Positions 1 to 64,000 of a stretch of 64,000 bases of DNA are shown here, one piece after another. Positions within the stretch are counted from its first letter, which is position 1; each line of letters opens with the position of its first letter. The notes below the pieces were generated by a model. That model saw only the letters and a program-made list of their open reading frames with translations, was not told the origin of the DNA and ran no database searches. The position numbers were made by a program, and so were the translations under genes. This DNA is from Oligoflexia bacterium. GTDB lineage: Bacteria > Bdellovibrionota_G > JALEGL01. Where the stretch lies: the NCBI GenBank assembly GCA_035326705.1, contig DAOLES010000002.1, positions 58,307 through 122,306 on the forward strand. The letters are read 5' to 3'.

Positions 1-191
1 TATTAGCGAGTTCTATTTTTTTTGATGTCTCATATTTTAAAGTAATATATAAAAAGTATTTAGAAAATTTTTGGATTTTTGTGGAACATATAAAAATCTA
101 TTTTCTGGTAGGTTTTTATAGCCTTGGACTAGATGTATAAGATTATTATGTTAATTTGTGGTTTAACCTCAATTTTTAATCTAAGCTAAAG

Positions 192-647
192 TCAAAATAT
201 TTTACCTTGGTTTTTAACAAGTTTAGAGAGTAATGTTTGAATAGATCCAGGAATTTTTTGCCAAGACTTGGGAGCTTCTTCATGAAAACAATCCAATAGT
301 TCATATTGGTTTTTTGTTTTTAGTTTAAGTCCTATATGATTGCCTTCACCAATCATATAAGCAAAAATTAAAATGTCATTGATCCAATCTTCACCATAAA
401 TATTTTTTTGTTCTTGATTAATTTTATGTATTTCTTTCACATTTAAAAATTGAACGCCTCCAAGATTATCATCATTAAATAGTTCAAAACCGTTTGAAAA
501 AGTTAAAATATCAATCAAATCTTGAGGGATAGGTTTTTCATAAAGTTCTATAAGATATTGGATGTCTTTTTTACTAGCGCCTTTGGAAAAAGAGAATTTA
601 AAATCAGGAAACGAAGATGGGATTTTTTTTAGCTCAATTAATTTCAT
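192..647 (-). CDS. SMI1/KNR4 (SUKH-1) family protein, immunity-protein-like
   Basis: 151 aa. Sequence pattern (NGFELF..., W...IFAY, overall size) typical of the SMI1/KNR4 SUKH fold. No toxin partner inside the window. Confidence 0.45.
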   Translation of the reverse strand: MKLIELKKIPSSFPDFKFSFSKGASKKDIQYLIELYEKPIPQDLIDILTFSNGFELFNDDNLGGVQFLNVKEIHKINQEQKNIYGEDWINDILIFAYMIGEGNHIGLKLKTKNQYELLDCFHEEAPKSWQKIPGSIQTLLSKLVKNQGKIF

Positions 648-687
648 GCTATTTTAGTATACAATGAATCTTAGTATACATAAAAAC

Positions 688-2235
688 TTACAGAGGAATA
701 TTCCCATGTTTTTTGGGTGGGTTTTTATCGCGTTTGTTTTTTAATAAGTCTAAGGCTTGAATCAACTTGGCTCTTGTTTGTGATGGATAAATAACTTCAT
801 CAATAAAACCCAGTTCTGCAGCTTTGTAGGGGTTGGCAAAGGTTTTTTTATAATCTTCCACCAACTCTTTATGTTTTTGTGTGCTGTCTTTGGCTTGTTT
901 GAGTTCATTTCTAAAAATAATATTTACCGCACCATCTGCGCCCATCACAGCAATTTCTGCATTGGGATAAGCGTAATTTAAGTCACCACGAATATGTTTA
1001 GAGGACATAACATCATAAGCACCACCGTATGCTTTACGGGTAATGAAAGTAATTTTAGGAACCGTGGCTTCAGCATAAGCATACAACAATTTTGCACCAT
1101 GTTTAATAATTCCTCCAAACTCTTGTTGTGTGCCCGGCAAAAAGCCAGGAACATCCACAAAACTCACCACAGGAATATTAAAACAATCACAAAAACGGAT
1201 AAAGCGAGCAGCTTTGACTGAAGAATGGATGTCTAAGCAGCCTGCTAAAACTTGCGGTTGATTGGCAACAATACCTATGCTTTGGCCATGGGCTCGGGCA
1301 AAACCCACCACAATATTTTGGGCATAGCCGGCATGAACTTCATAAAAAGAATCTTCATCTACAACCAAGTTAATCAAAGCTTTCATGTCATAGGGTTTGT
1401 TGGCTTCTTGTGGGATTAAAGTATCCAGTGCTTCAGGTTTTTTAGGGGCTTTATTGGCGTGTTTTGGGGCTTTTTCCATATTGTTGCTGGGCAAGTAGGA
1501 TATTAGCTGACGTATGCCTACCAAACAACTTTGATCATCTGGGTAAGAAAAATGTGCCACGCCACTTTTTTTATTGTGGGTATTGGCGCCACCCAGCTCT
1601 TCTTTACTGATCTCTTCATGAGTCACGGTTTTAATGACATCTGGACCGGTAACAAACATATAACTGCTTTGATCTACCATTAAGTTAAAGTCAGTGATGG
1701 CAGGGGAGTATACTGCTCCACCAGCGCAGGGGCCCATGATGGCAGAGATTTGTGGGATGACTCCAGAAGCTAAAGTGTTACGCAAGAAAATATCCGCATA
1801 ACCGCCAAGGCTTTCTACCCCTTCTTGGATTCTGGCACCGCCAGAGTCATTGAGGCCAATAACTGGAGCCCCAATTTTTAAAGCCAAGTCTAAAATTTTA
1901 CAGATTTTTTTGGCATTGGCGCCAGAAAGCGAGCCACCAAAAACTGTGAAGTCTTGGGCAAAAACCAACACCGTGCGACCATCAATTTTGCCATAACCAC
2001 AAATAACCCCGTCGCCTTCAATTTTTTTATCCTGCATGCCAAACTCATCACAACGATGTTTGACAAACTTATCAATTTCTTCAAAACTGTTGTCATCCAA
2101 TAAAAAATCTATACGTTCACGGGCAGTGAGCTTGCCAGCAGCATGTTGTTTTTGAATACGGTTTTCACCACCACCCAAGAGGGCAGCAGTATTTTTCTGT
2201 TTCAGTTTTTCAAATGCAGGGTTGTTATTAGACAT
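688..2235 (-). CDS. acyl-CoA carboxylase carboxyltransferase subunit (propionyl-CoA carboxylase beta / methylmalonyl-CoA carboxyltransferase family)
   Basis: 515 aa. Two carboxyltransferase halves with conserved blocks (GGGxxRIxKQH, ...GGAYDVM...) characteristic of PccB/MmdA-like enzymes. Confidence 0.85.
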
Positions 2236-2336
2236 GAGAGTAAACTTAGTGAAAAAGTACTCGGCTGTCTATAAATTACTCAACTGCACTTTGATTAAGA
2301 AAATCAAATGTTGATAGCGTTCACTGACCCATAATA

Positions 2337-2774
2337 CTAATCAAGTTCACCTGGTTTTCTTAGCATTTTTTGGACTTCATTGATGTGTTCTTGCTCATCA
2401 CGTACCATGGTTCTGGCATATTCTTCTAATGCAATATGTTTGTTGTCCACAATAGAAAGCAGCTCTTTGTACTTGTTCAATTGTAATTGTTCATGTTCTA
2501 AGCTCTCTTTTAAAATATCATTCACTTCATGTTTATGTGTTTCAAGCAGAGGCGCAATTTTTAAAGATGGATGACCGCCTAAGCTTGTGATGTGTTCACC
2601 AGCAGTGCCCGCATGAATTAAAGACTCAGAGGCTTGGTCTCTTAACCATTTAACAATAGGTATTCTATGATGACCAAAAATCATAAGAGAGTAGTGCGTA
2701 TATTTTACAACTCCCGCAAGCTCATGCTCCATAATTGCATTTAAAACCTTAATAATTGACTCTTTGTTTTCCAT
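2337..2774 (-). CDS. ferritin-like protein (Dps/bacterioferritin superfamily)
   Basis: 145 aa, four-helix ferritin-like pattern with conserved His/Glu/Asp spacing (HEL...E, E..H..E). Confidence 0.55.
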   Translation of the reverse strand: MENKESIIKVLNAIMEHELAGVVKYTHYSLMIFGHHRIPIVKWLRDQASESLIHAGTAGEHITSLGGHPSLKIAPLLETHKHEVNDILKESLEHEQLQLNKYKELLSIVDNKHIALEEYARTMVRDEQEHINEVQKMLRKPGELD

Positions 2775-3000
2775 AAAAACCTTTCAGTATCTGCTAAGAT
2801 ATAAAAATTTATTATTGATAAGCTATTGACCCATGAATCATAAACCCGGGGAATCATTTTTGTAAAGCTCTAATTTAGAAGTGCTCAATAACGGGGGCCT
2901 AAGCCATAAAATAAAAATTATAAAAAACACTTGCAAAGTTTAACAGTATTGATAATGACTATCAATATTAATTTAAAACCACACTAGGAGGAAGACAGTC

Positions 3001-3459
3001 ATGTCACTTAAAAAAATAATGTTTGCCGTTGCAGGAATTGCAATTTTTTCTAACGCTTTTGCACATCCTTCAGGGACTTATAGGTTAAATCAAGATGATG
3101 CAGCCACATTAGAGATTAATGTACTCAGCGAAGTATGTTTTTTTGATATTGAAGGCTATGTGTCACATGACGGAGGCAATGATGGCCATAAAAGAGAATT
3201 CACTTTTTCTTCTGCAGCACAAGAATTAGGCTTTGAATCAGCAACCTACATTGAACTTTTTGAAGAATTAGATGAGTTTCAAAAAGCCGATGGACAAGAA
3301 GCATTAGAATATTACGCCAAAATAGAAAGCTATGACCCAGTTACAAGATCATGCGTGATTTCAAGCGATATGATTCCAGTGACAGATGTACAACAAGAAG
3401 ATGGTACTGTGGTTGAATATTTAGGCGATTATCTTCTAGAACTGATTAAACGCAAATAG
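3001..3459 (+). CDS. secreted hypothetical protein
   Basis: 152 aa, N-terminal signal peptide (AGIAIFSNAFA), acidic. A GGAGG-like SD (aggagga) precedes the ATG. Confidence 0.5.
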   Translation: MSLKKIMFAVAGIAIFSNAFAHPSGTYRLNQDDAATLEINVLSEVCFFDIEGYVSHDGGNDGHKREFTFSSAAQELGFESATYIELFEELDEFQKADGQEALEYYAKIESYDPVTRSCVISSDMIPVTDVQQEDGTVVEYLGDYLLELIKRK

Positions 3460-3540
3460 TAAGGGCTTATTTTCAATGACTTGAGGGGAGGCTATAACCT
3501 CCCTTAAGCTTTGGCATATGATTTAAAATAAAGTTAATAT

Positions 3541-4584
3541 ATGTCTTGCAACCATAATACATACAAATGTCTACTTGTTATTGTTACGTTTACACTACTG
3601 TTTGGATGTAGACCCAATCAGCGTGCCCCAAAAGATAATGTTGTTTCTGGGCGTAAAATAATTAAAAAACAAATTATTAAAGCAGAACAAGAACCTATTA
3701 TTCCTGAATCTAATCAGGAAAAAAATCAACTGTCAGTTCAACAAGCTGCGCAAGAAAATTCTGAAGGTGTTACTAAACCACAGCTTAACAATATTGAAGT
3801 GCTTTCTTATCAAGATAGAATCATTCAAAAAATTTTAAAAAACCATTCTATTGCAGAACTTAATGAGAACACAAGAGCATGGTTAAATTATGCAACAGTT
3901 CATGTTCCAGATCAGGTCTTTGATTTTGGGCTTCATTTTTATGCTGCAGCCAATGATGACCTCAATGAATACCATGCATCTAATATTGCTTTTGACTTGC
4001 AGTACGCTGTGCTGGAACCAATAGTCTCAAAAAAAGATGCAGCAAAAAAAATAAAATTAAAGATTAAATGGCATAAAAACTCAGTGTTGCATAGAGAAGT
4101 CTATTCTACCTTATGCCCAGAGCAAGTTTGCATCCCATCATTTTTTAAGTTGTCATACAATCTAGAAACAAAAATGCTCAAAGCAGATTATATTGAAGGC
4201 ATGTCAGGTCCTTTGAAATACGATTTTCAAAATGAGACGCATCATGTTTTTACTGCGGAGGATATGGGTGCCTTAAACTGTATTTTGAATATGGAAATAG
4301 ACAATCCAGATTCCTTTCTTTGGGAAAATCCTATTGAGCGCTATCTTGGAGCGGATTCTCAAGCAAGCATTGATATTGAACCCATGAAAGACCGTTTAGA
4401 TGGAATAACGGGGGCTACTGATTTGGTTAATGCGCCTTATGATAATTGTCCTGTTCCCAAAGGCGGTTTATGGACAACGGTTACTGTTTTTGCTCACGGC
4501 TATGAAATGTACAGACGTATTGATGATAGACAAATAGAAGACTGGCTTTTAAGCTTTGAACAGCCCATGGCACCGCATGTTTAG
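3541..4584 (+). CDS. putative lipoprotein, hypothetical
   Basis: 347 aa. Hydrophobic N-terminus ending in a LLFGC lipobox-like motif. Confidence 0.5.
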   Translation: MSCNHNTYKCLLVIVTFTLLFGCRPNQRAPKDNVVSGRKIIKKQIIKAEQEPIIPESNQEKNQLSVQQAAQENSEGVTKPQLNNIEVLSYQDRIIQKILKNHSIAELNENTRAWLNYATVHVPDQVFDFGLHFYAAANDDLNEYHASNIAFDLQYAVLEPIVSKKDAAKKIKLKIKWHKNSVLHREVYSTLCPEQVCIPSFFKLSYNLETKMLKADYIEGMSGPLKYDFQNETHHVFTAEDMGALNCILNMEIDNPDSFLWENPIERYLGADSQASIDIEPMKDRLDGITGATDLVNAPYDNCPVPKGGLWTTVTVFAHGYEMYRRIDDRQIEDWLLSFEQPMAPHV

Positions 4585-5089
4585 CGATTTATAAGAAATA
4601 TGAAAGGCATAGAGTAAAAAACATTTTAAAGTACATAAAATGTTGCAACATGTATTTATTGATAATAATAATCAATATCATGAAATTAGATCAACATAAA
4701 AATTTTAAAATCTCTGAATGTGAATGCGGAGGCTATGTTTTAACCATTTCTATGTTTAGCATGCATTTAGATGCGGCTAAGCTTGACAGTTTGGTTCATG
4801 CCCTCAATGCTTTTTACCTTTCTAAAATGAATAATAAGTATAAAACTTATCATAAGCAAGAGCACCTTAATTAACCTTGGCTAAAAACAGGGACCTTCTC
4901 AGTAAAAAATTTATAAAAAGCTATTTTGTTTAGCAAGTCAAAATGAAGTTTCAATATTCCATAGGAATCAAAGGGTAGAAATTTCGGCCAGGTTTTATAT
5001 TTTTTGGCTCAATTTTTAGTTCATTAACTTATAGTTATTGAACAAACTAACAATTTGCTAGTTTTTATAGATTGATTTATTTAAACACT

Positions 5090-5869
5090 ATGAATACAGA
5101 TGTATTGGCTTTGCAAGATGGCCATAGTTCTATTCGTCAATATCAAAATAAAGCGATTGAAGCAGATCTTTTACAGAAAATTTTGCTTACTGGCACGCGT
5201 GCTGCCACATCAGGCAATATGCAATTTTATGCTATGGTTCTTACTCAAGACCCACAACAAAAACAAAAATTATATCAAGCACATGGTGAGCAAGCCATGA
5301 TTTTACAAGCACCTGTTTTGATTACTTTTTGTGCAGATTTGCATAGGATGCAACGCTGGTTTGATGTGCGAGAAGCCAAAACTTCTTTTGCCAATGAAGT
5401 TAGTCTTATCAGGGGTATCATCGATGCCAGTTTATTAGCCCAAAATGTTGTTTTAGCTGCTGAGGCTATGGATTTAGGAACCTGTTATATGGGTTCAACA
5501 TTAAAGGGTATTAAAGAAATCGTGAATATTTTAAACTTGCCTAAACTGGTTGTTCCAGTAACAACTATTTGTATGGGGTATCCAGCAGAAGAGAAAAAAA
5601 GAATTGAACGTTTACCTTTAGCAGCAGTTGTGCATAATGAAAGTTATGACAGCTTTAATGCAGAAAGAATAGATACAGTTTACAGTCAACGTGAACAAGA
5701 CTATTGGCTTAGGTTTACACAGAACCCACAACGAAAAAAGGTTTTAGATCGTGATAATGTGAGCAATGTTGCGCAAGCTTATAGAGCTTTAAAGTATGAT
5801 CAACAAGAGTTAGAGGATTATTCAAAAAATTTATGGGAGTGCTATCAAACGCAGTTCTTATCTGTTTGA
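5090..5869 (+). CDS. nitroreductase family protein
   Basis: Nitroreductase-fold motifs (R.S.R.Y.., ...C.DLH...). The ORF track starts at a TTG at 5072; the ATG at 5090 (MNTDV...) is the more likely start. Confidence 0.65.
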   Translation: MNTDVLALQDGHSSIRQYQNKAIEADLLQKILLTGTRAATSGNMQFYAMVLTQDPQQKQKLYQAHGEQAMILQAPVLITFCADLHRMQRWFDVREAKTSFANEVSLIRGIIDASLLAQNVVLAAEAMDLGTCYMGSTLKGIKEIVNILNLPKLVVPVTTICMGYPAEEKKRIERLPLAAVVHNESYDSFNAERIDTVYSQREQDYWLRFTQNPQRKKVLDRDNVSNVAQAYRALKYDQQELEDYSKNLWECYQTQFLSV

Positions 5870-5876
5870 TCCAGGT

Positions 5877-6773
5877 TTGACATGTTATGAAAAGGCACAT
5901 AAAGTGCAGCAAGAAAAATATATGCAACTGAATGTTAAAAACGAATACGCTTCCTTAAAGTCAGTAGCCTATTGTTTGGGTCTTTACGTGCCGGTTGCAA
6001 AAAGTTATGTTACCCAAGACCCAGAGTTTCACAAATTTCATTCACTAAAAGAAACCTGGGATATCAATCTCTTAATACAACAGCAAGAAGCATTTTTAGA
6101 GCTTTTACAGTCTTACAATGTAGACTTGATTGAAATTGAAGCAAAAAAAACATTGCCATGGCAGATGTACACGCGTGATGTTGCTTTTGTCATTGGTGAC
6201 AAAATATTTTACAGTCAAAATAGAAAATTTAAAGAGCGCAATGGCGAGTTTGATCAACTGGCAAACAGGATCAATCAATTGTCTATTGATAAAAAGCAAT
6301 GCATAGAAATTGTATCTGGGCAGATTGAAGGTGGTGATGTTATGCCTACGGATGATCAAGTTTTAGTTGGGTTAAGTAGTCGTACATCACAGGAAGCGAT
6401 TGATGAACTTGCACAATATGTTGATGTCAAGGTATTGAATTTGGGTGAAAATATTATGCATTTAGACACACGTTTAATGATTGTATCTAAAGATATAGCC
6501 ATTATTCATCGCTCCAGCTTTAATGAAAAAGACATTGAATACCTTCAAAAAAAATACACCTTAATTGAGGTAAGTGATGAAGAGGCAAAACTGTTGGCGA
6601 CCAATGTTGTGCTTTTAAATCCAGAAACCATTATAGTAGAACAACAACAAAAAAGACTTCAAAATGAATTGAAACAGCATGGCTTTAAAATTGAAAAACT
6701 TAGTTACTCAGAGCCCATCAAATTAGGTGGATCATTTAGATGCACCAGTCTTACTTTATCACGAGAACCCTAG
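5877..6773 (+). CDS. amidinotransferase-superfamily enzyme (DDAH / arginine deiminase-like)
   Basis: 298 aa ending in GGSFRCTSLTL, the C-terminal catalytic-Cys motif of the amidinotransferase/DDAH fold. Immediately follows the nitroreductase gene. Confidence 0.55.
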   Translation: MTCYEKAHKVQQEKYMQLNVKNEYASLKSVAYCLGLYVPVAKSYVTQDPEFHKFHSLKETWDINLLIQQQEAFLELLQSYNVDLIEIEAKKTLPWQMYTRDVAFVIGDKIFYSQNRKFKERNGEFDQLANRINQLSIDKKQCIEIVSGQIEGGDVMPTDDQVLVGLSSRTSQEAIDELAQYVDVKVLNLGENIMHLDTRLMIVSKDIAIIHRSSFNEKDIEYLQKKYTLIEVSDEEAKLLATNVVLLNPETIIVEQQQKRLQNELKQHGFKIEKLSYSEPIKLGGSFRCTSLTLSREP

Positions 6774-6775
6774 TT

Positions 6776-7804
6776 TTATTTTTCAGCGTAAAGATAAGTT
6801 TCAAAATTTTCAGGAAATACACAACTTTTAAGCTGGCCCCCACTTGCATAGGCCACAGCTCGTTCCAGTAATTTTGTTAAGTTTTGATCTAGTTGTTCCA
6901 TGTTTTTTTGAGCTTTAACCTTATAAGAGACCACATAATAAGGAGTGTGGTTTTGTGGGAAAAATAATTTTCTTTCTTCAATATCAAGTTCTATAAAAGT
7001 ATCTGAACCTAGATTTTTTTCCCAATGGCTCAACTCCATACCTGCTCTAATACCTAAGTTTTCAGAATAAGGCATGATATCGGCGTGACAGGTTTTTTCA
7101 AGGGCTTGATTAAAAAACCATGTCTGTTCTGATGAAAGGGGTAGGTTGGAAGATAGTGAAGCAAAAGAAATAAAATTTTTAGCATGCGATCGATAGGTAA
7201 AAAATTGTTGAGGTATGTTAATGGTTTGCATAAAAGAAGGTAGAAAATGACGGATATTATTGTGAGTTACAGATAATTGAAAGTTTTGTAAGTTATTGTC
7301 TTCATACAGACTCAAACCCAGTTCATTTTTCCAGGTGAGGGTGGAGGGGTTAAGACTTAGTAATCTTTGCTGGTATTCTAAAGGTAAAAGGCTAGTGCCT
7401 GAGCTAAATTTGATGGTTGAGCTTAAGTCTAAATGGGGATTGTTTTTTTTCTGAAGAACTCTTACTCTTATGATGATTCCATCAGGGTTGAGTGACGAGT
7501 CTTCTGTATCAATGTAGTAAGCTAGTCCTCTGCGTTTTGGTTGTAAGCTGTGAGCGATCAAAGGCATCAATTGATCCATATGAGTGATAGGTGTTCCATT
7601 GTTTTGACATAATGAACTGGCCGTTTCAACTTGAATATAAGTGTTATTGCTTGTAGCGTTTTTATTCACAATTAAATTTTTTTGACTCAATTGATTATAG
7701 AGTGAAAAAAAATTCTGTGCTGAATTTTGTGCAAAAGAAATCTTAATTGTAAGTAGACACATAACAACACCTACTTTGCGCAATAAACAGTTACGATGAA
7801 TCAT
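6776..7804 (-). CDS. secreted hypothetical protein
   Basis: 342 aa, N-terminal signal peptide, no recognisable catalytic motif. Confidence 0.45.
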   Translation of the reverse strand: MIHRNCLLRKVGVVMCLLTIKISFAQNSAQNFFSLYNQLSQKNLIVNKNATSNNTYIQVETASSLCQNNGTPITHMDQLMPLIAHSLQPKRRGLAYYIDTEDSSLNPDGIIIRVRVLQKKNNPHLDLSSTIKFSSGTSLLPLEYQQRLLSLNPSTLTWKNELGLSLYEDNNLQNFQLSVTHNNIRHFLPSFMQTINIPQQFFTYRSHAKNFISFASLSSNLPLSSEQTWFFNQALEKTCHADIMPYSENLGIRAGMELSHWEKNLGSDTFIELDIEERKLFFPQNHTPYYVVSYKVKAQKNMEQLDQNLTKLLERAVAYASGGQLKSCVFPENFETYLYAEK

Positions 7805-7845
7805 GACATTTTCCCCCTAGTCTTAGTATTATAATTTAGTTAGTA

Positions 7846-9126
7846 TTAATTTTTGATTTGAATAAAATAAGACTTAAATAATTGTGTTCCTTTATCTGAC
7901 TTTCCTGTTTTTGGGTCAAAAATACCGGTAATCCCAAAGTCATTATCATTGATTAAATACAAGGCATCCATAGCAGGAACATATGTAATGCCTTCATATT
8001 TATCAGCAAGGCTGTTCAGTTTATGGTCTTTTAAATCCATCCATAAAGTTTTAGAAAGAGCATATTTTTTCAGCAAATCTTTTTTTGAAAGAGATTCAAG
8101 TTGAGTGCTATTAAATATCATGGCATCATAAGCGTTGGCCAATAAATTTTTATCCGCAGCTATGCTTATTTTGTATATTTTTTTAATGGCGTCATTATCA
8201 TTTTTACCGTCACGTTCAATAAGCAAAAACTCATTTTCATTGAGAGCGGTCATGCCTCCAATTTTATCGGCTTGTTTAACGTCATCTAATAAGTATACAT
8301 ATTGACCCGTGACCTCTCTTTTTTTAAGATCAAACTCTATAATTCTAATAACATCACTTTTCTTTTTTGTAGGAAGCGGACTTTGTAAAACAGCATACAA
8401 TTTATCATTAGCAATGCTGACAGCCTCAAAACCACGATTCATTTTCCGTTCTTTAATGACTTCAGGTAAAACAGCATGAATATGTGCACTTTTATAACCT
8501 GTTCCTTGTGGAACATATTTGTTTAACATTTTTCCTTTTTTATTAAATTCTACGATGGCTGGGCCATATTCATCAACCAACCAAAAATGACCTGCTTGAT
8601 CTATTGCAATCCCCTCTGGGTCTAAACCGTAGGCATTAAGCGTTAAACTTTTACCGACAAGGTCTGTTGGAGGTTCATGTTGATGTTTTTTATCTTTGCT
8701 TGTTGCTAAATTTGGAATACCCGTTAATGGCTGGCCTTGAGGGTCTTGTAATAAAAGTTGTTTATGAATATTCATGATATTTTTTTTGGTATCAAAAACC
8801 AACTGAATGAGGCGCAATTGGTAGTCAGGTAAGAGAAAAGGTCTGCTTTTTTCCGAATTTTTCTCAAAAGCAAAAGGTTCTGCGTTAGGACCACGATCAG
8901 TTAAGGTCCAAAAATAAAGCTTATTTTTTTTCTGATGAGAAAAAGTTAAGCCAGATAAACCTCCAAAATAAACAGTTTCATTGCCTAAAGTGGTCCCTAA
9001 CTTAATGTTTTTAGGGAGTTCTAGTGTTTTAACTTGCGTGTTTTTTGCAAAAGTAAACGAACAAGAAAAACATAGAATAAAACACAAAAAAGGTAATAAT
9101 CTCAGCTTTTTAGTTTTTAAAATCAT
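7846..9126 (-). CDS. secreted hypothetical protein (possibly phytase-like esterase / beta-propeller family)
   Basis: 426 aa, signal peptide. Repeated GxDxEG-like blocks suggest a beta-propeller; family assignment is uncertain. Confidence 0.4.
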   Translation of the reverse strand: MILKTKKLRLLPFLCFILCFSCSFTFAKNTQVKTLELPKNIKLGTTLGNETVYFGGLSGLTFSHQKKNKLYFWTLTDRGPNAEPFAFEKNSEKSRPFLLPDYQLRLIQLVFDTKKNIMNIHKQLLLQDPQGQPLTGIPNLATSKDKKHQHEPPTDLVGKSLTLNAYGLDPEGIAIDQAGHFWLVDEYGPAIVEFNKKGKMLNKYVPQGTGYKSAHIHAVLPEVIKERKMNRGFEAVSIANDKLYAVLQSPLPTKKKSDVIRIIEFDLKKREVTGQYVYLLDDVKQADKIGGMTALNENEFLLIERDGKNDNDAIKKIYKISIAADKNLLANAYDAMIFNSTQLESLSKKDLLKKYALSKTLWMDLKDHKLNSLADKYEGITYVPAMDALYLINDNDFGITGIFDPKTGKSDKGTQLFKSYFIQIKN

Positions 9127-9295
9127 AGCATGTAGTAAATCATATTAATATTAAGAATAGATTAATTTTTCAAGTTTTATGGATATTCGATCAAGGTTGA
9201 TTTTTTATGGTTTTTTTTAAGACAAAGGTTGTTAAAATGTTAAATAGGCAATAAAGCGTAGAGATACATAAAGAAAGAGATGGTTTTAAAGCAAT

Positions 9296-9700
9296 ATGGA
9301 AAATATTAAAGCAAAAATTCTTTTAGTGGATGACGATGATTTTTTTCTTGAATATATGCACAGCCGCTTATCGGATGAAGGTTTTGATGTGCAGGTTGCA
9401 TTATCTGTTGATACTGCCTTAGAAATGTTAGAAAGTGATGACTTTGATTTGTGTGTGACAGATTTTAAAATGCCAGTAAAGACGGGTGAAGACTTGTTGA
9501 GAAGTTTAAGAATAGATACCAAGTTAGGACTCAAAGATTTACCGGTGATTGTTTTATCTTGGATCAGTGACCAAGATATTAGAAAACGTTTAGACAGTTA
9601 TGGCCCTAGTGCATTTTTAGAAAAAATGTTGCGTCCGCATCAGATTGCTAAAATCATTGATAATATTTTACAGGAAAGAAGATCTTACTCTTTACACTAA
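9296..9700 (+). CDS. single-domain response regulator (CheY-like receiver)
   Basis: 134 aa. Has LLVDDD acidic pocket, phospho-acceptor Asp in DFKMP, and a conserved T/S and K (VIVLS...K). No output domain. Confidence 0.75.
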   Translation: MENIKAKILLVDDDDFFLEYMHSRLSDEGFDVQVALSVDTALEMLESDDFDLCVTDFKMPVKTGEDLLRSLRIDTKLGLKDLPVIVLSWISDQDIRKRLDSYGPSAFLEKMLRPHQIAKIIDNILQERRSYSLH

Positions 9701-9717
9701 ACAATGCTCAATATTGT

Positions 9718-11151
9718 TTAAAACTTGAAATTGGTTCCTAAATATAAATCATTGACGGTGATTTTATCATTTTCATTAAGACTGTCTTCTTCTTTAAATA
9801 TTTGATATCGAGCGTGCAAAAGATTTTTTTTACTAAAATACCAAAATAAATTTCCGCCAAAACTGTACTCTTGTTCATTTTCTGTGGGTAAGCTGGTTAA
9901 GGTATTGTTTAAATAAACGTCACGTTCAGTTTTGACTCGATTAAAAAAACTTTCCAAGCGCAATTGACCGTCAGAAAAATCTTTACCCAATAAAAAATCA
10001 AATGCTACGTGGGCACTTTTATAATTGTTGATAAAATTAATTTGGGTTCTAAAATCAATGCTTGGCTGAAAAAGAGCATTGTTTTTATAACCTAAAAAAT
10101 AACGACTTCTATTCAGCGCATCAAAACTACGTTTTGTTAACTCTATTCCAGTAAAAATATTTTGTGATTTTAAAAAAGAATAGCTGATTTGATCTCTAAT
10201 TTGTGTGTAATAGGTGTCATTAAAAACATCACCGTTAACGTAGGTGTCAGGCGTAAATTGCCCTTGCCCAGGGATTTGTGAGCTGAGAGAAGCAGCGTAC
10301 TCTATATTTGACCAACGGGTGAAACTTAAGCTATTGTTTAAATGATCTGAAAAAATATAATAAAAATTTAATAGCAATTGATCCAAAGACTTTGGCACAA
10401 AAGAATAGTTGAGTAAGGCGGATAATGTTACCTTGCTATTTGGAATGTAAGTGCCGTGAGTAAAATTATATAAGCGATCCACTTGACCTTGATACAAAAG
10501 CGTATTTAAGGAGCTGCTAAAATTTAAAGTGTCATTTTTATGTTGGTAGTAACTGCCTAAGCTTATAAAATCAGTGCTGATAAACTGATTGTTTTGATTG
10601 CTTCCAATAAAGCCAAGGCTGGTTCTTGGATCTTGTCCAAGACCAGAGAAAAATCCAAGCTGACCCTCGTTGTTAAGATTTAGTATCAGTCTTGCACCAT
10701 CAAAACGCATACCACCGCTTTGAAAAACGATTTGCCTTCCCAGCCATAGGTCATGGCCTGAAAAAAAATTTTTATACTCTAATGATAATTCTGTAATGTC
10801 ATAACGATTTTTTTGATTGTAAGCTAAGGTGTAGTTGGTTTGATCTAAGTTAAAACGACTTTTACCAACAAAACGAAAGTTTGTTTGTTTTGAATCAAAG
10901 CTACTTTTTTGCTGATACAGTCTAACATTAAGCATGAGTAAACGATAACGGTCCTGTAAATAATCTTGACCAACTCCGTCAGTTTGTATTGCATTGTCTT
11001 GGTCTAATGTGTTTTGCGTAACTGACCAGTATCCTAAATTAAGATTTCCATTGAACTGCGTTTCAGATTGAGCATGAGTCAATGAAAGTGTCACCAGGAA
11101 ATAAAAAAGAACAAAAAAAAGTATATTCTGTTTTATTATTTTACAACTCAT
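9718..11151 (-). CDS. outer-membrane beta-barrel protein (putative porin of a porin-cytochrome complex)
   Basis: ~477 aa from MSCKIIK (the ORF track extends 6 codons further, to 11169). Signal peptide; alternating amphipathic beta-strand pattern rich in Y/F/N/S/T/G; C-terminal ...GTNFKF aromatic terminus. Immediately follows the 27-haem cytochrome gene. Confidence 0.55.
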   Translation of the reverse strand: MSCKIIKQNILFFVLFYFLVTLSLTHAQSETQFNGNLNLGYWSVTQNTLDQDNAIQTDGVGQDYLQDRYRLLMLNVRLYQQKSSFDSKQTNFRFVGKSRFNLDQTNYTLAYNQKNRYDITELSLEYKNFFSGHDLWLGRQIVFQSGGMRFDGARLILNLNNEGQLGFFSGLGQDPRTSLGFIGSNQNNQFISTDFISLGSYYQHKNDTLNFSSSLNTLLYQGQVDRLYNFTHGTYIPNSKVTLSALLNYSFVPKSLDQLLLNFYYIFSDHLNNSLSFTRWSNIEYAASLSSQIPGQGQFTPDTYVNGDVFNDTYYTQIRDQISYSFLKSQNIFTGIELTKRSFDALNRSRYFLGYKNNALFQPSIDFRTQINFINNYKSAHVAFDFLLGKDFSDGQLRLESFFNRVKTERDVYLNNTLTSLPTENEQEYSFGGNLFWYFSKKNLLHARYQIFKEEDSLNENDKITVNDLYLGTNFKF

Positions 11152-13184
11152 AGTTTGGAAGGTCTCCATCCATAGGTTCTATGGCAGTCCTTGCAGTTGG
11201 TGTTGCCACCAGCATGTTGCGGAATAATAACTGGCGAAGCAAAGTCTTTTAAATGACAAAAAGAACATTCATTGGGTAAGCCACCAAAAACACGATTTAC
11301 ATGGCATTGTTCACAAGAAAGAAAACGGTGGGCACCAGACAATTCAAAGCCGGTTTGAGCATGTCTAAACTGTGTGGGTAACCAAGTGTTTTGCCCATGA
11401 CAATCCTGACAACGTGTTGACAGGCTATTCATATGCGGATCTTGGTGACAGCTTTGGCATTGTGGTTTTGCAGACCTGATGGCCTGTTTGGGGCCGTGAC
11501 AGACTAAGCAGTTGAGTTGATTGTGAGCCCCTTTAAGTTCATATTCACCAAAATCATGGAAGTTGTTTTTCATGGCAAAGGTTGTGCTGTTGTGACAACG
11601 TTCACAGTTTTGTCCAAATGAGTTGTTATGAACATCATTGTGACATTCAGAACAACGTTTAAGACCAAGCTTGTATTTAAAATTTTGGTGGCATTGATTA
11701 CAATTGAGATATTTATGTTTGCCATCTAATTTAAAGTCAGAATTTTTATTATGATCAAAATTAATGTCATTGAAACGGGTTGGTGTATGACAATTTTCAC
11801 ATTGTTGTCCAAGAGCACCTTGGTGAAAGTCATTATGGCAAGATTTGCAATTTGTGGATAAGGGTCTAAATTTTCCCTGTTCATGACAGCTTTCGCAATT
11901 GACATATTTGTGTACGCCTTCTAGTTTAAACTGTGATTGCGTGTTGTGATCAAATTGCATTTCTGAAAAGCCAGCCGTACTATGGCAATTTGAACAAGCC
12001 TGTACACCAAATTGGTTTTTATGAATATCTTGATGACATGCATTGCATTTGGGTGATGTGCTTAGCCAACGGTACTTTCTATTTTGGTGACATTTTTCAC
12101 ATGCAACAACAGTGTGTTTTCCTGTAAGTTGATAGCGAGAATCTTTGTTGTGCAGAAAAGATAAAATTTGCCATCCTTCAGTTAAATGACAGTCATTGCA
12201 TTGTTTAACTTTCCAATTGATTTGAAACTCTTGACCATGCGGATTATTGTGACAATCACTGCATTGATTAAAATTTTTTATTTTACCAATAGTGTTGCCA
12301 TGACAGTTGTTACAAGTCACACTTCTATGTTGGCCCGTTAAAGGGAAACGGGTTTTTTGATGGTCAAAATCTTTAAAAGAAGCTTCAGTGCTGTTTAAGC
12401 TGCTTCCAGCTTTCCAGGAATCTGTACTATGACATTTTTGACAGTCAGAACCAAAGCTTCCCTTGTGAGGGTCACTATGACAGTTTGTGCAGCTTTTATA
12501 TCTTAGGGGGCTCCAAAGTTTTTTAGTGTGACAGCTATAGCATTGAACCTTTTGATGTGCGCCAGTGAGCGGAAAGTTTGTTTCCCGGTTATGATTAAAG
12601 CGTAGATGTTTAATTAGGCTAGTAAAATTATAAGAGTGGTGACAATCTTGGCAGCGTTTAAATCTTGGGTTTTTGCTTCTATGAACATCTTTGTGACAGC
12701 TTGAACAGTTGGATGAGGCGGCTAGATAGCTGGTTTTTTTTGTGGCTTTACCGCTAATCGCATGTTTGCGTTTTTGAGTGTGACATTGTTTGCATTTAAC
12801 GTCTTTGTGTTTTCCAGTGAGAGACCATCCAGTTTGTGAGTGACTAAATTGAAGACGTTCTAAACCCAAAAGTTCATAATCAAGGCCTTTATGTTCATTG
12901 TGACATTGATAACACTGAGCAGTTTGAACAGCGTGGTAACCAGAGTTGTTTTTAATTTTATTGGCAATATCCTTGTGGCAATCTAAGCATTTTTTATTGG
13001 GCAGGCCTTGAGCGGTTGTGTGACAAAGAGTGCAGTTCTTTACGCCAGATATTTCTTGGTGGGCTTTAGATAATGCGCCTGGGCTGATCCAAGTGTTAAA
13101 TTGGGTAAAACCAAGTTTGGGATAAAATAACAGTATCCAGCAAAAAAGATAAAGAGCATTAAAATTTTTGTTCTTAATTAGCAA
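11148..13184 (-). CDS. multihaem c-type cytochrome (27 CxxCH motifs)
   Basis: 678 aa with signal peptide. I counted 27 CxxCH haem-binding motifs in repeating tri-haem-like units with conserved distal His (c7/c3-like modules). Confidence 0.9.
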   Translation of the reverse strand: MLIKNKNFNALYLFCWILLFYPKLGFTQFNTWISPGALSKAHQEISGVKNCTLCHTTAQGLPNKKCLDCHKDIANKIKNNSGYHAVQTAQCYQCHNEHKGLDYELLGLERLQFSHSQTGWSLTGKHKDVKCKQCHTQKRKHAISGKATKKTSYLAASSNCSSCHKDVHRSKNPRFKRCQDCHHSYNFTSLIKHLRFNHNRETNFPLTGAHQKVQCYSCHTKKLWSPLRYKSCTNCHSDPHKGSFGSDCQKCHSTDSWKAGSSLNSTEASFKDFDHQKTRFPLTGQHRSVTCNNCHGNTIGKIKNFNQCSDCHNNPHGQEFQINWKVKQCNDCHLTEGWQILSFLHNKDSRYQLTGKHTVVACEKCHQNRKYRWLSTSPKCNACHQDIHKNQFGVQACSNCHSTAGFSEMQFDHNTQSQFKLEGVHKYVNCESCHEQGKFRPLSTNCKSCHNDFHQGALGQQCENCHTPTRFNDINFDHNKNSDFKLDGKHKYLNCNQCHQNFKYKLGLKRCSECHNDVHNNSFGQNCERCHNSTTFAMKNNFHDFGEYELKGAHNQLNCLVCHGPKQAIRSAKPQCQSCHQDPHMNSLSTRCQDCHGQNTWLPTQFRHAQTGFELSGAHRFLSCEQCHVNRVFGGLPNECSFCHLKDFASPVIIPQHAGGNTNCKDCHRTYGWRPSKL

Positions 13185-13251
13185 AATCTGAGTTCTATTT
13201 TAGGGGGATATTTGTGGGATAGAAAGTAAAAACACGATTTAGCCCATAAAA

Positions 13252-13848
13252 TTACTTTGCTTGAACTTTATCTTTTTTTACGTTTTTAGGTTTTTTATCT
13301 TTTGCAAAATCAAAATAATTCCAGTCTTGAGCATTGTGACATTCATCACAAGGCTTTTGATACTCTGGTTTTTTATGCGGGTTAGGGTGACAAGAGCTAC
13401 ACTGACTAGAGTTTTTAAGATAAGTAGTTAAATTGGTTTTTTTGCCAGTAATGGCATTGACACGCTTATCTGTGTGACACTCTTCACATTTTAAACGTTT
13501 ATGTTTGCCTTCTAAAGGCCAGCCAGTATCCTCATGTTTAAAACCAATTCGTTTTAAATCTCTTAAGTCATGTTTTTTACCACGGTGCTCACCATGACAT
13601 TGGTAACAGCGCTTGTCATCATTGCGGTAATGGTAACCACTCTTAGACTCTATTTTTTCTGCTATGTCAGTATGGCATTTTAAACAGGCTTTTTTACGAT
13701 TACCCGTATGACATTTGGTGCATTTAGAGAAGCCATCAAGATATTTAAAGTGCGCACTGCTTAAATCCCCCGGTGAAAAAAACTGGGGAAACACAGTATT
13801 GAGCATGGCGATGCTTAAAGCAAAGCTATAAATAAATAATTTACGCAC
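13252..13848 (-). CDS. hexahaem c-type cytochrome
   Basis: 198 aa, signal peptide, 6 CxxCH motifs. N-terminal ~150 aa are clearly paralogous to the N-terminus of the 27-haem protein; Lys-rich C-terminus. Confidence 0.85.
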   Translation of the reverse strand: MRKLFIYSFALSIAMLNTVFPQFFSPGDLSSAHFKYLDGFSKCTKCHTGNRKKACLKCHTDIAEKIESKSGYHYRNDDKRCYQCHGEHRGKKHDLRDLKRIGFKHEDTGWPLEGKHKRLKCEECHTDKRVNAITGKKTNLTTYLKNSSQCSSCHPNPHKKPEYQKPCDECHNAQDWNYFDFAKDKKPKNVKKDKVQAK

Positions 13849-13996
13849 GATTCTCTAATTATAACAAGTTTATCAGATGATAGCTAGGTAATTGTTATTA
13901 AAGGATTTTTTGTTCAGTTTCAGTTCAGCTTTGGTATGTTTAACAAAATAGTTTTTTTAAAATTATAGAGGTGGGATGTAAAGTTAGGGTTATTTA

Positions 13997-15979
13997 TCAA
14001 GTCCAACCAGTAAAAAAGAATAAGTTGTATATGACGTGAATAATGGCAAAAATACCCATGACATAGGCCAGCGGTTTATGCACGTATTGCCATTTAACAA
14101 ACAAGCGTGAGGCAAATTCTAAAAAGCGAACATTGCGTGTCAGTAAAACTTTGCGGTGCACCATGCTTCTAAATGTGCTGTACTGGCGTTTGTAACTTTC
14201 CATTTCTTTGGGCGTAAAATGTTTGATTCGCATCAGCAACCAATAAGAACGAATACCAGACTTGAACAATTGAAAAATACTTGGGTCTTCTAACTCTTCA
14301 AACTTGGTTTCTTCCATGATTTTATCGATGGTTCGTCTACTGCGGGTCCCTTTTTCAAAAATAGCATCTAATTTATAAGCCAATTCACGGTCTTGTTCCT
14401 GAATTTGTCTAAATTTAAGTTCGGTTGTTGCCACTGTCCTGGGAATGACTTGGTAAAGAAAACGACCAAACATACCAGTAATCATTACAAACAATAAGGA
14501 AACCATGCCCAAGGTTCCCCAACCCATCTCAAATTCAAAACCGGTATGAAATAAAACTAGAATGGTACCCATAAAACCGGCGAAGTTATGGAAATCCAAC
14601 CAGAGAGGTTTTGAGCCAAAACGTCCAAGCAAACGAGGAAAAGCCTTGCGCAGAGGATAAATCATGGCCATTACAATTAAAGAAAAACCAACGTTGCCAA
14701 TAAATAAGCACAACTGTGAGCCTTTATTAAAATTGAGGGGAATATTGGGGTCTATAAAACCCAGCCTTTGGGCTTTTAGTAAAAGTGAAAACTGAGCATA
14801 AAACTGTTCTTGCAAGGCAAGAAACTCAAAGCATAACCAAGTGATGACAACAAAAGCTGTTAGAAAATAAATTTTTTGTAAAAACTTAACCAAGCCTGAG
14901 CGTTCGTCCAGTTCTTGACTGTTCACTTGTGTACTTTGATTGACGCTAAACAGGGTTGGGTTTTCTAAAAGTTCATTGGCACTTAATTCTATAATTGCAC
15001 CGGTTGGACAATGCGATATACATGCAAGATCACTGTAACCATTACAATGATTGCATTTGTCAGCAATAAATTTAGGTGGACGTTTTTGTCCAGGGTGATT
15101 TAAAAAACGAGAAAAACGTTCATCTTTTTGATCAACTTTATGAATGGTAATTGCACCATATTGACAGGCTTTGGCACAAGATTGACAGCCAATGCAATCA
15201 TCCTTAATTTCCACTTCTCCGCTATCTGGGTTAAAAATAACGCTTTCAACTGGACAAGAAGGAATGCACGTTGGATAAAAACAAGTTAAACAACTTTGCG
15301 CAATGTCCATAACACCAAACTTGGCATAACCACGTTCTATTCTTTGAAAACCATGCCGGTCCTCACAAGCTTCATAACATGTATCACACTCAATGCATTT
15401 GTTCATTTGCGTGATTTTAATTCTGGACGCTTGGGTTAAAGCGGTATCAACTAAAAAATCTAAGACTGAGCGTGAATAACTGTCTTCACAGTAAATTCTA
15501 TTTCTGTAGTCAATGCGATCACTGATTTGTTTGATACGATTTTCAAAAACTTGGCTGCTGCGGGCAAAGCTCTTCAAGTCTTCTTTACGAATAATTAAAA
15601 TTTCGGCATCGGTGATAGCTGCAACTTTACTGGCGGTTAAGTTGTTCCAAGTCATGGGCTTATCCACAAAAAACTCGCCCTTGCGGAGAAAGTTAATGGG
15701 AATTTTACGGGCATTTTCGTCAAAACCAATAATTTTAACCTGACCTTTGGCGATAAAAAAGAAATGAGCAAAGCTTTCAGTGTCACTTTCAAATTCTAAG
15801 ATGTCTTCATTGGCTAGGGCGCTGGCTCTTCTTACTTTGCCTTGCAATTGTTTTAATGTAAAATTGGGGATATCACGAAAAAGTTTAATGATTTTTAAAT
15901 CTTCAAGTGATGTAACAGGAAAGCTAGGGGGTCCTTTTTTCTGCTTATTGCGTTTATTGTAGATAATTCCATTAGACAT
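13997..15979 (-). CDS. cyclic-nucleotide-binding domain / 4x[4Fe-4S] polyferredoxin / integral-membrane fusion protein
   Basis: 660 aa. N-terminal Crp-like cNMP-binding domain; four Cys clusters (CIECDTCYEAC, CLTCFYPTCIPSCP, CIGCQSCAKAC, CNHC...CISHCP); C-terminal ~5-6 TM helices with conserved His. Confidence 0.7.
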   Translation of the reverse strand: MSNGIIYNKRNKQKKGPPSFPVTSLEDLKIIKLFRDIPNFTLKQLQGKVRRASALANEDILEFESDTESFAHFFFIAKGQVKIIGFDENARKIPINFLRKGEFFVDKPMTWNNLTASKVAAITDAEILIIRKEDLKSFARSSQVFENRIKQISDRIDYRNRIYCEDSYSRSVLDFLVDTALTQASRIKITQMNKCIECDTCYEACEDRHGFQRIERGYAKFGVMDIAQSCLTCFYPTCIPSCPVESVIFNPDSGEVEIKDDCIGCQSCAKACQYGAITIHKVDQKDERFSRFLNHPGQKRPPKFIADKCNHCNGYSDLACISHCPTGAIIELSANELLENPTLFSVNQSTQVNSQELDERSGLVKFLQKIYFLTAFVVITWLCFEFLALQEQFYAQFSLLLKAQRLGFIDPNIPLNFNKGSQLCLFIGNVGFSLIVMAMIYPLRKAFPRLLGRFGSKPLWLDFHNFAGFMGTILVLFHTGFEFEMGWGTLGMVSLLFVMITGMFGRFLYQVIPRTVATTELKFRQIQEQDRELAYKLDAIFEKGTRSRRTIDKIMEETKFEELEDPSIFQLFKSGIRSYWLLMRIKHFTPKEMESYKRQYSTFRSMVHRKVLLTRNVRFLEFASRLFVKWQYVHKPLAYVMGIFAIIHVIYNLFFFTGWT

Positions 15980-16055
15980 AGCTTTTAGTAGCTCTATTTT
16001 AACGGTTTAAATCTTGTTTGTCTTTTAAAAATCTAAATAAAGTGTCTTTTGTTGT

Positions 16056-16094
16056 GTAAGTTGCATAAACTTACCCAGAATAACTTGAGTTATT
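16056..16094. promoter_or_regulatory. two adjacent perfect palindromes in the divergent promoter region (candidate operator sites)
   Basis: GTAAGTT-N5-AACTTAC (16056-16074) and AATAACT-TG-AGTTATT (16079-16094), between the cytochrome operon (minus) and the ABC transporter (plus). Confidence 0.3.
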
Positions 16095-16147
16095 GAAGAG
16101 TTTTGATAAAAATTTGAGTCATAAAATCTTTGGCATAAAAAAATGAG

Positions 16148-16867
16148 GTGCACATGATTGAAGCGCAACATATTCATAAAGTATATGGTGATATAACAGC
16201 AGTAAAAGATATTTCTTTTAGGGTTAAAAAAGGTGAAATTTTAGGCTTTTTAGGAGCCAATGGCGCCGGCAAGACAACAACCATGCGAATTATGACTGGT
16301 TCATTGCAACCCAGTTCTGGAACTGCCTTGATTGCAGGCTATGATATTTTAAAAGAGCCATTAGAAGTTAAGCGTCGTATTGGATATTTACCGGAGTCGC
16401 CACCAGTCTATTTTGATTTTACGGTAGAAGCATTTTTAAAATTTGTTGCTAAAATTAGAGAAATCCCAAGTAACTTGCAAAAACAACAAATAGAATGGGC
16501 TATTGACAAGTGTGGTTTAAAACATGTTGCCAAGCGTATGATTGGTAATTTATCTAAAGGCTATAAACAAAGGGTGGGCTTAGCGCAGGCAATTGTGCAT
16601 AAGCCTGATGTATTAATTTTGGATGAACCAACGGTGGGTCTTGACCCAACTCAAATTCGCGAAATACGCGCTTTAATACAAACTTTATCGGAAGAACACA
16701 CCATTATATTATCCACGCATATTCTGCCAGAAGTTAATATGATTTGTGATCGAGCAGTTTTTGTCCATCAAGGTCAAATCGCCCTTGAAGGATCCATTAA
16801 AGAATTAACCCAAACAAAAAGTTTAGAAGAAGTATTTGTCGATGTCATGCTCACACAAGCAAGTTAA
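16148..16867 (+). CDS. ABC transporter ATP-binding protein
   Basis: Walker A GANGAGKTT, signature LSKGYKQRV, Walker B LILDEPT, H-loop. GTG start at 16148 or ATG at 16154. Confidence 0.85.
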   Translation: MHMIEAQHIHKVYGDITAVKDISFRVKKGEILGFLGANGAGKTTTMRIMTGSLQPSSGTALIAGYDILKEPLEVKRRIGYLPESPPVYFDFTVEAFLKFVAKIREIPSNLQKQQIEWAIDKCGLKHVAKRMIGNLSKGYKQRVGLAQAIVHKPDVLILDEPTVGLDPTQIREIRALIQTLSEEHTIILSTHILPEVNMICDRAVFVHQGQIALEGSIKELTQTKSLEEVFVDVMLTQAS

Positions 16868-16911
16868 GCTTCTATGGGGTTAGGAATAGCAATATATTAA
16901 AGAGGTAAAGC

Positions 16912-17703
16912 ATGAAAAAAATATGGACCATTATAGAAAAAGAATTAAAGCATTATTTTTATTCACCTATTGCTTATGTGGTGATGGTGGTGTTTTTGTC
17001 ATTGACCGGATTTTTCTTTTATGTGGGGCTGAGTAGGTTCAGCATGATGTATGAGAATTATAAAAACTTAGCACAGATGACACAAAACCCACAGTACTTA
17101 GAAAGTTTAAACCTTAATGAAATTGTTATTGCCCCCAGTTTATTTAACATGGCTTTTATTTTGTTATTTTTAATTCCTTTGCTGATGATGAGAAGCTTTG
17201 CTGAGGAAAAGAGTAAAAAAACAGATGAACTGTTAAAAACTGCTCCACTAAGCACAACACATATTGTTTGGGGTAAATACCTATCAGCATTTTTGTTTGT
17301 GCTGTGTATGATTTTACCCACTGTAATTTATCAGATTTTTTTATTTGCTAGCTTGGACAATCCTCCTGAGTTAGGTCCAGTGATAACAGGATATGTAAGT
17401 CTTATTCTTTACACAGCAACAGCTTTAGCAATAGGTATGTTTGCAAGTTCATTAACTGAAAATCAAATTGTTGCTGCGGTCATGACCTTTGTGGTTTTGC
17501 TATTGCTATTTGTTATCAGTTCTATTGGTTTAAAAGAAGGCAGTATTTTATACAGTATGGTTCAATATATTTCTATCCCGGAACATATGAAGGCAATGTT
17601 AAGAGGTGTAGTGGATAGCCGGGATGTCGTTTATTTTTTAAGTTTATCTGGTTTGTTTGTATTTTTAACCCATCGTTCTTTAGATGTACAAGGTTGGAGA
17701 TAA
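16912..17703 (+). CDS. ABC-2 type permease (GldF-like)
   Basis: 263 aa with ~6 TM helices, directly downstream of the ATPase. Confidence 0.6.
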   Translation: MKKIWTIIEKELKHYFYSPIAYVVMVVFLSLTGFFFYVGLSRFSMMYENYKNLAQMTQNPQYLESLNLNEIVIAPSLFNMAFILLFLIPLLMMRSFAEEKSKKTDELLKTAPLSTTHIVWGKYLSAFLFVLCMILPTVIYQIFLFASLDNPPELGPVITGYVSLILYTATALAIGMFASSLTENQIVAAVMTFVVLLLLFVISSIGLKEGSILYSMVQYISIPEHMKAMLRGVVDSRDVVYFLSLSGLFVFLTHRSLDVQGWR

Positions 17704-17706
17704 AAA

Positions 17707-19350
17707 ATGAATACATTATCATTGATGAGTGGTGTTACAGGCTTTGTTTTATTGCTTGGCGCAATTTTGGGTTATGGAATTACCAAGGACAGCAGCAATT
17801 GGTTTTTTAGAAGCCTGATGATTTTTTCTGTGTTGTTTTTGGTTTATTACTTGGTCATGAATATTAAATATTTAATGAAAAGTCCTGGGGGGATAAAAAA
17901 TGCATTTAGCGACAAAAAAAATCAAGGAAGATTGGGGAATGCTATTTTTATCCTCTTGGTTGTTTGTTGTTTGGCTGTTGTTAATGTTATTTCGACTAAA
18001 ACCATGTTTTGGAAAAAAGATTTTACCCAAAATGAAATTAACACCTTGTCTGATCAAACGCTAAGTACCTTAAAACAATTAGATAAACCGATTAAAATAC
18101 AAGTCTTTATGTTTGAAAATAACCAGCTAAAACCTGGGTTAAAAAATTTGTTGCAGTACTACCAAGATGCAAGTGATCAAGTAAAGGTAGAGTTCAAAGA
18201 TCCAGATGTTGCAAAGTTAGATGCTCAAAAAATTTCTGCGCAAGACGGAGACATTTTAATTGAATATGGTGAGCAGCAGCATATCATGCAAGGTAGTACA
18301 GAACAGGATATCACCCAAGCCATTTTAAAAGTAACGCGTAATGGGGAAACAATGGTGTGTTTTACTGAAGGTCATGGTGAGTTAAAGTTTGAAGGAGACC
18401 CACAAGATCCAAGAAGTTTAAGTTTTATTAAACCTGGCTTAAGCAATGAGGGTTTTAATGCTCGTACACTGAGTAATCTTTTGCCCAAAATAGATGAAGC
18501 TTGTTCGATAGTTATTATTGCTGGTCCACAAGTAGCGTTTACAGCCAATGAAGTCATTAGTCTCAATGAATATTTATTGTCTGGAGGTAAAGTACAGTTG
18601 CTGCTTGACCCCAATATCAGTACAGTTGTGGGTCAAAAAAATAAAGTTCGTTTGGTAGACAATGGTTTAAAAGACTTTTTACACTCTTGGGGAGTAGTTT
18701 TAGGAGATAATGTTATTTTAGAAAAGCGCTTGTCTTTACAAGGCATGCAAATTACCACTGAGCTTGTGGTTGCTAATTATGGACAGCATCCAATTGTTGA
18801 GCCACTTAAGCAAGGGATGAATGGTAACTTGAACACTGAATTTGACCAAGTGAGATCAGTGAATAAAGCACCTGGTTTTGAAGGAACCGTTGTTGAGTTA
18901 GCCTTTACCTCACCTGGAGAAAACAGCTGGGCCCAGTCAGATTTGCAAGCACTATTTATTGATAAAAAACCAGTCATTGAGGCAACAGATCAAGTGGGTA
19001 AAGTTAGTATTGGTCTTGTGTCTGAAAAAGATTTGGAAATAAAAGTAGAAGGGGACAATGACCCTGAAATCAAGCAAGCCCAACTGGTGGTATGGGGAGA
19101 TAGTGATTTTATTTCAAATGCTATGGTAGGTCAAAACCGATACAATTATGATTTGTTTATCAATGCTTTAAACTTTTTAAGAGGAGAAGTAGAGCAAATA
19201 ACAATTAGACCCAAACTGATTAAAAGCTCAGCCATAGAGCTATCCGCCACACAATCCATAGTCATTTTTTATTTATCTATTATCATATTGCCAATGCTAG
19301 TACTTTTATTTGGATTAAATTTATGGCTGTATAGAAAGAGATTAGGTTAA
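17707..19350 (+). CDS. GldG-like ABC-transporter-associated protein
   Basis: 547 aa, N- and C-terminal TM anchors around a large periplasmic domain. Follows the ABC-2 permease as in gldA/F/G-type loci. Confidence 0.55.
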   Translation: MNTLSLMSGVTGFVLLLGAILGYGITKDSSNWFFRSLMIFSVLFLVYYLVMNIKYLMKSPGGIKNAFSDKKNQGRLGNAIFILLVVCCLAVVNVISTKTMFWKKDFTQNEINTLSDQTLSTLKQLDKPIKIQVFMFENNQLKPGLKNLLQYYQDASDQVKVEFKDPDVAKLDAQKISAQDGDILIEYGEQQHIMQGSTEQDITQAILKVTRNGETMVCFTEGHGELKFEGDPQDPRSLSFIKPGLSNEGFNARTLSNLLPKIDEACSIVIIAGPQVAFTANEVISLNEYLLSGGKVQLLLDPNISTVVGQKNKVRLVDNGLKDFLHSWGVVLGDNVILEKRLSLQGMQITTELVVANYGQHPIVEPLKQGMNGNLNTEFDQVRSVNKAPGFEGTVVELAFTSPGENSWAQSDLQALFIDKKPVIEATDQVGKVSIGLVSEKDLEIKVEGDNDPEIKQAQLVVWGDSDFISNAMVGQNRYNYDLFINALNFLRGEVEQITIRPKLIKSSAIELSATQSIVIFYLSIIILPMLVLLFGLNLWLYRKRLG

Positions 19351-19519
19351 TATGCGAAATCAGGAACTGATTGAGCACACGGGGATAAAAAAACACAAAC
19401 GACGATTTTTGTTTTTTAAGGGGGCGTGAGCCCCCTTGAAAGAGGGAGCGAAGCGGGAGCCAATGCTAGTACTTTTATTTGGGTTAAATTTATGGCTGTA
19501 TAGAAAGAGATTGGGATAG
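19290..19519 (+). mobile_element. short two-hairpin element flanked by a 61-bp direct duplication of the upstream gene's 3' end
   Basis: Direct repeats 19290-19350 and 19459-19519 differ at 4 positions, all synonymous in the gene's frame. Between them lies a 108-bp insert containing a conserved ~87-nt core (19372-19458) with two hairpins. Confidence 0.5.
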
Positions 19520-19567
19520 ATGACCCATATTATTTGCCTGGTTCATATATGTATGGAGGATTAATCC

Positions 19568-20995
19568 GTGTTGAAAAAAATTGTAATTGCTTTTTTGGTT
19601 TTGATTGGGCTGATTGTTTTAAATTGGTGGAATGTTAAACAATCAGAAAAAAAAGAAGCTATCAAAGAACAGCAAGAGTTACTGCTAAATATAAAAAAAC
19701 AGAATATTACAAAAATAGCTGTATCAAATAGTCAGGGTCAATGGCAGTTGCTGAAAAGATCCCAAGAACCAGGTGGAAAGTACTCAGACGATTTAGCAGG
19801 TTTTGCCAGTGAATTTGATGTGCAGCCACAATGGTTACTTAAATGGGATGATAATACATACTTAGCAAATCAAAATCAGGTGGATGTTTTGTTGGATGAT
19901 TTAACACAAGCAAAAAAAGATAAGTACATTGCTAAAGGTAATGAAAAATTTTCTAGTTATGGCATTGTTAAAGAAAAGTCAGAGATAAAAATTTATGAGG
20001 GTGATTTACACGAGCTTAAAGAAACTTTGCTCACAGGGGATCTCAATACAATGGGTAGCTCGCTTTATGTGGCAAATGGCAATCAAGATATATTTTTAAG
20101 TGACCAAAGACTCAAAGACTCTCAAACTAAACAAACATCTGATTATATCCATAAAAATATGGTAGGTTTTGATGACCCGCAAAAAATTAGTTTAAAAAAT
20201 ATTTCTGGCACCTATGAGTTGATTAAAAAAAATGATCAGTGGCATATCTCTTCACCCATCAAAATTTTAGCGGACACATTGTTTGTTGAGGGTATGTTGA
20301 ATCATTTAAAAAATTTTGAAATAGATGAAGTTTTAGAAAATCGTGAATTTTCAAATTTAATTAAAGAAACCTTGCTTAAAAAGGCAGACTTCTTTTTTGA
20401 AATCACAGATAAAACAAAAGTTAAAAAGTTATATATCAATGAATCCGTGCCTAAAGGCGGGTCAAATACGTCTTACCATGCATTTATATATAGAGATGGA
20501 TTGCCCTTTGTGTTTAAGAAAAGCCCCATTAAACCCGGACACTTTTATTACACTTTAAGAGATTTAGCTGTGAAAAAAGTTTTTTCAGTCAATGCCAGTG
20601 AGGTTCAAAATTTTAAAATTATTCAAAACAATAAAACTAAAAATTTTGTTCAGAAAGATAATCAGTGGATTGAAGAAAAAAGTGTGGGTAGCAGTGAATT
20701 GAATGAGTTTGTTCCAAGTCATGCCTTATTTGCACTTAAGGCAAAAAAGTTTTTAAAACAAGATAAAAATAAAAACTTAACAGTTGACTATGCAATCAGT
20801 GTTATTGATAGCAATGGTCAAGAACAAACACTGCTAGTGTACAAAGAACCCTATAAACAAAACAACTTAAGCTTTACTCAGGTATACAGTTCAGCGCACA
20901 ATGCTCAATTGTTGTTTGACATAAAACAGCTTGATATTATATCTGATGCAGTAAACAATGTAATGAATGCGAATAAAAAGGAGAGTAAGAAATGA
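19568..20995 (+). CDS. DUF4340-like protein (commonly associated with GldG-type transporters)
   Basis: 475 aa, N-terminal TM anchor, Lys-rich. Sits downstream of the GldG-like gene; family assignment from memory. Confidence 0.45.
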   Translation: MLKKIVIAFLVLIGLIVLNWWNVKQSEKKEAIKEQQELLLNIKKQNITKIAVSNSQGQWQLLKRSQEPGGKYSDDLAGFASEFDVQPQWLLKWDDNTYLANQNQVDVLLDDLTQAKKDKYIAKGNEKFSSYGIVKEKSEIKIYEGDLHELKETLLTGDLNTMGSSLYVANGNQDIFLSDQRLKDSQTKQTSDYIHKNMVGFDDPQKISLKNISGTYELIKKNDQWHISSPIKILADTLFVEGMLNHLKNFEIDEVLENREFSNLIKETLLKKADFFFEITDKTKVKKLYINESVPKGGSNTSYHAFIYRDGLPFVFKKSPIKPGHFYYTLRDLAVKKVFSVNASEVQNFKIIQNNKTKNFVQKDNQWIEEKSVGSSELNEFVPSHALFALKAKKFLKQDKNKNLTVDYAISVIDSNGQEQTLLVYKEPYKQNNLSFTQVYSSAHNAQLLFDIKQLDIISDAVNNVMNANKKESKK

Positions 20996-21381
20996 GCAAT
21001 AATGAAGAGCAAGAAAAGTCTTACACTATCAATGATAGACGTGGGCAAGAGAAAGTAAAAGCAAAAGAAGAAAAGTCAGTGAATCAAACAGAAAACAAAA
21101 CTGAACCAAGCGCACAAGAAACACAAAATAATCCCACAATTAATTTTACTTCTTTTGTTTTGTCTATCAGTACGTCTGCTCTTGTTCAAATGGGCTTGAT
21201 TCCAGATCCAGTCAGCAATGAAACGCAAAAAAATATGCCTTTGGCCAAGCAGCAAGTGGATATCTTAGAAATGTTGTACCAAAAAACCCAAGGCAATTTA
21301 GATGAGAATGAAGACAAGCTCATGCAACAAGTGTTGTATGAATTGCGCATGCGGTATGTGGAAGTGAAAGATAAAAAATAA
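20992..21381 (+). CDS. small conserved protein, DUF1844-like
   Basis: 129 aa. Start overlaps the previous stop (ATGA). Has a central hydrophobic segment followed by a D..E.L.....GNL.....L.....L..RY motif. Confidence 0.4.
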   Translation: MSNNEEQEKSYTINDRRGQEKVKAKEEKSVNQTENKTEPSAQETQNNPTINFTSFVLSISTSALVQMGLIPDPVSNETQKNMPLAKQQVDILEMLYQKTQGNLDENEDKLMQQVLYELRMRYVEVKDKK

Positions 21382-21441
21382 AAAAGAACACCAATTTTTT
21401 GATGGTGTGATTTTTTAGCCATAGGGTATTGTAATAGTTGT

Positions 21442-22968
21442 TTATGAACCATAGAATTGTTGGAATAAATGACTAATACGTTCTAGAATTTTTCTTTGAA
21501 CAGATGGGTCGCTTGGTCTATCATATCCGTATTCTCTATACATTGTGGTTGAATCAAATGTAGCGCTTTGATCAAAAACTTCAATGTATCCAGCTCCAAC
21601 AAAATTATAACCTTCTAAAAAGGGGTGTAATTGTCTATGGGTATGAACATGCTGTTCATTTCTATTTGGAGAAAAAAGGTATACCAATAAACTACCGTTT
21701 TCAGAATTTTGATAAGCAATGTATCTAGCAGAGGTTTCAGCTAGCATTGCATTAATAAGACCTTGTTCTGAGAATAAGTTTTCACTAACTATAAGTGTAT
21801 CTTTGTTATGAAAAGTGTTGCTTTGAATAACTCCGTTTTGGGAAGTTAACATAATTATAATATCACAAATTTTAGTGTTATATTGACTTGTGCCTTCAGA
21901 ACAGTTTTGTGCTTCTATACGAAGGGTATTTTGACTGTTGATGTCTCCAGATTTAGCTTTTTGAATGATATCAAAAATAGAGTCGTTAGTATCTCTGTAG
22001 GCTGCGCTTGGTAGGTTTATATTCAACCACCAACTTGGCCATTGATTAGAAAGCAAGGCGTTAGTTTTATTAACTTCAAATCCTAAAATTTTAACAACTT
22101 TGTTATTTAAGTTAGTATTTGCTAATTGCATGGCTTTGGCGGCAAAATAGAGACTTACACCAACTTCAGTTAAAGTAATAGCAGCTGTTGCTGTTGACAT
22201 TTCATAGGTGTTATTCAACTTTGTTGCGTAGACAGTGATATCATTAAGGTTAGAAAAAATAAGGTCAATTGTACTAAAAGAATAGTGATAAAGACCACCT
22301 TGAATTTTATAAGGAACATTTTGTTTAATGGCTTCATTGAGTTGATGACCTAAAACATAATGATGACCATAAACCTGCATATGTTTAAGCTGACTGATTT
22401 TTTCAGAACTTGTCAATGTGGTATCTTCAATAACTGAATGAAATGCATCTATATTATATTGGCCATAGCCTTCATGCATATAAATAATACGCTGTTCTGA
22501 GTTATCTAAAGCAGCAGCCAAAGTGAATGGAACATAATTTTGAACAACAGATTCAATCCCTACACCAGATTGTACCCAGCCGCTACAGAGATCTCTTACA
22601 CCTTCGCAAAAGTCTTCAAAACTTTGGGTTCTAAACCAATCTTTCATGCCTGGGTCTTGATTCATATTTGCAATAAACCTCATACCATTGATTGAACTTC
22701 CAGGTTTAACGTTGACGTGATCAAAGAAAAACACATTGTTGGCATTATCTAAAAAGGTTACCTTATTGCATACTAAGGAGGTATTTTTGTTGGTTAATGA
22801 TTGGTTATGGTGATACCAAGTCGGATTCGCCATGCTAATTGGAATGCAATCAGAGAACATTACCTCTGCTTTTAATGCAGGACCATGTTGATACTGGCTA
22901 TAAGCAGTATTAGAAATTGATAAAAATAACAAAAAGAGCAAACATAGGCGCAAGCGTTTATTAAACAT
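21442..22968 (-). CDS. secreted hypothetical protein
   Basis: 508 aa, signal peptide, several His-rich motifs. No confident family. Confidence 0.45.
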   Translation of the reverse strand: MFNKRLRLCLLFLLFLSISNTAYSQYQHGPALKAEVMFSDCIPISMANPTWYHHNQSLTNKNTSLVCNKVTFLDNANNVFFFDHVNVKPGSSINGMRFIANMNQDPGMKDWFRTQSFEDFCEGVRDLCSGWVQSGVGIESVVQNYVPFTLAAALDNSEQRIIYMHEGYGQYNIDAFHSVIEDTTLTSSEKISQLKHMQVYGHHYVLGHQLNEAIKQNVPYKIQGGLYHYSFSTIDLIFSNLNDITVYATKLNNTYEMSTATAAITLTEVGVSLYFAAKAMQLANTNLNNKVVKILGFEVNKTNALLSNQWPSWWLNINLPSAAYRDTNDSIFDIIQKAKSGDINSQNTLRIEAQNCSEGTSQYNTKICDIIIMLTSQNGVIQSNTFHNKDTLIVSENLFSEQGLINAMLAETSARYIAYQNSENGSLLVYLFSPNRNEQHVHTHRQLHPFLEGYNFVGAGYIEVFDQSATFDSTTMYREYGYDRPSDPSVQRKILERISHLFQQFYGS

Positions 22969-23168
22969 CGTTTTTTTCCCCCGAACGTGTTTTAAATTGA
23001 TCTGTAAAGACTACTTCTTTACAGATGGAGCAGGCTTCTAAATCATTACAATTGTTTTTTCAACTATTTCCCCCATAGAAATAAGTTTTCCCTTTTAGCA
23101 TAGTTTGTTACGCATTGCAATATAAAAATTAATGTTGACGGCCCTCAAAATGCGCTTTTATTAATGTT

Positions 23169-25754
23169 ATGGACATACAAAAATTTACAGTGGCATTAAG
23201 AGATGTAATTGCTAAGGCAGCTCAATACACCCAAAGCTTAAAGCAGCAAAGTGTTGAAATAGAGCATGTATTACATTTTTTGTTGGAAAACCCACAAGGA
23301 ATGTATGTAAAAGTTTTAGAGCAGTTGGGGGCAGATTTGTCCCGGCATCAGCAGCAAATCAAGCAAACCATAGATGGTTTTGTTAGGGTGGAAGGCTCTC
23401 AAACGCAACCGGCTTTATCTGGTCCATTGTTTCAATGCTTAAGTGATGCTGAGAAAATTAGAGATAATAATAAAGAATCTTTTTGTTCAACTGAGCATTT
23501 TTTACAAGCAGCACTGAAAAATGATAATTTTAAGCAGTATTTAACGACATTGAATATTAAACATGAAGATTTTTTACAAACGATTATCACCAATAAAGGA
23601 GATCATAAAGCCATGACTGAAAATGCAGAAAGCCAATACCAAAGCCTGCAACAATATACGCAAGATTTAACAGCAATCGCCAAAGAAAAAAAATTAGATC
23701 CGGTGATTGGTAGAGATACTGAGATTAGAAGAATTATCCAGGTTTTGTCTCGGCGAAGTAAAAACAATCCAGTTCTTATAGGTGAACCCGGTGTGGGTAA
23801 AACGGCAATTGCTGAGGGCCTTGCCCAGAGAATAGCCAGTAATGATGTGCCAGAGACTTTAAAAAATAAAAAACTTTTATCTTTAGATTTAGGAGCAATG
23901 ATCGCTGGAGCAAAATACAGAGGTGAATTTGAAGATAGACTCAAAGCTGTTTTAAAAGAAATTAAAAGCTCTAATGGTGAAGTCATACTATTTATTGATG
24001 AATTGCATACCATTGTTGGTGCAGGTGCCAGTGAAGGTGCGGTTGATGCCTCCAACTTGCTTAAGCCATCTTTAGCCAGAGGCGAATTAAGATGCATTGG
24101 CGCAACAACTTTAAAAGAATATAAAAAGTATATTGAAAAAGATGCCGCTTTGGAACGACGTTTTCAACCGGTTTATGCCGGAGAACCCAGTGTGGAAGAT
24201 GCAATATCCATTTTACGTGGGCTTAAAGAAAAATACGAGGTTCATCATGGAGTCAGGATTGCAGATAACGCAATTATTGCGGCAGCAAAACTTTCCAATA
24301 GATACATTACCGATAGATTTTTGCCAGATAAAGCTATTGATTTAATGGATGAAGCTGCCAGTCGTTTGCGGATTGAGATTGATTCTGTGCCCACAGAAAT
24401 TGATGTTAAACAAAGAAAAAAAATTCAGTTAGAAATTGAGCAAGAAGCTTTAAAAAAGGAAAAAGATGCCCACTCAAAAGATAGGTTAGACAATGTCAAA
24501 GCATCTATAAAAGAATTAAGTGATGAAATCAGTCAATTGCAAGCAGTGTGGAGCAAGGAAAAAAGTGTTATTACTGAGATTCAAAACATCAAAGCAAGCT
24601 TAGATGGCAAACGTGCCCAAGTACAAACAGCAGAAGAGCAGGGTGATTTGTCATTGGCTGCAAAGTTAAAATATGGAGAAATTCCAGAATTAGAAAAAGA
24701 GCTTGAAGTTAAAAACGCGCATTTAAAAGAGATACAACAAAACAATCCTATGCTTAAAGAAGAGGTTGAAGAAGAAGATATTGCAAAAGTGGTATCCCTA
24801 TGGACGGGCATTCCTTTATCCAGCATGTTGGATAGTGAGAAAGAGCGTTTAAAAAATATGCAGGCTATTTTGAATGAAAAAGTTGTGGGTCAAGATCATG
24901 CGTTGGAAGTTTTAACCAAAGCCATCAAACGCTCAAGGGCAGGCATAGCTGACCCCAATAAGCCTATGGGTTCTTTTATGTTTTTAGGACCAACAGGTGT
25001 TGGTAAAACTGAGACGGCAAAAGCACTGGCTGACTTTTTATTTCATGACGAACATGCTTTATTAAGAATAGATATGTCTGAGTACATGGAAAAACATTCG
25101 GTTGCTCGATTAATTGGAGCACCTCCGGGCTATGTGGGTTATGAAGAAGGAGGAAGGTTGAGTGAAGCTGTGAGACGTAGACCTTACGCGGTTATTTTAT
25201 TTGATGAAATAGAAAAAGCCCACCCGGATGTCTTTAATGTGTTTTTACAGATTTTAGATGAAGGTAGATTAACGGATGGCCAAGGCAGAACAGTGGATTT
25301 CAAGAATACAGTTTTGATTATGACGTCTAACTTGGCGGGCAAAGAGATTTTAGCAGCAGGTGAAGACAATACAAAGATCAATGATACAGTCATGCAAGTT
25401 TTAAGAGAGTTTTTTAAACCAGAATTCTTAAATAGAGTAGATGATTTTATTATTTTTAATGCCTTAAACCCTGAACAAATAGAGCATATTGTGGATATTC
25501 AAATCAAACGTCTACAGACTCGCTTGGCAGAAAAAAATATAAAAATAAAAATTTCTGATACTGCTAAACAACAGCTGGCAAAAGAAGGATTTGACCCCCT
25601 TTATGGGGCAAGGCCACTTAAAAGAGTTATACAACAAAAAATTGAAAACCCCTTGGCAGAAAAAATTTTAGATGAAGAAATTTTGCCTGGTAATCAAGTG
25701 ATTTTGGATTACATAGGTGACAATTTTAAGTTTAATGCACCAACAGTACATTAA
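23169..25754 (+). CDS. clpB: ATP-dependent chaperone ClpB
   Basis: 861 aa. Clp N-domain; two AAA+ modules (GEPGVGKT, GPTGVGKT) separated by the long coiled-coil middle domain typical of ClpB rather than ClpA; sensor/D2 small domain at the C-terminus. Confidence 0.95.
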   Translation: MDIQKFTVALRDVIAKAAQYTQSLKQQSVEIEHVLHFLLENPQGMYVKVLEQLGADLSRHQQQIKQTIDGFVRVEGSQTQPALSGPLFQCLSDAEKIRDNNKESFCSTEHFLQAALKNDNFKQYLTTLNIKHEDFLQTIITNKGDHKAMTENAESQYQSLQQYTQDLTAIAKEKKLDPVIGRDTEIRRIIQVLSRRSKNNPVLIGEPGVGKTAIAEGLAQRIASNDVPETLKNKKLLSLDLGAMIAGAKYRGEFEDRLKAVLKEIKSSNGEVILFIDELHTIVGAGASEGAVDASNLLKPSLARGELRCIGATTLKEYKKYIEKDAALERRFQPVYAGEPSVEDAISILRGLKEKYEVHHGVRIADNAIIAAAKLSNRYITDRFLPDKAIDLMDEAASRLRIEIDSVPTEIDVKQRKKIQLEIEQEALKKEKDAHSKDRLDNVKASIKELSDEISQLQAVWSKEKSVITEIQNIKASLDGKRAQVQTAEEQGDLSLAAKLKYGEIPELEKELEVKNAHLKEIQQNNPMLKEEVEEEDIAKVVSLWTGIPLSSMLDSEKERLKNMQAILNEKVVGQDHALEVLTKAIKRSRAGIADPNKPMGSFMFLGPTGVGKTETAKALADFLFHDEHALLRIDMSEYMEKHSVARLIGAPPGYVGYEEGGRLSEAVRRRPYAVILFDEIEKAHPDVFNVFLQILDEGRLTDGQGRTVDFKNTVLIMTSNLAGKEILAAGEDNTKINDTVMQVLREFFKPEFLNRVDDFIIFNALNPEQIEHIVDIQIKRLQTRLAEKNIKIKISDTAKQQLAKEGFDPLYGARPLKRVIQQKIENPLAEKILDEEILPGNQVILDYIGDNFKFNAPTVH

Positions 25755-25770
25755 TAGACTAAACAACAAT

Positions 25771-25802
25771 GCCTTTGTTTTTTTAAAACAAAGGCGTTTT
25801 TG
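25771..25802 (+). terminator. rho-independent terminator after clpB
   Basis: Stem GCCTTTGTTTT / AAAACAAAGGC with a short loop, followed by GTTTTTGG. Confidence 0.6.
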
Positions 25803-25902
25803 GTTAAATGATTAAAACCATTAAAATTTTTTAAAAAAATTTGTAAAAAAGTGCAATAAATAAACATTTAATAATGTTGTGCATAAAATATGCATAAGGG
25901 TA

Positions 25903-26427
25903 CTATAATTTTTTAAATTTTTTACGTTTTTGTCTTTCTTTTTTTGAGAGCTTTCTTGGGTTGCCTTTTTTTGATTTTTGTTTGTAGAGTTCATTAAGGT
26001 TTTCTCGGCCTTCATTCCATTCACCTTGTTTGAGTAAGTCTGCAAAACTTGTTTCAGTTTTTTGTTGTATGCGTTTGCTAAAGTCCTCTGAACTAATCCA
26101 ATCACAACTTATGCTTTGGGACGCCTGTTGTACTTTTCTATCTGAACTAACAACCAAAAAAGATGCAGACTTGTGCTTATGCGTATTTAAATAATCAGCA
26201 ATCCAATCATCGGCAATTTCTGTAATTGGCGTGTAAACAATCTCTAGACCTTTATAAAAATCTCGGTCACCACTGAAGGTTCCTTGATGAGTCCCATCAA
26301 ATACAACTAAAAAGCTATGTTGATGTTGAGTACTATTTTTATAATTAAATAGTGTTTCAATTAAGTCATCTCTATCTTGAAATCCCCCACAAAACATTAA
26401 ATTGTAACCATCAATGATAATTTTCAT
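25903..26427 (-). CDS. NYN-domain protein (YacP/Rae1-like RNase fold)
   Basis: 174 aa. Motifs IIDGYN, VVFDG and a conserved acidic residue pattern; Lys-rich C-terminal tail. Start overlaps the upstream gene's stop (ATGA). Confidence 0.55.
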   Translation of the reverse strand: MKIIIDGYNLMFCGGFQDRDDLIETLFNYKNSTQHQHSFLVVFDGTHQGTFSGDRDFYKGLEIVYTPITEIADDWIADYLNTHKHKSASFLVVSSDRKVQQASQSISCDWISSEDFSKRIQQKTETSFADLLKQGEWNEGRENLNELYKQKSKKGNPRKLSKKERQKRKKFKKL

Positions 26428-28109
26428 GATGTGTTAGGAAGATAAGGTTTTAATTGTAATAAATTTAATAAGCGGTTGAATTCTTGTTCTATAATAGAGG
26501 CAGTTTGGGCAGAGTTGGGTTCAAATAACTTGTCTTGAATTTCATCATTGTGCTGGTATTGAATTTTCACAACATAGGTTTGATTATTTTGTTTGAGTTG
26601 AATTTGTTGAATATCACCATTATTCTTGCGCTGGATAAGTATATCGCTTGTTCTATCATGAACTCTTAGGAGATCACCATGCATGTCGTAATCAGCTTCT
26701 ACTAGGGTTTGGTTATTTTTTTTAATAAGTTTAGGTAAATGTTCTGAGTTGTAATTGATATTGAGAGTGGTTTTACCTTTTTGAATACTACTAATTAAAT
26801 CAATATCGTTATAGGTATAAAAAACATTTTCATCTTTAGTTGACTGGAGTTCAATAAGGTTTTGTTTGTTTTTATCATAGATATAAGTTTCGCCTTGACC
26901 CTTTTTATCTTTAATTGAGCTTAGTTTTCCACAGCAGGCAAGGGTTGTTTTTATTTGTTCTGTACCATCAGGAGCAGTATAAATGCTTTGGTTTTTTGCT
27001 GGTATAAAAGTATAGCTATGAGATTGTTTTTGCTCATCAGTTATACGTGTAATGTTTTTTCCACGATAACTTGTGTATGTGTATGAGTTTTTATTTTTGC
27101 CAGGACCATGATGTTCTGCAACTTTACCTGAGTTTTGATCGTAAACAATTTTGATGGTTTCAGAGGGGAATTCAATACCAGTTAAACGAAAAAATTTGTC
27201 ATACTTAAAATTAAGAGATTGACCATCCATGCCAGTAAAGCGAGACAAGGTGTTTTTAATATTTTGGTCATCATAGCTATAGTGTACAGTTTTATTGTGT
27301 GAGCTTTGTATTGATTTTATTCTGTTTTTCTTATCATAATTGATATTGACATACTGTCCGCAAGAATCGCGAATGGTTTTTAACAGGCCATTGTTGTATA
27401 TATAGCGAATAAAAGTGTTATGTCTGTTTTTTTCTAAAATTAATTCTCCATTGGTATTGTATTCTTCAGTATCGCCATTGATGAATGTTCGTTTGAAACC
27501 GTTTTTATGTTGACTCAGAGTAGAACTTTTACGATCTTGAGATACAAAAACAGAATTATTGGTGGTGATGGTGTTGGGTTGGTAACGTTGAAGTTGAGTT
27601 AAGAAATAATCATGTTCATTGAGCATTTTTTCTTTTAACTCTGAGTAATGTTGATCTCCATTGCCCTTGGGATTGCCGGTATGTTCTATGTCTAGATTTT
27701 TTTTTCTCTTAATGATGGCATCAACACTTTTTTCTTTATCGCTGATGAGTGATTCTAAATAAAATTGACTAACATAACCGTCAGCTTCAATGAGCTCTAA
27801 ACTTATATTAGAAACAGGTATAATTTTTCTTTCAAGGTTAGACAGCCAAGATTTACCAAACAAACCGGACTGACGATACAAGCTATTGTAGCTTCTCTGT
27901 ATTGAAAGTGTCATTTGATGGCATTGTTTTTGATAATCTTGAACAGTAAAGAAAAAATTGCCTGTTTGAGGATTAACGCCGGCAAACAACTTGAAAGTTG
28001 TAAATATAATACTTATGAGAACCCATTTTTTCATAAAAACTACCCCATTATAAATTGAATACCAAGGCTTGCCAAGTCTAAGTTTATAGGTAGCTAAAAA
28101 TTGATACAA
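26424..28109 (-). CDS. secreted/membrane-anchored YD-repeat (RHS-like repeat) protein
   Basis: 561 aa. N-terminal hydrophobic segment, then multiple YD-type repeats (HYSYDDQN, FKYDKFFRL, IVYDQNSGK, TYIYDKNKQNL, FYTYNDIDL, ADYDMHGDL). No recognisable C-terminal toxin domain. Confidence 0.55.
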   Translation of the reverse strand: MYQFLATYKLRLGKPWYSIYNGVVFMKKWVLISIIFTTFKLFAGVNPQTGNFFFTVQDYQKQCHQMTLSIQRSYNSLYRQSGLFGKSWLSNLERKIIPVSNISLELIEADGYVSQFYLESLISDKEKSVDAIIKRKKNLDIEHTGNPKGNGDQHYSELKEKMLNEHDYFLTQLQRYQPNTITTNNSVFVSQDRKSSTLSQHKNGFKRTFINGDTEEYNTNGELILEKNRHNTFIRYIYNNGLLKTIRDSCGQYVNINYDKKNRIKSIQSSHNKTVHYSYDDQNIKNTLSRFTGMDGQSLNFKYDKFFRLTGIEFPSETIKIVYDQNSGKVAEHHGPGKNKNSYTYTSYRGKNITRITDEQKQSHSYTFIPAKNQSIYTAPDGTEQIKTTLACCGKLSSIKDKKGQGETYIYDKNKQNLIELQSTKDENVFYTYNDIDLISSIQKGKTTLNINYNSEHLPKLIKKNNQTLVEADYDMHGDLLRVHDRTSDILIQRKNNGDIQQIQLKQNNQTYVVKIQYQHNDEIQDKLFEPNSAQTASIIEQEFNRLLNLLQLKPYLPNTS

Positions 28110-29200
28110 TGTTGAGTGACAAATGTAGGGTCAGCAACAATTGTTTCTTTAGGTTTTTGAAAATAGTGGGCTAAAACAGTAGCAAGCCCAGGTACATTTA
28201 ACCCTTCGCCGTGAAGATATAAACTGTTTATGTCATGAGGTAATATTTTGTTTTTTAAAAAAAAAGCGTCCATTTCTTTTAAAAAAACAGAACTGTTTTG
28301 CTGAACAAATTGCCCATATTCATCACGTTGGATGTTAAAGTTAAAATCATGAAGACCATATTCATTTGAGTAACAAAGGGCTGGAATAAAAGCTTTTAGT
28401 GTGTGGTGTTGATTTAGACCATGCCTTATATGGCTTGCAGCATAGAATAGTTGATTACGTTGATAAGCATTAAAAGAAACATTATATGGTGCTATTGACT
28501 TTATAAATTGATGTTTTAATTTTTCTAAAAAAGCTAAATCTAAACGATAGATGTTTTGTGTAAACAAATGATAATACAGTTCATTGGTTTTAACATTATG
28601 ATAATACAAATAAGGCTTTGTATAGTTTGTAAAAAGATGAACTTGTTTTTTTTGTGGGATATCCGTTGATGCTGATTGTTGCAGAATGATGTTTTTGGAA
28701 CTGCGAGGAGTTACTTTACAGTTAAAACTATTTTCTAGGAGTGTTTTTAATATATTTTTAAGAAAGCTGCTTTGGTGTTCAGGGGCGTGTAAGTTTATTG
28801 TGGTAACAGGCTTTGCCAATTGTTTGTATATCGTTTGAGATAGGAGCTTGAAATAGTTTTGAAAAATAGTATGAAATAAAAGAGGTTCATTAAAAGTCTC
28901 TAAACCAATACATTTATTATTATCAAAAATGAAGTGTTCAGGGAAGGTGTGCAAAAAAAATGGATCTACGCTTTGTTTTTCAACTCCCCAGATTAATTCA
29001 TAAGGAATAAAGTTAGCATTAAAATCAATTGGAGTTTTTTTATTAAAAACATAATTGTTGGTAGATGATGAAAAATCGATATCAATACGATTGTTTTGTT
29101 TTTGTCCTGGGATATCAATAGAGCAAAATTGTTTTTGATGAACAGCATAGATATCAATATGGCTGGTTTGAATATCGATTCCCAGTGAAACACCTTGCAT
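28094..29200 (-). CDS. hypothetical protein with possible actin-like ATPase (PilM/FtsA-like) fold
   Basis: 368 aa. N-terminal GIDIQTSHIDIYAV and C-terminal LYLHGEGLNVPGLATVLAHYF resemble phosphate-1 and adenosine motifs of actin-like ATPases, but are degenerate. Overlaps the downstream YD-repeat gene by 16 nt. Confidence 0.3.
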   Translation of the reverse strand: MQGVSLGIDIQTSHIDIYAVHQKQFCSIDIPGQKQNNRIDIDFSSSTNNYVFNKKTPIDFNANFIPYELIWGVEKQSVDPFFLHTFPEHFIFDNNKCIGLETFNEPLLFHTIFQNYFKLLSQTIYKQLAKPVTTINLHAPEHQSSFLKNILKTLLENSFNCKVTPRSSKNIILQQSASTDIPQKKQVHLFTNYTKPYLYYHNVKTNELYYHLFTQNIYRLDLAFLEKLKHQFIKSIAPYNVSFNAYQRNQLFYAASHIRHGLNQHHTLKAFIPALCYSNEYGLHDFNFNIQRDEYGQFVQQNSSVFLKEMDAFFLKNKILPHDINSLYLHGEGLNVPGLATVLAHYFQKPKETIVADPTFVTQHCINF

Positions 29201-29311
29201 GATGTTAAAGTAACATAGTTTTATGGAATATGAATAAAAAATAGCTCAAATTTCAGCTATAAACACTGTAAATTCATGTGCGGTTCATGTTTAGTGGTGT
29301 AGACTATTTTT

Positions 29312-30313
29312 ATGCAGTATAAAATCAAATATGTTTTTTTAATTGGTTTGGGTATTGTATTAAAGGCGGGTTTCGCTGTGGCAGGCTGTTGGGATAATAA
29401 TATAATATCGACAGATATTTCAAAAGACCTTTCAAAATATAGAATGTACTATGATAGTGATCCAAGGTTTAACCCATCAGCCAATTATGTTTCAAGCGTT
29501 TCAGGAGAAAAAGTTGAGTACTTTTCACCTACAGATGCACACAACTTTTTTGAGCAAGACAGAGCCATGGAAATCATGGAAGAAGAAAATAAAAAATGGT
29601 TTATATTGGATGCTTACAGTTATCTTGAATTAGATGATTGGGAGAAAAGTGATATCTTGCCAGAAACCTTTCATTATGGTGAAAACGCCAGCAGATTGCT
29701 GAGTCAAAAGATAAATGACACTGAAATTCAAGTTGCCTGCTCAGATGGTTTTTATTATCAATACCCTATAAAACAACTCAAACCAGCGTATGTGCAAGAT
29801 GTAGATTTTGAAAAAAAATTAAAATTGATGAAATCTTTTTTAATTGAAGATCAAGTCTTTCATTTGGTGACCCATTATATAAAACAAAAAGAGTGTGCAG
29901 AAACATATACCATAGTGTTAAACACACATTCATGTTCAGATAAAAAGCACAAAACAGAATTAAAAGTACAGCCAAGTTTTTCTTGTCAAGGCAAGCTCAG
30001 TAAAACAGAAAAGATGATCTGTGAAAATGGGGTTTTGGCTGGGCAAGATAAAATTATCAATGAAATATATCAAAAAGCCATAAAAGTTTTGCCAGAGCCA
30101 AAAAAAACAAAAGAATTGCGTGTCGTTTTAGCAGAAACCTATGTACCTGAAGATAGACAGGCTTTACTCGCTGAGCAAAGAAATTTTATCAAAGAAAGAG
30201 AGCAGGAATGTGGAGCAAAAAAGAGTGATGAAGCTATTTTAGAATGTTTGATTGAACATTTTGCTAAAAATCTAGGAATGATGGAGTTGTTAAAATATAG
30301 TTATAAATTGTAA
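29312..30313 (+). CDS. secreted hypothetical protein (Cys-containing; C-terminal DUF1311/LprI-like motif possible)
   Basis: 333 aa, signal peptide. C-terminal ...AEQRNFIKEREQEC resembles the Q..W..R...C motif; weak. Confidence 0.4.
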   Translation: MQYKIKYVFLIGLGIVLKAGFAVAGCWDNNIISTDISKDLSKYRMYYDSDPRFNPSANYVSSVSGEKVEYFSPTDAHNFFEQDRAMEIMEEENKKWFILDAYSYLELDDWEKSDILPETFHYGENASRLLSQKINDTEIQVACSDGFYYQYPIKQLKPAYVQDVDFEKKLKLMKSFLIEDQVFHLVTHYIKQKECAETYTIVLNTHSCSDKKHKTELKVQPSFSCQGKLSKTEKMICENGVLAGQDKIINEIYQKAIKVLPEPKKTKELRVVLAETYVPEDRQALLAEQRNFIKEREQECGAKKSDEAILECLIEHFAKNLGMMELLKYSYKL

Positions 30314-30387
30314 AGTATTCTAGGAAAGGCTCTTTTAAGAAAGATTTTTTCTCTTTATAAAAATCAGACACGCTGTTATAGATTGGC

Positions 30388-31584
30388 ATGCTCAAACTTC
30401 ATGATATTCAAGCAGCCCAAGAAAGAATAGCAGGTAAGATTTTAAGAACGCCTATTATGCGTACCCAACACCCCAATATTGAGCATGAAAAAATATTTTT
30501 AAAGATGGAAAGTTTTCATCGAACCAGCTCATTTAAGGAGAGAGGCGCATTAAATACTATTCTTCAACTGGACCATGATCAAAATAAAATTGTTGCTACA
30601 TCTGCAGGCAATCATTCTCAGGCAGTGAGTTATCACGGTACAAAGTCTGGCTTTGATGTCAAAATATGCATGCCAACCTACACGCCATTAACCAAAATCC
30701 TAGCTACAGAAAGTTGGGGGGCTAAAGTTCATTTAGAGGGTGAAACTTTTTCTGATGCCATGGTTGTGGGCAAACAAATGGCTGAAGATGAAGGGGCTCA
30801 TTTTGTGCATGCCTTCGATGATCTAAGAGTGATGGCTGGGCAGGGCACGGTGGGCTTAGAGTTGTTGACTCAGTTGCCTGAGCTTGAATTGGTGGTGGTG
30901 CCAGTAGGTGGCGGTGGTTTAGCCTCTGGTTTGGCGGTGGCAATCAAAGAAAACAATCCCAATATTAAAGTGATTGGTGTGCAAGCAGCCAATTGTGACT
31001 TGGTAGCACAATTGGTTAAAGGTGTACCTGAACAAGATATAGTACGCAGTCATAAAAGTACCATTGGCGATGGAATAGCCATTAAAACCATTGGTCAATA
31101 TACCATTCCTTTAATGCAAAAATATCTGGATGATATTGTTACGGTCACAGAAGAAGAAATGGCTGAAGCCATGGTTTATTTGCTACACACCAGCAAAGTT
31201 CTATTGGAAGGAGCGGGAGCGGCGGCCTTTGGAGCCATTATGGCCAATAAGGTTAAAACCAATGGTCATAAAACTGTAGCTATTGCCAGTGGAGGAAATG
31301 TTGATTTAACTCTGCTTTCAAAGGTTATACAGAAAAGCTTGGTAAAACGTGGACGGCAAGCCAGTATAGAACTGATGATATCTGATCGTCCTGGTGGGTT
31401 AAATGAATTAACCAGTATTATTGCTCACCTAGGGGCAAGTATTTTACAAATACATCATGAAAGAAGTGCAATTGATGTTCCTTTTTATGAGACAAGTGTA
31501 AAGCTGAAATTAGAGACCAAGGGTCCTGAGCATTTACAAGAAATATTGGCCGGCTTGAAAGAAAAAGGCTATGCCATAAGATAA
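30388..31584 (+). CDS. ilvA: threonine dehydratase (PLP-dependent, with C-terminal ACT-like regulatory domain)
   Basis: 398 aa. PLP-lysine motif SFKERGA, glycine-rich GGGGL loop, C-terminal ACT-like domain. Confidence 0.8.
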   Translation: MLKLHDIQAAQERIAGKILRTPIMRTQHPNIEHEKIFLKMESFHRTSSFKERGALNTILQLDHDQNKIVATSAGNHSQAVSYHGTKSGFDVKICMPTYTPLTKILATESWGAKVHLEGETFSDAMVVGKQMAEDEGAHFVHAFDDLRVMAGQGTVGLELLTQLPELELVVVPVGGGGLASGLAVAIKENNPNIKVIGVQAANCDLVAQLVKGVPEQDIVRSHKSTIGDGIAIKTIGQYTIPLMQKYLDDIVTVTEEEMAEAMVYLLHTSKVLLEGAGAAAFGAIMANKVKTNGHKTVAIASGGNVDLTLLSKVIQKSLVKRGRQASIELMISDRPGGLNELTSIIAHLGASILQIHHERSAIDVPFYETSVKLKLETKGPEHLQEILAGLKEKGYAIR

Positions 31585-31607
31585 TACAAAATGGAGGTTT
31601 AAAACTA

Positions 31608-32393
31608 ATGAATGAAATGAAAAGAAATGTAGTCTTGGTTGTTGTTGCGGCGGTAGTTTTGATTGGAGCAATTACAGGCTTTGGAATAAAAATTATTGAT
31701 ACCGGTTACCGTGGCGTTAAAACCCGTTTTGGGAAAGTGGTGGGAGAACCATTGGATGAAGGTTTGTATTTTTACAATCCCATTACCACCAAAATTCAAG
31801 ATTTGGAAGTGCGTGTATTGAAGTTAAGTGGAGAAACTCAGACTTATACAAAAGATGTTCAACAAGCCACTATTCGCTATGTGATCAACTTTGCCTTAGA
31901 TAAAGCGCATGTTCATGATGTTTATCAAAACTTAGGTTTGAATTGGCGTGAACGGGTTATTCCACAAGTGATTGAAGGTTCATTGAAAGCTGTTATTGGT
32001 AAATGGGATGCAGTAGATTTGATTGGTAATCGACAAAAAGCAACAATTGAAGCCCAAGAAGCAATAAGAGAAGGTTTAAAGGACAAATTTATTGATGTTA
32101 ATCGTTTTGAAATGACAGATATATCTTATGAAAATGCATTTGAACAAGCTGTTGAACGCAAAGTGATTGCTATTCAAAATGCTTCACAAGCTGAGAATAA
32201 AACCAAGCAAATTGAAGAAGAAGCCAAACAAAAATTAATTTCAGCAAAGGCTGAAGCGGAGTCTATGTCTATTAGAGCAAGGGCTTTAACCCAAAATAAA
32301 AGTTTGGTAGAGTATGAAGCAGTACAAAAATGGGATGGTAAGCTACCTCAATACATGATGGGCAACAGCGTTCCATTTATCAGTATGAAATAG
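31608..32393 (+). CDS. SPFH/band-7 (prohibitin/HflC-like) membrane protein
   Basis: 261 aa. N-terminal TM, SPFH domain, Ala/Glu-rich coiled-coil C-terminus. Confidence 0.8.
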   Translation: MNEMKRNVVLVVVAAVVLIGAITGFGIKIIDTGYRGVKTRFGKVVGEPLDEGLYFYNPITTKIQDLEVRVLKLSGETQTYTKDVQQATIRYVINFALDKAHVHDVYQNLGLNWRERVIPQVIEGSLKAVIGKWDAVDLIGNRQKATIEAQEAIREGLKDKFIDVNRFEMTDISYENAFEQAVERKVIAIQNASQAENKTKQIEEEAKQKLISAKAEAESMSIRARALTQNKSLVEYEAVQKWDGKLPQYMMGNSVPFISMK

Positions 32394-32594
32394 CTTTATA
32401 CAATGAGTATTTCTGCAACAGAGTTAACTCAATGTTTTTATATAAACAAGGTTATTAACGGTCTCTGGCAAGTTAGTGGTACTCATGGGCCGATTAACCC
32501 GATAAAAGCCTTGGCTCAGATGCATGATTTTTATGCAGTTGTTGTTGCTCGGTTGGGAGAATCAGACTATATTACTGAAACAAAAAAAATTAAA

Positions 32595-33386
32595 CTAACG
32601 ATTGATTGCTTGGGCTAGAAAAGGATACAAATCTGGATTGCTGGCAATGATTTCTTGCTTCCATAAATCGTTGATGGCTTGCCCGCTGTAATCAGTGGCA
32701 ATACCACCGGCTTCTTTAACCAAAAGCATGCCAGCAGCAATATCCCAGGGTTTAAGTTTGAGTTCCCAAAAACCATCGAACACACCTTCAGCTACATAGG
32801 CAAGGTCTAAAGCAGCGGCACCTGTTCTTCGAACACATAAGCTGTTCAATTCTAAATGCTTAAATGTTTCTAAATTATTGTTTTTAGAAGTTCGACGGTC
32901 ATAGGGGAAGCCGGTAACTAAAAAAGCTTGATCCAAGTTTTTAGTCTTGCTGACATGTATACGCTGTTTATTTTTGTAAGCACCTTGGCCTTTATGGGCA
33001 GTGTACCAGTGGTCCATGATGGGGTTAACGATCAACGCAAACTGAATGGCATTTTCATCATAAAAAGCCATCGATATTGCGAAGTAAGGAAACTTTTTGG
33101 AAAAATTGGTTGTGCCATCTAAAGGGTCTATGATCCAAGTGGGTTGGTTTTGGTATTGATTTTTATCCATACCATCTTCTTCAGCTAAAAACTGATGTTT
33201 GGGAAACACTTGTCTGAGAGTCTCAATGATGGCCTGTTGTGAATCAAGGTCAGCCTGGGTTACCAAATCAATATCACCTTTATGACGTATATTTAAGTCT
33301 TGATGATCAAAGTAGCGCTTTTGAATATCTTGAGCTTTGCTTGCAGCTTTAAAGGCATATTTTTCTATTTCATTCATATTGTTCAT
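32595..33386 (-). CDS. suhB: inositol monophosphatase family protein
   Basis: 263 aa. IMPase motifs EED, WIIDPLDGT, WDIAAG. Confidence 0.85.
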   Translation of the reverse strand: MNNMNEIEKYAFKAASKAQDIQKRYFDHQDLNIRHKGDIDLVTQADLDSQQAIIETLRQVFPKHQFLAEEDGMDKNQYQNQPTWIIDPLDGTTNFSKKFPYFAISMAFYDENAIQFALIVNPIMDHWYTAHKGQGAYKNKQRIHVSKTKNLDQAFLVTGFPYDRRTSKNNNLETFKHLELNSLCVRRTGAAALDLAYVAEGVFDGFWELKLKPWDIAAGMLLVKEAGGIATDYSGQAINDLWKQEIIASNPDLYPFLAQAINR

Positions 33387-33479
33387 GCAACTTAGTCAAA
33401 GATATTGAAAAAAGCCATGTTTTTATACCCAAGAAGCTTTTTGATGTGCAAAAAATAGGCAGTTGGTTATAATGGAGGC

Positions 33480-35309
33480 ATGTCTCAAATTGAAAATGAA
33501 AAAACCTTGCCGCAGCTTGATACAAGAGATTTACAAGATGAAGAATTATTGTTGGACAGAGGGTTTTTACTGGTTATTGAAGGTCCATTGGCGGGCAGTG
33601 TATACCCCCTTAATCAAGGCGCAACAGATTTAGGAAGAAGCCAAAGTTGTAAAATTACCATTGATGATAGGCAAATATCACGCGCCCATTTAAAGTTTGA
33701 TAATAAATCAGGGCAAATTGTTGTTGAAGATTTAGGAAGTACCAATGGTAGTTTGATTAATGGTGAACCCTTGTTAAGATCTATGGTTCTTGAAGAAGGT
33801 GATCAAATTCAAATTGGCGAACATGTGTTTAGATTTTCTTTACGAAACCCGGTGGGTTTAGAGAAATTTGGTGTCTTACCACACACTTATTTTGATCAAC
33901 GATTGCATGAAGAGATGGATAGAGCGCATAGGTATAAAAGACCTCTTTCTCTTGCGATGATTCAAATCCAGGATGGGCAGACTCCTTTTAAGTTGCAAGA
34001 TTTTGCTAGGGTCATAGAAAAAGTAAGAAAAATGATTAGAACCATGGATGTAGTTGGACATTATGGTCGTAATCAATTGGAGCTAATGCTACCAGAGACC
34101 GATCAAGCTGATGCAGTCGCTTTAGGAGAAAGAATTTTTAAAGAAGTTCCATCTGCAGATAGAAAAGCTGTTTTTGTTGGGGTAGCCAGTTTTCCAGAAG
34201 ATGGCGGATCAATTGATCTATTGGTTGAAAAGTCTAGGGAAGCTTTAAAAACGGCAAAAACAGCAAAAAAAGGCCATGTTGCCCATGCCAAACAAGATGT
34301 TCGTAAAGTTAATATGGGCAATCAAGAGGCCATCATCAAAAGTAAAAAAATGCAAGAATTGTTCAGTCTTGCGCAACGAGTGGCACAATCAAAGATAACT
34401 GTACTTCTATTAGGAGAAACGGGTGTAGGTAAGGAAGTGATAGCGGAAGCCATACACTATCATAGCCAACGTAAAAATGAACCCATGGTTTGTGTAAACT
34501 GCGCAGCTTTAACAGAAACTTTACTAGAGAGTGAATTGTTTGGTCATGAAAAAGGAGCTTTTACGGGTGCAGATCAGACTAAAATAGGTTTATTTGAAAC
34601 AGCTGATGGGGGCACTATTTTTTTAGATGAAGTTGGAGAGATGCCACTTAAAACCCAAGCAAAATTATTGCGTGTTTTACAAAATAGAACATTTATGCGC
34701 GTTGGATCAAATAAAGAAATTGCAAGTGACGTAAGAGTTGTTGCTGCAACCAATTTAAAATTAGATGATCTCGTAGAAGAAGGAAGGTTTAGAGAAGATT
34801 TATTTTATCGGTTGAATGCCGCAACCATAGAAATACCACCTTTGCGAGAAAGAAGGGAAGAAATCCCTTATTTAGTGGATGCTTTCATAGAAAAAGTTTG
34901 TCATGAGAATGGCTTTGAACGTAAACATATTTCTTCACAAGCATTAAGTCTTATGCACCAGTACAACTGGCCGGGTAATATTAGAGAATTAAAAAATACA
35001 GTTGAACGATCAGTGATTATTTCTGAAGGAGACACCATTAAGCCTGAAGATTTATCAAATAAAATTAGCATGGCAGGTTTGAAGCCAGAGAGTCAGTCTT
35101 CTGGAAATAAACCAGATTACCAACTTATCCCAATTGATACTGAGGTTGGTGATATGAAAGAGATTGTAGATAGTTATGAAAAACAACTGATTATTAATGC
35201 ATTGAAAAAAAACAGTTGGAACCAAACCAAAGCTGCACAAATGCTTAATGTTCCCAGGAGAACATTGGTATCAAAAATCAAAAAGTATGAGATCAAAGAA
35301 GAGGAATAA
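33480..35309 (+). CDS. sigma-54-dependent transcriptional activator with N-terminal FHA domain and a degenerate GGDEF-like domain
   Basis: 609 aa. FHA (G.S..C.I.....ISR.H ... NGS.ING); GGDEF-like region where the GG[DE]EF position reads GRNQL; AAA+ sigma-54 interaction domain (GETGVGKE, GAFTGA, ESELFGHEKGAFTGA); C-terminal Fis-type HTH. Confidence 0.85.
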   Translation: MSQIENEKTLPQLDTRDLQDEELLLDRGFLLVIEGPLAGSVYPLNQGATDLGRSQSCKITIDDRQISRAHLKFDNKSGQIVVEDLGSTNGSLINGEPLLRSMVLEEGDQIQIGEHVFRFSLRNPVGLEKFGVLPHTYFDQRLHEEMDRAHRYKRPLSLAMIQIQDGQTPFKLQDFARVIEKVRKMIRTMDVVGHYGRNQLELMLPETDQADAVALGERIFKEVPSADRKAVFVGVASFPEDGGSIDLLVEKSREALKTAKTAKKGHVAHAKQDVRKVNMGNQEAIIKSKKMQELFSLAQRVAQSKITVLLLGETGVGKEVIAEAIHYHSQRKNEPMVCVNCAALTETLLESELFGHEKGAFTGADQTKIGLFETADGGTIFLDEVGEMPLKTQAKLLRVLQNRTFMRVGSNKEIASDVRVVAATNLKLDDLVEEGRFREDLFYRLNAATIEIPPLRERREEIPYLVDAFIEKVCHENGFERKHISSQALSLMHQYNWPGNIRELKNTVERSVIISEGDTIKPEDLSNKISMAGLKPESQSSGNKPDYQLIPIDTEVGDMKEIVDSYEKQLIINALKKNSWNQTKAAQMLNVPRRTLVSKIKKYEIKEEE

Positions 35310-35445
35310 TCCATAAGGCTATTTTGAGGGTAGCTTTTAAATATATCTACTAGATTTTTTTATATTGTTTTTGCTATAATATAGGTAGCGCCATGGTCAG
35401 GAGTATTCACTCTTTCCAAATATTCAAAAAATCTAGGAGGTTTTA

Positions 35446-36045
35446 TTGAAGCAATCATCCAATCAACAATTAGAGAGTTTTTTTAGTAAACGTATTTTTA
35501 GTATTTTGGAACAGAATAAATTAGCGTTAAATGAGTTTTTACAGATTTATATCGTTGGTTTATGTTTGAAGGCAGTTCGGAGTGAAAATATTTTTATGTT
35601 TGATTCTCAAGGAGAAGTCCCTTTAGCGTTTTCTTGGGGAAAAGCAGTGAGTGAAGGTTCTCGATTTAAGCGCTTTAAAGATTTGGTTGCAGTTGGAGAT
35701 AGATCATTGTACGTTGCTGGATTTTTTTCTGATTATTTTAATCGTCAATTGTTTGATATTGAGTACTATATTCAGATGGGTTCCTTGGCCTATGAACAGG
35801 CTTCTGACTTACAACATCAACTGAATCAAAAAAATGAAACGGATATATTTTTATTGTTGGCAAGACATTTTAAAGATTTAGTTTTTATTATGTCTGAGTT
35901 GAGTGAAGAAATGAATATGACCAATAAACAAGATTTATTGTCTTTGTACCAACGTTGGATAGCTACAAAAAATCAACATCTTTTAAAGAAATTAAAAGAA
36001 AAAGGTGTTGTTGTTTTTGAGCAGGAAGAAAGGATTATTCATTAA
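35446..36045 (+). CDS. hypothetical protein
   Basis: 199 aa, no recognisable motif. Confidence 0.4.
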   Translation: MKQSSNQQLESFFSKRIFSILEQNKLALNEFLQIYIVGLCLKAVRSENIFMFDSQGEVPLAFSWGKAVSEGSRFKRFKDLVAVGDRSLYVAGFFSDYFNRQLFDIEYYIQMGSLAYEQASDLQHQLNQKNETDIFLLLARHFKDLVFIMSELSEEMNMTNKQDLLSLYQRWIATKNQHLLKKLKEKGVVVFEQEERIIH

Positions 36046-36133
36046 GCAAGCTATGTTTTTATTACTCGAAAATGAAAGTTTAAGTTTGGTAGAATATTTT
36101 TACAAGCAATAATAGCTATGGTAGCGATGGTAT

Positions 36134-36496
36134 ATGCAAAATTTTAGCGATCAAAGGGAATCAAAGAGGGTTCCAGTAGAGTTTAAGGTTGATTTTTTAA
36201 AGGAAGGTAATTTCCTATTTGAAAATGCAACCAATATCAGTGAGCATGGGATTTTTTTAGAAACCGATCAACCCATGGAATTAGGAACAGTGGTTCATTT
36301 AAAATTTACTCTACCAGACAGTGGTGTAGAGATTGAGGCAAGAGCTGAAGTGATGTGGATTAATCCTGTCAAAGAAAATGCAAAAAAGAACTATCATCCA
36401 GGTATGGGTTTGAAATTTGTTCAGTTAAGTGATTTGGATCGTCAGAGTATTTTAGCTGTGATAAAAAAGTTAGCACTGTTAGAAAGTATGTCTTAA
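36134..36496 (+). CDS. PilZ-domain protein
   Basis: 120 aa. RxxxR (RESKR) and N/DxSxxG (NISEHG) c-di-GMP-binding motifs. Confidence 0.7.
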   Translation: MQNFSDQRESKRVPVEFKVDFLKEGNFLFENATNISEHGIFLETDQPMELGTVVHLKFTLPDSGVEIEARAEVMWINPVKENAKKNYHPGMGLKFVQLSDLDRQSILAVIKKLALLESMS

Positions 36497-36504
36497 GGGG
36501 AAAA

Positions 36505-36858
36505 GTGAGCGGATATTCAGAAAAAAGGCTTCATAAACGCGTTGATGCTAAAGTAAAAGTTGTTTTTAAGACCTTAAAAGATTTAGTACATGAATATACA
36601 CACAACATCAGTGGTGGGGGTATTTTTATTAAAACTGATAAGCTTTTAGATCCTAATGCAGAGATAGAATTAGAAATGAGCTTTCCAGATGATTTAGGGC
36701 ATTATGTTTTAAAAGGTAAAGTTACCCGTTTAATGAGTCTCAGTGATCCCAATAGCGCTGGAAAGCAATTGTATGGTGTGGGAGTTAGATTTATTAACCC
36801 AGACCCAAAAATGATAGATATCATAGAAAAAACCATTGTAAATTCTATTGAAGACTAA
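36505..36858 (+). CDS. PilZ-domain protein (tandem paralog)
   Basis: 117 aa. RLHKR and NISGGG motifs; 8-nt gap after the previous PilZ gene. Confidence 0.7.
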   Translation: MSGYSEKRLHKRVDAKVKVVFKTLKDLVHEYTHNISGGGIFIKTDKLLDPNAEIELEMSFPDDLGHYVLKGKVTRLMSLSDPNSAGKQLYGVGVRFINPDPKMIDIIEKTIVNSIED

Positions 36859-37125
36859 GAGTTAGTTAAGAACCCAAAATATTTTATGTGGGATAGATTA
36901 GAATGAGAACAGTAAAAATGGTCTGTGTTTTTCTAATGATGAAGAGATAGTGGTTCTATAGCATCATAAAAGTTATACTTTTCTATTAGATATTAAGAAA
37001 CAAGTAGCGGTAAACTATAATAGTTTCTACTTCTAAGTAATATCTGGTAGACTATAATTTATTACTTAAAATTATGTAAAAGCCTGACAAATGGAGATAT
37101 GTCTTGATTTTTACGACTGATTTTT

Positions 37126-38382
37126 ATGGAAGTTACACAGCCTAGAACTAGAATTTTTGAACTAAAATTTTTGCTATTTATAGCATTAATTTTTATTTCC
37201 ATAACGTGTACCGCTATTCGGTACTTTTGGTTAGAATCCTTTGAGTTTAGGCTGAGAGAAAATACCTTTAGACTTGCGCAAGAACTTGGATTTAACGCAG
37301 CTGGAACCGGTGAAGTTAATGATGAGCTGTGGAAAAAGTTTATCACCCGTAATGATCAAATTGTCTATTTGGTATTCTCGTACAAGCCTTTAGGATACCG
37401 AAAAGCATTTTTCCACCCACAAAAAACCCACCAAGTTTCAGCTTCACTAGAACATGATGTTAAAACAGCCTCTAGAGAAATTTTGCTTAGTAACTTGCTG
37501 GACAATCAAAAAACATATGTTAACCCGCATGTACATGTGGTGCATGCCAACCTTATTCCACCAGATTATCAAACGGATGATGATATATTGGGTCAAATTA
37601 AAGTTGCCTATGCTGTTCCTGGGTATTTGATGGGCATATCTTTTGGTAGGGCGTATCGTTATGTTTTATTTTTTATTTATGGTTTAACAACATTGTCTTT
37701 TTTAAGCATTATTTTTGGTCCGTTTATTGGAAAGAAAAAGAAAATTATAGATCCAAAATTGTACTCTGAGCTAGAAAAAGAAGAGTTTGAAGTACAGTGG
37801 ATTGAAGATGACGACACGGGCAAAACAGAACCTGTTTTTATTGATGATAAAGGTAAGTCCTGGAGTTTATTGCTGCCTGATGGTGATATGAGCGATTGGT
37901 CAAAAGAAGGTATTGTTTATGTCTCAGGTGAAGATGTTCTTGCTAAACCATGGGGATCAAGCGCGGTAAGAAAAGATTTATCGCTGGGTGCTTCATATGA
38001 GTACCAATTGAGAGCTTTAAAAATGGCTGGACAAGATGCGTTTATTGTTCTTTTTCCAGTGGGAGAGCACCAATTGTCATGGGTTATTGGTGGTTGGCAT
38101 AATAGTAAAACTGAAGTGGCGGGATATCCAATTACCAGTAACACCTTTGCTGTTGAAAAAGATCGTTGGTATTATATTGAAATACAATGTTTAGAAGATG
38201 TCGTGGTTGGTATTATCAATGGTGAAGAAAATTGGCGTTTAAGAAAAGAAGATATTAAAAAATCTTCCCCTAGTGTTGGGTTTCAAAAAGGTTTAGGTTT
38301 GGCAGTTTGGGGGGGCTTGTGTCGATTCTCCGAGATTCGTTTTAGAGAGGGTGAAAAAAATAAGGACAGGACCCATGGCTAA
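37126..38382 (+). CDS. membrane-anchored protein with C-terminal LamG/DUF1080-like beta-sandwich domain
   Basis: 418 aa, two N-terminal TM helices. C-terminal W..Y.I.....V..NG....F..I.F pattern resembles DUF1080-type jellyroll domains. Confidence 0.35.
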   Translation: MEVTQPRTRIFELKFLLFIALIFISITCTAIRYFWLESFEFRLRENTFRLAQELGFNAAGTGEVNDELWKKFITRNDQIVYLVFSYKPLGYRKAFFHPQKTHQVSASLEHDVKTASREILLSNLLDNQKTYVNPHVHVVHANLIPPDYQTDDDILGQIKVAYAVPGYLMGISFGRAYRYVLFFIYGLTTLSFLSIIFGPFIGKKKKIIDPKLYSELEKEEFEVQWIEDDDTGKTEPVFIDDKGKSWSLLLPDGDMSDWSKEGIVYVSGEDVLAKPWGSSAVRKDLSLGASYEYQLRALKMAGQDAFIVLFPVGEHQLSWVIGGWHNSKTEVAGYPITSNTFAVEKDRWYYIEIQCLEDVVVGIINGEENWRLRKEDIKKSSPSVGFQKGLGLAVWGGLCRFSEIRFREGEKNKDRTHG

Positions 38383-39247
38383 AAGGTTTCTATATTTAAT
38401 ACTCGTATTAATTTATCTTCAGTCATGCGAGGAGATATACAAAGAAGAAGAGTTTAATGTCATTGTACCAGTTATGGTTCAGCAACAAAAACAAGATCAA
38501 ACTGAGTTAGTGAATGAGGAAGAGCAAACTCAACAAGAACAAGAAAATGATAACAACCTTAAAGAGGTTGATGTTCCTCCAGGAGAAACAACGCTTGAGC
38601 CAACTGTTGGAACACCAAGTGTAAGCGAAGATACAATGAATACTGTGATTCCTACAGAAACACAAAATAATGATCAGCAACCTGCTCAACAAAAAAATAA
38701 AAATGAATTATCTTCTGAATTTACTCAAAAAGAGGTAAAAACAGAAAATGGCCAAGAAGTAGATAAAAAAGCCATAACAAACAGTCCAACGCCCAATCCA
38801 AATTCCATTAAAAAGAAATCAACTGATAAAAATCTTGATCCAAGAGAAATAGCACGCAGAAAATGGTTAGATTTAAAAAACTTTGCATCTAGGCGTGGCT
38901 TCTCACAAGAAGATGTTAATAATTTAATTCCAGAAAGTTTGAGTATTGAAAATTACATCAAGTTTGGCGACATTGAGAAAACCAATGAAAAGTTAATTGT
39001 AATAGAAGAAAAATTGAAAGAAGCAAGAGTTTCTCGAGGCTATGTGAAGCAGAAATATAAAAAAATATTACAAAAAGTAGCTAACAGTCAATTAACCATT
39101 GATGAAAAAAACGACTTTAACATTCGTTTGAAACAAGTAGAAAAATCCATAGCTGAAAACGGCTTTAACAGCGCTAATCGTGAGCTTAATGAATTAGAGG
39201 TTGACTTGGGGCAAGTTCAAACCTTGGACCAAGTTTTTGAAAATTAA
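38351..39247 (+). CDS. low-complexity lipoprotein-like hypothetical protein
   Basis: 298 aa. Signal/lipobox-like (LIYLQSC); Gln/Glu/Asn-rich low-complexity region, then coiled coil. Confidence 0.4.
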   Translation: MKKIRTGPMAKRFLYLILVLIYLQSCEEIYKEEEFNVIVPVMVQQQKQDQTELVNEEEQTQQEQENDNNLKEVDVPPGETTLEPTVGTPSVSEDTMNTVIPTETQNNDQQPAQQKNKNELSSEFTQKEVKTENGQEVDKKAITNSPTPNPNSIKKKSTDKNLDPREIARRKWLDLKNFASRRGFSQEDVNNLIPESLSIENYIKFGDIEKTNEKLIVIEEKLKEARVSRGYVKQKYKKILQKVANSQLTIDEKNDFNIRLKQVEKSIAENGFNSANRELNELEVDLGQVQTLDQVFEN

Positions 39248-39311
39248 GTAAGTCAATTAGCACTTAATTTTTATCGACAAAGTTATTTATTTTAACATAA
39301 AGTTGTAACCG

Positions 39312-40229
39312 ATGACGATAGCATATTATCCAATAGGACAGCCTGGAAAAGCTTGGGGTGATGTTGAGAAAAAACAGTGGTTTGAACTGCAATCAATCAA
39401 ACGATCTTACCATGAAGATGTTGTTATTCCTCTTCAGAGCATCGCAAAAGATGGCCTTACTTTACAGGAGTTTGGTTGTTTAGAGTATGGTTTTAATCAA
39501 TACTCGCAATTTCTTTTGAAAAACAAGAAATTGGCAAAGGATAAGCCGCATGTTTTAATCACAGGGGGTGTTCATGGTTATGAAACAAGTGGTGTGCATG
39601 GAGTTATTCGTTTTATACAAGACTATATTCACCAGTATTTAGACCAATATAATTTTTTAATATTTCCCTGCATCAGCCCATGGAGTTATGAAACGATTAA
39701 TCGTTGGAATCCAGAGGCAATAGATCCTAACCGCTCATTTTATGAAGAAAGTCCTGCTCAAGAGTGTCGTTCTGTTATGCAAGTTGTGAAAGAGTATGGT
39801 CAAAATATTCTAGTACATTTTGATTTACATGAAACCACAGATACCGATGCAACCGAGTTTACACCAGCTTTGGCGGCAAGAGATGGAAAAATAATACAAC
39901 GAGACATAGTACCCGATGGGTTTTATTTGGTTGCTGACCGGGAAAATTATTGCCCAAAATTCCATAAAGCTATCATTGATCAGGTTAGAACGGTTACCCA
40001 TATCGCTAAAGCTGATCAGCAGGGAAATATTTTAGATGTTGAAGTTGATCAAGAGGGGGTAATACAATATGAAGCCAGAAAATTGCATTTATGCTCTGCC
40101 ATGAGTCAACCTCAATATTCAACGACCACAGAAGTATACCCGGATAGTCCTAAGGTTAATGCTGAGAATTGTATTTTGGCGCAAGTGATGGCAATTATAG
40201 GTGGCTTAGAGTACTTATTGAAGCTGTAG
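39312..40229 (+). CDS. succinylglutamate desuccinylase/aspartoacylase (AstE/AspA, M14-like) family zinc hydrolase
   Basis: 305 aa. ITGGVHGYETSG (GG.HG.E..G motif) and downstream DLHE zinc-ligand motif. Confidence 0.6.
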   Translation: MTIAYYPIGQPGKAWGDVEKKQWFELQSIKRSYHEDVVIPLQSIAKDGLTLQEFGCLEYGFNQYSQFLLKNKKLAKDKPHVLITGGVHGYETSGVHGVIRFIQDYIHQYLDQYNFLIFPCISPWSYETINRWNPEAIDPNRSFYEESPAQECRSVMQVVKEYGQNILVHFDLHETTDTDATEFTPALAARDGKIIQRDIVPDGFYLVADRENYCPKFHKAIIDQVRTVTHIAKADQQGNILDVEVDQEGVIQYEARKLHLCSAMSQPQYSTTTEVYPDSPKVNAENCILAQVMAIIGGLEYLLKL

Positions 40230-41054
40230 CGGAAGCTTAAACAAGTTCACTGTGTTATTAAAGGTATGTCGAGCTAAATTTTCTCTGCTCAAACCTTTTA
40301 ACGCTGCAATATGGTCTAATACTTTTACAGTGTATGCCGGTTCATTGCGTTTTCCTCTAAAAGGCACGGGTGCAAGAAAAGGACTATCGGTTTCAATTAA
40401 TATTCTATCCATAGGAACATATTTTGCTGCATCTTGTACATCCTGAGCTTTATTAAAAGTAACAATCCCAGAAAAAGAAATGTAAGCCCCAAGGTCTAAA
40501 AATTTTTTTGCTTCGGCTTTATTAGAAGAAAAACAATGAATAACTCCGCCGTGTTGATTAAAAATATCATGATTTTTACACAAGACAAAGGTATCATCAA
40601 AAGCATCTCGAGTATGAACACAGATGGGTTTGCTTTGTTCTTTTGCAAGGTTAAGCAATTGATCAAAACAATGGGTTTGAATCTTTTTAGGAGAGTTTTC
40701 ATAGTAATAATCTAAACCTATTTCACCAACAGCATAGAATTTATAATTTTTAAAAAAGCTTTTTAAAGTTTGTAGCGCGTCAAAGTTAAAAAGTTTAGCA
40801 TCATGCGGGTGAATTCCTAATGTTGGAAACATGAAATCCTTATGTTGTTTTGTCAAATCAAGACTGGTGACTATATCATTCTTGTTGGGACCCATGATAA
40901 TTTGAAGCATGGCGCAAACACCAGCATTTTTAGCACGATCAACAGCACCTCTAACATCATCTTTAAAGGCATCTTGATCTAGATGAGCATGTGAATCAAT
41001 AACTGAAAATGAAGGAGGGGTTGTTATTGGGCCAAGTTCCATAATTTTTTCCAA
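40215..41054 (-). CDS. tatD: TatD-family metal-dependent DNase/hydrolase
   Basis: N-terminal DSHAHL, internal GEIGLD and ETD motifs. True start probably the ATG at 41042 (MELGP...). Confidence 0.85.
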   Translation of the reverse strand: MEKIMELGPITTPPSFSVIDSHAHLDQDAFKDDVRGAVDRAKNAGVCAMLQIIMGPNKNDIVTSLDLTKQHKDFMFPTLGIHPHDAKLFNFDALQTLKSFFKNYKFYAVGEIGLDYYYENSPKKIQTHCFDQLLNLAKEQSKPICVHTRDAFDDTFVLCKNHDIFNQHGGVIHCFSSNKAEAKKFLDLGAYISFSGIVTFNKAQDVQDAAKYVPMDRILIETDSPFLAPVPFRGKRNEPAYTVKVLDHIAALKGLSRENLARHTFNNTVNLFKLPLQLQ

Positions 41055-41857
41055 TCAATTAATAAGCGTTCAATCCAAAGTTGTGCATTGCCATAGCGGT
41101 TAAGTACCTGCGATTCTGCATGTTTAAGTAAGGTATGAAAGTTTTCCATACGATTTAAATGTAAGAAGTAATTTTTTTGTGCCTCATGCATATAAAGTTT
41201 AAGAAAAACTTTATAAAATTGATCAAAGAAAAAGTGATGTTCCTCTTTTTGTTTAGCAATAGATTTTGAAAAATTAAAAATTTTCTCCAAGGCAGTATGA
41301 TTTTTTTGTTGTAGAAGTTCATTAAGCTCATTAGACCAAGCAGGGGGTTCAACAGGGTTCTTAGCGTTTAGCGCTTCATCTTGAATATGGCATTTAAGGC
41401 TACGAGACAGTATGGTGCGTAACAGTCGATTTTGGTTTTCTGTCCATAAAATAATATGAGCAAAAGTTGGGGGTTCCTCCATGCTTTTTAATAAAGCATT
41501 AGAAGAAGAAGCGTTAAGACGGTGGGCATTGTGGATATGTAAAACTTTTTTATTTTGTTCATGTGGAGATATATTTAACCAACGCAACATGTTTTTAATG
41601 TCATCTAAAGGGATTTCATTTTTTTCTGGTTGGTAGATATAAACATCTGGGTAATTGCCATGTTCAATTTTTTGGCAAGATGGGCATTGAAGGCAAGCAT
41701 TAACACCAGCCAAGTTTTGGCAAAATAGATTTTGAGATAGGTTTTTTGCCATTAATAATCTTTGTTGGGAAGAATCACAGGATACGCTGATGGCTTGCAC
41801 CAATCGATTTTGTGAAAAGAGCTCTACAATACGTTTTAAGAAAAATTCTGATTTCAT
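41024..41857 (-). CDS. holB: DNA polymerase III delta-prime subunit
   Basis: 277 aa. Zinc module C..C...CQCPSC, SRC-like motif ILSRS; sits between tmk and tatD as in many bacteria. Confidence 0.7.
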   Translation of the reverse strand: MKSEFFLKRIVELFSQNRLVQAISVSCDSSQQRLLMAKNLSQNLFCQNLAGVNACLQCPSCQKIEHGNYPDVYIYQPEKNEIPLDDIKNMLRWLNISPHEQNKKVLHIHNAHRLNASSSNALLKSMEEPPTFAHIILWTENQNRLLRTILSRSLKCHIQDEALNAKNPVEPPAWSNELNELLQQKNHTALEKIFNFSKSIAKQKEEHHFFFDQFYKVFLKLYMHEAQKNYFLHLNRMENFHTLLKHAESQVLNRYGNAQLWIERLLIDWKKLWNLAQ

Positions 41858-42492
41858 TGCTTGAGCCCAAGCATTTTAAGAATTTCAGCATGCAGTTGCG
41901 AAATGCTTTGATTGGCATTTAATGTTGTAAAAAGTTCGTTGGTTTTTGCAAGAGACAAAAAACCCTGTCTAACTCTTTGATGAAAATCTAGCGCTTCATT
42001 CTCAAAACGATCTTCACGATGACCTTTTTGTTGCTGGGCTAAGCGATCAAGAGAACGTTGAATGCCTAAAGCAGGTTCAGCATCAAGCAGTATCACTTGA
42101 TCAGGTAGAGTATTGTCAGTTGCCAATTGATTGAGCATATTAACAGTATCTAAGTCTAAGCCGCATGCATAACCTTGATATGCTAAAGATGAATAAATAT
42201 AACGATCACAGATGATGTAATCAGCAAGCTTCAATTGAGGTTTGATGACTTTTTCAACATGTTCTTTGCGTGCTGCTTCAATTAAAAAAAGTTCAGTTAA
42301 GGGCAACATAGAGCCTTTACCAGAACGAACAATACATTTTCTTATTTCATCAGCCTGTGGAGTGCCTCCAGGCTCGCGGGTAGATACAACGTTTTTTCCT
42401 TGTGATTGAAGAAAATCACATAATAATTTAACCTGGGTGCTTTTTCCAACACCCTCAATACCCTCAAAAACAATAAACGTTGCTTTTTTCAA
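41854..42492 (-). CDS. tmk: thymidylate kinase
   Basis: P-loop FIVFEGIEGVGKST, DRY motif, LID region. Confidence 0.9.
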   Translation of the reverse strand: MKKATFIVFEGIEGVGKSTQVKLLCDFLQSQGKNVVSTREPGGTPQADEIRKCIVRSGKGSMLPLTELFLIEAARKEHVEKVIKPQLKLADYIICDRYIYSSLAYQGYACGLDLDTVNMLNQLATDNTLPDQVILLDAEPALGIQRSLDRLAQQQKGHREDRFENEALDFHQRVRQGFLSLAKTNELFTTLNANQSISQLHAEILKMLGLKQ

Positions 42493-42532
42493 AAGTGAAA
42501 TAAAGTGGTTAAATCGAGTTTAGCAATTAAAC

Positions 42533-42661
42533 TTAGGCATCCAAAAGTTTTTTAAGCGAGGGTGTAGACCCTTCAATGCGTCTTAGTCTTTTGCCTTCTT
42601 TGCCTTGAGTTCTGATTTTTCTTTTTCTAACTTTTTTCGTTCTTCTGTATGCTGCTGCCAT
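42533..42661 (-). CDS. very small highly basic ORF (42 aa, MAAAYRRTKKVRKRKIRTQGKEGKRLRR...)
   Basis: Below the ORF-track length cutoff; found by eye in the 187-bp gap between rlpA and tmk on the same strand. No RBS evident. Confidence 0.2.
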   Translation of the reverse strand: MAAAYRRTKKVRKRKIRTQGKEGKRLRRIEGSTPSLKKLLDA

Positions 42662-42679
42662 AATGCATGCAGCTATATG

Positions 42680-43351
42680 CTATTTTTTTGGATTATGCAA
42701 GACCAAGCCATCGTGTCCATAGGATTTTATTTTTGCCAGCTCCTGCTCTGCCAGAGCCCGATCTGAAAATGGTCCAGAACATACTCTGTAACGTTTTTTT
42801 GGGGCAGAAACAATGCTTAAGCTATTGGAAATATTTTGTTTTTTTAGTTTATTTAAGAAGCTTTTAGCATTGTCATGGACAGTAAAATAACCCAGTTGAA
42901 CCCAATATTGGTTGGGGTAGGTGTTATCAACAAAAGGCTCGGTTTTACCTTTTATGACAGTCATTCTGACCTTACTAACCCCGTCTTGATCAAGGCCTAG
43001 TTTTTTTGCAGCCTTGTACGACACATCAATAATTCTGCCTTCAATAAAAGGACCTCGATCATTGATAATAACGTTAACGGATGCGCCTGTATCTAAGCGT
43101 TTAACCTTAACCTCGCTACCAAAAGGCAAAGATTTATGGGCAGCCGTTAACTTATGCATGTTGTATGTCTCACCTGAAGCAGTTTTTTTACCATGAAAGC
43201 CTGGACCATACCATGAAGCATAACCGACTTGGCTGTTCTGAGCATTGGGTTCAATATGTTGAATTGGTCTATGTCCGCAAGCGGTACTAAAAAGAGTTAA
43301 ACTGAGCAGTAAGAATTTAAATAAATTTGGATTTTGGTTTTTTATGAACAT
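42680..43351 (-). CDS. rlpA: septal ring lytic transglycosylase RlpA (DPBB domain + C-terminal SPOR domain)
   Basis: 223 aa. Lipoprotein signal (LFSTACG), double-psi beta-barrel motifs (ASWYG..FHG..TASGE, AAH..LPFG), C-terminal SPOR-like region. Confidence 0.8.
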   Translation of the reverse strand: MFIKNQNPNLFKFLLLSLTLFSTACGHRPIQHIEPNAQNSQVGYASWYGPGFHGKKTASGETYNMHKLTAAHKSLPFGSEVKVKRLDTGASVNVIINDRGPFIEGRIIDVSYKAAKKLGLDQDGVSKVRMTVIKGKTEPFVDNTYPNQYWVQLGYFTVHDNAKSFLNKLKKQNISNSLSIVSAPKKRYRVCSGPFSDRALAEQELAKIKSYGHDGLVLHNPKK

Positions 43352-43653
43352 GATTATAGGACAATCTTAACTGAGAATAAAAAGAATGCGTAATTTATCC
43401 TGGATTTGAGTGGTTTTTTTAACTTAGGAATAAGTATAAGACTTGAGTTACTTTTATATACAAAGCACTAAAAAATTTATAATTGATCAAGAATATATTA
43501 AAGCCTAAGTGACTGTATTTTTTCTTCTAAAATGTTAAAGAGGTCAATATACTTAAGTGGATCATGCAAGGAAAGTTGTAATTTTTTCATAGTCACTGTA
43601 TGTTAGGGGTGTATATATCTTTGGCATTATCATCTATCTGAGGAGGTTTCTTC

Positions 43654-44091
43654 ATGCCAAAAGCAGATTCAGTTCATAGAGTCATTGCAAAATTTATTGA
43701 TTTTCTTATTGTAGGCTTTGTTAGCAGTATGTCGCCATTTTTTGGGTCTTTAGCAGGGGCTATTTACATCATGATTGGAGATGGCTTTTTTAATGGGCAA
43801 AGCGTTGGGAAAAAGTTTTTAAAATTACAAGTCAAAGTGATTGATGAAGAAAGAGAAATGCGTCCATGTGGATTTAAAGATTCTATTATTAGGAACTTGC
43901 CATTTTCTGTTTTTATTGTATTGCACGGTATACCAGTCATTGGAGTTGTTTTTCTGTTTTTAGGGATTGTTTTTTGTGCTTTAGAACTTTATTTTGTTTT
44001 AAATGATCATAAGGGTATTCGAGTTGGTGATATCTATGCGGAAACACAAGTGGTCAATGAAGAAAAAAATAATTTGGAAGTCAGTGTCTAA
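43654..44091 (+). CDS. RDD-family membrane protein
   Basis: 145 aa. R..A..ID..I motif, 2-3 TM helices; strong SD (GAGGAGG) upstream. Confidence 0.5.
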   Translation: MPKADSVHRVIAKFIDFLIVGFVSSMSPFFGSLAGAIYIMIGDGFFNGQSVGKKFLKLQVKVIDEEREMRPCGFKDSIIRNLPFSVFIVLHGIPVIGVVFLFLGIVFCALELYFVLNDHKGIRVGDIYAETQVVNEEKNNLEVSV

Positions 44092-44120
44092 CACTTTAAC
44101 AGTTAAATGTTAACCCAGCC

Positions 44121-44909
44121 ATGATAGCGCCAGAGTCAGAAGATATTGATTATATTGTTGAAGAAAATGAAAAAATTATCAATGCACCGTTAAAAGCTGC
44201 TTTTTTAGGTTTGTTCATCTTTGGTGCTGGTTATTTAACGGTTAAAAAATACGTACTGGCTGTATTAAGTTTTATTGTTTTAACGGTATTAAGTTTGTGT
44301 TTATTAGATGGTGCCAGTGTTATTGATTTAGGTTGGATAGAGGATCTCAACGCTTTGGTAGGACAACAGCAGATGTTTGTTGTTTATTGTTTGACCGCCA
44401 TGTTGTTTGTATTTTTATGGTGGGTGTCTATTATTTTCCCAGTTGATATGTCTAGGCCAATGTTTTTTTATCAAGATGTTTCACATAGGACATTGTTTTA
44501 CATTTGGTTTTTGCCTTTTTTACCCTACTATTGGCAAGGTAAGTTTAAACGAGGGCATGCTATTGGCTTAGGATTTTTATTATTTCCTGCCTGTTTACTC
44601 ATTCTCAATATGTTTTATACCTCGTCAGATCATATTTGGTTAAATAACACTAATGAAAGATTAATGGCGTATACATGGTTGGTATTGTTGGCCAGTATTT
44701 TTTTGATGCTGGTGTCATGGATTTCAAATGCATTAGAAGTTTTACAGATTTACTACAGCCATATAGAAAAAGTAAAAAATTATCGTTGGATTGTTAGTGG
44801 GGTGTTGTTTATGCTGCTGATGTTAGCAGCAGTCTATTTATTAAAAGACTCTCAACAATTCATGGATACACAAGACGCAATTATTGATTTTATTAATCTT
44901 ATTAAATAA
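44121..44909 (+). CDS. integral membrane hypothetical protein
   Basis: 262 aa, ~6 TM helices. Confidence 0.4.
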   Translation: MIAPESEDIDYIVEENEKIINAPLKAAFLGLFIFGAGYLTVKKYVLAVLSFIVLTVLSLCLLDGASVIDLGWIEDLNALVGQQQMFVVYCLTAMLFVFLWWVSIIFPVDMSRPMFFYQDVSHRTLFYIWFLPFLPYYWQGKFKRGHAIGLGFLLFPACLLILNMFYTSSDHIWLNNTNERLMAYTWLVLLASIFLMLVSWISNALEVLQIYYSHIEKVKNYRWIVSGVLFMLLMLAAVYLLKDSQQFMDTQDAIIDFINLIK

Positions 44910-44934
44910 ATAATGCGTCTTAAGGTTTTTTGTT

Positions 44935-46590
44935 TTAAGACTTAATCGGTTTAATCTTAATGGTATTACCCGGGTAAAGGGTAATGTTGTTTTGGTTGAG
45001 GTCGTTCCATTCTAAAACATCGTTGACGTTTGTTCCATGTTCTCGCGCTATAGACCATAAGGAGTCACCTTGTTTAACTTGATAATAAATCCATTGACCT
45101 CCGTTACTATCATTTTGTGCAGTTTGTTTTTGCCCTGAAACAACACCTGGAGATTGGACATAAATGTTTTGTCCAATTTGAACGGTTCTTGAGTTTTGAA
45201 TATCGTTCCATTGTCTAAGTTGACTTACAGAAACACTAAATTTGCGTGAAATTGACCATAAGGAGTCACCTGATTTAACTTTGTACTGACCTGATGCTGG
45301 AACTTGTCTTTGTGCGTTTGAGGTTACTGAAGATGATTTTTTTGCTGATGTTTGTGATCCTGAGTAAACACTTCCGCGTTTTTGTGGGATGACCAAAAGC
45401 TGGCCAGCTCTTATTCGGGTAGAGTTCATATTATTGATGCGCATGATACTTCTGTAAGGTACTCGGTACTTTCTGGCAATGGTAGATAAAGCTTCACCAC
45501 TACGAACACGATGCTTGGTGACCAAGTCTACAGTGTGTTTATTTATTTTTGGTAAAGCTTCTTCAAAAGCCAGCTCCATGCCCATGGGGATTTTTAGTTC
45601 ATAGTTAGGGTATTTTGGTGGCGTAACGCCTCTAAGTAGTTCAGGATTTAAGTCATGTAAAGTGCTTGTCGGTATATTTAAGTACTTAGCAATAACAGAG
45701 AGTTCTGTGGGTTTTTGAATAATAACTTTTGAGTATTGTAGAGGCTCTTGATATTCAATATCTGTAAAACCGTATTTTTCAGGTTCTTTAGCAATAATGG
45801 CAGCAGCAATCATTTTTGGCACATAATTCTTGGTTTCTGGTTTTAAATATCTAAAACGTGACATTTCCCAAAAATCATTGGTGTCATAGCGTTTGATGGC
45901 GCGTAGGATTTTAAATTCTCCAGCATTGTAGCCGGCAGCAGCCAAGTACCAATGATCAAACATATTATAAAGGTCTTTTAAATATTGTGCGGCAGCCAGA
46001 GACGATTTTTCTGCGTCTCTACGCTCATCAATCCACCAATTGGACTTTAAACCATAACGTCTACCTGTACCACTAATGAATTGCCATAGGCCACTGGCAT
46101 GGGCATGAGAATAAGCACTAGGATGATAGCCACTTTCTATCATTGATAGATAAACCAAATCCAAAGGTAAGCCATTTTCAGCCAGTATTTTTTTCATCAT
46201 AGGGATGTATTTACCAGAACGGGACAGCCATCTTGCATAAGATTTTCTGCCTCTACCTTGAAAATAATCCATCCATTTTTCTACCTTATCATTCATGACA
46301 ACGGGAATATCAAATTCTGGTTGCTTTTGTTTGGTCTGTTTTTTATTTTTTTTACTATCAGAGTCTTTATCTTGCTCTTGTATAGGGTCAGTCTGGGGCT
46401 TTTCTGCTTCAAAAAAAGCGCTTACTTCATTTTGTCCAGATATTTGAGCAGAAGATACATCGTGTGGTTTTTTTTGTGTACAAGAACTAACAATGACAGT
46501 TACAATAAACGTTATGCAAAAGAGAAAATTTTTTTTAAAATCCATTATATTTACCTTAAAACCTACAGTTGAATAAAAAAATACAGACAT
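44935..46590 (-). CDS. mltD: membrane-bound lytic murein transglycosylase D-like protein with C-terminal LysM repeats
   Basis: 551 aa. SLT catalytic region (ESGYHP..S.A.A.GLWQF), then three LysM repeats (GDSLW/TIAR... patterns). Confidence 0.8.
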   Translation of the reverse strand: MSVFFYSTVGFKVNIMDFKKNFLFCITFIVTVIVSSCTQKKPHDVSSAQISGQNEVSAFFEAEKPQTDPIQEQDKDSDSKKNKKQTKQKQPEFDIPVVMNDKVEKWMDYFQGRGRKSYARWLSRSGKYIPMMKKILAENGLPLDLVYLSMIESGYHPSAYSHAHASGLWQFISGTGRRYGLKSNWWIDERRDAEKSSLAAAQYLKDLYNMFDHWYLAAAGYNAGEFKILRAIKRYDTNDFWEMSRFRYLKPETKNYVPKMIAAAIIAKEPEKYGFTDIEYQEPLQYSKVIIQKPTELSVIAKYLNIPTSTLHDLNPELLRGVTPPKYPNYELKIPMGMELAFEEALPKINKHTVDLVTKHRVRSGEALSTIARKYRVPYRSIMRINNMNSTRIRAGQLLVIPQKRGSVYSGSQTSAKKSSSVTSNAQRQVPASGQYKVKSGDSLWSISRKFSVSVSQLRQWNDIQNSRTVQIGQNIYVQSPGVVSGQKQTAQNDSNGGQWIYYQVKQGDSLWSIAREHGTNVNDVLEWNDLNQNNITLYPGNTIKIKPIKS

Positions 46591-46620
46591 TTTATGACTG
46601 TTGAACTTCTAGAGTAGTGC

Positions 46621-49347
46621 ATGTACTATTTTTTCAAAAGAAAAAAATCTTTTCAAGGATTTTTTGTCTATAAATGGGTTTTTTTATGGAGTATTTTGTT
46701 GTATGCAGAGATTTATGCCAATACATGTCTGCAAACAAACTATAGTTTAAAGCTGGTGCAAAAAAAAACCAATCATTTTGAATTGGATACACAAATCAAA
46801 ATAACAGCACCAGATGCTTGGAGAAAAAATAGTTTAAGCTTTGCTTTTTATCCTAAACGTTATCAAGAAAAATTACCTTACTTGCATGATCTTAATTATC
46901 ATAGAATTTATCCAAAAGGTTTTAAAGTCAGCAGTAGTCAAATTCATTTTGTTGAACTCAATGGGAAAATAAAAAAAATTATTTGGGAAGAAGAGGGAAA
47001 TAAGCGCATCAAACAAACTTTATTTAAAATAGATCTTAACCCAGATGAAATTGAATATTTGAATCAAGGCAACAGCCTTAATCTTGTTATAAAAGCAACT
47101 TTAAATTTACCACAAAAATTTGGCGCCTTTGGTTATTATCGTAAGCATGTAGCATTGCAAAATGCTTGGTATCCGTATCTTTATGATACCTGTGCTACCA
47201 AAACGGATCAAACGGATTATCTCCCGCAGCAATCTGCATTGACAGTTACTGTAGAAAGCAAGCACGCAACAATTATTAATGGGCAGTACTTTAAAAATAA
47301 AAGTGATAAAAAAACGGTTACTTTAGATCAAACAGGTGATTTAAGTTTACGCTTAGGACCAAGAATCAGAGAAAAACCATTTAAACATACCCCATGGCTG
47401 AAGCTTTATCACTATAAACATCTTAACGCATCTTACTTAGAATCAATGCAATCTTTGGCTCTTCAGTGGCAAAGTTTTGTGCAAGAAAAACCTGGGCTTA
47501 ATTTGCCAAAAAATATTTATATGGTTGAGACGCCTATGCGTAGATTTTTGGTCAAAAAAACAGAATCTATGGCATTTGTTTCTGATCGTTTGTTTCAACT
47601 CAATGGCTATTTACACAAGTATCATTATATACCTGTTGTACAAGCTTGGTTTTATCAGATGTTTGCGCAAAAAGTCCAAGCTAATGAATCTACTTCAGAA
47701 AGTCGTTGGGTTACGGATGCTTTGGCTTGGTATTGGACACATGAATTTTTAAAAAGTTTACAGTTTAAACATATGGATGCACGTAAGATGCCTCTTTTAA
47801 AAATGTTTAGTTTTTTACCGGTGGTAGATTTAATTATTTATTCACCTCAGTTTGCTTTTGTAGATACTTTTTATAACAACCCATATCCATGGGACTACAA
47901 TCGTGATGACCCCGTTCATTTTTATGATGATAGAACTTGGGGTAGAAGCTTGGTGGAAAAAATGAATGATTGGTTGGGGCAAGAAAAAACAGCCAAGATT
48001 TTTCAAGACTATTTAAGTCAATCCAAAAGTTTAAAGTTAATGGCTAAAGAGGTATATGAAGGTGATATTGAAGAAGCTTATCAGCAATGGCAATTTAGAC
48101 CGCCATCAGCCAATTATAAAATCAGTAAAGTCAAAAGTAAAAAGGTGGCCAAGAATCAATATCAACATCATATTATTTTTAGCAAAGAGTCTAAAAAAAC
48201 GTTTAAAGAGCCGGTTGAGATATTAGCAGTTGATAAACAAGGGCAGGCTTTTAAATTTAAATGGTTTGATGAAAAAGAAGCTTATAAAGTTGATTTTACA
48301 TCCAATGCCAAGCTCAAAAAAACATACATAGATCCAAGATCAAGATTATCTGAATGGCAACGCCATGATAATACAAAACCTGCACCCTATAAATTTGTTC
48401 TAGAGCAAATGCTTTTGGATTATGATGTCAATGAAAATGTCCCACTTATTTTTTTAGGAGGGGTGTTGCGTAAAAAGTTAGGGGGATACAATCGTTATCG
48501 GGTCAGTGGCTATTATTTAGGAGAAAGTTATGGTGTTGGGTTAGGTTACACACGGCTTTTTGGCCGGGCAGTAGATGGTCTAAGGTTGAGTCACGGAGCC
48601 TCTATCACAGCTAATTTTTCTAGAGTTACCCAAGACAATGTTTTGACCGATAGTGGAACTTTGGTGGATTTAACACCTGCCAGTGATGTCAGTAGTATTG
48701 GCTTAAGTTATTTCTTTGGCAATCAATTGTCTTTTACCAATCCATTATCAGGCGGTGGTGGAGCATTTTCTGTCAAATGGGGCAGTTCAGCCTTATGGGC
48801 AGATCATGACTATATTAATGCTAGCCATGCAGCTTCATGGGTCTTTCCTTTGTATACGATTAATCATTTATTAGCGTTTCGCTATAATCTTAGTATTAAC
48901 TCTAAAGGCATTCCTAGCCAAATTCAACCTAGGCTTGGTGGGGTGACTGCCATTAAAGGGATATCATTTAATGATGAAGCGTTTCAGGGCAGGTACCAGT
49001 TGTTAACCAGCGCTGAATACAGGCATTTTTTATTGCAAGACATTGATATCAATCTTGGCTTATTTAGAATCAGGGATATTCAAGGGGCATTTGGTTTAGA
49101 TGCAGGGCATGTGACCGCCACGGTTCAGGAGCAAGCAGAACAGATTGTTAATTCAGGAGCACAAAGAACAGGCTTTAAAGATTTATGGAAAGTGCAAGAT
49201 TTTACGTATGGAGCCAACTATGGCTTGAGGTTTCACATTGATTACTTTGGCGTTAACCCATCTGTGATTCGTTTTGATGCTGCTAGAACATTGGATAATC
49301 AGCATGGAGGCATAAAGTTTTATTTAGGATTTGATCAGAGTTTCTAA
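46621..49347 (+). CDS. Omp85/BamA-family-like outer-membrane protein with large N-terminal domain
   Basis: 908 aa, signal peptide. C-terminal ~350 aa show surface-antigen D15-type beta-barrel features (LGGVTAIKG.. VRGY-like motif, alternating strands, terminal ...FYLGFDQSF). The N-terminal ~500 aa are not obviously POTRA-like. Confidence 0.45.
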   Translation: MYYFFKRKKSFQGFFVYKWVFLWSILLYAEIYANTCLQTNYSLKLVQKKTNHFELDTQIKITAPDAWRKNSLSFAFYPKRYQEKLPYLHDLNYHRIYPKGFKVSSSQIHFVELNGKIKKIIWEEEGNKRIKQTLFKIDLNPDEIEYLNQGNSLNLVIKATLNLPQKFGAFGYYRKHVALQNAWYPYLYDTCATKTDQTDYLPQQSALTVTVESKHATIINGQYFKNKSDKKTVTLDQTGDLSLRLGPRIREKPFKHTPWLKLYHYKHLNASYLESMQSLALQWQSFVQEKPGLNLPKNIYMVETPMRRFLVKKTESMAFVSDRLFQLNGYLHKYHYIPVVQAWFYQMFAQKVQANESTSESRWVTDALAWYWTHEFLKSLQFKHMDARKMPLLKMFSFLPVVDLIIYSPQFAFVDTFYNNPYPWDYNRDDPVHFYDDRTWGRSLVEKMNDWLGQEKTAKIFQDYLSQSKSLKLMAKEVYEGDIEEAYQQWQFRPPSANYKISKVKSKKVAKNQYQHHIIFSKESKKTFKEPVEILAVDKQGQAFKFKWFDEKEAYKVDFTSNAKLKKTYIDPRSRLSEWQRHDNTKPAPYKFVLEQMLLDYDVNENVPLIFLGGVLRKKLGGYNRYRVSGYYLGESYGVGLGYTRLFGRAVDGLRLSHGASITANFSRVTQDNVLTDSGTLVDLTPASDVSSIGLSYFFGNQLSFTNPLSGGGGAFSVKWGSSALWADHDYINASHAASWVFPLYTINHLLAFRYNLSINSKGIPSQIQPRLGGVTAIKGISFNDEAFQGRYQLLTSAEYRHFLLQDIDINLGLFRIRDIQGAFGLDAGHVTATVQEQAEQIVNSGAQRTGFKDLWKVQDFTYGANYGLRFHIDYFGVNPSVIRFDAARTLDNQHGGIKFYLGFDQSF

Positions 49348-50069
49348 ACATTTAAAGACGGTTCAGTAATCCAGTGATGAGGAATGTTTTTCATTAGTAA
49401 AGCATTATCAAACTCTATGCTGTTTTTTGGAAACTGTTGAGTGTTGTTAAAATAGCTAGAAACCACTTGATTAACACTTAGTGTGTACATTTCCCAAACA
49501 TATGTTTTTAGGGTTAACCCTTGAAAGGTTTCTTTTTTGTCTGTTGGAGAAAAACCACAGGAGCCATTTCTAAAAAACTCCGAAGCTTGCTCAAAACTAT
49601 TAAACATAGATTGTTTGGGGAAAGATTGAGTTGTAGTACAATCTATTTCTAAAAAAGTACCATCCTTTTTATTTTTAAAAGATACATAATAATGATTTTG
49701 ACTTTCAATAACTTTAAAATTGGATAAATGATGAATGCCTGGAAATAAGCAACCCCCGGCCATAGCATTAAGTTTTGAAGATGTGTCTCTTCTGGGAATA
49801 TATACTCCGTCACGATAGCCGTTTTTTGTTGGGTATCGAACAGCAAAACGATGGGCAGCGTTTTCAGATCTTATTCCTGCAAAACAATCTGGGAGAAAGG
49901 TGGGTTTAATACCATTTAGTCTAATAAGGCATATCCCAACAGAAGCAAAGTTATTCAATACAATTGGTTCAAACGGTGTAGGAAGAAGTTTTTTTGCGAC
50001 GATTGGGTCCAATTTATAATTAATTAATATTCTTCTTTCAATTACACCTTTGATGCTTGGTATGTTCAC
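49344..50069 (-). CDS. hypothetical protein
   Basis: 241 aa, no confident family. Confidence 0.4.
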   Translation of the reverse strand: MNIPSIKGVIERRILINYKLDPIVAKKLLPTPFEPIVLNNFASVGICLIRLNGIKPTFLPDCFAGIRSENAAHRFAVRYPTKNGYRDGVYIPRRDTSSKLNAMAGGCLFPGIHHLSNFKVIESQNHYYVSFKNKKDGTFLEIDCTTTQSFPKQSMFNSFEQASEFFRNGSCGFSPTDKKETFQGLTLKTYVWEMYTLSVNQVVSSYFNNTQQFPKNSIEFDNALLMKNIPHHWITEPSLNV

Positions 50070-50184
50070 AATAAAAGAGTAGCAGTTTAAAAAATAAAAA
50101 ACCAGGTAATGATTTTCAGTAAAAATGGCTTTGTTGCTTTGTGAGCTTTTTCATTTGTTGTGATTGAGGTATAATTAAATTTCA

Positions 50185-50748
50185 ATGCGCAAGGGAGTAA
50201 TACTGATTTTTGTGGCTTCATGCTTGGCTTTTTCTCAAAGCTATGAACAGGTACAAAACATTGATCAATTGTTGCAAATATATGTAGTACAGCCGCATAT
50301 GCGCAGCAAAGAAGAAAAAGTAACCGTTAAACGTTTGCGTAATGGACAAGCCTATGCTGCTAAGATTGCCTACTGGAGAAGTCTTAAAGGTAGAGATAGT
50401 GAGCAAGAAGTATGTAATGCCTACCGCTGGTTACTGTTTGGACGAGGCAAATATGGCCAAGGAGCAGCCGATATTTTTATGCGTTATCCAAAGCTACGTT
50501 ATATTGAGTTAGAGTTTTTTGACGTTGATTATACGACAGTATTAGGTAAGAAAAAAGGTGAAGTCTTGCCTGCAAGACGGCCCATCAGTTATTTACGCTT
50601 GGGAGTCAAACCGGGCAATTTTCCACAAAACAGAAACACACTGGCCAAACTCAAAAAGAAACTGTACAAAGGGAATTGTATACGTGTAGCGCAACCATTT
50701 ATTGATAAGGCAGTTTTTGATGAAAAATACATTCAACAAGCATATTAA
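50185..50748 (+). CDS. secreted hypothetical protein
   Basis: 187 aa, signal peptide. Confidence 0.4.
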   Translation: MRKGVILIFVASCLAFSQSYEQVQNIDQLLQIYVVQPHMRSKEEKVTVKRLRNGQAYAAKIAYWRSLKGRDSEQEVCNAYRWLLFGRGKYGQGAADIFMRYPKLRYIELEFFDVDYTTVLGKKKGEVLPARRPISYLRLGVKPGNFPQNRNTLAKLKKKLYKGNCIRVAQPFIDKAVFDEKYIQQAY

Positions 50749-51166
50749 ACGTTCTAGCTTATCAAAAGGCATGACTTTTTTGGTCTTAACTTTATGCATT
50801 GGTTTTAGCCAGCTTAGAGCTAATACCTATCATGATAACCAGCACTTGCAGTTTTGGTTGAGTACTTTAAAACAAAGCCCTTTTATTTTGTTGCAAAAAA
50901 ATGCTGCCAGACAATTGGGATTGATGGGCGATATGCGGGCAAAATCTGAATTAGAGTATCAGGCAATTAATCATCCATCACATGAGGTCAGAGCCGAAGC
51001 CTTGTATGCCTTAGGCCGTATGGGTTCTATGGGCAGTATGGCTGTTTTGCAACGTGCCCTTAATAAAGAAACCCACCCCGAAGCTCAAAAACAAGCGCAA
51101 TTGGCCTTGGATATATTAGAAAAACGCAGAGATTATATTGAGCAACTCAAAGAACAAAAACAATAA
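50702..51166 (+). CDS. secreted HEAT-repeat (PBS-lyase-like) protein
   Basis: HEAT-like repeats (ARQLGLMGD...EVRAEALYALGRMGS). Overlaps the previous ORF's end, so the true start is probably an internal Met (MKNTF... or MTFLV...). Confidence 0.45.
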   Translation: MIRQFLMKNTFNKHIKRSSLSKGMTFLVLTLCIGFSQLRANTYHDNQHLQFWLSTLKQSPFILLQKNAARQLGLMGDMRAKSELEYQAINHPSHEVRAEALYALGRMGSMGSMAVLQRALNKETHPEAQKQAQLALDILEKRRDYIEQLKEQKQ

Positions 51167-51577
51167 GCTAAGGTGTAAAGCAACTTAATCCAAGAGATAT
51201 ATTTTGCTCATTAATTATTTTAAGTTGCTTTGGGCTGTATTCCCAATTGCATTGATCAACATATTCAAGGTGTAAAGTTAAAGAAATCTCCTCAATCCTC
51301 AGGGCTTTTTTATTTAAATGGTTTGTAATAAAATTAAGGGTTGTTTCTAAGCTATCTGAGTTATTTGATGTACTATGAACATTGATCTATAGTCTTGTGT
51401 TGTTATTATAAGAAGCAAAATGAGACAGGTGAAATTCTTTTTCATACAACTCAACAAGCGATTTAAGCGTAGAATAATTGATAGCGTTTCCACTAAAATA
51501 ACAGATGGTAAAGTTATCTTTGATCATAAATGATTTGAATCTTTTAGCTTTTCGAAAAAGAACTAAAATTCAAAACG

Positions 51578-52675
51578 CTAGCCATAAATTCGTTCTTTGG
51601 CCATGGTGATGGCAATTTTTGCTGTATCTTGGTTTTCTTGTTTTGAGCGGTTTAAAATAGTCAATACTGTGTCATGAATTTGATGGGTTTTGGCTTTGGC
51701 TGCCGTTTCATCATAGCCATGGCGTTCTTGATCAACATTAATTAAACCACCGGCATTAATCACAAAATCAGGCGCATATACAATATTTTTCTCAAATAAA
51801 AGTTCAGAAATGGCAGGACTTTCTAATTGATTGTTGGCCGCGCCAGCAACAATTGGGGTATTGAGTTGCGGTACAATTTCTTCGGTAATAATGCCACCTA
51901 AAGCGCAAGGCGCTAAAACATCACATTCTACAGTAAGAATATCATCTAAAGTAGTTGCTTGCGCATTGAACTCTTGTTTACAGCGTTCAATACGTTTTTC
52001 ATTGATGTCCGTAACAATGAGTTTTGCCCCTGCTTCATGCAGTAATTTTGCTAAAGGGTAACCTACATGTCCTAGGCCCTGAATGGCAATGCGTTTACCC
52101 GTAAGATCTGAGGAACCAAATTGAAAGGCTACACTGGCCAAAATACCTCTATACACACCGTAAGCGGTCATGGGCGAAGGGTCACCTGAACCACCAAAAG
52201 CAGGAGGTGCCCCGGTAACGTGATTGGTTTCTGATTTTACAGCAATCATGTCTTCATCAGAAGTGCCAGAGTCAACCGATGTAATATATTTACCATTGAG
52301 ACGTTCAACAAAGCGACCAAAAGATTTAAGTACCGCTTCATTTTTGTCAGTTTCTGGGTTGCCAATAAGCACTGATTTTCCGCCACCTAAAGATAAACCC
52401 GCAATTGCAGCTTTGTATGACATGGCTTTGGATAAGCGCAGAACATCGTTTAATGCGCTGGATTCATCTTTGTAAGGGTAAAAACGTAAACCGCCCAAAG
52501 CAGGTCCTAAAGTAGTACTATGTATTGCAATAATGGCTTTAGCCCCAGAGTCTTTGTCATAAAAATAGTTAATGTGTTCGTAATTTTTTTCTTGCATGAG
52601 CGACATGATGTTGCTCGTAGGCGTGGAGGAAAAATCTTGTTTCATTGCCATGATGTCTACGAGATAACTGCGCAT
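51578..52675 (-). CDS. Glu/Leu/Phe/Val dehydrogenase family (leucine dehydrogenase-like)
   Basis: KAIIAIHSTTLGPALGGLRFYPY block and catalytic K in LGGGKSV; NAD-binding GLGHVG. True start likely an internal Met (MSLMQEK...). Confidence 0.85.
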   Translation of the reverse strand: MRSYLVDIMAMKQDFSSTPTSNIMSLMQEKNYEHINYFYDKDSGAKAIIAIHSTTLGPALGGLRFYPYKDESSALNDVLRLSKAMSYKAAIAGLSLGGGKSVLIGNPETDKNEAVLKSFGRFVERLNGKYITSVDSGTSDEDMIAVKSETNHVTGAPPAFGGSGDPSPMTAYGVYRGILASVAFQFGSSDLTGKRIAIQGLGHVGYPLAKLLHEAGAKLIVTDINEKRIERCKQEFNAQATTLDDILTVECDVLAPCALGGIITEEIVPQLNTPIVAGAANNQLESPAISELLFEKNIVYAPDFVINAGGLINVDQERHGYDETAAKAKTHQIHDTVLTILNRSKQENQDTAKIAITMAKERIYG

Positions 52676-52694
52676 GAGTCAAGGCAAGGACGAT

Positions 52695-53399
52695 TTATTT
52701 TAAAATTAAAGAACCATAAGAATGGACCAGTTGCGCTGCTAAGTATTGGGTATTATTAGGGTCACTGGATCGTCTTCTGCGCAAGTAGCTATTGAGAATG
52801 CTTTTGTTACTATCTTTATGTTGGTTTTCAAAACCACTGTTTAAATAAGATTTACGGACTCTGCCATTGATGTGATGTAAGAATGTAACTTGACCGTCAT
52901 TGCTTATGCTTTCAACAATGCCAACATGACTTAATGGGTCATTGAGTTTTCCGTCACCGTTGCGGTCATAAGTGTCAGAGAAAAAGATGAGGTCGCCCAT
53001 TTTGGGGAATTGATCTTTGTCCAAAATAAAACCGTTTTTTTCAATAAACTGATAAAGAATAGAAACCCCATTGCCTTTAACATTTTGTATTCTAGCGTAT
53101 TTTTTAGTGAGTAAGCCATTGCGATGCAAGATACTGGCAATATAACCACTGCAGTCATGTGAAAAACTTGCGTCTTCAAATTGGTAAGATCTTGATCTTT
53201 TTAATTGATAGGCATCTGCTACCAGGCGTCTACGTTTAGTGCCATCAGAATGACTGTCCCAAAGCATGTTATTTTTTTTCAAGGTTTTGTGACATGCACT
53301 GCTTGAAAAAATAAAAACAAGACACAAAAAAAACAAGCTCACATTTTTTAAACTATACTTTTTCTGGTTTGGGTTTATTGTGTCTAAATTAAATGGCAT
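52695..53399 (-). CDS. NlpC/P60 (C40) family peptidase
   Basis: 234 aa, signal peptide. Catalytic Cys in DCSGYI and His in HVGIV. Confidence 0.7.
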   Translation of the reverse strand: MPFNLDTINPNQKKYSLKNVSLFFLCLVFIFSSSACHKTLKKNNMLWDSHSDGTKRRRLVADAYQLKRSRSYQFEDASFSHDCSGYIASILHRNGLLTKKYARIQNVKGNGVSILYQFIEKNGFILDKDQFPKMGDLIFFSDTYDRNGDGKLNDPLSHVGIVESISNDGQVTFLHHINGRVRKSYLNSGFENQHKDSNKSILNSYLRRRRSSDPNNTQYLAAQLVHSYGSLILK

Positions 53400-53493
53400 A
53401 TACCCTTAAGATTATCACGAATAAAAAAAACTAAAAGTTAAAAAATACTTACTTGACATGATGATTGTTTAAAGTGTTTAAGCTAATATTCAA

Positions 53494-55200
53494 ATGACCC
53501 CATTTAAAGAAATTGTTAAAAAAAGTCTGGTTGAACATTTGCAGTTGGACAGTAGTGTTCTTGAAGAGCTTTTAGAAAAGCCGCAAAACCCTGAACACGG
53601 GCACTTATCTTTACCTTGTTTTATTTGGGCAAAAACACTTAAAAAAGCACCAAACCTTGTTGCGCAAGAATTTTGTCAAAAACTAGAGCAAGTAACTTTA
53701 GACGAGCAAATACAAAGTGTCACAGCGATTGGTCCATATCTAAATTTTAAGCAAAATCAGATTTTATTGGCACAAGATTTATTAAAAACAATCTTAAAAA
53801 AAGGAACAGGCTTTGCTAAAAAAACTTTAAGCAATTCACCTTCAGTGGTTTTAGAGTTTTCTAGTCCAAACATTGCAAAGCCCTTGTCCATTGGACATTT
53901 AAGAACAACCAATATTGGTGCATGTTTATCCAGAGTTTTTAAACATCAGGGTTGGAGTGTGATTCGTATTAACCATTTGGGAGATTGGGGAACCCAATTT
54001 GGTAAAGTGATGTTGGCTTTTAGATTATGGGGAAATGCACAAGATTTGGAAAAACACCCTATTGATACTTTGTACAAATTGTATGTAAAGTTTCATGAGG
54101 AAGAAAAAAATGATCCAAGTTTAGCGGATCAGGCAAGAGAATGGTTTACAAAACTAGAACGTTCAGATGAAACAGCTAAAGAATTATGGCAATGGTTTAA
54201 GGATATTTCTTTAAAAGAACTCAACACAATTTACCATGAGTTGGGGGTTGAGTTTGACCATGTTTGGGGCGAAAGTTTTTATGTAGATATGCTTGATGAT
54301 TTGATTGCAGATTTAAAACAAAAAAAATTATTAAAAGACAGCCAAGATGCCAAAATTGTTGATTTAAAAGAGTACAATTTAGGGGTCAGTGTTATACAAA
54401 AAAAAGATGAGAGCTCTTTGTACATGACCCGTGATTTGGCGGCGGCACAGTACAGGTACCAACAGTTCAATTTTGATCAAATGCTTTATGTGGTTGGCAA
54501 TCCGCAAAAATTGCATTTTCAGCAGCTATTTAAGATATTAGAGCTTTTAGGCTGTGATTTTGTTGATAAATGCCATCACATTGCTTATGGCCATGTGGAT
54601 TTTGGCCATGAAAAAATGTCTACCCGCAAAGGCAATATCGTTTTACTCAAAGATGTCTTGCAGCAGGCTAAAGAAAGAGCTTTGAAAGTTATTGAAGAAA
54701 AAAATAGTACTCTGGAAAATAAGCAAGATGTTGCTAACGCTGTGGGGGTAGGAGCGGTTTTGTTTGCTGATCTAAACGCCAAACTGGCGCGAGACGTAAA
54801 ATTTACCTGGGATGAGATTTTAAACTTTGAAGGTGAAACGGGCCCATACTTGCAGTACGGTTTGGTTAGAGCCAAGTCAGTTTTGGAAAAGTATAATGGT
54901 AGATGGACGGATCAAATAGACATTAACTCTATTGAAACAACTGAAGAACAAAGTTTGTTGCAAAGCCTTAATGATTACCCGCAAATTTTGGACAAAACAC
55001 TTCATGAAAAAGAGCCATTTTATTTGGCACAATATGCCTTAGAATTGGTTAAACAATTTAATCGTTTTTACACCAAATGCAGAGTTTTAGATGCTCCAAA
55101 GGAGCAAAAATATTTTAGATTGTGTTTGGTTAAGAGTACAACCATAGTTTTAGAGGCCAGTTTAAAGCTTTTGGGGTTGCCCATAGTCGAAAAAATGTAA
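53494..55200 (+). CDS. argS: arginine--tRNA ligase
   Basis: 568 aa. HIGH-class motif (PNIAKPLSIGHLR), class-I KMSK-like MSTRKG, DALR anticodon-binding domain. Confidence 0.95.
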   Translation: MTPFKEIVKKSLVEHLQLDSSVLEELLEKPQNPEHGHLSLPCFIWAKTLKKAPNLVAQEFCQKLEQVTLDEQIQSVTAIGPYLNFKQNQILLAQDLLKTILKKGTGFAKKTLSNSPSVVLEFSSPNIAKPLSIGHLRTTNIGACLSRVFKHQGWSVIRINHLGDWGTQFGKVMLAFRLWGNAQDLEKHPIDTLYKLYVKFHEEEKNDPSLADQAREWFTKLERSDETAKELWQWFKDISLKELNTIYHELGVEFDHVWGESFYVDMLDDLIADLKQKKLLKDSQDAKIVDLKEYNLGVSVIQKKDESSLYMTRDLAAAQYRYQQFNFDQMLYVVGNPQKLHFQQLFKILELLGCDFVDKCHHIAYGHVDFGHEKMSTRKGNIVLLKDVLQQAKERALKVIEEKNSTLENKQDVANAVGVGAVLFADLNAKLARDVKFTWDEILNFEGETGPYLQYGLVRAKSVLEKYNGRWTDQIDINSIETTEEQSLLQSLNDYPQILDKTLHEKEPFYLAQYALELVKQFNRFYTKCRVLDAPKEQKYFRLCLVKSTTIVLEASLKLLGLPIVEKM

Positions 55201-55203
55201 ACT

Positions 55204-55238
55204 CACAGCTTTAAACTTACCAATCATTTAAAGCTGTG
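55204..55238. terminator. bidirectional hairpin between argS and a convergent small ORF
   Basis: 12-bp perfect stem CACAGCTTTAAA / TTTAAAGCTGTG with an 11-nt loop. Confidence 0.45.
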
Positions 55239-55260
55239 GATTAATGTATAAAATTAATTT

Positions 55261-55458
55261 TTAGAGTAAACGGTTTTTCACTCTCCGATTTCTATAAGCA
55301 GCATAAGCAGCTGGATCTTTAATGAAAGGGTTACGTTTTTTTTGCTGACGATCAACCGGACTTTCAAAAATTTCCGCGTCATCAAACTGCGAGTTTTCTG
55401 CTTTTAATTTATCTAAGTCTACATTCTTTACACTATCTTTTTCTTTACTCATATTCAC
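55261..55458 (-). CDS. small basic hypothetical protein
   Basis: 65 aa; existence uncertain. Confidence 0.3.
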   Translation of the reverse strand: MNMSKEKDSVKNVDLDKLKAENSQFDDAEIFESPVDRQQKKRNPFIKDPAAYAAYRNRRVKNRLL

Positions 55459-55642
55459 TCCTTAAATGCCCCCTTGCGGACATTAAAGCAAAAAACAACT
55501 AAAAAATCAAACACTGTTTTTTTAAAAAAACACTTTATAATCAATAATTTAAGCTTTGCGTTGTAAAAAGAAACTAAAAAAATAACGCAAAACATCATTT
55601 TGTTTGTAGATAAAGTTAAATCATTTAACCTAGATTATTGGT

Positions 55643-57058
55643 TTATTGACCTTTTTTTTGTAAAACACTTTGCCAATAATGAATATTAGCAAACAGCGCC
55701 TGTATTGTTACATTTAGATCTTCAATATACTGTTCCAAAGGAGGATCAGTTAGGTTGTAGCATAACGTGCTATAGTTTCTTCTTAGTACAATGGCGAGCA
55801 TTGGGATGCCCCTATTATGCATGTATAGTTCTGGCATACCAGGCATAAGTTCATTTAAAATCAATGGCTCATAACCATTGTATTCGTTAGCATTAATGGC
55901 TTGGTGAATATATTCAGCAATTGTTCTGGGATCTTGGTCATCAAGATGAAAAATACCTCCGTTGTCTATAGCAGAATGTAAAGAAACAATATTATTGAAT
56001 GTAATTTTAGGGTGATTGTTTGCAACTAAATTAATTAAAGCTTGGGTCTCAGCTTCACTGTTTTCTGTGCCTCTATAAATATCAGAGTTAGGGTCATCAG
56101 AAAAAGTAGGATTACCATTGTTAAATGTTTCATCGTCATCTGGGTAGCTTTGATCATTGTAAAATCTAAAGTCTTGGGAGCATTGTGGGTCAAAAAAATT
56201 ACGGTCTATATCAACACCAAAACCATTTATGGTTTCTCCATTTTTAGTCTGGTTGGATACTGGGCGTCTATTTTTTCTCCACACTTCATTGTGTGTATTG
56301 GCATAAACAAATCCGTCAGGGTTTAAAATGGGGATAAACCAGACGGCAGTATTACAGTATTGTTGGGGGTTAACAGTTAACTGGTGTAAAAATTCTAGCA
56401 TAGAATAAAGGTTAGACATTACTGTAGATCTTTCTCTAGCATGGGCTAAAGATACCCAAACAAGATTGATATTTGCAATGCTATTGGGGCACGCAATTTT
56501 ATAAGCATAAATTGGTCGTTTTTCATAGCTGGTGCCAAGTTGAATTGTTTCAATGAGTTGTGGGTACTCTTGATTTAAAAAATGTTGGATAAAATACTCA
56601 ATTTGCTGATACAAGGAGAAGAGCAAATAATGTTCAAGACGAGAAAAAAACTCTGCTGAATGTTCGTAATCACTATGAAGCTCAAATTCTCTAACGTGAG
56701 AAAGGCTTCGGCCTATAGTTAAATCATAGGTAATTCTTTTATTCCTTACAGATTCTCTGATTTCCATTAGTGCAAATGGGTCTATGAAATAGGTAGGACT
56801 ACCCTTTACTTGACTATATGTATTATTTTCATCTTTTTGAGCAAATCCCCAAAATATGATGTTGCTATTTGAATCAAGTGAAATATACACGAGTTGATTT
56901 CTACCATCATCAAAATTTACTGTAGCAAAAAAAGTTTTTGTACTTGATTGGATAAAAAAGGGATTAAAACTGTCCCATTCAGGTAAAGCTTCACTGGCAA
57001 AGCCAGTGTGAACAATAAAAATTATAAATAAACTTATTTTTTGTATCCATCTCCACAT
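55643..57058 (-). CDS. M14-family zinc carboxypeptidase-like secreted protein
   Basis: 471 aa, signal peptide. HxxE zinc motif (LAHARERST) and downstream His ligand region. Confidence 0.65.
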   Translation of the reverse strand: MWRWIQKISLFIIFIVHTGFASEALPEWDSFNPFFIQSSTKTFFATVNFDDGRNQLVYISLDSNSNIIFWGFAQKDENNTYSQVKGSPTYFIDPFALMEIRESVRNKRITYDLTIGRSLSHVREFELHSDYEHSAEFFSRLEHYLLFSLYQQIEYFIQHFLNQEYPQLIETIQLGTSYEKRPIYAYKIACPNSIANINLVWVSLAHARERSTVMSNLYSMLEFLHQLTVNPQQYCNTAVWFIPILNPDGFVYANTHNEVWRKNRRPVSNQTKNGETINGFGVDIDRNFFDPQCSQDFRFYNDQSYPDDDETFNNGNPTFSDDPNSDIYRGTENSEAETQALINLVANNHPKITFNNIVSLHSAIDNGGIFHLDDQDPRTIAEYIHQAINANEYNGYEPLILNELMPGMPELYMHNRGIPMLAIVLRRNYSTLCYNLTDPPLEQYIEDLNVTIQALFANIHYWQSVLQKKGQ

Positions 57059-57107
57059 ATAGTTGCGTAAGTAGCATAATGCTAAGCAGCAATCAATAGG
57101 TTTTATA

Positions 57108-57145
57108 ATAAAAAAAGCCCGGTAGGTTTTTATCTGCCGGGCTTT
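57108..57145 (-). terminator. rho-independent terminator downstream of the LTXXQ-protein gene
   Basis: Stem GCCCGGTA / TGCCGGGC with a 10-nt loop; A-run on plus gives a T-run on the minus strand after the hairpin. Confidence 0.5.
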
Positions 57146-57167
57146 TAAACGTTAATATTAAATGGAT

Positions 57168-57800
57168 TTATTTCTTTTTTTTATGTTTCTTGTGCTTTTT
57201 TTTGCCAGATTTTTTTTGACTTTTTTCTGGTGCCTCACTTTTTAACATTTCCCAAACTTTTTTGTTTTGTTCCTCTGTTAATACTTTTGATGAGGTGTGT
57301 TGGTGCATTAAGTTATGTTCAACTTTTTGTGCTTTTAACGCCCCTACTTTTTGGGCATGCTCTTTGATTTGCGCTTCTGTTAGCTTCTTGTCATGAATTT
57401 TTTGTGCAAAGTCGTCATGCAACTCTTTCCATTCTTTATGCAATTGATCTTGCTTTTTTTCATAGCTTTTTTGCTGATCTTCAAGCGTTTTGACTTGTTT
57501 TTTATCCAGACCAAGTTCTTTTGCATGGCTCAAGTAAAATTGGGTGTGGTCCATTTTTTTCTTGGCCCAATGATGCTTCTTGTATTTTGCTTTGCAGTGC
57601 GCACAAGCATCTTGTTTATTGGTGTCACAGGCTTTACCTTCACAGGCTTTGGCAGATTCTGAACCGCAATCGCAGGCTGCTTGTGTGTGGTTGTCTGCCA
57701 TGACGACAGTATTATAGTTAAAGGTTAGTCCTAGTAAGATGAGTATTAAATATATTTTTTTCATACTTACTATTTTTGTGGCAATAGCCAAAATAGTCAA
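57168..57800 (-). CDS. periplasmic LTXXQ-motif protein (CpxP/Spy/ZraP-like) with Cys/His-rich N-terminal region and poly-Lys tail
   Basis: Signal peptide. CDCGS..C.GKACD..C.HCK cluster; three LTxxQ-like motifs (VKTLEDQQ, LTEAQIKEH, LTEEQNKKV); C-terminal KKSGKKKHKKHKKKK. Confidence 0.5.
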   Translation of the reverse strand: MTILAIATKIVSMKKIYLILILLGLTFNYNTVVMADNHTQAACDCGSESAKACEGKACDTNKQDACAHCKAKYKKHHWAKKKMDHTQFYLSHAKELGLDKKQVKTLEDQQKSYEKKQDQLHKEWKELHDDFAQKIHDKKLTEAQIKEHAQKVGALKAQKVEHNLMHQHTSSKVLTEEQNKKVWEMLKSEAPEKSQKKSGKKKHKKHKKKK

Positions 57801-57803
57801 GTT

Positions 57804-58481
57804 TTGTTATATCCAAGCACTAAAGTTATGCAGACATACAACTACCAAATCATTCAAAATAAAAGTTACAATGAAATTCTTGCTTTGCAAAATCAAATTA
57901 GAGATGGAATCATCAATGAAGCTAGACCAGGAAAGATTCTGATGGTTGAACATCAACCGTGCATTACCTTTGGCAGAGCAGAAAAAGGTGAGAATTTAAA
58001 ACATAGTTTTTCTTGGTTAGAAAAACAGGGTTTTGAATTGGCACAAATTAACCGCGGTGGAAAAATCACCTACCATGGCCCCGGTCAATTGGTTTTATAC
58101 CCTATTGTCAATATGAAAGACTTTTCAATGGGCGTAAAGCAGTTTGTCTGTGGTTTAGAAAAAGTGATGATTCATGTGTGTCAGCAATATGGAGTTAAAG
58201 CGCAAAGAAAAGAAGGGTTTCCTGGGGCATGGGTCAATGAGCAAAAAAAACTGGGTTCTGTGGGGATTCATGTGCGTAAGATGGTGAGCATGCATGGCTT
58301 TTCATTGAATATTAATCCAAATTTAAGTCATTTTGATGTGATGTTACCCTGTGGTTTAGATGGCGTACAGATGACCTCCTTGGCCAAGGAAACAGGCAAT
58401 GACTTGGACTTTAAAACCTGTTTTGACCGGGCAAAAAGTGCTTTTGAAGAGGTTTTTTCTTGTAAGCTCACAAAGAGCTAG
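57804..58481 (+). CDS. lipB: octanoyltransferase (lipoate-protein ligase B)
   Basis: 225 aa. RGGKITYHGPGQLVLYPI block and catalytic Cys region (...LPCGL...). Confidence 0.85.
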   Translation: MLYPSTKVMQTYNYQIIQNKSYNEILALQNQIRDGIINEARPGKILMVEHQPCITFGRAEKGENLKHSFSWLEKQGFELAQINRGGKITYHGPGQLVLYPIVNMKDFSMGVKQFVCGLEKVMIHVCQQYGVKAQRKEGFPGAWVNEQKKLGSVGIHVRKMVSMHGFSLNINPNLSHFDVMLPCGLDGVQMTSLAKETGNDLDFKTCFDRAKSAFEEVFSCKLTKS

Positions 58482-58682
58482 TAATAGTAAATATTAGCTA
58501 AGTTATTGAGCTAAGGTAATATGTGAGGGCATTTTACATGACCGAGCACACAGGAGCGAAGAAACAAAAACGATGTTTTTGTTTCTGAGAGGGACGTGAG
58601 GGCCTCTTAAGAAAAAGAGCGTAGCGAGAGAAGAGGTTTTTTCTTGTAAGCTCACAAAGAGCTAGTGATAGTAAGTTTTAGC
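58446..58682 (+). mobile_element. second copy of the two-hairpin element, flanked by a 53-bp direct duplication of the lipB 3' end
   Basis: Direct repeats 58446-58498 and 58630-58682, 3 mismatches. The 131-bp insert has an ~87-nt core (58543-58629) that aligns with the core at 19372-19458. Confidence 0.5.
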
Positions 58683-58909
58683 GGAGTTATTAAGTTGACG
58701 TGTTATGAACACAAAAAAGTTTTCTACTGGCTCAAACAATGGGTAGCAAAGCTACCCAAACTCGCCATACGAAAATCTTTTTTATGCTCAAACATTTTGA
58801 AAATGAAAAACCGGAAGAGAGGCCATGTGCTGACTCTGACCTGGGTGGCGCCACGATAAACTGGCAAAAGAAGCTAAGGCTGCCATAGGAAAAGAAGGTT
58901 TATCCTGAA

Positions 58910-59186
58910 TTTTCCCCGGGTGGGATGAATTGGCCAAAAACGACGTTTTTTTAGACATTCTTGTGAGGAACGAACTAGAATGTTTTATGCAAAGCCGTTC
59001 AAGAAGGGGCGGGCCCTGCATAAGCAACTGTAAGACACAAGGTCTAACAGTTGCTAAAGATCCCCCTTAAAAGGAAACTAAAGAGGCTAGATTTTATATC
59101 GTGGCCGACTGGGTGGGATGAATTTGACGGAAACCGCGTTTTCGTCAAAGAAGGGGGGAAGATCCCCCCTTAAAAGGAAACAACAG
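58910..59186 (+). repeat. degenerate direct repeats upstream of hisS sharing motifs with the two-hairpin element
   Basis: GGGTGGGATGAAT at 58918 and 59110; AGATCCCCC(C)TTAAAAGGAAAC at 59058 and 59160; hairpin AAGGGGGG-aagat-CCCCCCTT (59151-59171); AAAAACGACGTTTTT palindrome (58936-58950). Confidence 0.4.
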
Positions 59187-60482
59187 ATGATTCAAAGTTT
59201 AAAAGGCATGCCAGATATATTGCCTGGCGAAGTAGAGCAGTGGCAGCAATTAGAGCGCATTTTGCGTGATATTGCGCATAACTATGGTTACAGTGAAATC
59301 AGAACCCCTGTTTTAGAAAACGCAGATTTATTTATAAAATCTACCGGTGAGCATACGGATATTGTCCAAAAAGAATTTTATCGTTTTGAAGATAAAAACG
59401 GTGACTCCATTAGCTTGCGGCCAGAAGGCACACCGGGAACGGTCAGAGCTTTGATGCAGCACAAACTCTTAGCGCAAAAAAGCCCACAAAAATTGTATTA
59501 TATGGGCCCTATGTTTAGACGGGAAAGACCGCAAAAAGGACGCTTTAGGCAGTTTCATCAAATGGGGGTGGAGTATTTTGGCAGTAGCGCGCCAGGCGCA
59601 GATGCAGAAGTGATTTCCATGCTTTATCAAATCTGTCAAAAACTAAATATTCCTTCGCCTAAAATCATGCTCAATAGCCTTGGTGATGAAACCTGCAGAC
59701 CAAAATACAGAGAAGCTTTACTCAACTATTTACAAAAGCATCAAGCAGGTTTGGATCAGACTTCTCAACAAAGAATGCAAGATAACCCTATGCGAGTATT
59801 TGATTCTAAAGATGAAAAAACCCAAGAAATCATGCAAAATGCCCCGGTGATGTTGGACTATTTGAGTGACACTTGTAAAGCTCACTTTGATCAAGTTCAA
59901 GAACAATTGAGTCAAATGCAGATTCCTTATGAGATTAACAATAAGATAGTCAGAGGTTTGGATTATTACACCCACACTGCCTTTGAAGTGATAGCCCAAG
60001 GTCTGGGTAGTCAAAATGCCGCCGGCGGCGGCGGGCGTTACAATAATTTGATCAAGTCTTTTGCAGGGCAAGATATTCCTGCTGTAGGTTTTGCCATGGG
60101 CATGGAACGTTTACTGATGATCAGTAAAATAGCAGAAGTAGAAAAAGCAAAGCAATGTGTTGTATTGCCTTTAAGTGACAAAGCCCAAGTAAAAGCCAAT
60201 CAATTGGCCTGGTCTTTACGACAATTGGACTGGGCCAAAATCATGAATATCGATGTTGTGTTTGATAAGACCAGTATGAAGTCTGGTTTGAGAGCAGTTG
60301 CAAAATTGGACCCACACTATGTATTGATTCTTGGTGACCAAGAACTAGAGAATAATTCGGTTTTATTTAAAAATTTTATCAGTAAAGAGCAGAAAGAAAT
60401 TGAATATAATAAGTGTATAGATTTTTTAAGTGAACAAGTTTTAAAAGATAAAAATGAGGTAGGCATAGATGCAAAATTATAG
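59187..60482 (+). CDS. hisS: histidine--tRNA ligase
   Basis: Start at MIQSLKGMPDILPGE matches canonical HisS N-termini. Class-II motifs (FRRERPQKGRFRQFHQ, GGGRYNNL). The 23-codon upstream extension in the ORF track lies in repeat DNA and is probably spurious. Confidence 0.95.
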   Translation: MIQSLKGMPDILPGEVEQWQQLERILRDIAHNYGYSEIRTPVLENADLFIKSTGEHTDIVQKEFYRFEDKNGDSISLRPEGTPGTVRALMQHKLLAQKSPQKLYYMGPMFRRERPQKGRFRQFHQMGVEYFGSSAPGADAEVISMLYQICQKLNIPSPKIMLNSLGDETCRPKYREALLNYLQKHQAGLDQTSQQRMQDNPMRVFDSKDEKTQEIMQNAPVMLDYLSDTCKAHFDQVQEQLSQMQIPYEINNKIVRGLDYYTHTAFEVIAQGLGSQNAAGGGGRYNNLIKSFAGQDIPAVGFAMGMERLLMISKIAEVEKAKQCVVLPLSDKAQVKANQLAWSLRQLDWAKIMNIDVVFDKTSMKSGLRAVAKLDPHYVLILGDQELENNSVLFKNFISKEQKEIEYNKCIDFLSEQVLKDKNEVGIDAKL

Positions 60483-62283
60483 AAGCCATACGTGTGGGCA
60501 ATTAAGTGCAAAAGATAAAGATCAAGAGGTTTGTTTAACCGGTTGGGTTAATAGAAGACGTGATCATGGGGGAGTTATTTTTATTGATTTAAGAGACCGT
60601 TATGGAATCACGCAGTTGGTGTTCAATCCTGAGCAAAATGCGCAAGCCCACAGTGTAGCGGATGCTTTACGGCATGAAGATGTGATTGCTGTACAAGGTA
60701 AAGTTTCTTTACGTTTAGAAGGCATGGTGAATAAAAATATGACAACCGGTGAAATTGAAGTTTATGCTCATGAACTTAATATTTTATCCAAAGCTAAAAC
60801 ACCACCATTTCCTATCAATGAAGATAGCGATGTCAGTGAAAGTGTGCGTTTAAAATACCGTTATTTGGATATGCGTAGAGAAGGTTTACAGAAACATTTG
60901 ATTCTTCGTCACAAGTTAAATCATGCATTGAGAAACTTTTTAAATGAAGAAGAGTTTCTTGAAATTGAAACGCCTATTTTAACCAAAGCTACGCCAGAAG
61001 GGGCAAGAGATTATTTGGTGCCTAGTCGTGTGCATCCAGGAAGTTTTTATGCTTTACCGCAATCTCCACAGTTGTTTAAACAGTTGTTGATGGTCTCTGG
61101 CTTTGATCGTTATTATCAGATTGCGCGCTGTTTCAGGGATGAGGATTTGCGTGCGGATAGACAGCCAGAATTTACCCAATTGGATATGGAAATCAGTTTT
61201 GCCCATGAAGATTTAATTTTTAACTTGATAGAAAAAATGATGGCGCATGTGTGGACTAACGTTTTAAATAAAGCTTTACCAGAAGCACAATTTGAACGCA
61301 TGAGCTATGTCCAAGCCATGGAAGAATATGGTTCCGATAAACCAGATTTACGTTGGCGCATGCCACTTAAAAATTTAAATGCGGTATTTGAAAACACGGA
61401 GTTCAATGTTTTTAAATCAGTTGTTGCAAACCAAGGTGAAATAAGAGGCTTAAGAATTCCCGGTGGCAATGCGATTGCTAGAAATCAAGTGGATCAGTTG
61501 GTTAAAATGGCACAAGATCATGGAGCCAAAGGCATGGTTTGGGTCAGACTAAAACCAGAAGGTTTAAGCTCTTCGGTAGAGAAGTTTTTAAGCCCAGAAG
61601 AAATGCAGAGTATGGGCAAAGCCTTAGGACTTAAAGAAGGTGACTTAGGTTTGTTGATTGCGGATAAAGCGGATGTATCGCGCAGAGTTTTAGGCGTCAT
61701 AAAAAAAGAATGTATTGCTCGTTTAGAGATTGCACCAGAAAAAGAGCATGCGTTTGTTTGGATTACAGACTTCCCCATGTTTGAATACGATCAAGAAGCG
61801 GGACGTTATTTTTCTATGCACCACCCATTTACCCATCCCAAATTAGATGAAGGGCAAGAGTTATCGGAAAAGACTTTGGATACACTTAAAGCCAAAGCTT
61901 ATGATTTGGTGCTCAATGGCTATGAAGTGGGCGGGGGTTCTATTCGTATCCATGATAGTAAAATGCAAGCCAAAGTATTTGATGTATTAAATATCAGTGA
62001 AGAAGAAGCAAAGTTAAAATTTGGGTTTTTCTTAGAAGCTTTAAAGTATGGTACGCCACCACATGGAGGCATTGCCTTTGGTTTAGATCGTTTGGCTATG
62101 ATTCTATCTGAAACCAGTGCAATAAGAGATGTAATTGCGTTTCCAAAAACACAAAATGCAAGTGACTTGATGTGTGAAGCACCGGCCATGGTTCCGCAAG
62201 AAAGTTTAGATGAATTGCACATTGTCTCAAAAGGTACGGCCTTACTTTTGAGAAACAATCAAAATAAAAAATCTCAAAAGTAA
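60469..62283 (+). CDS. aspS: aspartate--tRNA ligase
   Basis: 604 aa. OB-fold N-domain, class-II motifs (FRDEDLRADRQPEFTQLD, GGGSIRIH, GLDRL) and GAD insertion domain. Overlaps the hisS stop by 14 nt. Confidence 0.95.
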   Translation: MQNYRSHTCGQLSAKDKDQEVCLTGWVNRRRDHGGVIFIDLRDRYGITQLVFNPEQNAQAHSVADALRHEDVIAVQGKVSLRLEGMVNKNMTTGEIEVYAHELNILSKAKTPPFPINEDSDVSESVRLKYRYLDMRREGLQKHLILRHKLNHALRNFLNEEEFLEIETPILTKATPEGARDYLVPSRVHPGSFYALPQSPQLFKQLLMVSGFDRYYQIARCFRDEDLRADRQPEFTQLDMEISFAHEDLIFNLIEKMMAHVWTNVLNKALPEAQFERMSYVQAMEEYGSDKPDLRWRMPLKNLNAVFENTEFNVFKSVVANQGEIRGLRIPGGNAIARNQVDQLVKMAQDHGAKGMVWVRLKPEGLSSSVEKFLSPEEMQSMGKALGLKEGDLGLLIADKADVSRRVLGVIKKECIARLEIAPEKEHAFVWITDFPMFEYDQEAGRYFSMHHPFTHPKLDEGQELSEKTLDTLKAKAYDLVLNGYEVGGGSIRIHDSKMQAKVFDVLNISEEEAKLKFGFFLEALKYGTPPHGGIAFGLDRLAMILSETSAIRDVIAFPKTQNASDLMCEAPAMVPQESLDELHIVSKGTALLLRNNQNKKSQK

Positions 62284-62300
62284 GGCCGTACCTTTTGAGA
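62225..62300 (+). repeat. 29-bp perfect inverted repeat (18-nt loop) spanning the aspS stop codon
   Basis: TCTCAAAAGGTACGGCCTTACTTTTGAGA (62225-62253) and its exact reverse complement (62272-62300). The last 17 aspS codons are encoded by arm 1 plus the loop; the stop lies in arm 2. Confidence 0.6.
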
Positions 62301-62360
62301 TTTGAACAACACAAAGATCGTCCTGAGAAGCATTTTGCTTTAGAAGAACACTTTTTGCGT

Positions 62361-62927
62361 ATGAATTTCAGTCGTGTTGTGGGAGTGGATGAAGCTGGTA
62401 GAGGTGCCTTGGCGGGGCCTGTGGTTGCTGCGGCAGTTTGTTTTGAAAAAAAACCTGAAGCGCTTTTGTATGATATCAAAGACTCTAAGAAGATTGCGGA
62501 AAGAAAACGAGAAGCCTTATTTGATATGTTGATTGCGTTACCCTACATTGATTATGCAGTTGGCATTGTTGATGCAACTAGTATTGATACCATGAATATT
62601 TTACAAGCCAGCTTGCACGCCATGCAGATTGCAGTGAGCAATTTAAAACAACAAGCAGATTTATGTTTGGTGGATGGCCATATTCCCTTTAAATCAGATA
62701 TTAAACAATACACGTTAACCAAAGGCGACGATCGTTGCATATCCATAGGAGCAGCTTCTATTATTGCTAAGGTTACAAGAGATAGAATGATGCGCCAATA
62801 CCATCAAGATTACCCTATCTATGATTTTATCAAACACAAAGGTTATGCCACAGCTGTGCATAAACAAGCTATTGTTGAACATGGTATGAGTCCACTGCAT
62901 AGAAAAAGCTTTCAATTTAGTCGGTAA
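62361..62927 (+). CDS. rnhB: ribonuclease HII
   Basis: VVGVDEAGRGALAGPVV catalytic motif near the N-terminus. Start chosen at MNFSRVV; the ORF track's 22-codon upstream extension overlaps the aspS inverted repeat. Confidence 0.9.
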   Translation: MNFSRVVGVDEAGRGALAGPVVAAAVCFEKKPEALLYDIKDSKKIAERKREALFDMLIALPYIDYAVGIVDATSIDTMNILQASLHAMQIAVSNLKQQADLCLVDGHIPFKSDIKQYTLTKGDDRCISIGAASIIAKVTRDRMMRQYHQDYPIYDFIKHKGYATAVHKQAIVEHGMSPLHRKSFQFSR

Positions 62928-62942
62928 TTGGCACCTTAAATT

Positions 62943-63320
62943 TTGTTTAAAGTTAACAATAGAAAAACCTTAGGAGATTTGGGAGAAGAGCAAGCGCAAA
63001 AGTTTTTGCAAAAACAAGGGTACAAGCTGCTGTACAAAAACTACCGCTGCCCTTTAGGTGAGATTGACTTAATCATGTCTAAGGCAAAAACCGTTCTCAT
63101 TGTAGAAGTTAAGTCTGGCAGTCATTCAAATATTTCTCCCAAAGTTCATTTTGACTGGCATAAGAAAAAAAAATTGATTCGTTTGGCGCAATTTTTTTTA
63201 ATGCATTATCCAAAGTATTGTGACTACACATTGCAATTTGATTTGGTGGTTTACCAACCGCATTTGCCTTGCAGCATAGAGCATTATCCCTATGCCATTG
63301 ACGATATGGATCAACTGTGA
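62943..63320 (+). CDS. YraN-family (UPF0102) predicted endonuclease
   Basis: 125 aa. G...E..A...L...GY.....Y....GEIDLI ... LIVEVK pattern typical of YraN; conserved position downstream of rnhB. Confidence 0.7.
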   Translation: MFKVNNRKTLGDLGEEQAQKFLQKQGYKLLYKNYRCPLGEIDLIMSKAKTVLIVEVKSGSHSNISPKVHFDWHKKKKLIRLAQFFLMHYPKYCDYTLQFDLVVYQPHLPCSIEHYPYAIDDMDQL

Positions 63321-63836
63321 TTGATGAAAAATATGCATGCAACAAATTATCAAATTCGTAAAGCCAAGCGTGGAGATGAACAAGCTATTCATGATGTTCA
63401 TATGTATTCCATCATGAATGTATGCATTCATGAGCATGGCAAAGAAGAAGTTGCAGGCTGGGGACAAAGACCGTTTGATCAGCAAAAGTGGGCCAATGCC
63501 ATTGATAAGCATTGTGTTTGGGTTGTGGAAGATCAAGTTATGGATGCTATCAAAGGTATGGCCTGTTTGATCTTAAACAAAGAAGAAAGCTATGCGAATC
63601 TAGCAGCATTGTATTTTCATCCAGACATTATTGGTATGGGATTTGGACGAGAAATGATGGAAATCATGACAAAAGTTTGCAAGGAGAGCTTAATTAATAC
63701 GATTAAGATGGATTCATCCTTAACGGCTTTGGGCTTTTACAAAAAAATGGGTTTTAAGGAGATGGGACCTCTTGTAAAAGAAGAGATAGGTGGTTCCATG
63801 GTCAGCGGTATTCCTATGCAACGCGTAATTGAATAA
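63321..63836 (+). CDS. GNAT-family N-acetyltransferase
   Basis: 171 aa. Acetyl-CoA-binding motif-A-like region (..GMGFGREMM...) and overall GNAT topology. Confidence 0.65.
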   Translation: MMKNMHATNYQIRKAKRGDEQAIHDVHMYSIMNVCIHEHGKEEVAGWGQRPFDQQKWANAIDKHCVWVVEDQVMDAIKGMACLILNKEESYANLAALYFHPDIIGMGFGREMMEIMTKVCKESLINTIKMDSSLTALGFYKKMGFKEMGPLVKEEIGGSMVSGIPMQRVIE

Positions 63837-64000
63837 CAGCTCATATCGGGCAGTATTAACTTGTGGATAACTAGAGGTTTTTTCTGTTATTCGGGGCAAA
63901 AAAACGTTATGAGACGTTCATGAAGCCAAGAGTTGCTATTTTTGCTGGGATGTTTAAAGAAAAATCAGATGGTAGTGCCCGCTCCTTGATTCAACTGTCC

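Follow-up and report, generated by a model that had tools for sequence, protein, structure and literature searches.

The four genes at 9718-15979 of the window (the whole 64-kb stretch of DNA analyzed here) are likely, with a probability of roughly 0.6, to encode a porin-cytochrome conduit for electrons across the envelope, whose logic is closest to that of the predicted PCC3 and PCC4 systems and of which it would be a candidate, unstudied variant. This interpretation, first offered in a preliminary description of the locus, is supported by a conserved triad of genes, an inner-membrane protein with the PCC3/PCC4 signature and the model of a 22-stranded barrel whose gene is coupled to that of a multihaem cytochrome.

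Gene order and its conservation

The open reading frames define four co-directional minus-strand genes, as had been described, which code for a fused FeS/TM protein, a hexahaem cytochrome, a 27-haem cytochrome and a predicted barrel protein (Table 1), the last ORF reaching 483 aa (9718-11169) if an alternative ATG at 11169 is used. A count of CxxCH motifs (six in the 198-aa protein, 27 in the 678-aa protein and none in the 660-aa and 483-aa proteins) agrees with the haem numbers given earlier. The first two intergenic gaps of 148 and 67 nt are likewise borne out, but the last, previously put at 0 nt, is in fact a 4-nt ATGA overlap between the start codon of the barrel gene (ATG, 11151-11149) and the stop codon of the 27-haem gene (TGA, 11150-11148). 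A GGAGA sequence sits 11 nt upstream of the ATG at 11151, and a start at 11169 would enlarge the overlap to 22 nt. The ATGA overlap indicates translational coupling of the two genes.

The flanks are as formerly reported, with a divergent ABC transporter at 16148-20995 and a convergent single-domain response regulator at 9296-9700. The latter is not a conserved part of the cluster, and the divergent arrangement of the FeS/TM gene and the ABC transporter is kept in loci L001-L017. The region between these two contains a weak sigma-70-like match at 16024-15996 (minus strand), the scan for such sites being no better than background (30 sites vs 22 +/- 4.6 expected).

Table 1. Features of the cluster and their positions in the window
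Feature	Position	Strand	Basis
FeS/TM gene, 660 aa	13997..15979	-	ORF; Pfam and NCBIfam domains; alignment-derived invariant residues
CNB-like domain, aa 26-155	15515..15904	-	PF00027, PDB profile matches
Four-cluster [4Fe-4S] ferredoxin, aa 189-336	14972..15415	-	16 invariant Cys
Predicted 5-TM dihaem cytochrome-b domain, aa 361-660	14000..14899	-	Invariant His, hydropathy, published signature
Hexahaem cytochrome gene, 198 aa	13252..13848	-	Six CxxCH motifs
27-haem cytochrome gene, 678 aa	11148..13184	-	27 CxxCH; PF14522
Hexahaem head of 27-haem protein, aa 30-186	12627..13097	-	Paralogy to free hexahaem
Seven tandem trihaem repeats, aa 187-664, ~65 aa each	11193..12626	-	Repeat listing
ATGA stop/start overlap, 27-haem gene/barrel gene	11148..11151	-	Read from sequence
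Predicted barrel gene, ATG at 11151, 477 aa	9718..11151	-	ORF; AlphaFold2
Divergent intergenic region, 168 nt, FeS/TM gene to ABC operon	15980..16147	.	Presumed promoter region

The core triad of FeS/TM, 27-haem and barrel genes occurs in a dozen or so Bdellovibrionota MAGs as well as three other lineages. The genes follow one another in this order in L001-L005, L007-L011, L013, L015 and L017; recurrence of the same order in at least 13 independent loci implies that the arrangement is not due to chance. Overlaps of a few nucleotides at the cytochrome/barrel junction recur in L001, L005, L008, L010, L013 and L017. Outside Bdellovibrionota the order of FeS/TM, cytochrome and barrel genes is found in L021 (27 haems) and L023 (30 haems); L020 has a 45-haem cytochrome ahead of the barrel, with a stand-alone membrane protein and an FeS-flavoprotein encoded alongside. 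In some loci the FeS/TM gene is separated from the cytochrome genes, which counts against the conduit: an opposite-strand pilin-like gene (L001), an OsmC gene (L002) or gaps of 1.2-1.6 kb (L007, L009, L010) intervene, and L006 has an FeS/TM gene and a hexahaem but lacks neighboring genes for a 27-haem protein and a barrel. Remote homologues of the FeS/TM protein (25% identity) adjoin large TPR proteins without cytochromes.

The fused ferredoxin-membrane protein

The 660-aa protein combines a CNB-like domain, a ferredoxin with four [4Fe-4S] clusters and a five-TM membrane domain. The fusion had been proposed before and is recovered by Pfam as cNMP_binding and several Fer4 families, with DUF4405 and Ferric_reduct below threshold. 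Identity within the family is 47-60% across the Bdellovibrionota MAGs. Profile matches of the CNB-like domain include PF00027 (37.2 bits vs a cut-off of 27.5) and, in the PDB, the CNB domains of PKG and PKA. The 'RSA' of the phosphate-binding cassette of PKG2 (5bv6) aligns with 'TAS' in this domain, the family consensus at the position is 'VATK', and the phosphate-binding Arg is not conserved. Without this canonical residue, the domain is likely to serve in regulation or docking. The 16 Cys of the ferredoxin are all invariant and fall into four groups (C195/198/201/205, C230/233/238/242, C262/265/268/272 and C309/312/320/324). The best PDB sequence matches of this region are HycB3/HycB4 of the HDCR filament, ArrB and HycB, and NCBIfam yields sub-threshold matches of the DmsB/HydN/NrfC type. 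No signal or Tat motif is present in the FeS/TM protein, and the ferredoxin domain is hence predicted to be cytoplasmic.

The membrane domain carries the signature of the PCC3/PCC4 inner-membrane proteins, i.e. five TM with WX3HX13H on TM3 and TM5 and SGXXG on TM4 (PMC5566968). The two His motifs are W460-x3-H464-x13-H478 on TM3 and W630-x3-H634-x13-H648 on TM5, TM4 bears TGMFG (501-505) in the window protein and SGxFG in relatives, and a basic cytoplasmic loop of 115 aa joins TM4 to TM5. The four His are invariant in 19/19 aligned sequences at identities down to 24%, and hydropathy with positive-inside topology places both His pairs in register, with the N-terminus inside. The signature points to a dihaem cytochrome b. 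Every match of the family to DUF4405 (17/19 members) and Ferric_reduct (15/19) is sub-threshold; the domain is homologous to stand-alone membrane proteins of 281-291 aa (HMM E 4e-34; BLASTP E 2e-20 and 7e-19). The cytoplasmic chain of four [4Fe-4S] clusters would feed this five-helix domain, in which the HX13H pairs of the parallel TM3 and TM5 would hold two b haems, one near each face, such that clusters and haems together would form a wire across the inner membrane.

These features are reminiscent of the ferric-reductase superfamily (NOX, FRE, YedZ/MsrQ, STEAP; PMC3591440), in which two HX13H motifs on TM3/TM5 hold a stacked pair of b haems, electrons enter through a cytoplasmic module fused to the membrane domain and flow from the cytoplasm to the outside is likewise proposed. 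However, a four-cluster ferredoxin lies N-terminal here in place of a C-terminal FAD/NADPH domain, there are five TM rather than six, and the Pfam Ferric_reduct and DUF4405 models remain under their gathering thresholds. The Pfam/NCBIfam domain content of the 660-aa protein includes no flavin or NAD(P) domain.

The multihaem cytochromes and the predicted outer-membrane barrel

Both cytochromes carry ordinary signal peptides without a lipobox, and the cluster encodes no lipoprotein cytochrome. The hexahaem protein, which ends in a Lys-rich tail, shares 46% identity with residues 13-187 of the 27-haem protein and is, as judged from this similarity, a paralogue of its N-terminal head. A separate hexahaem gene is found only in the window, L001, L002 and L006; it is an accessory and not a conserved part of the cluster.

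The 27-haem protein has 25 aa per haem and is matched by PF14522 (Cytochrome_C7) over nine stretches (E 4.6e-35). The haem spacing is 15, 25, 40, 29, 18 in its head and roughly 33/16/16 in the trihaem repeats, the last of which (aa 596-664) is the most conserved outside the haem motifs (0.59 vs 0.36-0.47 in the other units). In the alignment of 11 orthologues (38-87% identity) 27/27 haem motifs match column for column and 26 non-motif His are invariant, with no conserved Met, a pattern that identifies it as a bis-His c7-type trihaem polymer. Models for TIGR04257 ('nanowire_3heme', 17 bits vs a cut-off of 40) and HmcA (16 bits vs 400) score low. GSU1996 and GSU2210 offer precedents for linear c7 polymers (PMC10138318): like GSU1996, GSU0592 (12 haems) and GSU2210, which also has 27 haems, the window protein would be a soluble periplasmic polypeptide of tandem trihaem c7-like domains. 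It differs in being all bis-His, each domain of GSU1996 having one His-Met haem, and in a gene that is closely coupled to that of a barrel and adjoins a transmembrane FeS/haem-b module. If extended like GSU1996 (12 haems, 12 nm), the hexahaem head and seven repeats would measure ~25 nm, long enough to reach across the periplasm, and a haem number so strictly conserved at 27 agrees with a constraint on length.

Neither Pfam nor NCBIfam has a family that matches the fourth protein (9718-11151). The protein carries a signal peptide and ends in ...NFKF, and AlphaFold2, run on a 14-sequence alignment, gives an all-beta model with 22 long strands (pLDDT 79.9, pTM 0.70), in which the 477 aa are almost wholly barrel, without a plug domain. 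Strand residues alternate between a more hydrophobic and a polar face (mean Kyte-Doolittle +0.63 vs -1.19). The model thus upholds the earlier assignment as an outer-membrane beta-barrel of ~480 aa, which remains a prediction. The barrel is unrelated to MtrB and founds a small family (13 representatives among 1.84 billion proteins) found only beside cytochromes, its gene directly following a multihaem cytochrome gene in every locus examined, often with an ATGA overlap. By analogy with MtrA in MtrB, we infer that the 27-haem cytochrome may be threaded through the barrel, one end, possibly the most conserved C-terminal unit, lying in or docked on it and exposed at the surface.

The closest folds to the barrel model are, however, substrate channels (Occ/OprD porins, chitoporin and AlgE), and with such generic matches it could be an ordinary diffusion channel. 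This would suit a redox system confined to the periplasm, with the 27-haem protein, charged by the FeS/haem-b protein, as an electron store (capacitor) or a reductase of soluble acceptors and the barrel admitting substrates, as has been proposed for Geobacter ExtI. The signal peptides without lipobox, the barrel-less L006 and the view of the Geobacter c7 polymers (GSU1996 family) as periplasmic capacitors (PMC10138318) are all in line with it. Yet we consider it unlikely: a barrel found solely downstream of, and coupled to, very large multihaem cytochromes at 19-78% identity would be unusual as a nutrient porin, 22 strands without a plug exceed the 16-18 typical of specific porins, and a haem number fixed at 27 over wide divergence suggests a constraint on length and not on capacity. 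The barrel might also be conceived as a usher- or secretin-like pore that exports the 27-haem cytochrome to the surface as an extracellular wire. This appears highly improbable, as usher folds match no better than generic porins (TM-scores about 0.4), the protein lacks a plug and the usher domains at either terminus, a trihaem domain already folded around its haems would be bulky for transit, and the cluster has no conserved partner of the chaperone or ATPase type.

Relation to known conduits and the probable direction of electron flow

PCC3 is itself predicted only, with no experimental characterization in He et al. 2017 (PMC5566968) or the Gallionellaceae survey PMC9900912, and its porin and cytochromes were compared with the window proteins by published description only. 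On this basis, both systems have, besides the membrane signature, a periplasmic cytochrome of great length assembled from repeats (about 22-39 aa per haem in PCC3) and a barrel gene adjoining the cytochrome gene, and for both a span of the whole envelope is proposed; the PCC3 cytochromes of 21, 24 or 27 haems are thought to span the periplasm (PMC9900912). In contrast to PCC3, the window cluster has no second (extracellular) cytochrome, its membrane protein is fused to the ferredoxin and CNB-like domains (660 aa vs about 300 aa), and its barrel has 22 predicted strands against up to 42 predicted transmembrane regions in PCC3 porins. In PCC4 subgroup II an FeS-cluster gene lies immediately upstream of that for the WX3HX13H membrane protein, and in Oceanospirillum beijerinckii the two are annotated as a single fused gene (PMC5566968). 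This subgroup also resembles the window cluster in possessing a porin gene and exclusively periplasmic cytochromes, though these are three small proteins (4, 5 and 10 haems) accompanied by other redox proteins, rather than a single 27-haem polymer that a hexahaem may accompany; for the window protein, a cytoplasmic position of the FeS domain is predicted from the absent signal/Tat motif. The pairing of a periplasmic multihaem cytochrome gene with an outer-membrane barrel gene is shared with MtrAB, MtoAB and PioAB (Mtr structure 6R2Q), the working model for the window cluster likewise being a cytochrome inserted in a barrel, and the want of a surface lipoprotein cytochrome is shared with MtoAB and PioAB. 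A further parallel lies in the Hmc and Tmc complexes of Desulfovibrio, which bring together a multihaem cytochrome c in the periplasm, a cytochrome b in the membrane and an FeS protein in the cytoplasm and, with no catalytic subunit, connect the redox pools of the two compartments, but are multi-subunit, have HdrD-like FeS proteins and no outer-membrane barrel.

From thermodynamics and the neighbors of homologues only, we infer that electrons would run outward: a low-potential pool in the cytoplasm (ferredoxin, or NAD(P)H acting through a separate reductase) would supply them, and an acceptor outside the cell would take them up. Genes for stand-alone homologues of the membrane domain share an operon with one for a membrane-anchored FeS/NAD(P)-binding flavoprotein, which recalls the logic of NOX and FRE and argues for this direction. 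On pEMTOL02 of Emticicia oligotrophica, for example, genes for CcsA, a 281-aa membrane-protein homologue (E 4e-34), an FeS/NAD(P)-binding protein, a 23-haem homologue (33% identity) and a 40-haem cytochrome follow one another. Such partners point to a cytoplasmic donor and not to the quinone pool from which electrons had earlier been derived, although a quinone site in the haem-b domain is possible. The same components could instead work inward, oxidizing Fe(II), Mn(II), a mineral or a cathode and passing electrons from the barrel-bound cytochrome through the b haems to a quinone or FeS chain. Fe(II) oxidizers yielded the first PCC3 and PCC4 clusters, which were modeled as inward conduits (PMC5566968), PCC3 is common in Sideroxydans (PMC9900912), MtoAB and PioAB also dispense with an extracellular lipoprotein cytochrome, and inward transfer through a dihaem b would generate a membrane potential, as in the Fdn/Nar redox loops of established bioenergetics. 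We nevertheless regard uptake as quite improbable, given the flavoprotein partners, the strongly uphill reduction of NAD(P)+ or low-potential FeS clusters by Fe(II), the outward flow in FRD-type dihaem domains with cytoplasmic donors in NOX and FRE (PMC3591440), and the lack of signs of lithoautotrophy in the 64 kb of the window or the relatives' flanks.

Export itself builds no membrane potential, and the role of an outward conduit may thus be disposal of electrons or extracellular reduction rather than classical quinol-linked respiration; the acceptors could then be Fe(III), Mn(IV), humics and possibly O2. PCC3 occurs in Alpha-, Beta- or Gammaproteobacteria, whereas the hosts here are Bdellovibrionota. 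All triad hosts are uncultured MAGs, the phylum being known for aerobic predation, and the source organism of the window is an uncultured relative of the predatory Bdellovibrio.

Organization and conservation of the cluster

The locus appears to define a minimal three-protein system resembling PCC3 and PCC4, two types of porin-cytochrome cluster that are themselves predictions, with a fused entry module combining a cyclic-nucleotide-binding-like (CNB-like) domain, an FeS domain and a cytochrome b-type domain, a giant multihaem cytochrome, and a barrel representing a new, predicted 22-strand family. The ORFs and their CxxCH counts (see table) agree with the four co-directional minus-strand genes and the cofactor content claimed in the preliminary description, as do the intergenic distances of 148 and 67 nt. 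The third distance, given there as 0 nt, is actually a 4-nt overlap, in which the stop codon of the 27-haem cytochrome gene and the start codon of the barrel gene share an ATGA at 11148-11151 that is preceded by GGAGA. The form of this junction indicates that translation of the barrel gene is coupled to that of the cytochrome gene. The window has a G+C content of about 35%, and exact protein matches assign it to an uncultured 'Oligoflexia bacterium' MAG of the phylum Bdellovibrionota. Searches with Rfam recovered no RNA family within the window, and promoter and terminator scans across it yielded only background-level signals, which are hence uninformative with respect to operon structure.

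Features of the cluster and of its surroundings, in window coordinates
Feature	Position	Strand	Content
Secreted phytase-like esterase and 342-aa secreted protein	6776-9126	-	PF13449, 426 aa (esterase); no family (342-aa protein)
Response regulator	9296-9700	+	Single-domain, CheY/DivK-like
Barrel	9718-11169	-	ORF, 483 aa; 477 aa if ATG at 11151 is used; 0 CxxCH
27-haem cytochrome	11148-13184	-	ORF, 678 aa; 27 CxxCH
C-terminal tail of 27-haem cytochrome	11151-11192	-	aa 665-678
Hexahaem cytochrome	13252-13848	-	ORF, 198 aa; 6 CxxCH
FeS/TM protein	13997-15979	-	ORF, 660 aa; 0 CxxCH
ABC operon	16148-20995	+	ATPase, ABC-2 permease, GldG-like ABC_transp_aux/DUF7088, DUF4340
DUF6531/RHS-repeat protein	26424-28109	-	
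368-aa protein	28094-29200	-	No family; overlaps the RHS-repeat gene
LprI domain protein	29312-30313	+	Lysozyme-inhibitor-like
Sigma-54 activator	33480-35309	+	FHA, weak GGDEF-like stretch, AAA+, HTH_8

Many Bdellovibrionota MAGs contain members of the FeS/TM family, and the 12 loci recovered when 185,579 species genomes were scanned with the FeS/TM alignment all come from MAGs. Source habitats of the MAGs include activated sludge and groundwater. The order FeS/TM gene, optional hexahaem gene, 27-haem gene and barrel gene is retained in the related loci L001-L005, L007-L011, L013, L015 and L017, in most of which the cytochrome/barrel junction is overlapping or only a few nt wide. The comparison with related genomes proposed in the preliminary description thus recovered the same order repeatedly, and its persistence across 19-87% identity rules out a chance adjacency of these genes. 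Related arrangements are also present at the three most distant barrel homologues, which lie outside Bdellovibrionota. In this order, L021 (34% G+C) encodes a CNB-FeS-TM protein, a 27-haem cytochrome and a barrel, L023 (67% G+C) an FeS-TM protein, a 30-haem cytochrome and a barrel, and L020 (52% G+C) a 45-haem cytochrome followed by a barrel, with a standalone 291-aa membrane protein bearing the same motifs and then a membrane-anchored FeS and Pyr_redox_2 protein encoded on the other strand.

Other features vary between loci. A separate hexahaem gene is restricted to the window, L001, L002 and L006, and most loci possess a single large cytochrome only. The contiguity of the FeS/TM and cytochrome genes is broken by an opposite-strand pilin-like gene in L001 and by an OsmC gene in L002, and the two are separated by gaps of more than 1 kb in L007, L009 and L010. 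In L001, the closest relative (78-92% identity), the product of the intervening gene (6304-7059, minus strand) has 251 aa and an N-terminus resembling type IV pilins (FTLIELMITIAIIGLLA); the gene sits between the FeS/TM and hexahaem genes, where the window has only the 148-nt gap. L006 has an FeS/TM gene and a hexahaem gene with neither a 27-haem nor a barrel gene nearby, carboxyltransferase genes coming next; its outer part has either been lost or is encoded elsewhere. The L006 hexahaem (9987-10727, 246 aa) carries a long Pro/Lys-rich C-terminal tail, and the hexahaems of the window and L002 likewise end in basic C-terminal tails.

A tblastn search of plasmids revealed a related version of the cluster in a cultured member of the Bacteroidota, Emticicia oligotrophica DSM 17448, on its 100-kb plasmid pEMTOL02 (NC_018749.1, 78197-90781); tblastn with the barrel gave no plasmid match. 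The genes on pEMTOL02 encode, in order, a fused CcsA, a 281-aa membrane protein with the WX3HX13H motif, an FeS/NAD(P)-binding protein anchored in the membrane, two cytochromes with 23 and 40 haems, a secreted hypothetical protein of 538 aa and a lipoprotein-like protein with a GW domain. The 281-aa protein is recovered with the membrane domain of the window (HMM E-value 4e-34), the FeS/NAD(P)-binding protein is 50% identical to its counterpart in L020, and the 23-haem cytochrome is a homologue of the 27-haem protein with 33% identity. The 538-aa secreted protein showed no match to the barrel family. For the inner-membrane and cytochrome parts of the system, the plasmid cluster offers a possible experimental model.

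Domain architectures of the putative conduit components

The claim that the entry module is a fusion of FeS and membrane domains was upheld, as several Pfam 4Fe-4S families and five TM segments (by hydropathy) map to a single polypeptide. Signal and twin-arginine motifs are absent from this protein, and its first TM segment follows 365 residues. The best PDB sequence matches of the region spanning aa 189-336 are HycB3 (E-value 5.9e-19) and HycB4 of the HDCR filament, ArrB and HycB; Fer4_11 (PF13247) is detected below threshold in 18 of the 19 family members. An alignment of these 19 homologues, down to 24% identity, contains 16 invariant cysteines in four groups, indicating a four-cluster ferredoxin pattern, and this 16-Cys, four-group ligation is also that of the DmsB/NrfC/HycB ferredoxins. 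Placing the N-terminus inside puts the basic loops at aa 447-460 and 514-628 (24 K/R) in the cytoplasm. TM3 and TM5 each bear a WX3HX13H motif (W460-H464-H478 and W630-H634-H648), in which both tryptophans and all four histidines are invariant in the 19 sequences. As the two helices run parallel in the same direction, an inner b haem can be held by H464/H634 and an outer one by H478/H648. TM4 has an [ST]GxxG motif, which is TGMFG at 501-505 in the window and SGxFG in the consensus of its relatives, with G502 and G505 invariant; the corresponding stretch is SGLLG in L021, SGMVG in L023, SGIVG in L020 and SGVVG in Emticicia. These conserved features describe a chain of four FeS clusters, predicted to be cytoplasmic, in fusion with a membrane domain of the dihaem-b type.

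The membrane domain is homologous to the standalone 281-291-aa membrane proteins of L020 and Emticicia, which share its signature, and a search with the TM domain against PDB sequences recovered no match. The C-terminal part of the window's protein scores 23.2 with DUF4405 (PF14358; gathering score 26.7) and 17.5 with Ferric_reduct (PF01794; gathering score 28), such sub-threshold matches being found in 17/19 and 15/19 family members respectively; thus, the Pfam gathering scores of the clan uniting ferric reductases and two-haem cytochromes b are not reached. The N-terminal region matches cNMP_binding (PF00027) with 37 bits, above the Pfam cut-off. However, in contrast to typical cyclic-nucleotide-binding domains it lacks the arginine of the 'R-[ST]-A' cassette: in a sequence alignment the phosphate-binding 'RSA' of PKG2 corresponds to 'TAS' in the window and 'VATK' in the family consensus. 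Given this missing cassette arginine, cyclic-nucleotide binding by the CNB-like domain is doubtful. Two distant FeS/dihaem-b homologues (P0048 and P0045, in L018 and L019; about 700 aa, 25% identity) have no cNMP_binding model in their Pfam hit lists. Each of their genes shares 4 nt with the end of a gene for a 1107-1185-aa TPR protein, in genomes rich in Ser/Thr kinases and with no cytochrome c nearby. From this context, use of the membrane module apparently extends to other periplasmic partners.

In the 27-haem protein, which has 25 aa per haem, a hexahaem head (aa 30-186) precedes seven trihaem repeats of about 65 aa, and the free hexahaem is a paralogue of this head (46% identical). Cytochrome_C7 (PF14522) matches nine stretches of the protein (E-value 4.6e-35), and the pattern of haem spacing repeats every three haems. 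All 27 motifs occupy shared columns in an alignment of 11 orthologues with 38-87% identity. The protein has 26 invariant histidines outside the motifs for its 27 haems and three methionines, none of which is conserved, implying that essentially all haems are bis-His ligated. Inspection of both cytochromes and their orthologues revealed type I signal peptides ending before Q (...AFA|Q, ...VYA|Q) and no L-x-x-C lipobox at the N-termini, the two features whose prediction the preliminary description had proposed. The protein is best described as a predicted soluble 27-haem bis-His polymer. Haem numbers across the compared loci are 24, 27, 30 and 45, each divisible by three, the exceptions being 23 in the truncated L009 gene and 23 in the Emticicia homologue. 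The counts of L009 (23) and L017 (24) are probably assembly or pseudogene artefacts and not variation of the clade, as the L009 cytochrome gene lacks both of its ends and the FeS/TM gene of L017 is broken up into three ORFs. Conservation is highest in the last trihaem unit, whose identity outside the motifs is 0.59 vs 0.36-0.47 in the other units. Immediately after the last haem, the C-terminal tail displays a CH-[RFY]-T-[YF]-G-[WF]-R-P-x-[KR] motif, which is kept in the Bdellovibrionota orthologues, differs in L021, L023 and L020, and may be a contact or recognition element.

The barrel protein and its relatives constitute a small and divergent family. A word-indexed search, profile included, found only two or three homologues, and it took HMMER, run exhaustively against 1.84 billion representatives, to recover the 13 proteins detected at E<1e-3. 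Neither the barrel nor any of these relatives matched Pfam, NCBIfam or PDB sequences, and their alignment lacks any conserved stretch of 7-10 columns; all 13 have a signal peptide and an aromatic or hydrophobic last residue. Membership in the MtrB/PioB family (PF11854, about 26 strands) was considered and rejected. An AF2 model built with 14 sequences has 22 long strands (pLDDT 79.9, pTM 0.70), whose residues alternate between a more hydrophobic and a polar face, and the protein is accordingly modelled as a 22-strand barrel. As judged from gene order, the family occurs only beside giant cytochromes, which thus provide the sole known genomic context of a newly defined small barrel family.

Relationship to known and predicted conduits and the proposed direction of electron flow

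The membrane signature and the giant cytochrome of PCC3, together with the FeS arrangement of PCC4 subgroup II, suggest that the locus works like a porin-cytochrome conduit. He et al. 2017 likened the inner-membrane protein of PCC3 and PCC4 to the ferric-reductase domain of NOX/FRE (PMC5566968); its five TM segments, the WX3HX13H motifs on TM3 and TM5 and the SGXXG motif on TM4 are all matched here. In PCC4 subgroup II an FeS gene lies directly upstream of that for the membrane protein, the two being one fused gene in the annotation of one genome (PMC5566968), and the ferredoxin at aa 189-336 corresponds to it as an N-terminal fusion. The periplasmic cytochromes of PCC3 have 21-27 haems, a repeat structure and 22-39 aa per haem (PMC5566968, PMC9900912), a haem density that the 27-haem protein shares. 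Those of the Gallionellaceae, with 21, 24 or 27 haems, were suggested to span the periplasm (PMC9900912). However, PCC4 has three periplasmic cytochromes with 4, 5 and 10 haems, as against 6 and 27 here, and PCC3 combines extracellular and periplasmic multihaem cytochromes, whereas the present locus has no extracellular one, its hexahaem being a small paralogue without a lipobox. Likewise, the surface lipoprotein multihaem cytochrome of the Geobacter Pcc systems (OmaB-OmbB-OmcB) has no counterpart in this locus. The system may be the simplest version of its kind, as it comprises three proteins, of which one is a cytochrome, and lacks a surface cytochrome.

MtrAB, MtoAB and PioAB differ in their barrel family and also in their decahaem MtrA/DmsE cytochrome, for which TIGR03508 scores 24.2 bits against a cut-off of 192.2. 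Tandem trihaem c7 domains are shared with the Geobacter nanowire cytochromes, among which GSU2210 has 27 haems and GSU1996 arranges 12 linearly over 12 nm (PMC10138318); unlike these, with one His-Met haem per trihaem domain, the 27-haem protein has no His-Met haems. It scores 17.2 bits with TIGR04257 (nanowire_3heme; cut-off 40) and is therefore not a curated member of the GSU1996-type family, and a phmmer search against the PDB gave no match, including to the GSU1996 structure 3OV0. Of the profiles compared, Cytochrome_C7 is thus matched, while the MtrB/PioB, MtrA/DmsE and curated nanowire models are not. The haem count that had been called unusually large stands, but is not unique in view of GSU2210 and the 21, 24 or 27 haems of PCC3. 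A reductase-type system for nitrite, sulfite or DMSO, the first two having been named earlier as alternatives, was rejected: NrfH, NapB, HmcA and DmsE are recovered only far below threshold, none of the four proteins has CxxCK or spaced variants of the haem motif, and no catalytic subunit is encoded nearby.

To our knowledge, PCC3 and PCC4 have not advanced beyond bioinformatic prediction since 2017, and the porin-cytochrome conduits with a solved structure or demonstrated function are essentially of the Mtr type. The open-access and bioRxiv literature yielded no such cluster from Bdellovibrionota, the extracellular electron-transfer genes found for this phylum being only MtrAB-like and from magnetotactic members (PMC13200544). 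The present locus extends the PCC3/PCC4-like class to Bdellovibrionota.

These architectures suggest a continuous path for electrons, which would lead from the cytoplasm through the FeS clusters, the two b haems and the 27 c haems and reach the surface by way of the barrel. At about 1 nm per haem, by analogy with GSU1996, the cytochrome could span the periplasm, with one of its ends inside the barrel in the manner of MtrA in MtrB. If unplugged, a barrel of 22 strands is expected to have a lumen of a few nanometres, as in the barrels of TonB-dependent receptors. The invariance of the 27 haems permits a direct test of the idea that the protein acts as a ruler of the periplasm.

An outward flow of electrons is favoured, because FeS/NAD(P)-binding flavoproteins accompany the standalone homologues of the membrane protein and because the reduction of NAD(P)+ or low-potential FeS centers by Fe(II) would be strongly uphill. 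Alternatively, electrons may flow inward, as proposed for PCC3 and PCC4, all the more so if a quinone site is present in the haem-b domain. With outward flow, export through a dihaem b domain would dissipate the membrane potential and not build it, so that the physiological role may lie in redox balancing or in reduction outside the cell and not in respiration that conserves energy. The fused entry module and the FeS/NAD(P)-flavoproteins of its relatives make it testable whether some conduits are fed by a cytoplasmic redox pool and not by quinol. A more specific version, which we consider unlikely, is a quinone-independent NOX-like 'through-wire', in which the FeS chain, the two b haems and a periplasm-spanning 27-haem ruler with one end lodged in the 22-strand barrel would directly connect the low-potential redox pool of the cytoplasm to the surface, gated by the CNB-like domain in Bdellovibrionota, passing electrons without energy conservation to external targets such as minerals, oxygen (yielding ROS) or the surface of prey.

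Flanking genes

A GldA/F/G-like ABC operon with DUF4340, transcribed divergently from the FeS/TM gene, adjoins the latter in every Bdellovibrionota locus examined and is absent from this position in L021 and L023. This adjacency could reflect a functional link through the shared 168-nt control region or a conserved backbone order; as ClpB is likewise syntenic, it may be plain backbone order. On the other side, the response regulator is convergent with the barrel gene, with 17 nt between their ends, and its best NCBIfam model is the DVU0259 family, below the cut-off. It was considered as a component of the system and is probably not part of it, as it is conserved only in L001. Just downstream of it lie the genes for the phytase-like esterase and the 342-aa protein, which are also syntenic only with L001. 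Further away, the DUF6531/RHS-repeat protein, the overlapping 368-aa protein and the LprI domain protein encoded beside them may form a toxin/immunity-type locus, and a sigma-54 activator displays an unusual N-terminal architecture.

What the first reader, a model, noticed from the sequence alone, without database searches (positions are those of the whole stretch)
13997..15979. Unusual fusion: Crp-type cyclic-nucleotide-binding domain + four [4Fe-4S] clusters + C-terminal polytopic membrane domain
The first gene of the cytochrome cluster combines a cytoplasmic cNMP-binding domain (no HTH) with four ferredoxin-type Cys clusters and ~5-6 TM helices bearing conserved His. This suggests a quinol-oxidising or electron-entry module whose activity is directly gated by a cyclic nucleotide. 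I do not recognise this arrangement from NapH/CcoG/RdxA/NosR-type polyferredoxins.
Basis: partly seen in the sequence, partly recalled or inferred. Interest (0 to 1): 0.65.

Follow-up and report, generated by a model that had tools for sequence, protein, structure and literature searches.

The report
Fused iron-sulfur/heme-b membrane electron conduit
This gene encodes one protein that joins a cytoplasmic chain of four iron-sulfur clusters to a two-heme membrane module and sits next to giant multiheme cytochromes and an outer-membrane pore, so it most likely carries electrons across the inner membrane without using quinones; it is a fused variant of a little-studied family that others have described bioinformatically but never tested.

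Summary
Window 13997-15979 (-) encodes a 660-aa protein with three parts: a cNMP-binding-fold domain without an HTH, four [4Fe-4S] Cys motifs, and a 5-helix membrane domain with two membrane-spanning His pairs. All 16 Cys and 4 His are invariant in 45 homologs.

- **Membrane domain.** It is not unprecedented. It meets the published definition of the ~300-aa "IMP" of PCC3/PCC4 porin-cytochrome clusters (5 TM, SGxxG on TM4, WX3HX13H on TM3 and TM5; He et al. 2017).
- **Split relatives.** A cNMP-domain/FeS gene next to this membrane protein occurs in the "Ptd" operon preprint and in Sphingobium herbicidovorans.
- **cNMP site.** It is degenerate here: Gly-Glu and Arg-Thr-Ala are replaced by V-D and T-A-S, and 0 of 45 members are canonical. 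Cyclic-nucleotide gating is therefore unlikely in this clade.
- **Quinol oxidation.** It was not tested, and the fusions argue against needing it.

In 25 of 27 independent stand-alone IMP clusters, multiheme cytochromes are adjacent. 24 of 27 have a Fer4-FAD/NAD(P)H flavoprotein.

Best model: cytoplasmic FeS wire, then two b-hemes, then periplasmic 6- and 27-heme cytochromes, then an outer-membrane barrel, giving a quinone-independent NOX-like conduit. It is a new fused variant of a known but untested kind.

The parts
13997..15979 (-). Whole gene: 660-aa fusion of a CNB-like domain, a 4x[4Fe-4S] ferredoxin and a diheme-b-type inner-membrane domain (IMP)
   Evidence: ORF. Identical to P0001 and 45 homologs found. 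Pfam domains. AlphaFold model has pLDDT 75.
15434..15916 (-). Residues ~22-182: cyclic-nucleotide-binding FOLD (beta-barrel plus C-helix), cytoplasmic, no HTH
15617..15679 (-). Residues 101-121: degenerate phosphate-binding-cassette equivalent (GEFFVDKPMTWNNLTASKVAA)
   Evidence: Alignments to PKG II, Bd1971 and Sphingobium CNB-2 put V105-D106 at the Gly-Glu positions and T115-A-S at the Arg-Thr-Ala positions. The Arg-equivalent column is V32/I6/D5/T1/M1 of 45.
14960..15424 (-). Residues ~186-340: four-cluster ferredoxin domain (Cys motifs at 195-205, 230-242, 262-272, 309-324), cytoplasmic
   Evidence: Motifs. Fer4_7, Fer4_9 and Fer4_21 at or above gathering. Best NCBIfam similarities are to four-cluster electron-transfer subunits (AegA/YgfT N-terminus, DmsB, HydN), all far below their cut-offs. 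All 16 Cys invariant. Homologous to the FeS domain of the Sphingobium partner protein, E 5e-31.
14000..14902 (-). Residues ~360-660: 5-TM membrane domain of the PCC3/PCC4 'IMP' type (DUF4405 / ferric-reductase-like superfamily)
14546..14602 (-). TM3 motif W460-x3-H464-x13-H478 (proposed ligands of the cytoplasmic-side and periplasmic-side b-hemes)
   Evidence: Regex match. W460, D462, H464 and H478 invariant. Motif defined in He et al. 2017.
14036..14092 (-). TM5 motif W630-x3-H634-x13-H648 (second ligand of each b-heme)
   Evidence: Regex match. W630, H634 and H648 invariant.
14087..14446 (-). Residues 512-631: ~120-residue basic, all-helical cytoplasmic insert between TM4 and TM5; candidate docking platform for the FeS domain or partner
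   Evidence: Mean 21.7 K/R in the family. Helices 487-541, 545-558, 568-587 and 591-655 in the model. Conserved in stand-alone IMPs over the full length.
13252..13848 (-). 198-aa periplasmic hexaheme cytochrome c, paralog of the N-terminus of the 27-heme protein
   Evidence: 6 CxxCH and a signal peptide. Pfam Cytochrome_C7 and c3. 46% identity to residues 13-187 of the large cytochrome, E 2e-44.
11148..13184 (-). 678-aa cytochrome c with 27 CxxCH (nine c7-type triheme units; 25 aa per heme), 'wire'-type
   Evidence: Heme motifs. Pfam Cytochrome_C7 in 9 stretches, E 4.6e-35. 23-27-heme counterparts follow the target homolog in all Bdellovibrionota loci that extend far enough.
9718..11169 (-). 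483-aa putative outer-membrane beta-barrel (porin-like); its start overlaps the cytochrome gene by 22 nt
   Evidence: Signal peptide, C-terminal ...NFKF, no TM helix after the signal peptide, excess of alternating hydrophobicity (78 windows against 50 +/- 14.5). Homologs of 27-32% identity follow the cytochrome in the Bdellovibrionota loci. No Pfam family. Barrel fold not modelled.

Best explanation
**What it is.** The protein is a single-polypeptide transmembrane electron conduit. A cytoplasmic four-cluster [4Fe-4S] 'wire' is fused to a five-helix inner-membrane domain. That domain holds two b-type hemes stacked across the membrane. H464 and H634 would bind the cytoplasmic-side heme. H478 and H648 would bind the periplasmic-side heme.

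**Proposed path.** Electrons from a cytoplasmic donor pass along the FeS chain and through the two b-hemes. They then reach the periplasmic 6-heme and 27-heme c-type cytochromes encoded next door. From there they pass through or along the 483-aa outer-membrane barrel to an extracellular or cell-surface acceptor. This is a NOX-like, quinone-independent route. The donor is not identified in this window. In relatives it is a Fer4-FAD/NAD(P)H module.

**The N-terminal domain.** It has the cyclic-nucleotide-binding fold but has lost the cNMP-contacting residues. It most likely acts as a structural, docking or non-cNMP regulatory domain.

**Shown here:**
- domain content
- invariance of all cofactor ligands
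- topology
- homology to the stand-alone IMP family
- the statistical gene association of that family

**Inferred:**
- heme binding
- the physical hand-over to the cytochromes
- the outward direction of flow
- the absence of cNMP binding
For: 1. **Ligands.** All 16 Cys and the 4 TM His are invariant across 45 homologs down to about 25% identity.

3. **Topology.** There is no Sec or Tat signal. The TM2-3 loop has 3.6 K/R in 12 residues. The TM3-4 loop has none. The TM4-5 insert has about 22 K/R. The FeS part is therefore inside, each His pair spans the bilayer, and the C-terminus is outside.

4. **Natural fusions on both faces.**
- About 15 of the 22 long proteins among the top 149 clusters at 50% identity carry CNB-like + four-cluster FeS N-terminal to the IMP.
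- P0096 and P0161 add a GxGxxG Rossmann insert.
- L026 fuses a triheme c module to the periplasmic C-terminus.

5. **Gene association of stand-alone IMPs.** In 27 de-replicated metagenomic clusters, 25 have 6-51-heme cytochromes nearby. 24 have a Fer4-Pyr_redox flavoprotein and 22 have both. The same layout occurs in Marinimicrobia, Ignavibacteriales, Acidobacteriota and cultured Emticicia.

6. **Split form in Sphingobium.** Pyr_redox + 2 CNB + a four-cluster FeS domain homologous to the window's (E 5e-31) abuts the IMP, and a 10-heme cytochrome follows.

7. **Bdellovibrionota loci.** All eight that extend far enough keep the order target, 23-27-heme cytochrome, barrel homolog. No terminator-like site lies in the 148-bp gap to the first cytochrome gene.

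8. **cNMP site.** It is degenerate in all 45 members.
Against: - No experiment exists for any member. PCC3 was still called functionally unverified in 2025.
The FeS domain is modelled at low confidence (pLDDT 44-75).
- No electron donor (flavoprotein, ferredoxin or dehydrogenase) is encoded near the gene in this window.
- The unrelated divergent ABC/GldG operon is equally syntenic in Bdellovibrionota. Synteny within that phylum alone is therefore weak evidence.
- The ~710-aa Myxococcota clade of the same fusion mostly has no cytochrome within 8 kb. It keeps a large TPR protein and a Ser/Thr kinase as neighbours instead. The periplasmic partner is therefore not always a multiheme cytochrome.
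- In iron oxidizers the IMP is assumed to carry electrons inward and to be quinone-active.
- The 27-cluster statistic comes from the best 80 hits to one FCB-group subfamily profile and is not an unbiased sample.
Confidence: 0.55

Rival explanations
1. **Quinone-coupled cytochrome b.** This is the reading of the first reader and of He et al. 2017. The membrane domain exchanges electrons with the quinone pool, and the hemes link quinol or quinone to the periplasmic cytochromes. The fused FeS chain would then be a second branch. One version is NarH-NarI-like: quinol, then b-hemes, then the cytoplasmic FeS chain. The other is a cytoplasmic-donor:quinone reductase.
For: - He et al. proposed that the IMP is 'possibly a quinone-active cytb' by analogy with cytochrome b of bc1 and of [NiFe]-hydrogenase.
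- Weak hits occur to Ni_hydr_CYTB and to FdnI and CybB-type bundles, which are quinone-reactive proteins.
- From established knowledge, a cytoplasmic four-cluster ferredoxin plus a diheme b membrane subunit is the arrangement of nitrate reductase NarH-NarI.
Against: - No Pfam or NCBIfam match to the NarI, HdrE, DsrM, NrfD, CymA, NapC, CbcL or ImcH families.
- The recurrent partner is a complete cytoplasmic NAD(P)H/FAD/FeS module together with periplasmic multiheme cytochromes. With fusions on both faces, this gives a continuous cofactor chain that needs no quinone.
- No quinone-site residues could be identified or tested.
Confidence: 0.2
2. **Inward flow (extracellular electron uptake).** The outer-membrane barrel and cytochromes collect electrons from Fe(II), a mineral, a cathode or another cell. 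The b-hemes pass them inward to the FeS chain, which reduces a cytoplasmic acceptor.
For: - PCC3 and PCC4 were discovered in neutrophilic iron oxidizers and modelled as inward conduits.
- The IMP gene of PCC3 copy 2 is significantly upregulated when Sideroxydans CL21 is oxidizing iron.
- The cofactor chain is in principle reversible.
Against: - Moving electrons from the positive to the negative side of the membrane works against the membrane potential. Delivering them to low-potential [4Fe-4S] or NAD(P)+ from Fe(II)-range donors is strongly uphill (inference from standard potentials).
- No energy-coupling element is present.
- The dominant partner in relatives is an NAD(P)H-type flavoprotein, which favours outward flow.
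- The host phylum is not known for lithotrophic iron oxidation, and nothing on this was found in the literature search.
Confidence: 0.15
3. **Cyclic-nucleotide-gated conduit.** This is the first reader's central idea. cAMP or cGMP binds the N-terminal domain and switches electron flow on or off.
For: - The fold is a genuine CNB fold.
- In the split Sphingobium homolog, the CNB domain next to the FeS domain has a fully canonical cassette (VGEMALIAGGPRTATVKA; 105 bits for two domains). Nucleotide control of this type of conduit is therefore plausible in some lineages.
- The cassette-equivalent region is itself strongly conserved within the Bdellovibrionota clade (F104 45/45, V105 39/45, K107 40/45, W111 40/45, T117 40/45), which suggests a functional site.
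Against: - In this protein and all 45 family members, the phosphate-binding Arg is absent (V/I/D/T/M), and the Gly-Glu that contacts the ribose is Val-Asp or Val-Asn.
- Divergent fused relatives mostly lack R-x-A as well.
Confidence: 0.1
4. **Not tied to the neighbouring cytochromes.** The fusion is a general supplier of cytoplasmic reducing power to some other periplasmic enzyme or substrate, in the manner of MsrQ or FoxB. Examples would be repair, iron assimilation or ROS handling. The adjacency to cytochromes in Bdellovibrionota would be inherited synteny.
For: - Eleven of the 12 Myxococcota-clade loci with the same fusion have no multiheme cytochrome within 8 kb. They share a 1,100-1,300-aa TPR protein and a Ser/Thr kinase as neighbours instead.
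- The unrelated ABC/GldG operon is just as syntenic in Bdellovibrionota.
- In four Bdellovibrionota loci, 1.2-1.6 kb of other sequence separates the target from the cytochrome. In L001 this holds two opposite-strand genes.
Against: - The IMP-cytochrome association recurs independently in at least five phyla and in different gene orders.
- A direct IMP-triheme c fusion exists.
- In four Bdellovibrionota loci the cytochrome gene follows within 30-70 bp.
Confidence: 0.1

Closest known systems
Conserved inner-membrane protein (IMP) of PCC3/PCC4 porin-cytochrome clusters (He et al. 2017, Front Microbiol 8:1584; PMC5566968)
   Same: - Five TM helices, S/T-GxxG on TM4, and WX3HX13H on TM3 and TM5.
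- Encoded with very heme-rich 'wire' cytochromes and an outer-membrane barrel. The window's 25 aa per heme falls in the PCC3 range of 22-39, and its 27 hemes match the PCC3 periplasmic counts of 21-27.
- PCC4 subgroup II has an Fe-S gene just upstream of the IMP.
   Different: - Published IMPs are stand-alone proteins of about 300 aa. Here the IMP is the C-terminal third of a 660-aa fusion with a CNB-like domain and four FeS clusters.
- The host phylum differs: Bdellovibrionota here, Proteobacteria and Planctomycetes there.
- There is no clearly separate extracellular cytochrome.
- The barrel is 483 aa, whereas most PCC3 porins have many strands (up to 42).
- Sequence homology to the reference PCC3 and PCC4 IMPs could not be tested, because no reference sequences were available.
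- The authors proposed a quinone-active role. The fusions argue instead for a cytoplasmic FeS partner.
PtdE + PtdF of the ptdABCDEFG operon (bioRxiv 10.1101/2023.11.21.568154), and the Sphingobium herbicidovorans pair WP_231568103.1 / WP_037469326.1
   Same: - The same parts in the same order: cNMP-binding domain, [4Fe-4S] ferredoxin, ferric-reductase-like membrane protein, next to multiheme cytochromes and a porin.
- The window's FeS domain is homologous to the Sphingobium one (E 5e-31), and the IMP domains match (E 3e-23).
   Different: - Those systems are split into two genes and include a FAD/NAD(P)H module (PtdC, or the N-terminal Pyr_redox in Sphingobium).
- The Sphingobium CNB is canonical, whereas the window's is degenerate.
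- PtdE is described with two clusters, not four.
- No Ptd sequences were available for direct comparison.
- The function of Ptd is stated to be completely unknown.
DUF4405 / MsrQ (YedZ) / PepSY-like (FoxB) / FezC heme-b membrane proteins (mSystems 2024; PMC11334425)
   Same: - Four central, most-conserved His on TM helices that bind b-heme for transmembrane electron transfer. Heme b was shown experimentally for a DUF4405 protein and for FezC.
- The target and its stand-alone relatives score for DUF4405.
   Different: - Scores are below the Pfam gathering threshold (23.2 against 26.7).
- DUF4405 proteins are described as six-TM and flavinylation (ApbE)-associated. This family has five TM helices, a 120-residue cytoplasmic helical insert, and FeS/flavoprotein plus multiheme partners.
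NADPH oxidase / ferric reductase (NOX/FRE, FRD domain PF01794), and the two-component MsrQ-Fre system
   Same: - The logic matches: cytoplasmic reductant, then cytoplasmic redox domain, then two stacked b-hemes on HX13H helices, then an acceptor on the other side. He et al. describe the FRD comparison.
- P0096 and P0161 contain a Rossmann insert, which makes them single-chain NOX-like proteins.
   Different: - The cytoplasmic domain is a polyferredoxin, not an FNR-type FAD/NADPH domain.
- There are five TM helices, not six.
- The Ferric_reduct score is sub-threshold (17.5 against 28).
- The acceptor is proposed to be multiheme cytochromes rather than O2 or Fe(III) chelates.
- The MsrQ-Fre comparison rests on my own knowledge.
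Four-cluster ferredoxin subunits of respiratory complexes (DmsB, NrfC, HybA, HydN, NarH type)
   Same: Four Cys motifs of the CxxCxxCxxxC type form a linear [4Fe-4S] wire. The best NCBIfam similarities are to the AegA/YgfT N-terminus, DmsB and HydN.
   Different: - All scores are far below the family cut-offs, for example DmsB 40.8 against 214.
- It is not paired with a molybdopterin or NiFe catalytic subunit.
- It is covalently fused to its membrane anchor.
NapH / CcoG (FixG, RdxA) / NosR membrane polyferredoxins
   Same: All are membrane proteins that carry cytoplasmic [4Fe-4S] motifs and feed electrons to periplasmic processes.
   Different: - No NapH, CcoG/FixG or NosR family model appeared among the Pfam or NCBIfam matches.
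- From my own knowledge, those proteins lack the WX3HX13H b-heme helices and the CNB fold, and NosR has an FMN-bind domain.

Membership tests
PCC3/PCC4 inner-membrane protein (IMP) group, as defined by He et al. 2017 | Five predicted transmembrane helices | tested here: met
   Hydropathy and the AlphaFold DSSP assignment give TM helices at about 362-390, 422-446, 457-479, 487-511 and 632-655. Definition.
PCC3/PCC4 inner-membrane protein (IMP) group, as defined by He et al. 2017 | Two WX3HX13H motifs, on TM3 and TM5 | tested here: met
   W460LDFH464...H478 and W630QYVH634...H648. W and H are invariant in 45 homologs.
PCC3/PCC4 inner-membrane protein (IMP) group, as defined by He et al. 2017 | SGxxG motif on TM4 | tested here: met
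   The window has T501-G-M-F-G505. The family consensus is LSGxFGRFLY, and G502 and G505 are invariant. The first position is Thr in the window protein and Ser in the family consensus.
PCC3/PCC4 inner-membrane protein (IMP) group, as defined by He et al. 2017 | Encoded in a cluster with periplasmic multiheme cytochrome(s) and an outer-membrane porin | tested here: met
   6-heme and 27-heme cytochromes and a 483-aa barrel-like protein lie downstream on the same strand. The order is conserved in Bdellovibrionota loci. The porin fold was inferred from sequence features only.
PCC3/PCC4 inner-membrane protein (IMP) group, as defined by He et al. 2017 | Stand-alone protein of about 300 aa | tested here: not met
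   Here the domain is residues ~360-660 of a 660-aa fusion. That makes it a fused variant rather than a typical member.
PCC3/PCC4 inner-membrane protein (IMP) group, as defined by He et al. 2017 | Sequence homology to reference PCC3 or PCC4 IMPs (e.g. from Sideroxydans ES-1) | not testable with these tools
   No reference sequence could be fetched. He et al. state that PCC3 and PCC4 IMPs are not significantly similar to each other. Homology to a large stand-alone family found in identical cluster types is shown.
Functional cyclic-nucleotide-binding domain (PF00027; CAP/PKA/PKG type) | CNB beta-barrel fold | tested here: met
Functional cyclic-nucleotide-binding domain (PF00027; CAP/PKA/PKG type) | Phosphate-binding cassette: F-G-E ... 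R-[ST]-A, with Arg contacting the cyclic phosphate | tested here: not met
   V105-D106 replace Gly-Glu and T115-A-S replace Arg-Thr-Ala in alignments to PKG II, Bd1971 and Sphingobium CNB-2. 0 of 45 members have Arg there or the canonical pattern.
CRP/FNR transcription factors | C-terminal helix-turn-helix DNA-binding domain | tested here: not met
   No HTH family in Pfam or NCBIfam. The CNB C-helix runs directly into the ferredoxin domain.
DUF4405 (PF14358) / Ferric_reduct (PF01794) diheme membrane families | Score at or above the Pfam gathering threshold | tested here: not met
   DUF4405 scores 23.2 against 26.7 and Ferric_reduct 17.5 against 28. Of the stand-alone relatives, 15/40 hit DUF4405, 6/40 Ferric_reduct and 2/40 Ni_hydr_CYTB at E<0.01. 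This is a superfamily-level relation only.
DUF4405 (PF14358) / Ferric_reduct (PF01794) diheme membrane families | Four conserved TM His able to ligate two b-hemes | tested here: met
   H464, H478, H634 and H648 are invariant and lie on two helices at matching depths. Actual heme binding was not tested.
Four-cluster ferredoxin subunits (DmsB / NrfC / HybA / HydN equivalogs) | Score above the NCBIfam equivalog cut-off | tested here: not met
   DmsB 40.8 against 214, HydN 36 against 260, NrfC 26 against 378, HybA 25.8 against 263. It shares the four-motif pattern only.
NapH / CcoG(FixG, RdxA) / NosR polyferredoxins | Match to the family-specific models | tested here: not met
   None of these families' models appears among the Pfam matches listed at E<=0.1 or among the 25 NCBIfam matches shown of 52.
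NarI / HdrE / DsrM or CymA / NapC / CbcL / ImcH quinol-oxidising EET entry proteins | Match to the family models; c-type heme motifs for CymA, ImcH and CbcL | tested here: not met
   No such Pfam or NCBIfam hit. There is no CxxCH in the target.

The most novel reading that the evidence does not exclude
The fusions seen here reveal the true partner of the whole IMP family. The family holds thousands of clusters, found in PCC3/PCC4/Ptd-type and FCB-group porin-cytochrome operons. The fusions are FeS wire + IMP, FeS + Rossmann + IMP, and IMP + triheme c.

On this reading the IMPs are not quinol oxidases. They are the membrane core of a widespread, quinone-independent, NOX-like pathway. That pathway wires cytoplasmic NAD(P)H or ferredoxin directly to giant periplasmic and extracellular heme wires. 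It would be a third way, besides the CymA/NapC-type and the ImcH/CbcL-type, of connecting metabolism to extracellular electron transfer. Some lineages would add cyclic-nucleotide control (canonical CNB in Sphingobium), and the Bdellovibrionota clade would have lost that control.
Probability: 0.4. Interest if true: 0.75.

Novelty: new variant of a known kind. Interest (0 to 1): 0.52.

Why it matters
**The open question.** How electrons leave, or enter, the cytoplasmic membrane is the least understood step of extracellular electron transfer outside Shewanella and Geobacter. The IMP of PCC3/PCC4-type clusters has been a 'hypothetical protein' since 2017 and was guessed to be quinone-active.

**What this protein adds.**
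- This protein and its relatives act as natural 'Rosetta-stone' fusions. They tie the IMP on its cytoplasmic face to an iron-sulfur wire, or to FeS plus FAD/NAD(P)H. They tie it on its periplasmic face to c-type hemes.
- That gives a concrete, testable, quinone-independent mechanism for a family with thousands of members in many phyla.
- It also extends multiheme porin-cytochrome machinery to Bdellovibrionota, a phylum not known for it.
- A single-polypeptide version is a convenient target for expression, spectroscopy and cryo-EM.

**Limits.** The finding is not categorically new. Both the membrane family and the split cNMP-FeS pairing have been noted before, and nothing has been tested experimentally.

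Tried and rejected
2. **Foldseek of the TM model against the PDB.** Nothing below E 0.5.
3. **Profile search of PDB sequences.** Only chance hits, best E 0.4.
4. **AFDB50 fold search.** The library was unavailable.
5. **Word-indexed search with the cytoplasmic half (residues 1-345) to find split PtdE-like proteins.** It returned three fragments only.
6. **Context look-ups for two stand-alone IMPs.** Both hit contigs of 2-3 kb and were uninformative.
7. **Metagenome scan with the 40-sequence alignment.** I repeated it with a tighter alignment.
8. **Search for a partner flavoprotein or ferredoxin elsewhere in the 64-kb window.** None found.
9. **Promoter and terminator scan.** Counts were within shuffle expectation. 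It only shows the absence of a terminator-like site in the gap.
10. **Literature on Bdellovibrionota and multiheme cytochromes.** Nothing relevant. The bioanode paper covers only the outer-membrane parts.
11. **Rejected readings.**
- CRP/FNR regulator: no HTH.
- NapH/CcoG/NosR: no family hits.
- Periplasmic FeS subunit: no Tat signal, and the positive-inside pattern disagrees.
- R112 as a shifted cassette Arg: it lies only 6 residues after D106, against 9-10 in canonical domains (spacing from my own knowledge), and is present in only 19 of 45 members.

Full report
**1. The observation.** An ATG-started ORF of 660 aa lies at window 13997-15979 on the minus strand. It is identical to a protein from an Oligoflexia MAG. 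About 40 full-length homologs at 47-59% identity occur in Bdellovibrionota assemblies, and a second clade of about 710 aa sits at about 25% identity.
- Pfam finds cNMP_binding at residues 69-140 (37.2 bits, gathering 27.5). It also finds several Fer4 dicluster families across 192-329, and sub-threshold DUF4405 (450-481) and Ferric_reduct (612-656).
- There are four Cys motifs (195-205, 230-242, 262-272, 309-324), five hydrophobic helices and no HTH.
- In alignments of 21 and 45 homologs, all 16 Cys and four TM His (H464, H478, H634, H648) are invariant.
- Downstream on the same strand lie a 6-heme cytochrome c, a 27-heme cytochrome made of nine c7 units, and a 483-aa signal-peptide protein ending in ...NFKF. 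That last gene starts 22 nt inside the cytochrome gene.

**2. Topology and the membrane domain.** No member has a Sec or Tat signal.
- Across the family, the 12-residue TM2-TM3 loop averages 3.6 K/R and no acidic residues. The TM3-TM4 loop has no K/R. The 120-residue TM4-TM5 insert has about 22 K/R.
- The CNB-like and FeS parts are therefore cytoplasmic, the C-terminus is periplasmic, and each His pair (14 residues apart) spans the bilayer.
- AlphaFold models this domain confidently: pLDDT 86-96 in the full model and 80 for the domain alone. TM4 and TM5 extend into a cytoplasmic helical bundle.
- Foldseek and PDB sequence searches find nothing significant. No close relative has been solved.

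**3. A large family, mostly stand-alone.** A profile of the membrane domain was run against 1.84 billion representative proteins. It finds 3,932 clusters at E<=1e-3 and 212 at E<=1e-30.
- Most are stand-alone proteins of 280-330 aa annotated 'hypothetical', common in FCB-group bacteria.
- They keep the four His and are homologous to the fused domain over the full length (hhalign prob 100%, E 2e-57).
- They score only weakly for DUF4405, Ferric_reduct and Ni_hydr_CYTB, and no NCBIfam model covers them.

**4. Prior art.** He et al. 2017 defined a conserved ~300-aa inner-membrane protein (IMP) in the PCC3 and PCC4 porin-cytochrome clusters. The definition is five TM helices, SGxxG on TM4 and WX3HX13H on TM3 and TM5. 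They proposed two b-hemes and a possibly quinone-active role.
- The window protein has W460-x3-H464-x13-H478, T501-G-x-x-G505 and W630-x3-H634-x13-H648. Its membrane domain is therefore an IMP by that definition.
- The 27-heme cytochrome has 25 aa per heme, which fits the PCC3 'wire' class of 21-27 hemes and 22-39 aa per heme.
- A 2023/24 preprint describes the ptd operon. [quoted passage not shown] Next to it lies PtdF, a 'transmembrane ferric reductase-like protein'. The operon also has a FAD/NAD(P) oxidoreductase, multiheme cytochromes and a porin, and its function is 'completely unknown'.
- A 2024 paper purified a DUF4405 protein and showed heme b binding through four central His.
- PCC3 was still functionally unverified in 2025.

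**5. What the IMP works with.**
- *Cytoplasmic-side fusions.* Of the 149 best representatives, 22 are long. About 15 of these have CNB-like + four-cluster FeS + IMP. Two (P0096, P0161) carry a Rossmann GxGxxG insertion inside the FeS domain.
- *Periplasmic-side fusion.* An alphaproteobacterial ORF (L026) continues from the IMP's C-terminus into a triheme c module. This independently confirms the C-terminus-out topology.
- *Gene association.* 35 metagenomic loci had at least 8 kb of flank, giving 27 clusters at 70% identity. Cytochromes of 6 to 51 hemes are adjacent in 25 of 27, a Fer4-Pyr_redox flavoprotein in 24 of 27, and both in 22 of 27. This sample comes from one subfamily profile and is not unbiased.
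- *Other loci.* The same layout occurs in Acidobacteriota, Marinimicrobia and Ignavibacteriales loci.
- *Cultured Emticicia oligotrophica.* The order there is CcsA, IMP, Fer4+Pyr_redox, a 23-heme cytochrome and a 40-heme cytochrome.
- *Cultured Sphingobium herbicidovorans.* An 825-aa protein holds Pyr_redox, two CNB domains and a four-cluster FeS domain homologous to the window's (E 5e-31). It abuts the IMP gene, and a 10-heme cytochrome follows. This is the window's domain order with a flavin module added and the IMP split off.

**6. The window's own clade.** All eight Bdellovibrionota loci that extend far enough keep the order target, 23-27-heme cytochrome, barrel homolog of 27-32% identity.
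- The cytochrome follows immediately in four loci. In the other four, 1.2-1.6 kb of other sequence intervenes; in L001 this holds two opposite-strand genes.
- The divergent ABC/GldG/DUF4340 operon is equally syntenic, so within-phylum synteny alone proves little.
- No terminator-like site lies in the 148-bp gap.
- The barrel proteins have signal peptides and [RK]F C-termini and no internal TM helix. One FCB-type counterpart is detectably homologous.
- No flavoprotein or ferredoxin gene is found elsewhere in the window. The electron donor is unknown here.

**7. The cNMP question.** The fold is real, but the binding site is not canonical.
- Alignments were made to PKG II, Bdellovibrio Bd1971 and the canonical Sphingobium CNB-2 (VGEMALIAGGPRTATVKA). 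They place V105-D106 at Gly-Glu and T115-A-S at Arg-Thr-Ala.
- The Arg column is V/I/D/T/M in all 45 members, and none matches the canonical pattern.
- Most divergent fused relatives also lack R-x-A. Two may keep it, but the alignment is uncertain there.
- The site is nevertheless conserved within the clade, so another ligand or an interaction surface is possible.
- Cyclic-nucleotide control looks ancestral or lineage-specific (Sphingobium) and lost here.

**8. Mechanism.** The best-supported reading is a continuous cofactor chain. It runs from a cytoplasmic donor through four [4Fe-4S] clusters, heme b (H464/H634) and heme b (H478/H648). It continues to the 6- and 27-heme cytochromes and ends at the outer-membrane barrel.
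- Outward flow is favoured because the usual partner is an NAD(P)H-type flavoprotein. Outward electron movement also runs with the membrane potential.
- Such a path would dissipate rather than conserve energy. It would act as an electron sink or a surface reductase (inference).
- Rivals retained: a quinone-coupled role, inward electron uptake as assumed for iron oxidizers, cNMP gating, and a partner other than cytochromes.
- The last rival rests on the Myxococcota clade. It mostly has no cytochrome nearby and instead has a conserved TPR protein and a Ser/Thr kinase.

**9. Verdict.** The protein is a fused variant of a family known only from bioinformatics and never characterised experimentally. 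It is not a new kind of system. Its main value is that this fusion and its sister fusions point to a cytoplasmic FeS/flavin partner for the IMP family. That implies a quinone-independent, NOX-like entry to extracellular electron transfer. The idea can be tested in a single polypeptide and in two cultured carriers.

Noticed in passing
window 13252-13848 (-) vs 11148-13184 (-): The 198-aa hexaheme cytochrome is a paralog of the first ~187 residues of the 27-heme cytochrome, signal-peptide region included (46% identity, E 2e-44). Other Bdellovibrionota loci have only the single large cytochrome, so this is a local partial duplication.
   Followed up: partly
window 15979 downwards, residues 1-25 of the target: A conserved N-terminal basic run followed by PPxFP (consensus ...KKKKxxPPxFPV) precedes the CNB-like domain in the Bdellovibrionota clade. 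It is modelled as disordered (pLDDT <50). Its function is unknown.
   Followed up: no
window 14087-14446 (-), residues 512-631: A ~120-residue, highly basic, all-helical cytoplasmic insert lies between TM4 and TM5. It is conserved in the stand-alone IMPs as well and is not mentioned in the passages of the published IMP description that I read. It is a candidate docking platform for the FeS partner.
   Followed up: partly
L026 7746-9296 (+), uncultured Alphaproteobacteria MAG: A single 516-aa ORF fuses the IMP domain (residues 83-320) through an Ala-rich linker to a C-terminal triheme c-type module (CxxCH at 468, 483, 500). The genome has 68% GC, so a frame error cannot be fully excluded.
   Followed up: partly
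P0096 (823 aa) and P0161 (794 aa), metagenomic representatives: These have CNB-like + FeS + IMP with a ~185-residue GxGxxG Rossmann (weak Pyr_redox) insertion inside the ferredoxin domain. They are possible single-chain NAD(P)H-to-periplasm oxidoreductases.
   Followed up: partly
L003, L012-L025 (Myxococcota / 'Deltaproteobacteria' MAGs): The ~710-aa clade of the same fusion is preceded by a 1,100-1,300-aa TPR protein on the same strand (start overlapping the TPR gene's end by 4 nt in L003) in 11 of 12 loci, and by a divergent Ser/Thr kinase. Cytochromes are absent except in L016. Small TPR proteins also recur in the FCB-type and Acidobacteriota operons.
   Followed up: partly
L010 6737-8717 (+), Bdellovibrionota MAG ABC1.34: The target homolog is broken into three consecutive ORFs of 166, 267 and 237 aa. 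This is either a pseudogene or assembly frameshifts.
   Followed up: no
L113 (Emticicia oligotrophica pEMTOL02) 3629-6715: A cytochrome c biogenesis gene (ccsA, 1,028 aa) sits directly upstream of the IMP-flavoprotein-cytochrome operon on a plasmid. This suggests a self-contained, possibly mobile EET module.
   Followed up: no
L030 7867-8358 (Marinimicrobia): A 163-aa Haem_bd (PF14376) protein is encoded between the IMP and the Fer4-Pyr_redox gene. It is an extra component not seen in the other loci examined.
   Followed up: no
window 16148-20995 (+): A divergent operon lies next to the target: ABC ATPase, ABC-2 permease, GldG-like ABC_transp_aux and DUF4340, followed by DUF1844-like and ClpB genes. 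It is syntenic with the target across Bdellovibrionota genomes of 35-58% GC. No functional link is evident.
   Followed up: partly
window 33480-35309 (+): A sigma-54 activator has an N-terminal FHA domain and a partial GGDEF-like segment ahead of the AAA+ and HTH_8 domains. This is an unusual input combination.
   Followed up: no
window 26424-29200 (-): A DUF6531/RHS-repeat protein (561 aa) is preceded, with overlapping ends, by a 368-aa protein with no Pfam match. It could be a polymorphic-toxin locus.
   Followed up: no

Follow-up and report, generated by a model that had tools for sequence, protein, structure and literature searches.

The end of a GldG-like gene is present twice in the DNA studied here, a 64-kb stretch of an uncultured Oligoflexia bacterium referred to as the window, and the locus raises the question of how a gene end came to be duplicated around a small structured insert and why the two copies have stayed so alike. 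The gene (17707-19350, + strand) was the third of its row, which according to Pfam comprised an ABC-ATPase, an ABC-2 permease, the GldG-like gene, and DUF4340 and DUF1844 genes, and the domains ABC_transp_aux and DUF7088 backed its assignment in the preliminary description of the sequence. The first repeat (DR1, 19290-19350, + strand) consisted of the last 20 codons of the gene (19 sense codons and TAA) and the one base before them, while the second, non-coding copy of the gene end (DR2, 19459-19519, + strand) was separated from it by a 108-nt insert, termed E1, located immediately 3' of the stop codon. The duplication was confirmed as described, with 57 of 61 nt identical and a distance of 169 nt from start to start. 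The four differences fell at repeat positions 25, 55, 58 and 61 and were, as had been observed, all synonymous or stop-to-stop, both copies translating to PMLVLLFGLNLWLYRKRLG followed by a stop. An 18-codon ORF was located within DR2 (ATG at 19463, TAG at 19517-19519) with GGGAG 3 nt upstream, and the next cistron was the DUF4340 gene (19568-20995, + strand), which had its own 48-nt leader after DR2. A 61-nt repeat with four differences is far above chance expectation, and the only other comparable short-range repeats in the window were the pair flanking E2, a paralog of E1.

Collapsed repeats can occur in MAG assemblies, and an assembly artefact had been named at the outset as the finding that would overturn the duplication. 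The Logan assembly of SRR2107183 (L001) contained an arrangement identical to that of the window, with the protein on 9 contigs, and the diverged genome L002 (SRR24874944), in which the GldG-like protein was ~84% identical, contained the same DR-E1-DR architecture with its own sequence. Percent identities quoted for relatives are amino-acid identities of the named marker (GldG-like, LipB or HisS). The duplication is not an assembly artefact because these independent assemblies and the diverged L002 relative share it.

E1 (19351-19459, + strand; ~108 nt) scored 122.7 bits, and its final G (19459) was common with DR2, leaving a one-G ambiguity at this boundary. The two hairpins originally named were present, and an additional 5' hairpin missing from that list was identified (P1, 19354-19376, + strand; GCGA-AAUCAG-GAA-CUGAUU-GAGC with tandem G.A/A.G beside the base), the stem sequence of which was wholly different in E2 with the pairing retained. 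P1 was followed by a conserved single-stranded linker (19377-19387, + strand) ending in ACACGGGGAUA within the family motif GAGCACAC, then by hairpin P2 (19388-19417, + strand) with an A-rich arm, a CGACG-type loop and a U-rich arm, the GC hairpin P3 (19418-19437, + strand; AAGGGGGC-GUGA-GCCCCCUU), the + strand loop of which is of the GNRA type, and a purine-rich, SD-like 3' tail (19438-19459, + strand; GAAAGAGGGAGCGAAGCGGGAG). This tail is predicted to be able to pair with the U-rich arm of P2 to give an alternative 'extended P3' fold, and in four of four copies two alternative folds were predicted to lie 0.3-6.5 kcal/mol apart. Folding of E1 relative to shuffled sequence gave z = -5.7 (z = -5.0 in a second computation) and z-scores across the family copies ranged from -2.4 to -6.0. 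The comparison of folding and covariation across copies proposed in the preliminary description identified three hairpins common to the copies with compensatory changes at 6 of 29 base pairs. The strand preference of the fold rests on three G.U pairs, present on the + strand versus none on the - strand, and on the loop type (GUGA and GCGA).

Terminal inverted repeats were absent from the family when the first 25 nt were compared with the reverse complement of the last 25 nt, the local score of 3-4 being equalled by 88-99% of shuffles. No sigma-70 promoter was predicted in E1 and no terminator-like site was found on either strand between 19150 and 19700; the U tract precedes the GC hairpin on the + strand, unlike an intrinsic terminator. 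None of the Rfam 15 covariance models matched the window at the gathering threshold, and at permissive E-values the best matches (E of at least 1) were to unrelated families. Two coding interpretations were rejected, namely a conserved ORF inside E1, which had 25 codons in the window copy and only 5 in L002, and in-frame read-through of the stop into DR2, which is at odds with the spacing of the repeats, since neither the 169 nt of the window nor the 167 nt of L002 is divisible by 3.

E1 belongs to a small family, not described before, whose members are discrete elements of ~106-108 nt with three hairpins. Its full-length paralog E2 (58524-58630, + strand) was 67% identical to E1, scored 106 bits with the E1 model and sits after lipB, where the flanking repeat of 78 nt (74-78 nt) was made up of a gene end and a spacer. 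The first copy of this repeat (58446-58523, + strand) comprised the last 36 nt of lipB (stop TAG at 58479-58481), a 39-nt spacer and ATG, the noncoding spacer constituting more than half of its length, while the second copy (58630-58707, + strand) was the same over its first 37 nt and 73% identical over its last 41 nt. The TATG at 58520-58523 was assignable to either E2 or its repeat. E1 and E2 started and finished at homologous positions, to the nucleotide, and both were in the gene-sense orientation. Junction microhomology was weak, being 1 nt at both 3' junctions and at most 4 nt (TATG) at the 5' junction of E2, and none was demonstrable at the 5' junction of E1. The right boundary of the E1 repeat was located directly after the gldG stop and that of the E2 repeat at the ATG 39 nt past the lipB stop. 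The full-length insertions number two, from one uncultured lineage, and the duplication-length and junction rules rest on them. Two diverged members were both located upstream of hisS: E4 (58917-59085, + strand; 18.6 bits) contained extra sequence, with an insertion of ~48 nt in the loop of the GC hairpin, and E3 (59088-59186, + strand; 30.8 and 72.6 bits in two model searches) abutted the hisS start codon (59187), its tail AAAAGGAAAC likely being the hisS ribosome-binding site. A reading of the sequence after the second E2 repeat as a decayed hisS 5' end was rejected, the local alignment being reached by 1114 of 2000 shuffles.

The four copies at two loci were identified in ~83 kb of this genome; no copies were found in 29 kb of the L003/L076 genome or in 22 kb of L081, and no further ones across ~150 kb of the three genomes. 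Exact and near-exact patterns for two 20-22-nt blocks of E1 detected no other copies in the window, and a core-only covariance model for distant members recovered only E1 to E4 and their orthologs. Pattern scans of viral contigs gave no matches and then one chance match, a scan of species-representative genomes gave a single chance match (Haloarcula), and the E1-type pattern gave none in metagenomes. The family pattern gave 67 metagenomic matches, all of which were rejected when 67 of 67 failed the covariance model, and the best (L072) was coding sequence. BLAST of the whole DR-E1-DR unit against plasmids and phages returned no match. Domains of transposases, integrases, recombinases or reverse transcriptases were absent from window ORFs of at least 150 aa (64 kb), as was a Y1-transposase domain (RAYT) from the window ORFs, and a literature search on long-duplication bacterial elements and on Bdellovibrionota repeats found no precedent. 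Across ~150 kb of the three genomes and the public collections there was no evidence of recent mobility, and no candidate enzyme emerged.

Relatives with empty sites were compared at both loci. The 3' end of gldG in relatives lacking the insert, a comparison that had been suggested from the start, was followed at the syntenic position by a cleanly empty site, the gap being 58 nt in L003 and 34 nt in L081, which is more distant, and the E2 site was empty in L076, in which the lipB-hisS gap was just 39 nt. Similarity of the 39-nt spacers in the E2 repeats to the L076 spacer was not significant, the equal length and the terminal ATG being the sole hint. The proposed association of an inserted structured element with a duplicated gene end was upheld by the empty-site relatives and by E2, which is likewise flanked. 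An E2 ortholog was located at the same place in L074, where most of the second repeat had been deleted, its diverged last 14 nt being retained, and E2 itself was conserved. DR2 of E1 ended in TAG in both the window and L002, while DR1 ended in TAA or TGA. On this evidence, E1 was inserted a single time, in an ancestor shared by this organism and the ~84%-identical relative (L002), and both full-length copies are ancient, single insertions.

Orthologous identity between genomes was 87% for E1 and 86% for E2, compared with 38-51% at four-fold sites (near saturation) and 53% in the adjacent spacer, and the element is evidently under strong purifying selection, almost unchanged since insertion. 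Seven lineage-specific substitutions were mirrored in both repeat copies of a genome versus one site that grouped the orthologs, the differences between repeats were concentrated at their right end, and DR2 of L002 had acquired non-synonymous changes (P to S, and LG to FK). Because of the seven mirrored substitutions and the non-synonymous changes in L002, the repeats are read as target duplications kept alike by concerted evolution, and we infer gene conversion between the 61-nt repeats from the substitution pattern. The all-synonymous differences in the window would then have a simpler account, in which the coding copy admits synonymous changes only and DR2 is periodically homogenised to it. 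The preliminary description had attributed these differences to coding selection on both copies, which is not supported in view of the non-synonymous changes in L002 and of the E2 repeat, over half of which is noncoding and the second copy of which is mostly deleted in L074. It had also proposed that the element carried its own gene end in an attP-like manner, or was acquired from a diverged relative. These proposals do not agree with repeats that bear each genome's own lineage-specific synonymous substitutions (7 versus 1 sites), with the two unrelated duplicated targets that flank E1 and E2 or with the lack of an integrase in the window.

With moderate confidence, E1 is considered to be a small insertion element with 60-80-nt target duplications that was later exapted as a folded part of an operon mRNA. 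What is documented above comprises the insertion with its target duplication, the family to which E1 belongs, the concerted evolution of the repeats, the constraint on the element's sequence, and its structure; how it was inserted and what it does as RNA are inferred. E1 entered the short spacer that follows the GldG-like gene, and the event itself duplicated 61 nt of the target to give the order U-DR-E-DR-D, in which the first repeat preserves the upstream gene and the second the original downstream context. Because the ends are defined, terminal inverted repeats are absent and the duplications are long and variable (61 and 74-78 nt), insertion may have occurred by copy-and-paste at widely staggered breaks or by switching of template from a discrete intermediate that was single-stranded (RNA or ssDNA), a pattern that does not suggest the work of a classical transposase or integrase. 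Short-tract gene conversion would since then have kept the left ~50 nt of the repeats alike in each genome. Purifying selection has retained the element, most probably in the form of a folded segment of the gene-sense polycistronic mRNA, in which the U-rich strand is predicted to pair with either the upstream A-rich strand or the downstream purine-rich SD-like tail.

A specific version of this insertion step is retroposition, whereby E1 and E2 would be reverse-transcribed copies of a small structured RNA, a bacterial SINE-like element. They could have arisen through target-primed reverse transcription, or the RT could have jumped from its template to a 3' fragment of an mRNA, with Campbell-type integration of the circularised cDNA to follow, and both routes would give long, variable duplications. 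Retroposition is consistent with the discrete unit ends common to E1 and E2, the variation in duplication length (61 versus 74-78 nt), the absence of terminal inverted repeats, the gene-sense orientation of both copies with an RNA-like fold of the + strand (GNRA loop, G.U pairs) and the right-hand repeat boundaries at translation landmarks (the gldG stop and the ATG 39 nt after the lipB stop). We nevertheless regard it as unlikely given that no reverse transcriptase was found in the 64-kb window, that no master gene was identified, that a poly-A or other priming signature was absent, that there were two events only, and that the copies are ancient and under host-level constraint, unlike the expectation for retropseudogenes. 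The fuller proposition that these are SINE-like retroposons of a ~108-nt RNA, inserted with 60-80-nt duplications that spared both genes and then exapted as bistable operon-mRNA switches, is a doubtful one, although if true it would represent a mode of retroposition not so far known from bacteria. Replication template switching (FoSTeS/MMBIR-like), in which a stalled nascent strand would have copied a family member present elsewhere in the genome and returned 61-78 nt behind its departure, gives an insertion that is templated and flanked by a duplication, with no need for a dedicated enzyme of the element's own. Variable duplication lengths, the one G common at both 3' junctions, the at most 4 nt (TATG) at the 5' junction of E2, the lack of a mobility enzyme nearby and the very low copy number of the family are in its favor, but the termini of E1 and E2 are homologous to the nucleotide, which is unexpected for random switch points, and the microhomologies are minimal, making this a rather improbable route.

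Other readings concern the repeats themselves. DR2 of E1 could be functional, the SD-like tail of E1 (GGGAG) lying 3 nt before the ATG in DR2 and so creating a gene of 18 codons, whose product would copy the transmembrane helix at the GldG C-terminus (beginning MLVLLFGLNLWLYRKR), or more widely the family could consist of portable 5'-UTR or translation-control cassettes, with repeat similarity due to selection. The ORF and its TAG stop were intact in both genomes despite differing last two sense codons, the E3 tail is an apparent hisS ribosome-binding site and the predicted bistable fold could mask or reveal the purine-rich tail; however, no comparable ORF is present in the second E2 repeat, most of which is missing from L074 where E2 is still conserved, homogenisation to the coding copy would by itself keep the ORF intact, and the SD-ATG spacing is short, so that a functional DR2 has a low probability. 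Still less probable, and already contradicted, is the remnant or miniature of a site-specific integrative element with its own gene 3' end (attL/attR), or a segment that recombination brought in from a diverged relative. The insert does lie between direct repeats of a gene 3' end and the differences in the window are all synonymous, but the repeats follow each genome's own substitutions at the seven mirrored sites, the target duplicated around E2 is another one and takes in non-coding spacer, both paralogs have the insert as a whole, conserved 108-nt unit and not as a deletion scar, no integrase was found in the window and DR2 of L002 contains non-synonymous changes. A template and variable repeat pair like that of a diversity-generating retroelement (DGR), taken jointly with the assembly artefact excluded above, is accorded a negligible probability. 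The gene 3'-end repeat adjoins a GC hairpin with a 4-nt loop and superficially resembles a DGR target site, but the differences are neither adenine-specific nor at first and second codon positions (third positions or stop in the window, mixed in L002 and E2), no RT or accessory gene is present among neighbors that encode ABC-transporter, DUF4340 and DUF1844 proteins, and the repeated segment is a transmembrane anchor with no ligand-binding fold.

The insertion element reading was compared with known systems. The defining features of small non-autonomous elements in bacteria are inverted repeats at the termini and a target duplication only a few bases long. MITEs and the Correia/NEMIS, RUP and ERIC elements are, like the E family, short (~100 nt), non-coding, structured and flanked by a target duplication, and MITE-type elements share with it an intergenic or intercistronic location, presence/absence polymorphism between relatives and co-transcription with genes, which for the E family is predicted. 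The E family differs from MITEs in that it has no terminal inverted repeats, which in a MITE match those of a parent insertion sequence, and in that its duplications measure 61-78 nt, those of MITEs being of fixed length and typically 2-10 nt. Its copy number was very low in the ~150 kb scanned, no related transposase was seen and its orthologs are under strong purifying selection. REP/BIME/REPIN sequences are likewise extragenic hairpin units, typically found in operons between cistrons or in 3' untranslated stretches, where they may influence how stable the mRNA is or how it is processed, and REP elements are mobilised by the REP-associated tyrosine transposase, RAYT. In contrast to their highly repeated, imperfect palindrome of ~35 nt (~20-40 nt), the E unit is ~108 nt with three different hairpins and conserved single-stranded motifs, has a long flanking target duplication, is not abundant and has no RAYT seen.

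Site-specific integrative elements that enter genes at their 3' ends (tRNA, tmRNA and some protein genes) and restore the gene with a copy of their own resemble E1 in that direct repeats of the gene end flank the insert and leave the gene intact, although E1 is 108 nt with no integrase, its repeats follow the host lineage and its paralogs lie at unrelated targets. Eukaryotic SINEs and processed retrocopies have in common with the E family a discrete unit of small-RNA size, no terminal inverted repeats and variable, possibly long duplications, while the E family showed neither a poly-A tail nor an internal promoter, and the 64-kb window encoded no reverse transcriptase. No system of SINE-like retroposition by target-primed reverse transcription is known to be established in bacteria, and the literature search likewise found none. 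CRISPR Cas1-Cas2 and casposons also insert at nicks tens of nt apart and duplicate the sequence between, but the length of their duplications is repeat-fixed (~24-48 nt, or ~14-15 nt for casposons), unlike the E family, and the E loci have no array, leader or cas genes.

Only two full-length insertions, both from one uncultured lineage, limit how much the case can bear. Within these bounds, the locus would be a clean natural case of concerted evolution between 61-nt repeats 169 nt apart, and the element provides an RNA motif of three hairpins that is new and under strong constraint, with two predicted folds in competition and a testable function. Such an insertion can hit the last codons of a gene or a 39-nt spacer and leave both neighbors undamaged. 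A discrete family with no terminal inverted repeats and with 61-78-nt duplications suggests an insertion route, by widely staggered breaks, template switching or an RNA or ssDNA intermediate, that lies outside the catalogued bacterial systems compared here.

The GldG-like gene, so named because its 547-aa product carries ABC_transp_aux and DUF7088 domains, occupied positions 17707-19350 of the + strand within a co-oriented row encoding an ABC ATPase, an ABC-2 permease, the GldG-like protein, DUF4340 and DUF1844. Sequence reading (19100-19800) and a repeat finder confirmed the repeat of the gene end reported in the preliminary description, with the first copy (DR1, 19290-19350, +) closing the open reading frame and the second (DR2, 19459-19519, +) matching it at 57 of 61 nt across a 108-nt insert, E1; the G at 19459 was assignable to either the insert or DR2. 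Both copies in the window were translated alike as PMLVLLFGLNLWLYRKRLG followed by a stop, and the four differences were therefore synonymous or stop-to-stop, as previously noted. The two hairpins already named were present in E1 together with a third near the 5' end, and folding was far stronger than for shuffled sequence (z = -5.7). The arrangement recurred in the independent Logan assembly L001 and the GldG-like protein was found on nine contigs, which excluded the assembly artefact raised earlier as a possible refutation, and the relatives strengthened the case. A 25-codon ORF (19352-19429; MRNQELIEHTGIKKHKRRFLFFKGA and a stop) opens at the 5' ATG of E1; it was shortened to 5 codons in the relative L002 and, being unconserved, is probably meaningless.

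Three close relatives of the GldG-like protein (83-84% amino-acid identity) and one distant relative (42%) were retrieved with DNA. In L002 (SRR24874944) the same insert was located at exactly the same site and was flanked by its own repeat pair. In relatives without the insert, the GldG-like and DUF4340 genes lay 58 nt apart in L003 (GCA_022763185.1) and 34 nt apart in the distant, fully syntenic L081, while L004 was uninformative on the insert as its contig ended 7 nt past the GldG-like stop codon. A short gap is thus ancestral, and a 169-nt block comprising the insert and one repeat copy was gained on the branch shared by the window genome and L002. Distances among the three close genomes were nearly equal, those of the window and L002 being slightly closer on most genes.

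A scan for short-range repeats identified one other case in the window, a 78-nt pair (58446-58523 and 58630-58707, 86% identical) flanking a 106-nt insert, E2, that was alignable to E1 over its full length at 67% identity. Both carried the motif GAGCACAC, a GC hairpin centred on CGUGAG, a CGAYG-looped hairpin of A-rich and U-rich arms and the 3' end GAGCG(A/U)AGCG(G/A)GAG. A covariance model of E1, the E1 ortholog in L002 and E2 scored these three at 106-123 bits, while a diverged copy, E3 (59088-59186), scored 30.8 bits, or 72.6 bits with a core-only model. The 3' limit of E3 was exactly the hisS start codon and a more diverged member, E4, was located just upstream. The association of family copies with duplicated gene ends extended to E2, as its DR1 took in the terminal 36 nt of lipB, then 39 nt of spacer and ATG. 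In L076, which belongs to the L003 genome, only a 39-nt spacer lay between lipB and hisS, and the whole block of approximately 700 nt holding E2, E4 and E3 was thus missing. Further copies were not found in the approximately 150 kb sampled from the three genomes and L081, Rfam gave no match, no similar sequence was found in plasmids and phages, and pattern matches in viral contigs, representative genomes and JGI metagenomes occurred only by chance and all failed the model.

Several observations were made around these loci. In both E2 repeats (58482-58523, 58666-58707) exactly 39 nt separated the lipB stop and the terminal ATG, as they did the lipB stop and the hisS ATG in the empty-site genome (L076 9962-10003). 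The equal lengths suggest that the duplication ended on the right at what was then the start codon of hisS, a point on which the spacer sequences, having diverged too far, are uninformative. E4 and E3 (58917-59186) formed a diverged tandem pair ahead of hisS, with an insertion of approximately 48 nt in the GC-hairpin loop of E4. The genome of L002 featured one unit joining an E4-type loop insertion to an E3-type hisS-proximal tail (L077 1-47), as if the two counterparts had recombined, and contigs L074 and L077 both broke inside this unit, which suggests that it is repeated in that genome. Between DR2 of E2 and E4 was a non-coding region of approximately 210 nt (58708-58917, orthologous to L074 6801-7006) that showed approximately 88% conservation across the two genomes in spite of indels, had no Rfam match and included a hairpin with a fully compensated stem (GGGTAGC-AAA-GCTACCC vs GGGTCGC-TAT-GCGACCC). 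Its counterpart was missing from L076, where lipB and hisS were 39 nt apart, and it may be a small RNA or belong to an extended hisS leader.

Elsewhere in the L003 genome, L076 13040-13144 between aspS and rnhB comprised two tandem hairpins and then a purine-rich stretch just ahead of the rnhB start, a family-like layout that matched the E1 model weakly (14 bits, E about 0.04) with unconvincing sequence kinship. An isolated GC-rich hairpin (GGGGAGG-CTATAA-CCTCCC, 3486-3503) within the 81 nt that separate ORFs 3001-3459 and 3541-4584 had no T tract after it and matched no family model. Internal 42-nt repeats were detected in large multihaem cytochrome genes (Cytochrome_C7/c3 domains; 11148-13848, - strand), which adjoin a cNMP-binding/4Fe-4S protein and were kept in all relatives including L081.

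The E1 repeats differed at 4 and 7 positions within genomes and at 11-14 between them. At seven positions (4, 8, 10, 13, 16, 19 and 46) both copies of one genome differed from both of the other and only one position grouped by ortholog, while only 38% of four-fold degenerate gldG sites agreed between the two genomes. A non-coding DR2 evolving independently cannot produce this mirrored pattern. Differences were concentrated at the right-hand end in the window (25, 55, 58, 61) and in L002 (2, 26, 55-57, 60, 61), and the E2 repeats had none in the first 37 nt and 11 in the last 41 nt. Short-tract gene conversion, judged from this pattern, fits the clustering. Conversion would continue where the coding copy evolves slowly and die away where both copies drift freely; DR1 would tolerate synonymous changes only and DR2 would be overwritten from it periodically, which would account for the all-synonymous differences in the window. 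DR2 of L002 carried P to S and LG to FK changes and is therefore not under the coding constraint of DR1.

E1 and E2 are paralogous, and the upstream sequences duplicated around them were unrelated to each other, one being largely non-coding; the target rather than the element therefore supplied the duplicated sequence. The preliminary description is partly supported, in that a structured element was inserted and a gene end duplicated with it, and fails both in its cause, a gene end borne by the element or acquired, and in its claim of coding selection on both copies. In L074, from the L002 genome (LipB 92% identical), E2 occurred at the same position with its 3' end truncated and fused to GTTGACGTGTTATG, exactly the diverged last 14 nt of DR2 of the window E2, and then to conserved downstream sequence. 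The retention of GTTGACGTGTTATG places the E2 duplication and its right-end divergence before the split of the two genomes, with approximately 68 nt lost later in L074. DR2 of E1 ended in TAG in both genomes while DR1 ended in TAA in the window and TGA in L002. Both insertions are old.

Orthologous elements were 87% (E1) and 86% (E2) identical, relative to 78% for gldG nucleotides, 38-51% for four-fold sites and 53% for the spacer after DR2. E1 grouped with E1 and E2 with E2, so the cause is purifying selection on each locus and not homogenisation among copies. A hand-made alignment holding the first hairpin, P1, in register gave 29 pairs in three hairpins, six of them changed on both sides (P1 AAUCAG/CUGAUU in E1 vs GGGCAU/AUGACC in E2), and the second hairpin, P2, was compensated at five further pairs in E3. 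Three G.U pairs on the + strand, equivalent to C.A mismatches on the opposite strand, and a GNRA loop (GUGA or GCGA) in the third hairpin, P3, modestly favour a gene-sense RNA or top-strand single-stranded DNA. Every copy had a more stable fold than its shuffled counterparts (z from -2.4 to -6.0), and in each of the four full-length copies two mutually exclusive folds were predicted 0.3-6.5 kcal/mol apart, the U-rich strand pairing either with the upstream A-rich strand (P2) or with the purine-rich, Shine-Dalgarno-like tail, which lengthens P3 to some 20 pairs. E1 had neither a sigma-70-like promoter nor an intrinsic terminator. The hisS ribosome-binding site is apparently the E3 tail, AAAAGGAAAC, and the E1 tail ends in GGGAG 3 nt ahead of an ATG opening an 18-codon ORF in DR2, which hints at a translation-related role in cis.

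Three routes would give the same order of upstream sequence, repeat, element, repeat and downstream sequence. With strand breaks at two points 61-78 nt apart, a discrete unit could be attached to both and the gaps filled in; a nascent strand could copy the unit and resume 61-78 nt behind; or a small circle of unit and target copy could recombine with the chromosome. E1 and E2 had homologous unit ends down to the single nucleotide, in favour of a discrete intermediate, and an RNA or single-stranded DNA copy-and-paste route was ranked above random replication template switching. At the 3' junction of both, the last G of the element was the first G of the repeat; at the 5' junction TATG was shared for E2 and no overlap was demonstrable for E1. 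The element lacked terminal inverted repeats, and the 64-kb window encoded no transposase, integrase or reverse transcriptase. The interpretation commits only to a discrete single unit inserted with a long target duplication of variable length. As the duplication is long, the end of the upstream gene (DR1) and the leader of the downstream gene (DR2) both survive insertion.

The case draws on two full-length insertions from a single uncultured lineage, and the unusual features are the long target duplications, strong constraint and predicted bistable fold. The attL/attR ends of an integrative element were rejected as there was no integrase and the repeats track host lineage, template/variable repeats of a diversity-generating retroelement as the differences were not adenine-specific and there was no reverse transcriptase, and an intrinsic terminator and every Rfam family as their defining tests failed. 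The element falls outside the definition of MITEs, lacking terminal inverted repeats and a short fixed-length duplication, and differs from REP/REPIN sequences in its unit, low copy number and absence of a RAYT (REP-associated tyrosine transposase). In eukaryotes, target-primed reverse transcription is typically recognised by duplications that are long and variable and surround a unit lacking inverted repeats, and the element is alike in both respects. No bacterial precedent for a long-duplication element was found in the literature searched. This likeness is a lead rather than membership, and the element behaves as an exapted small insertion element of the non-autonomous type.
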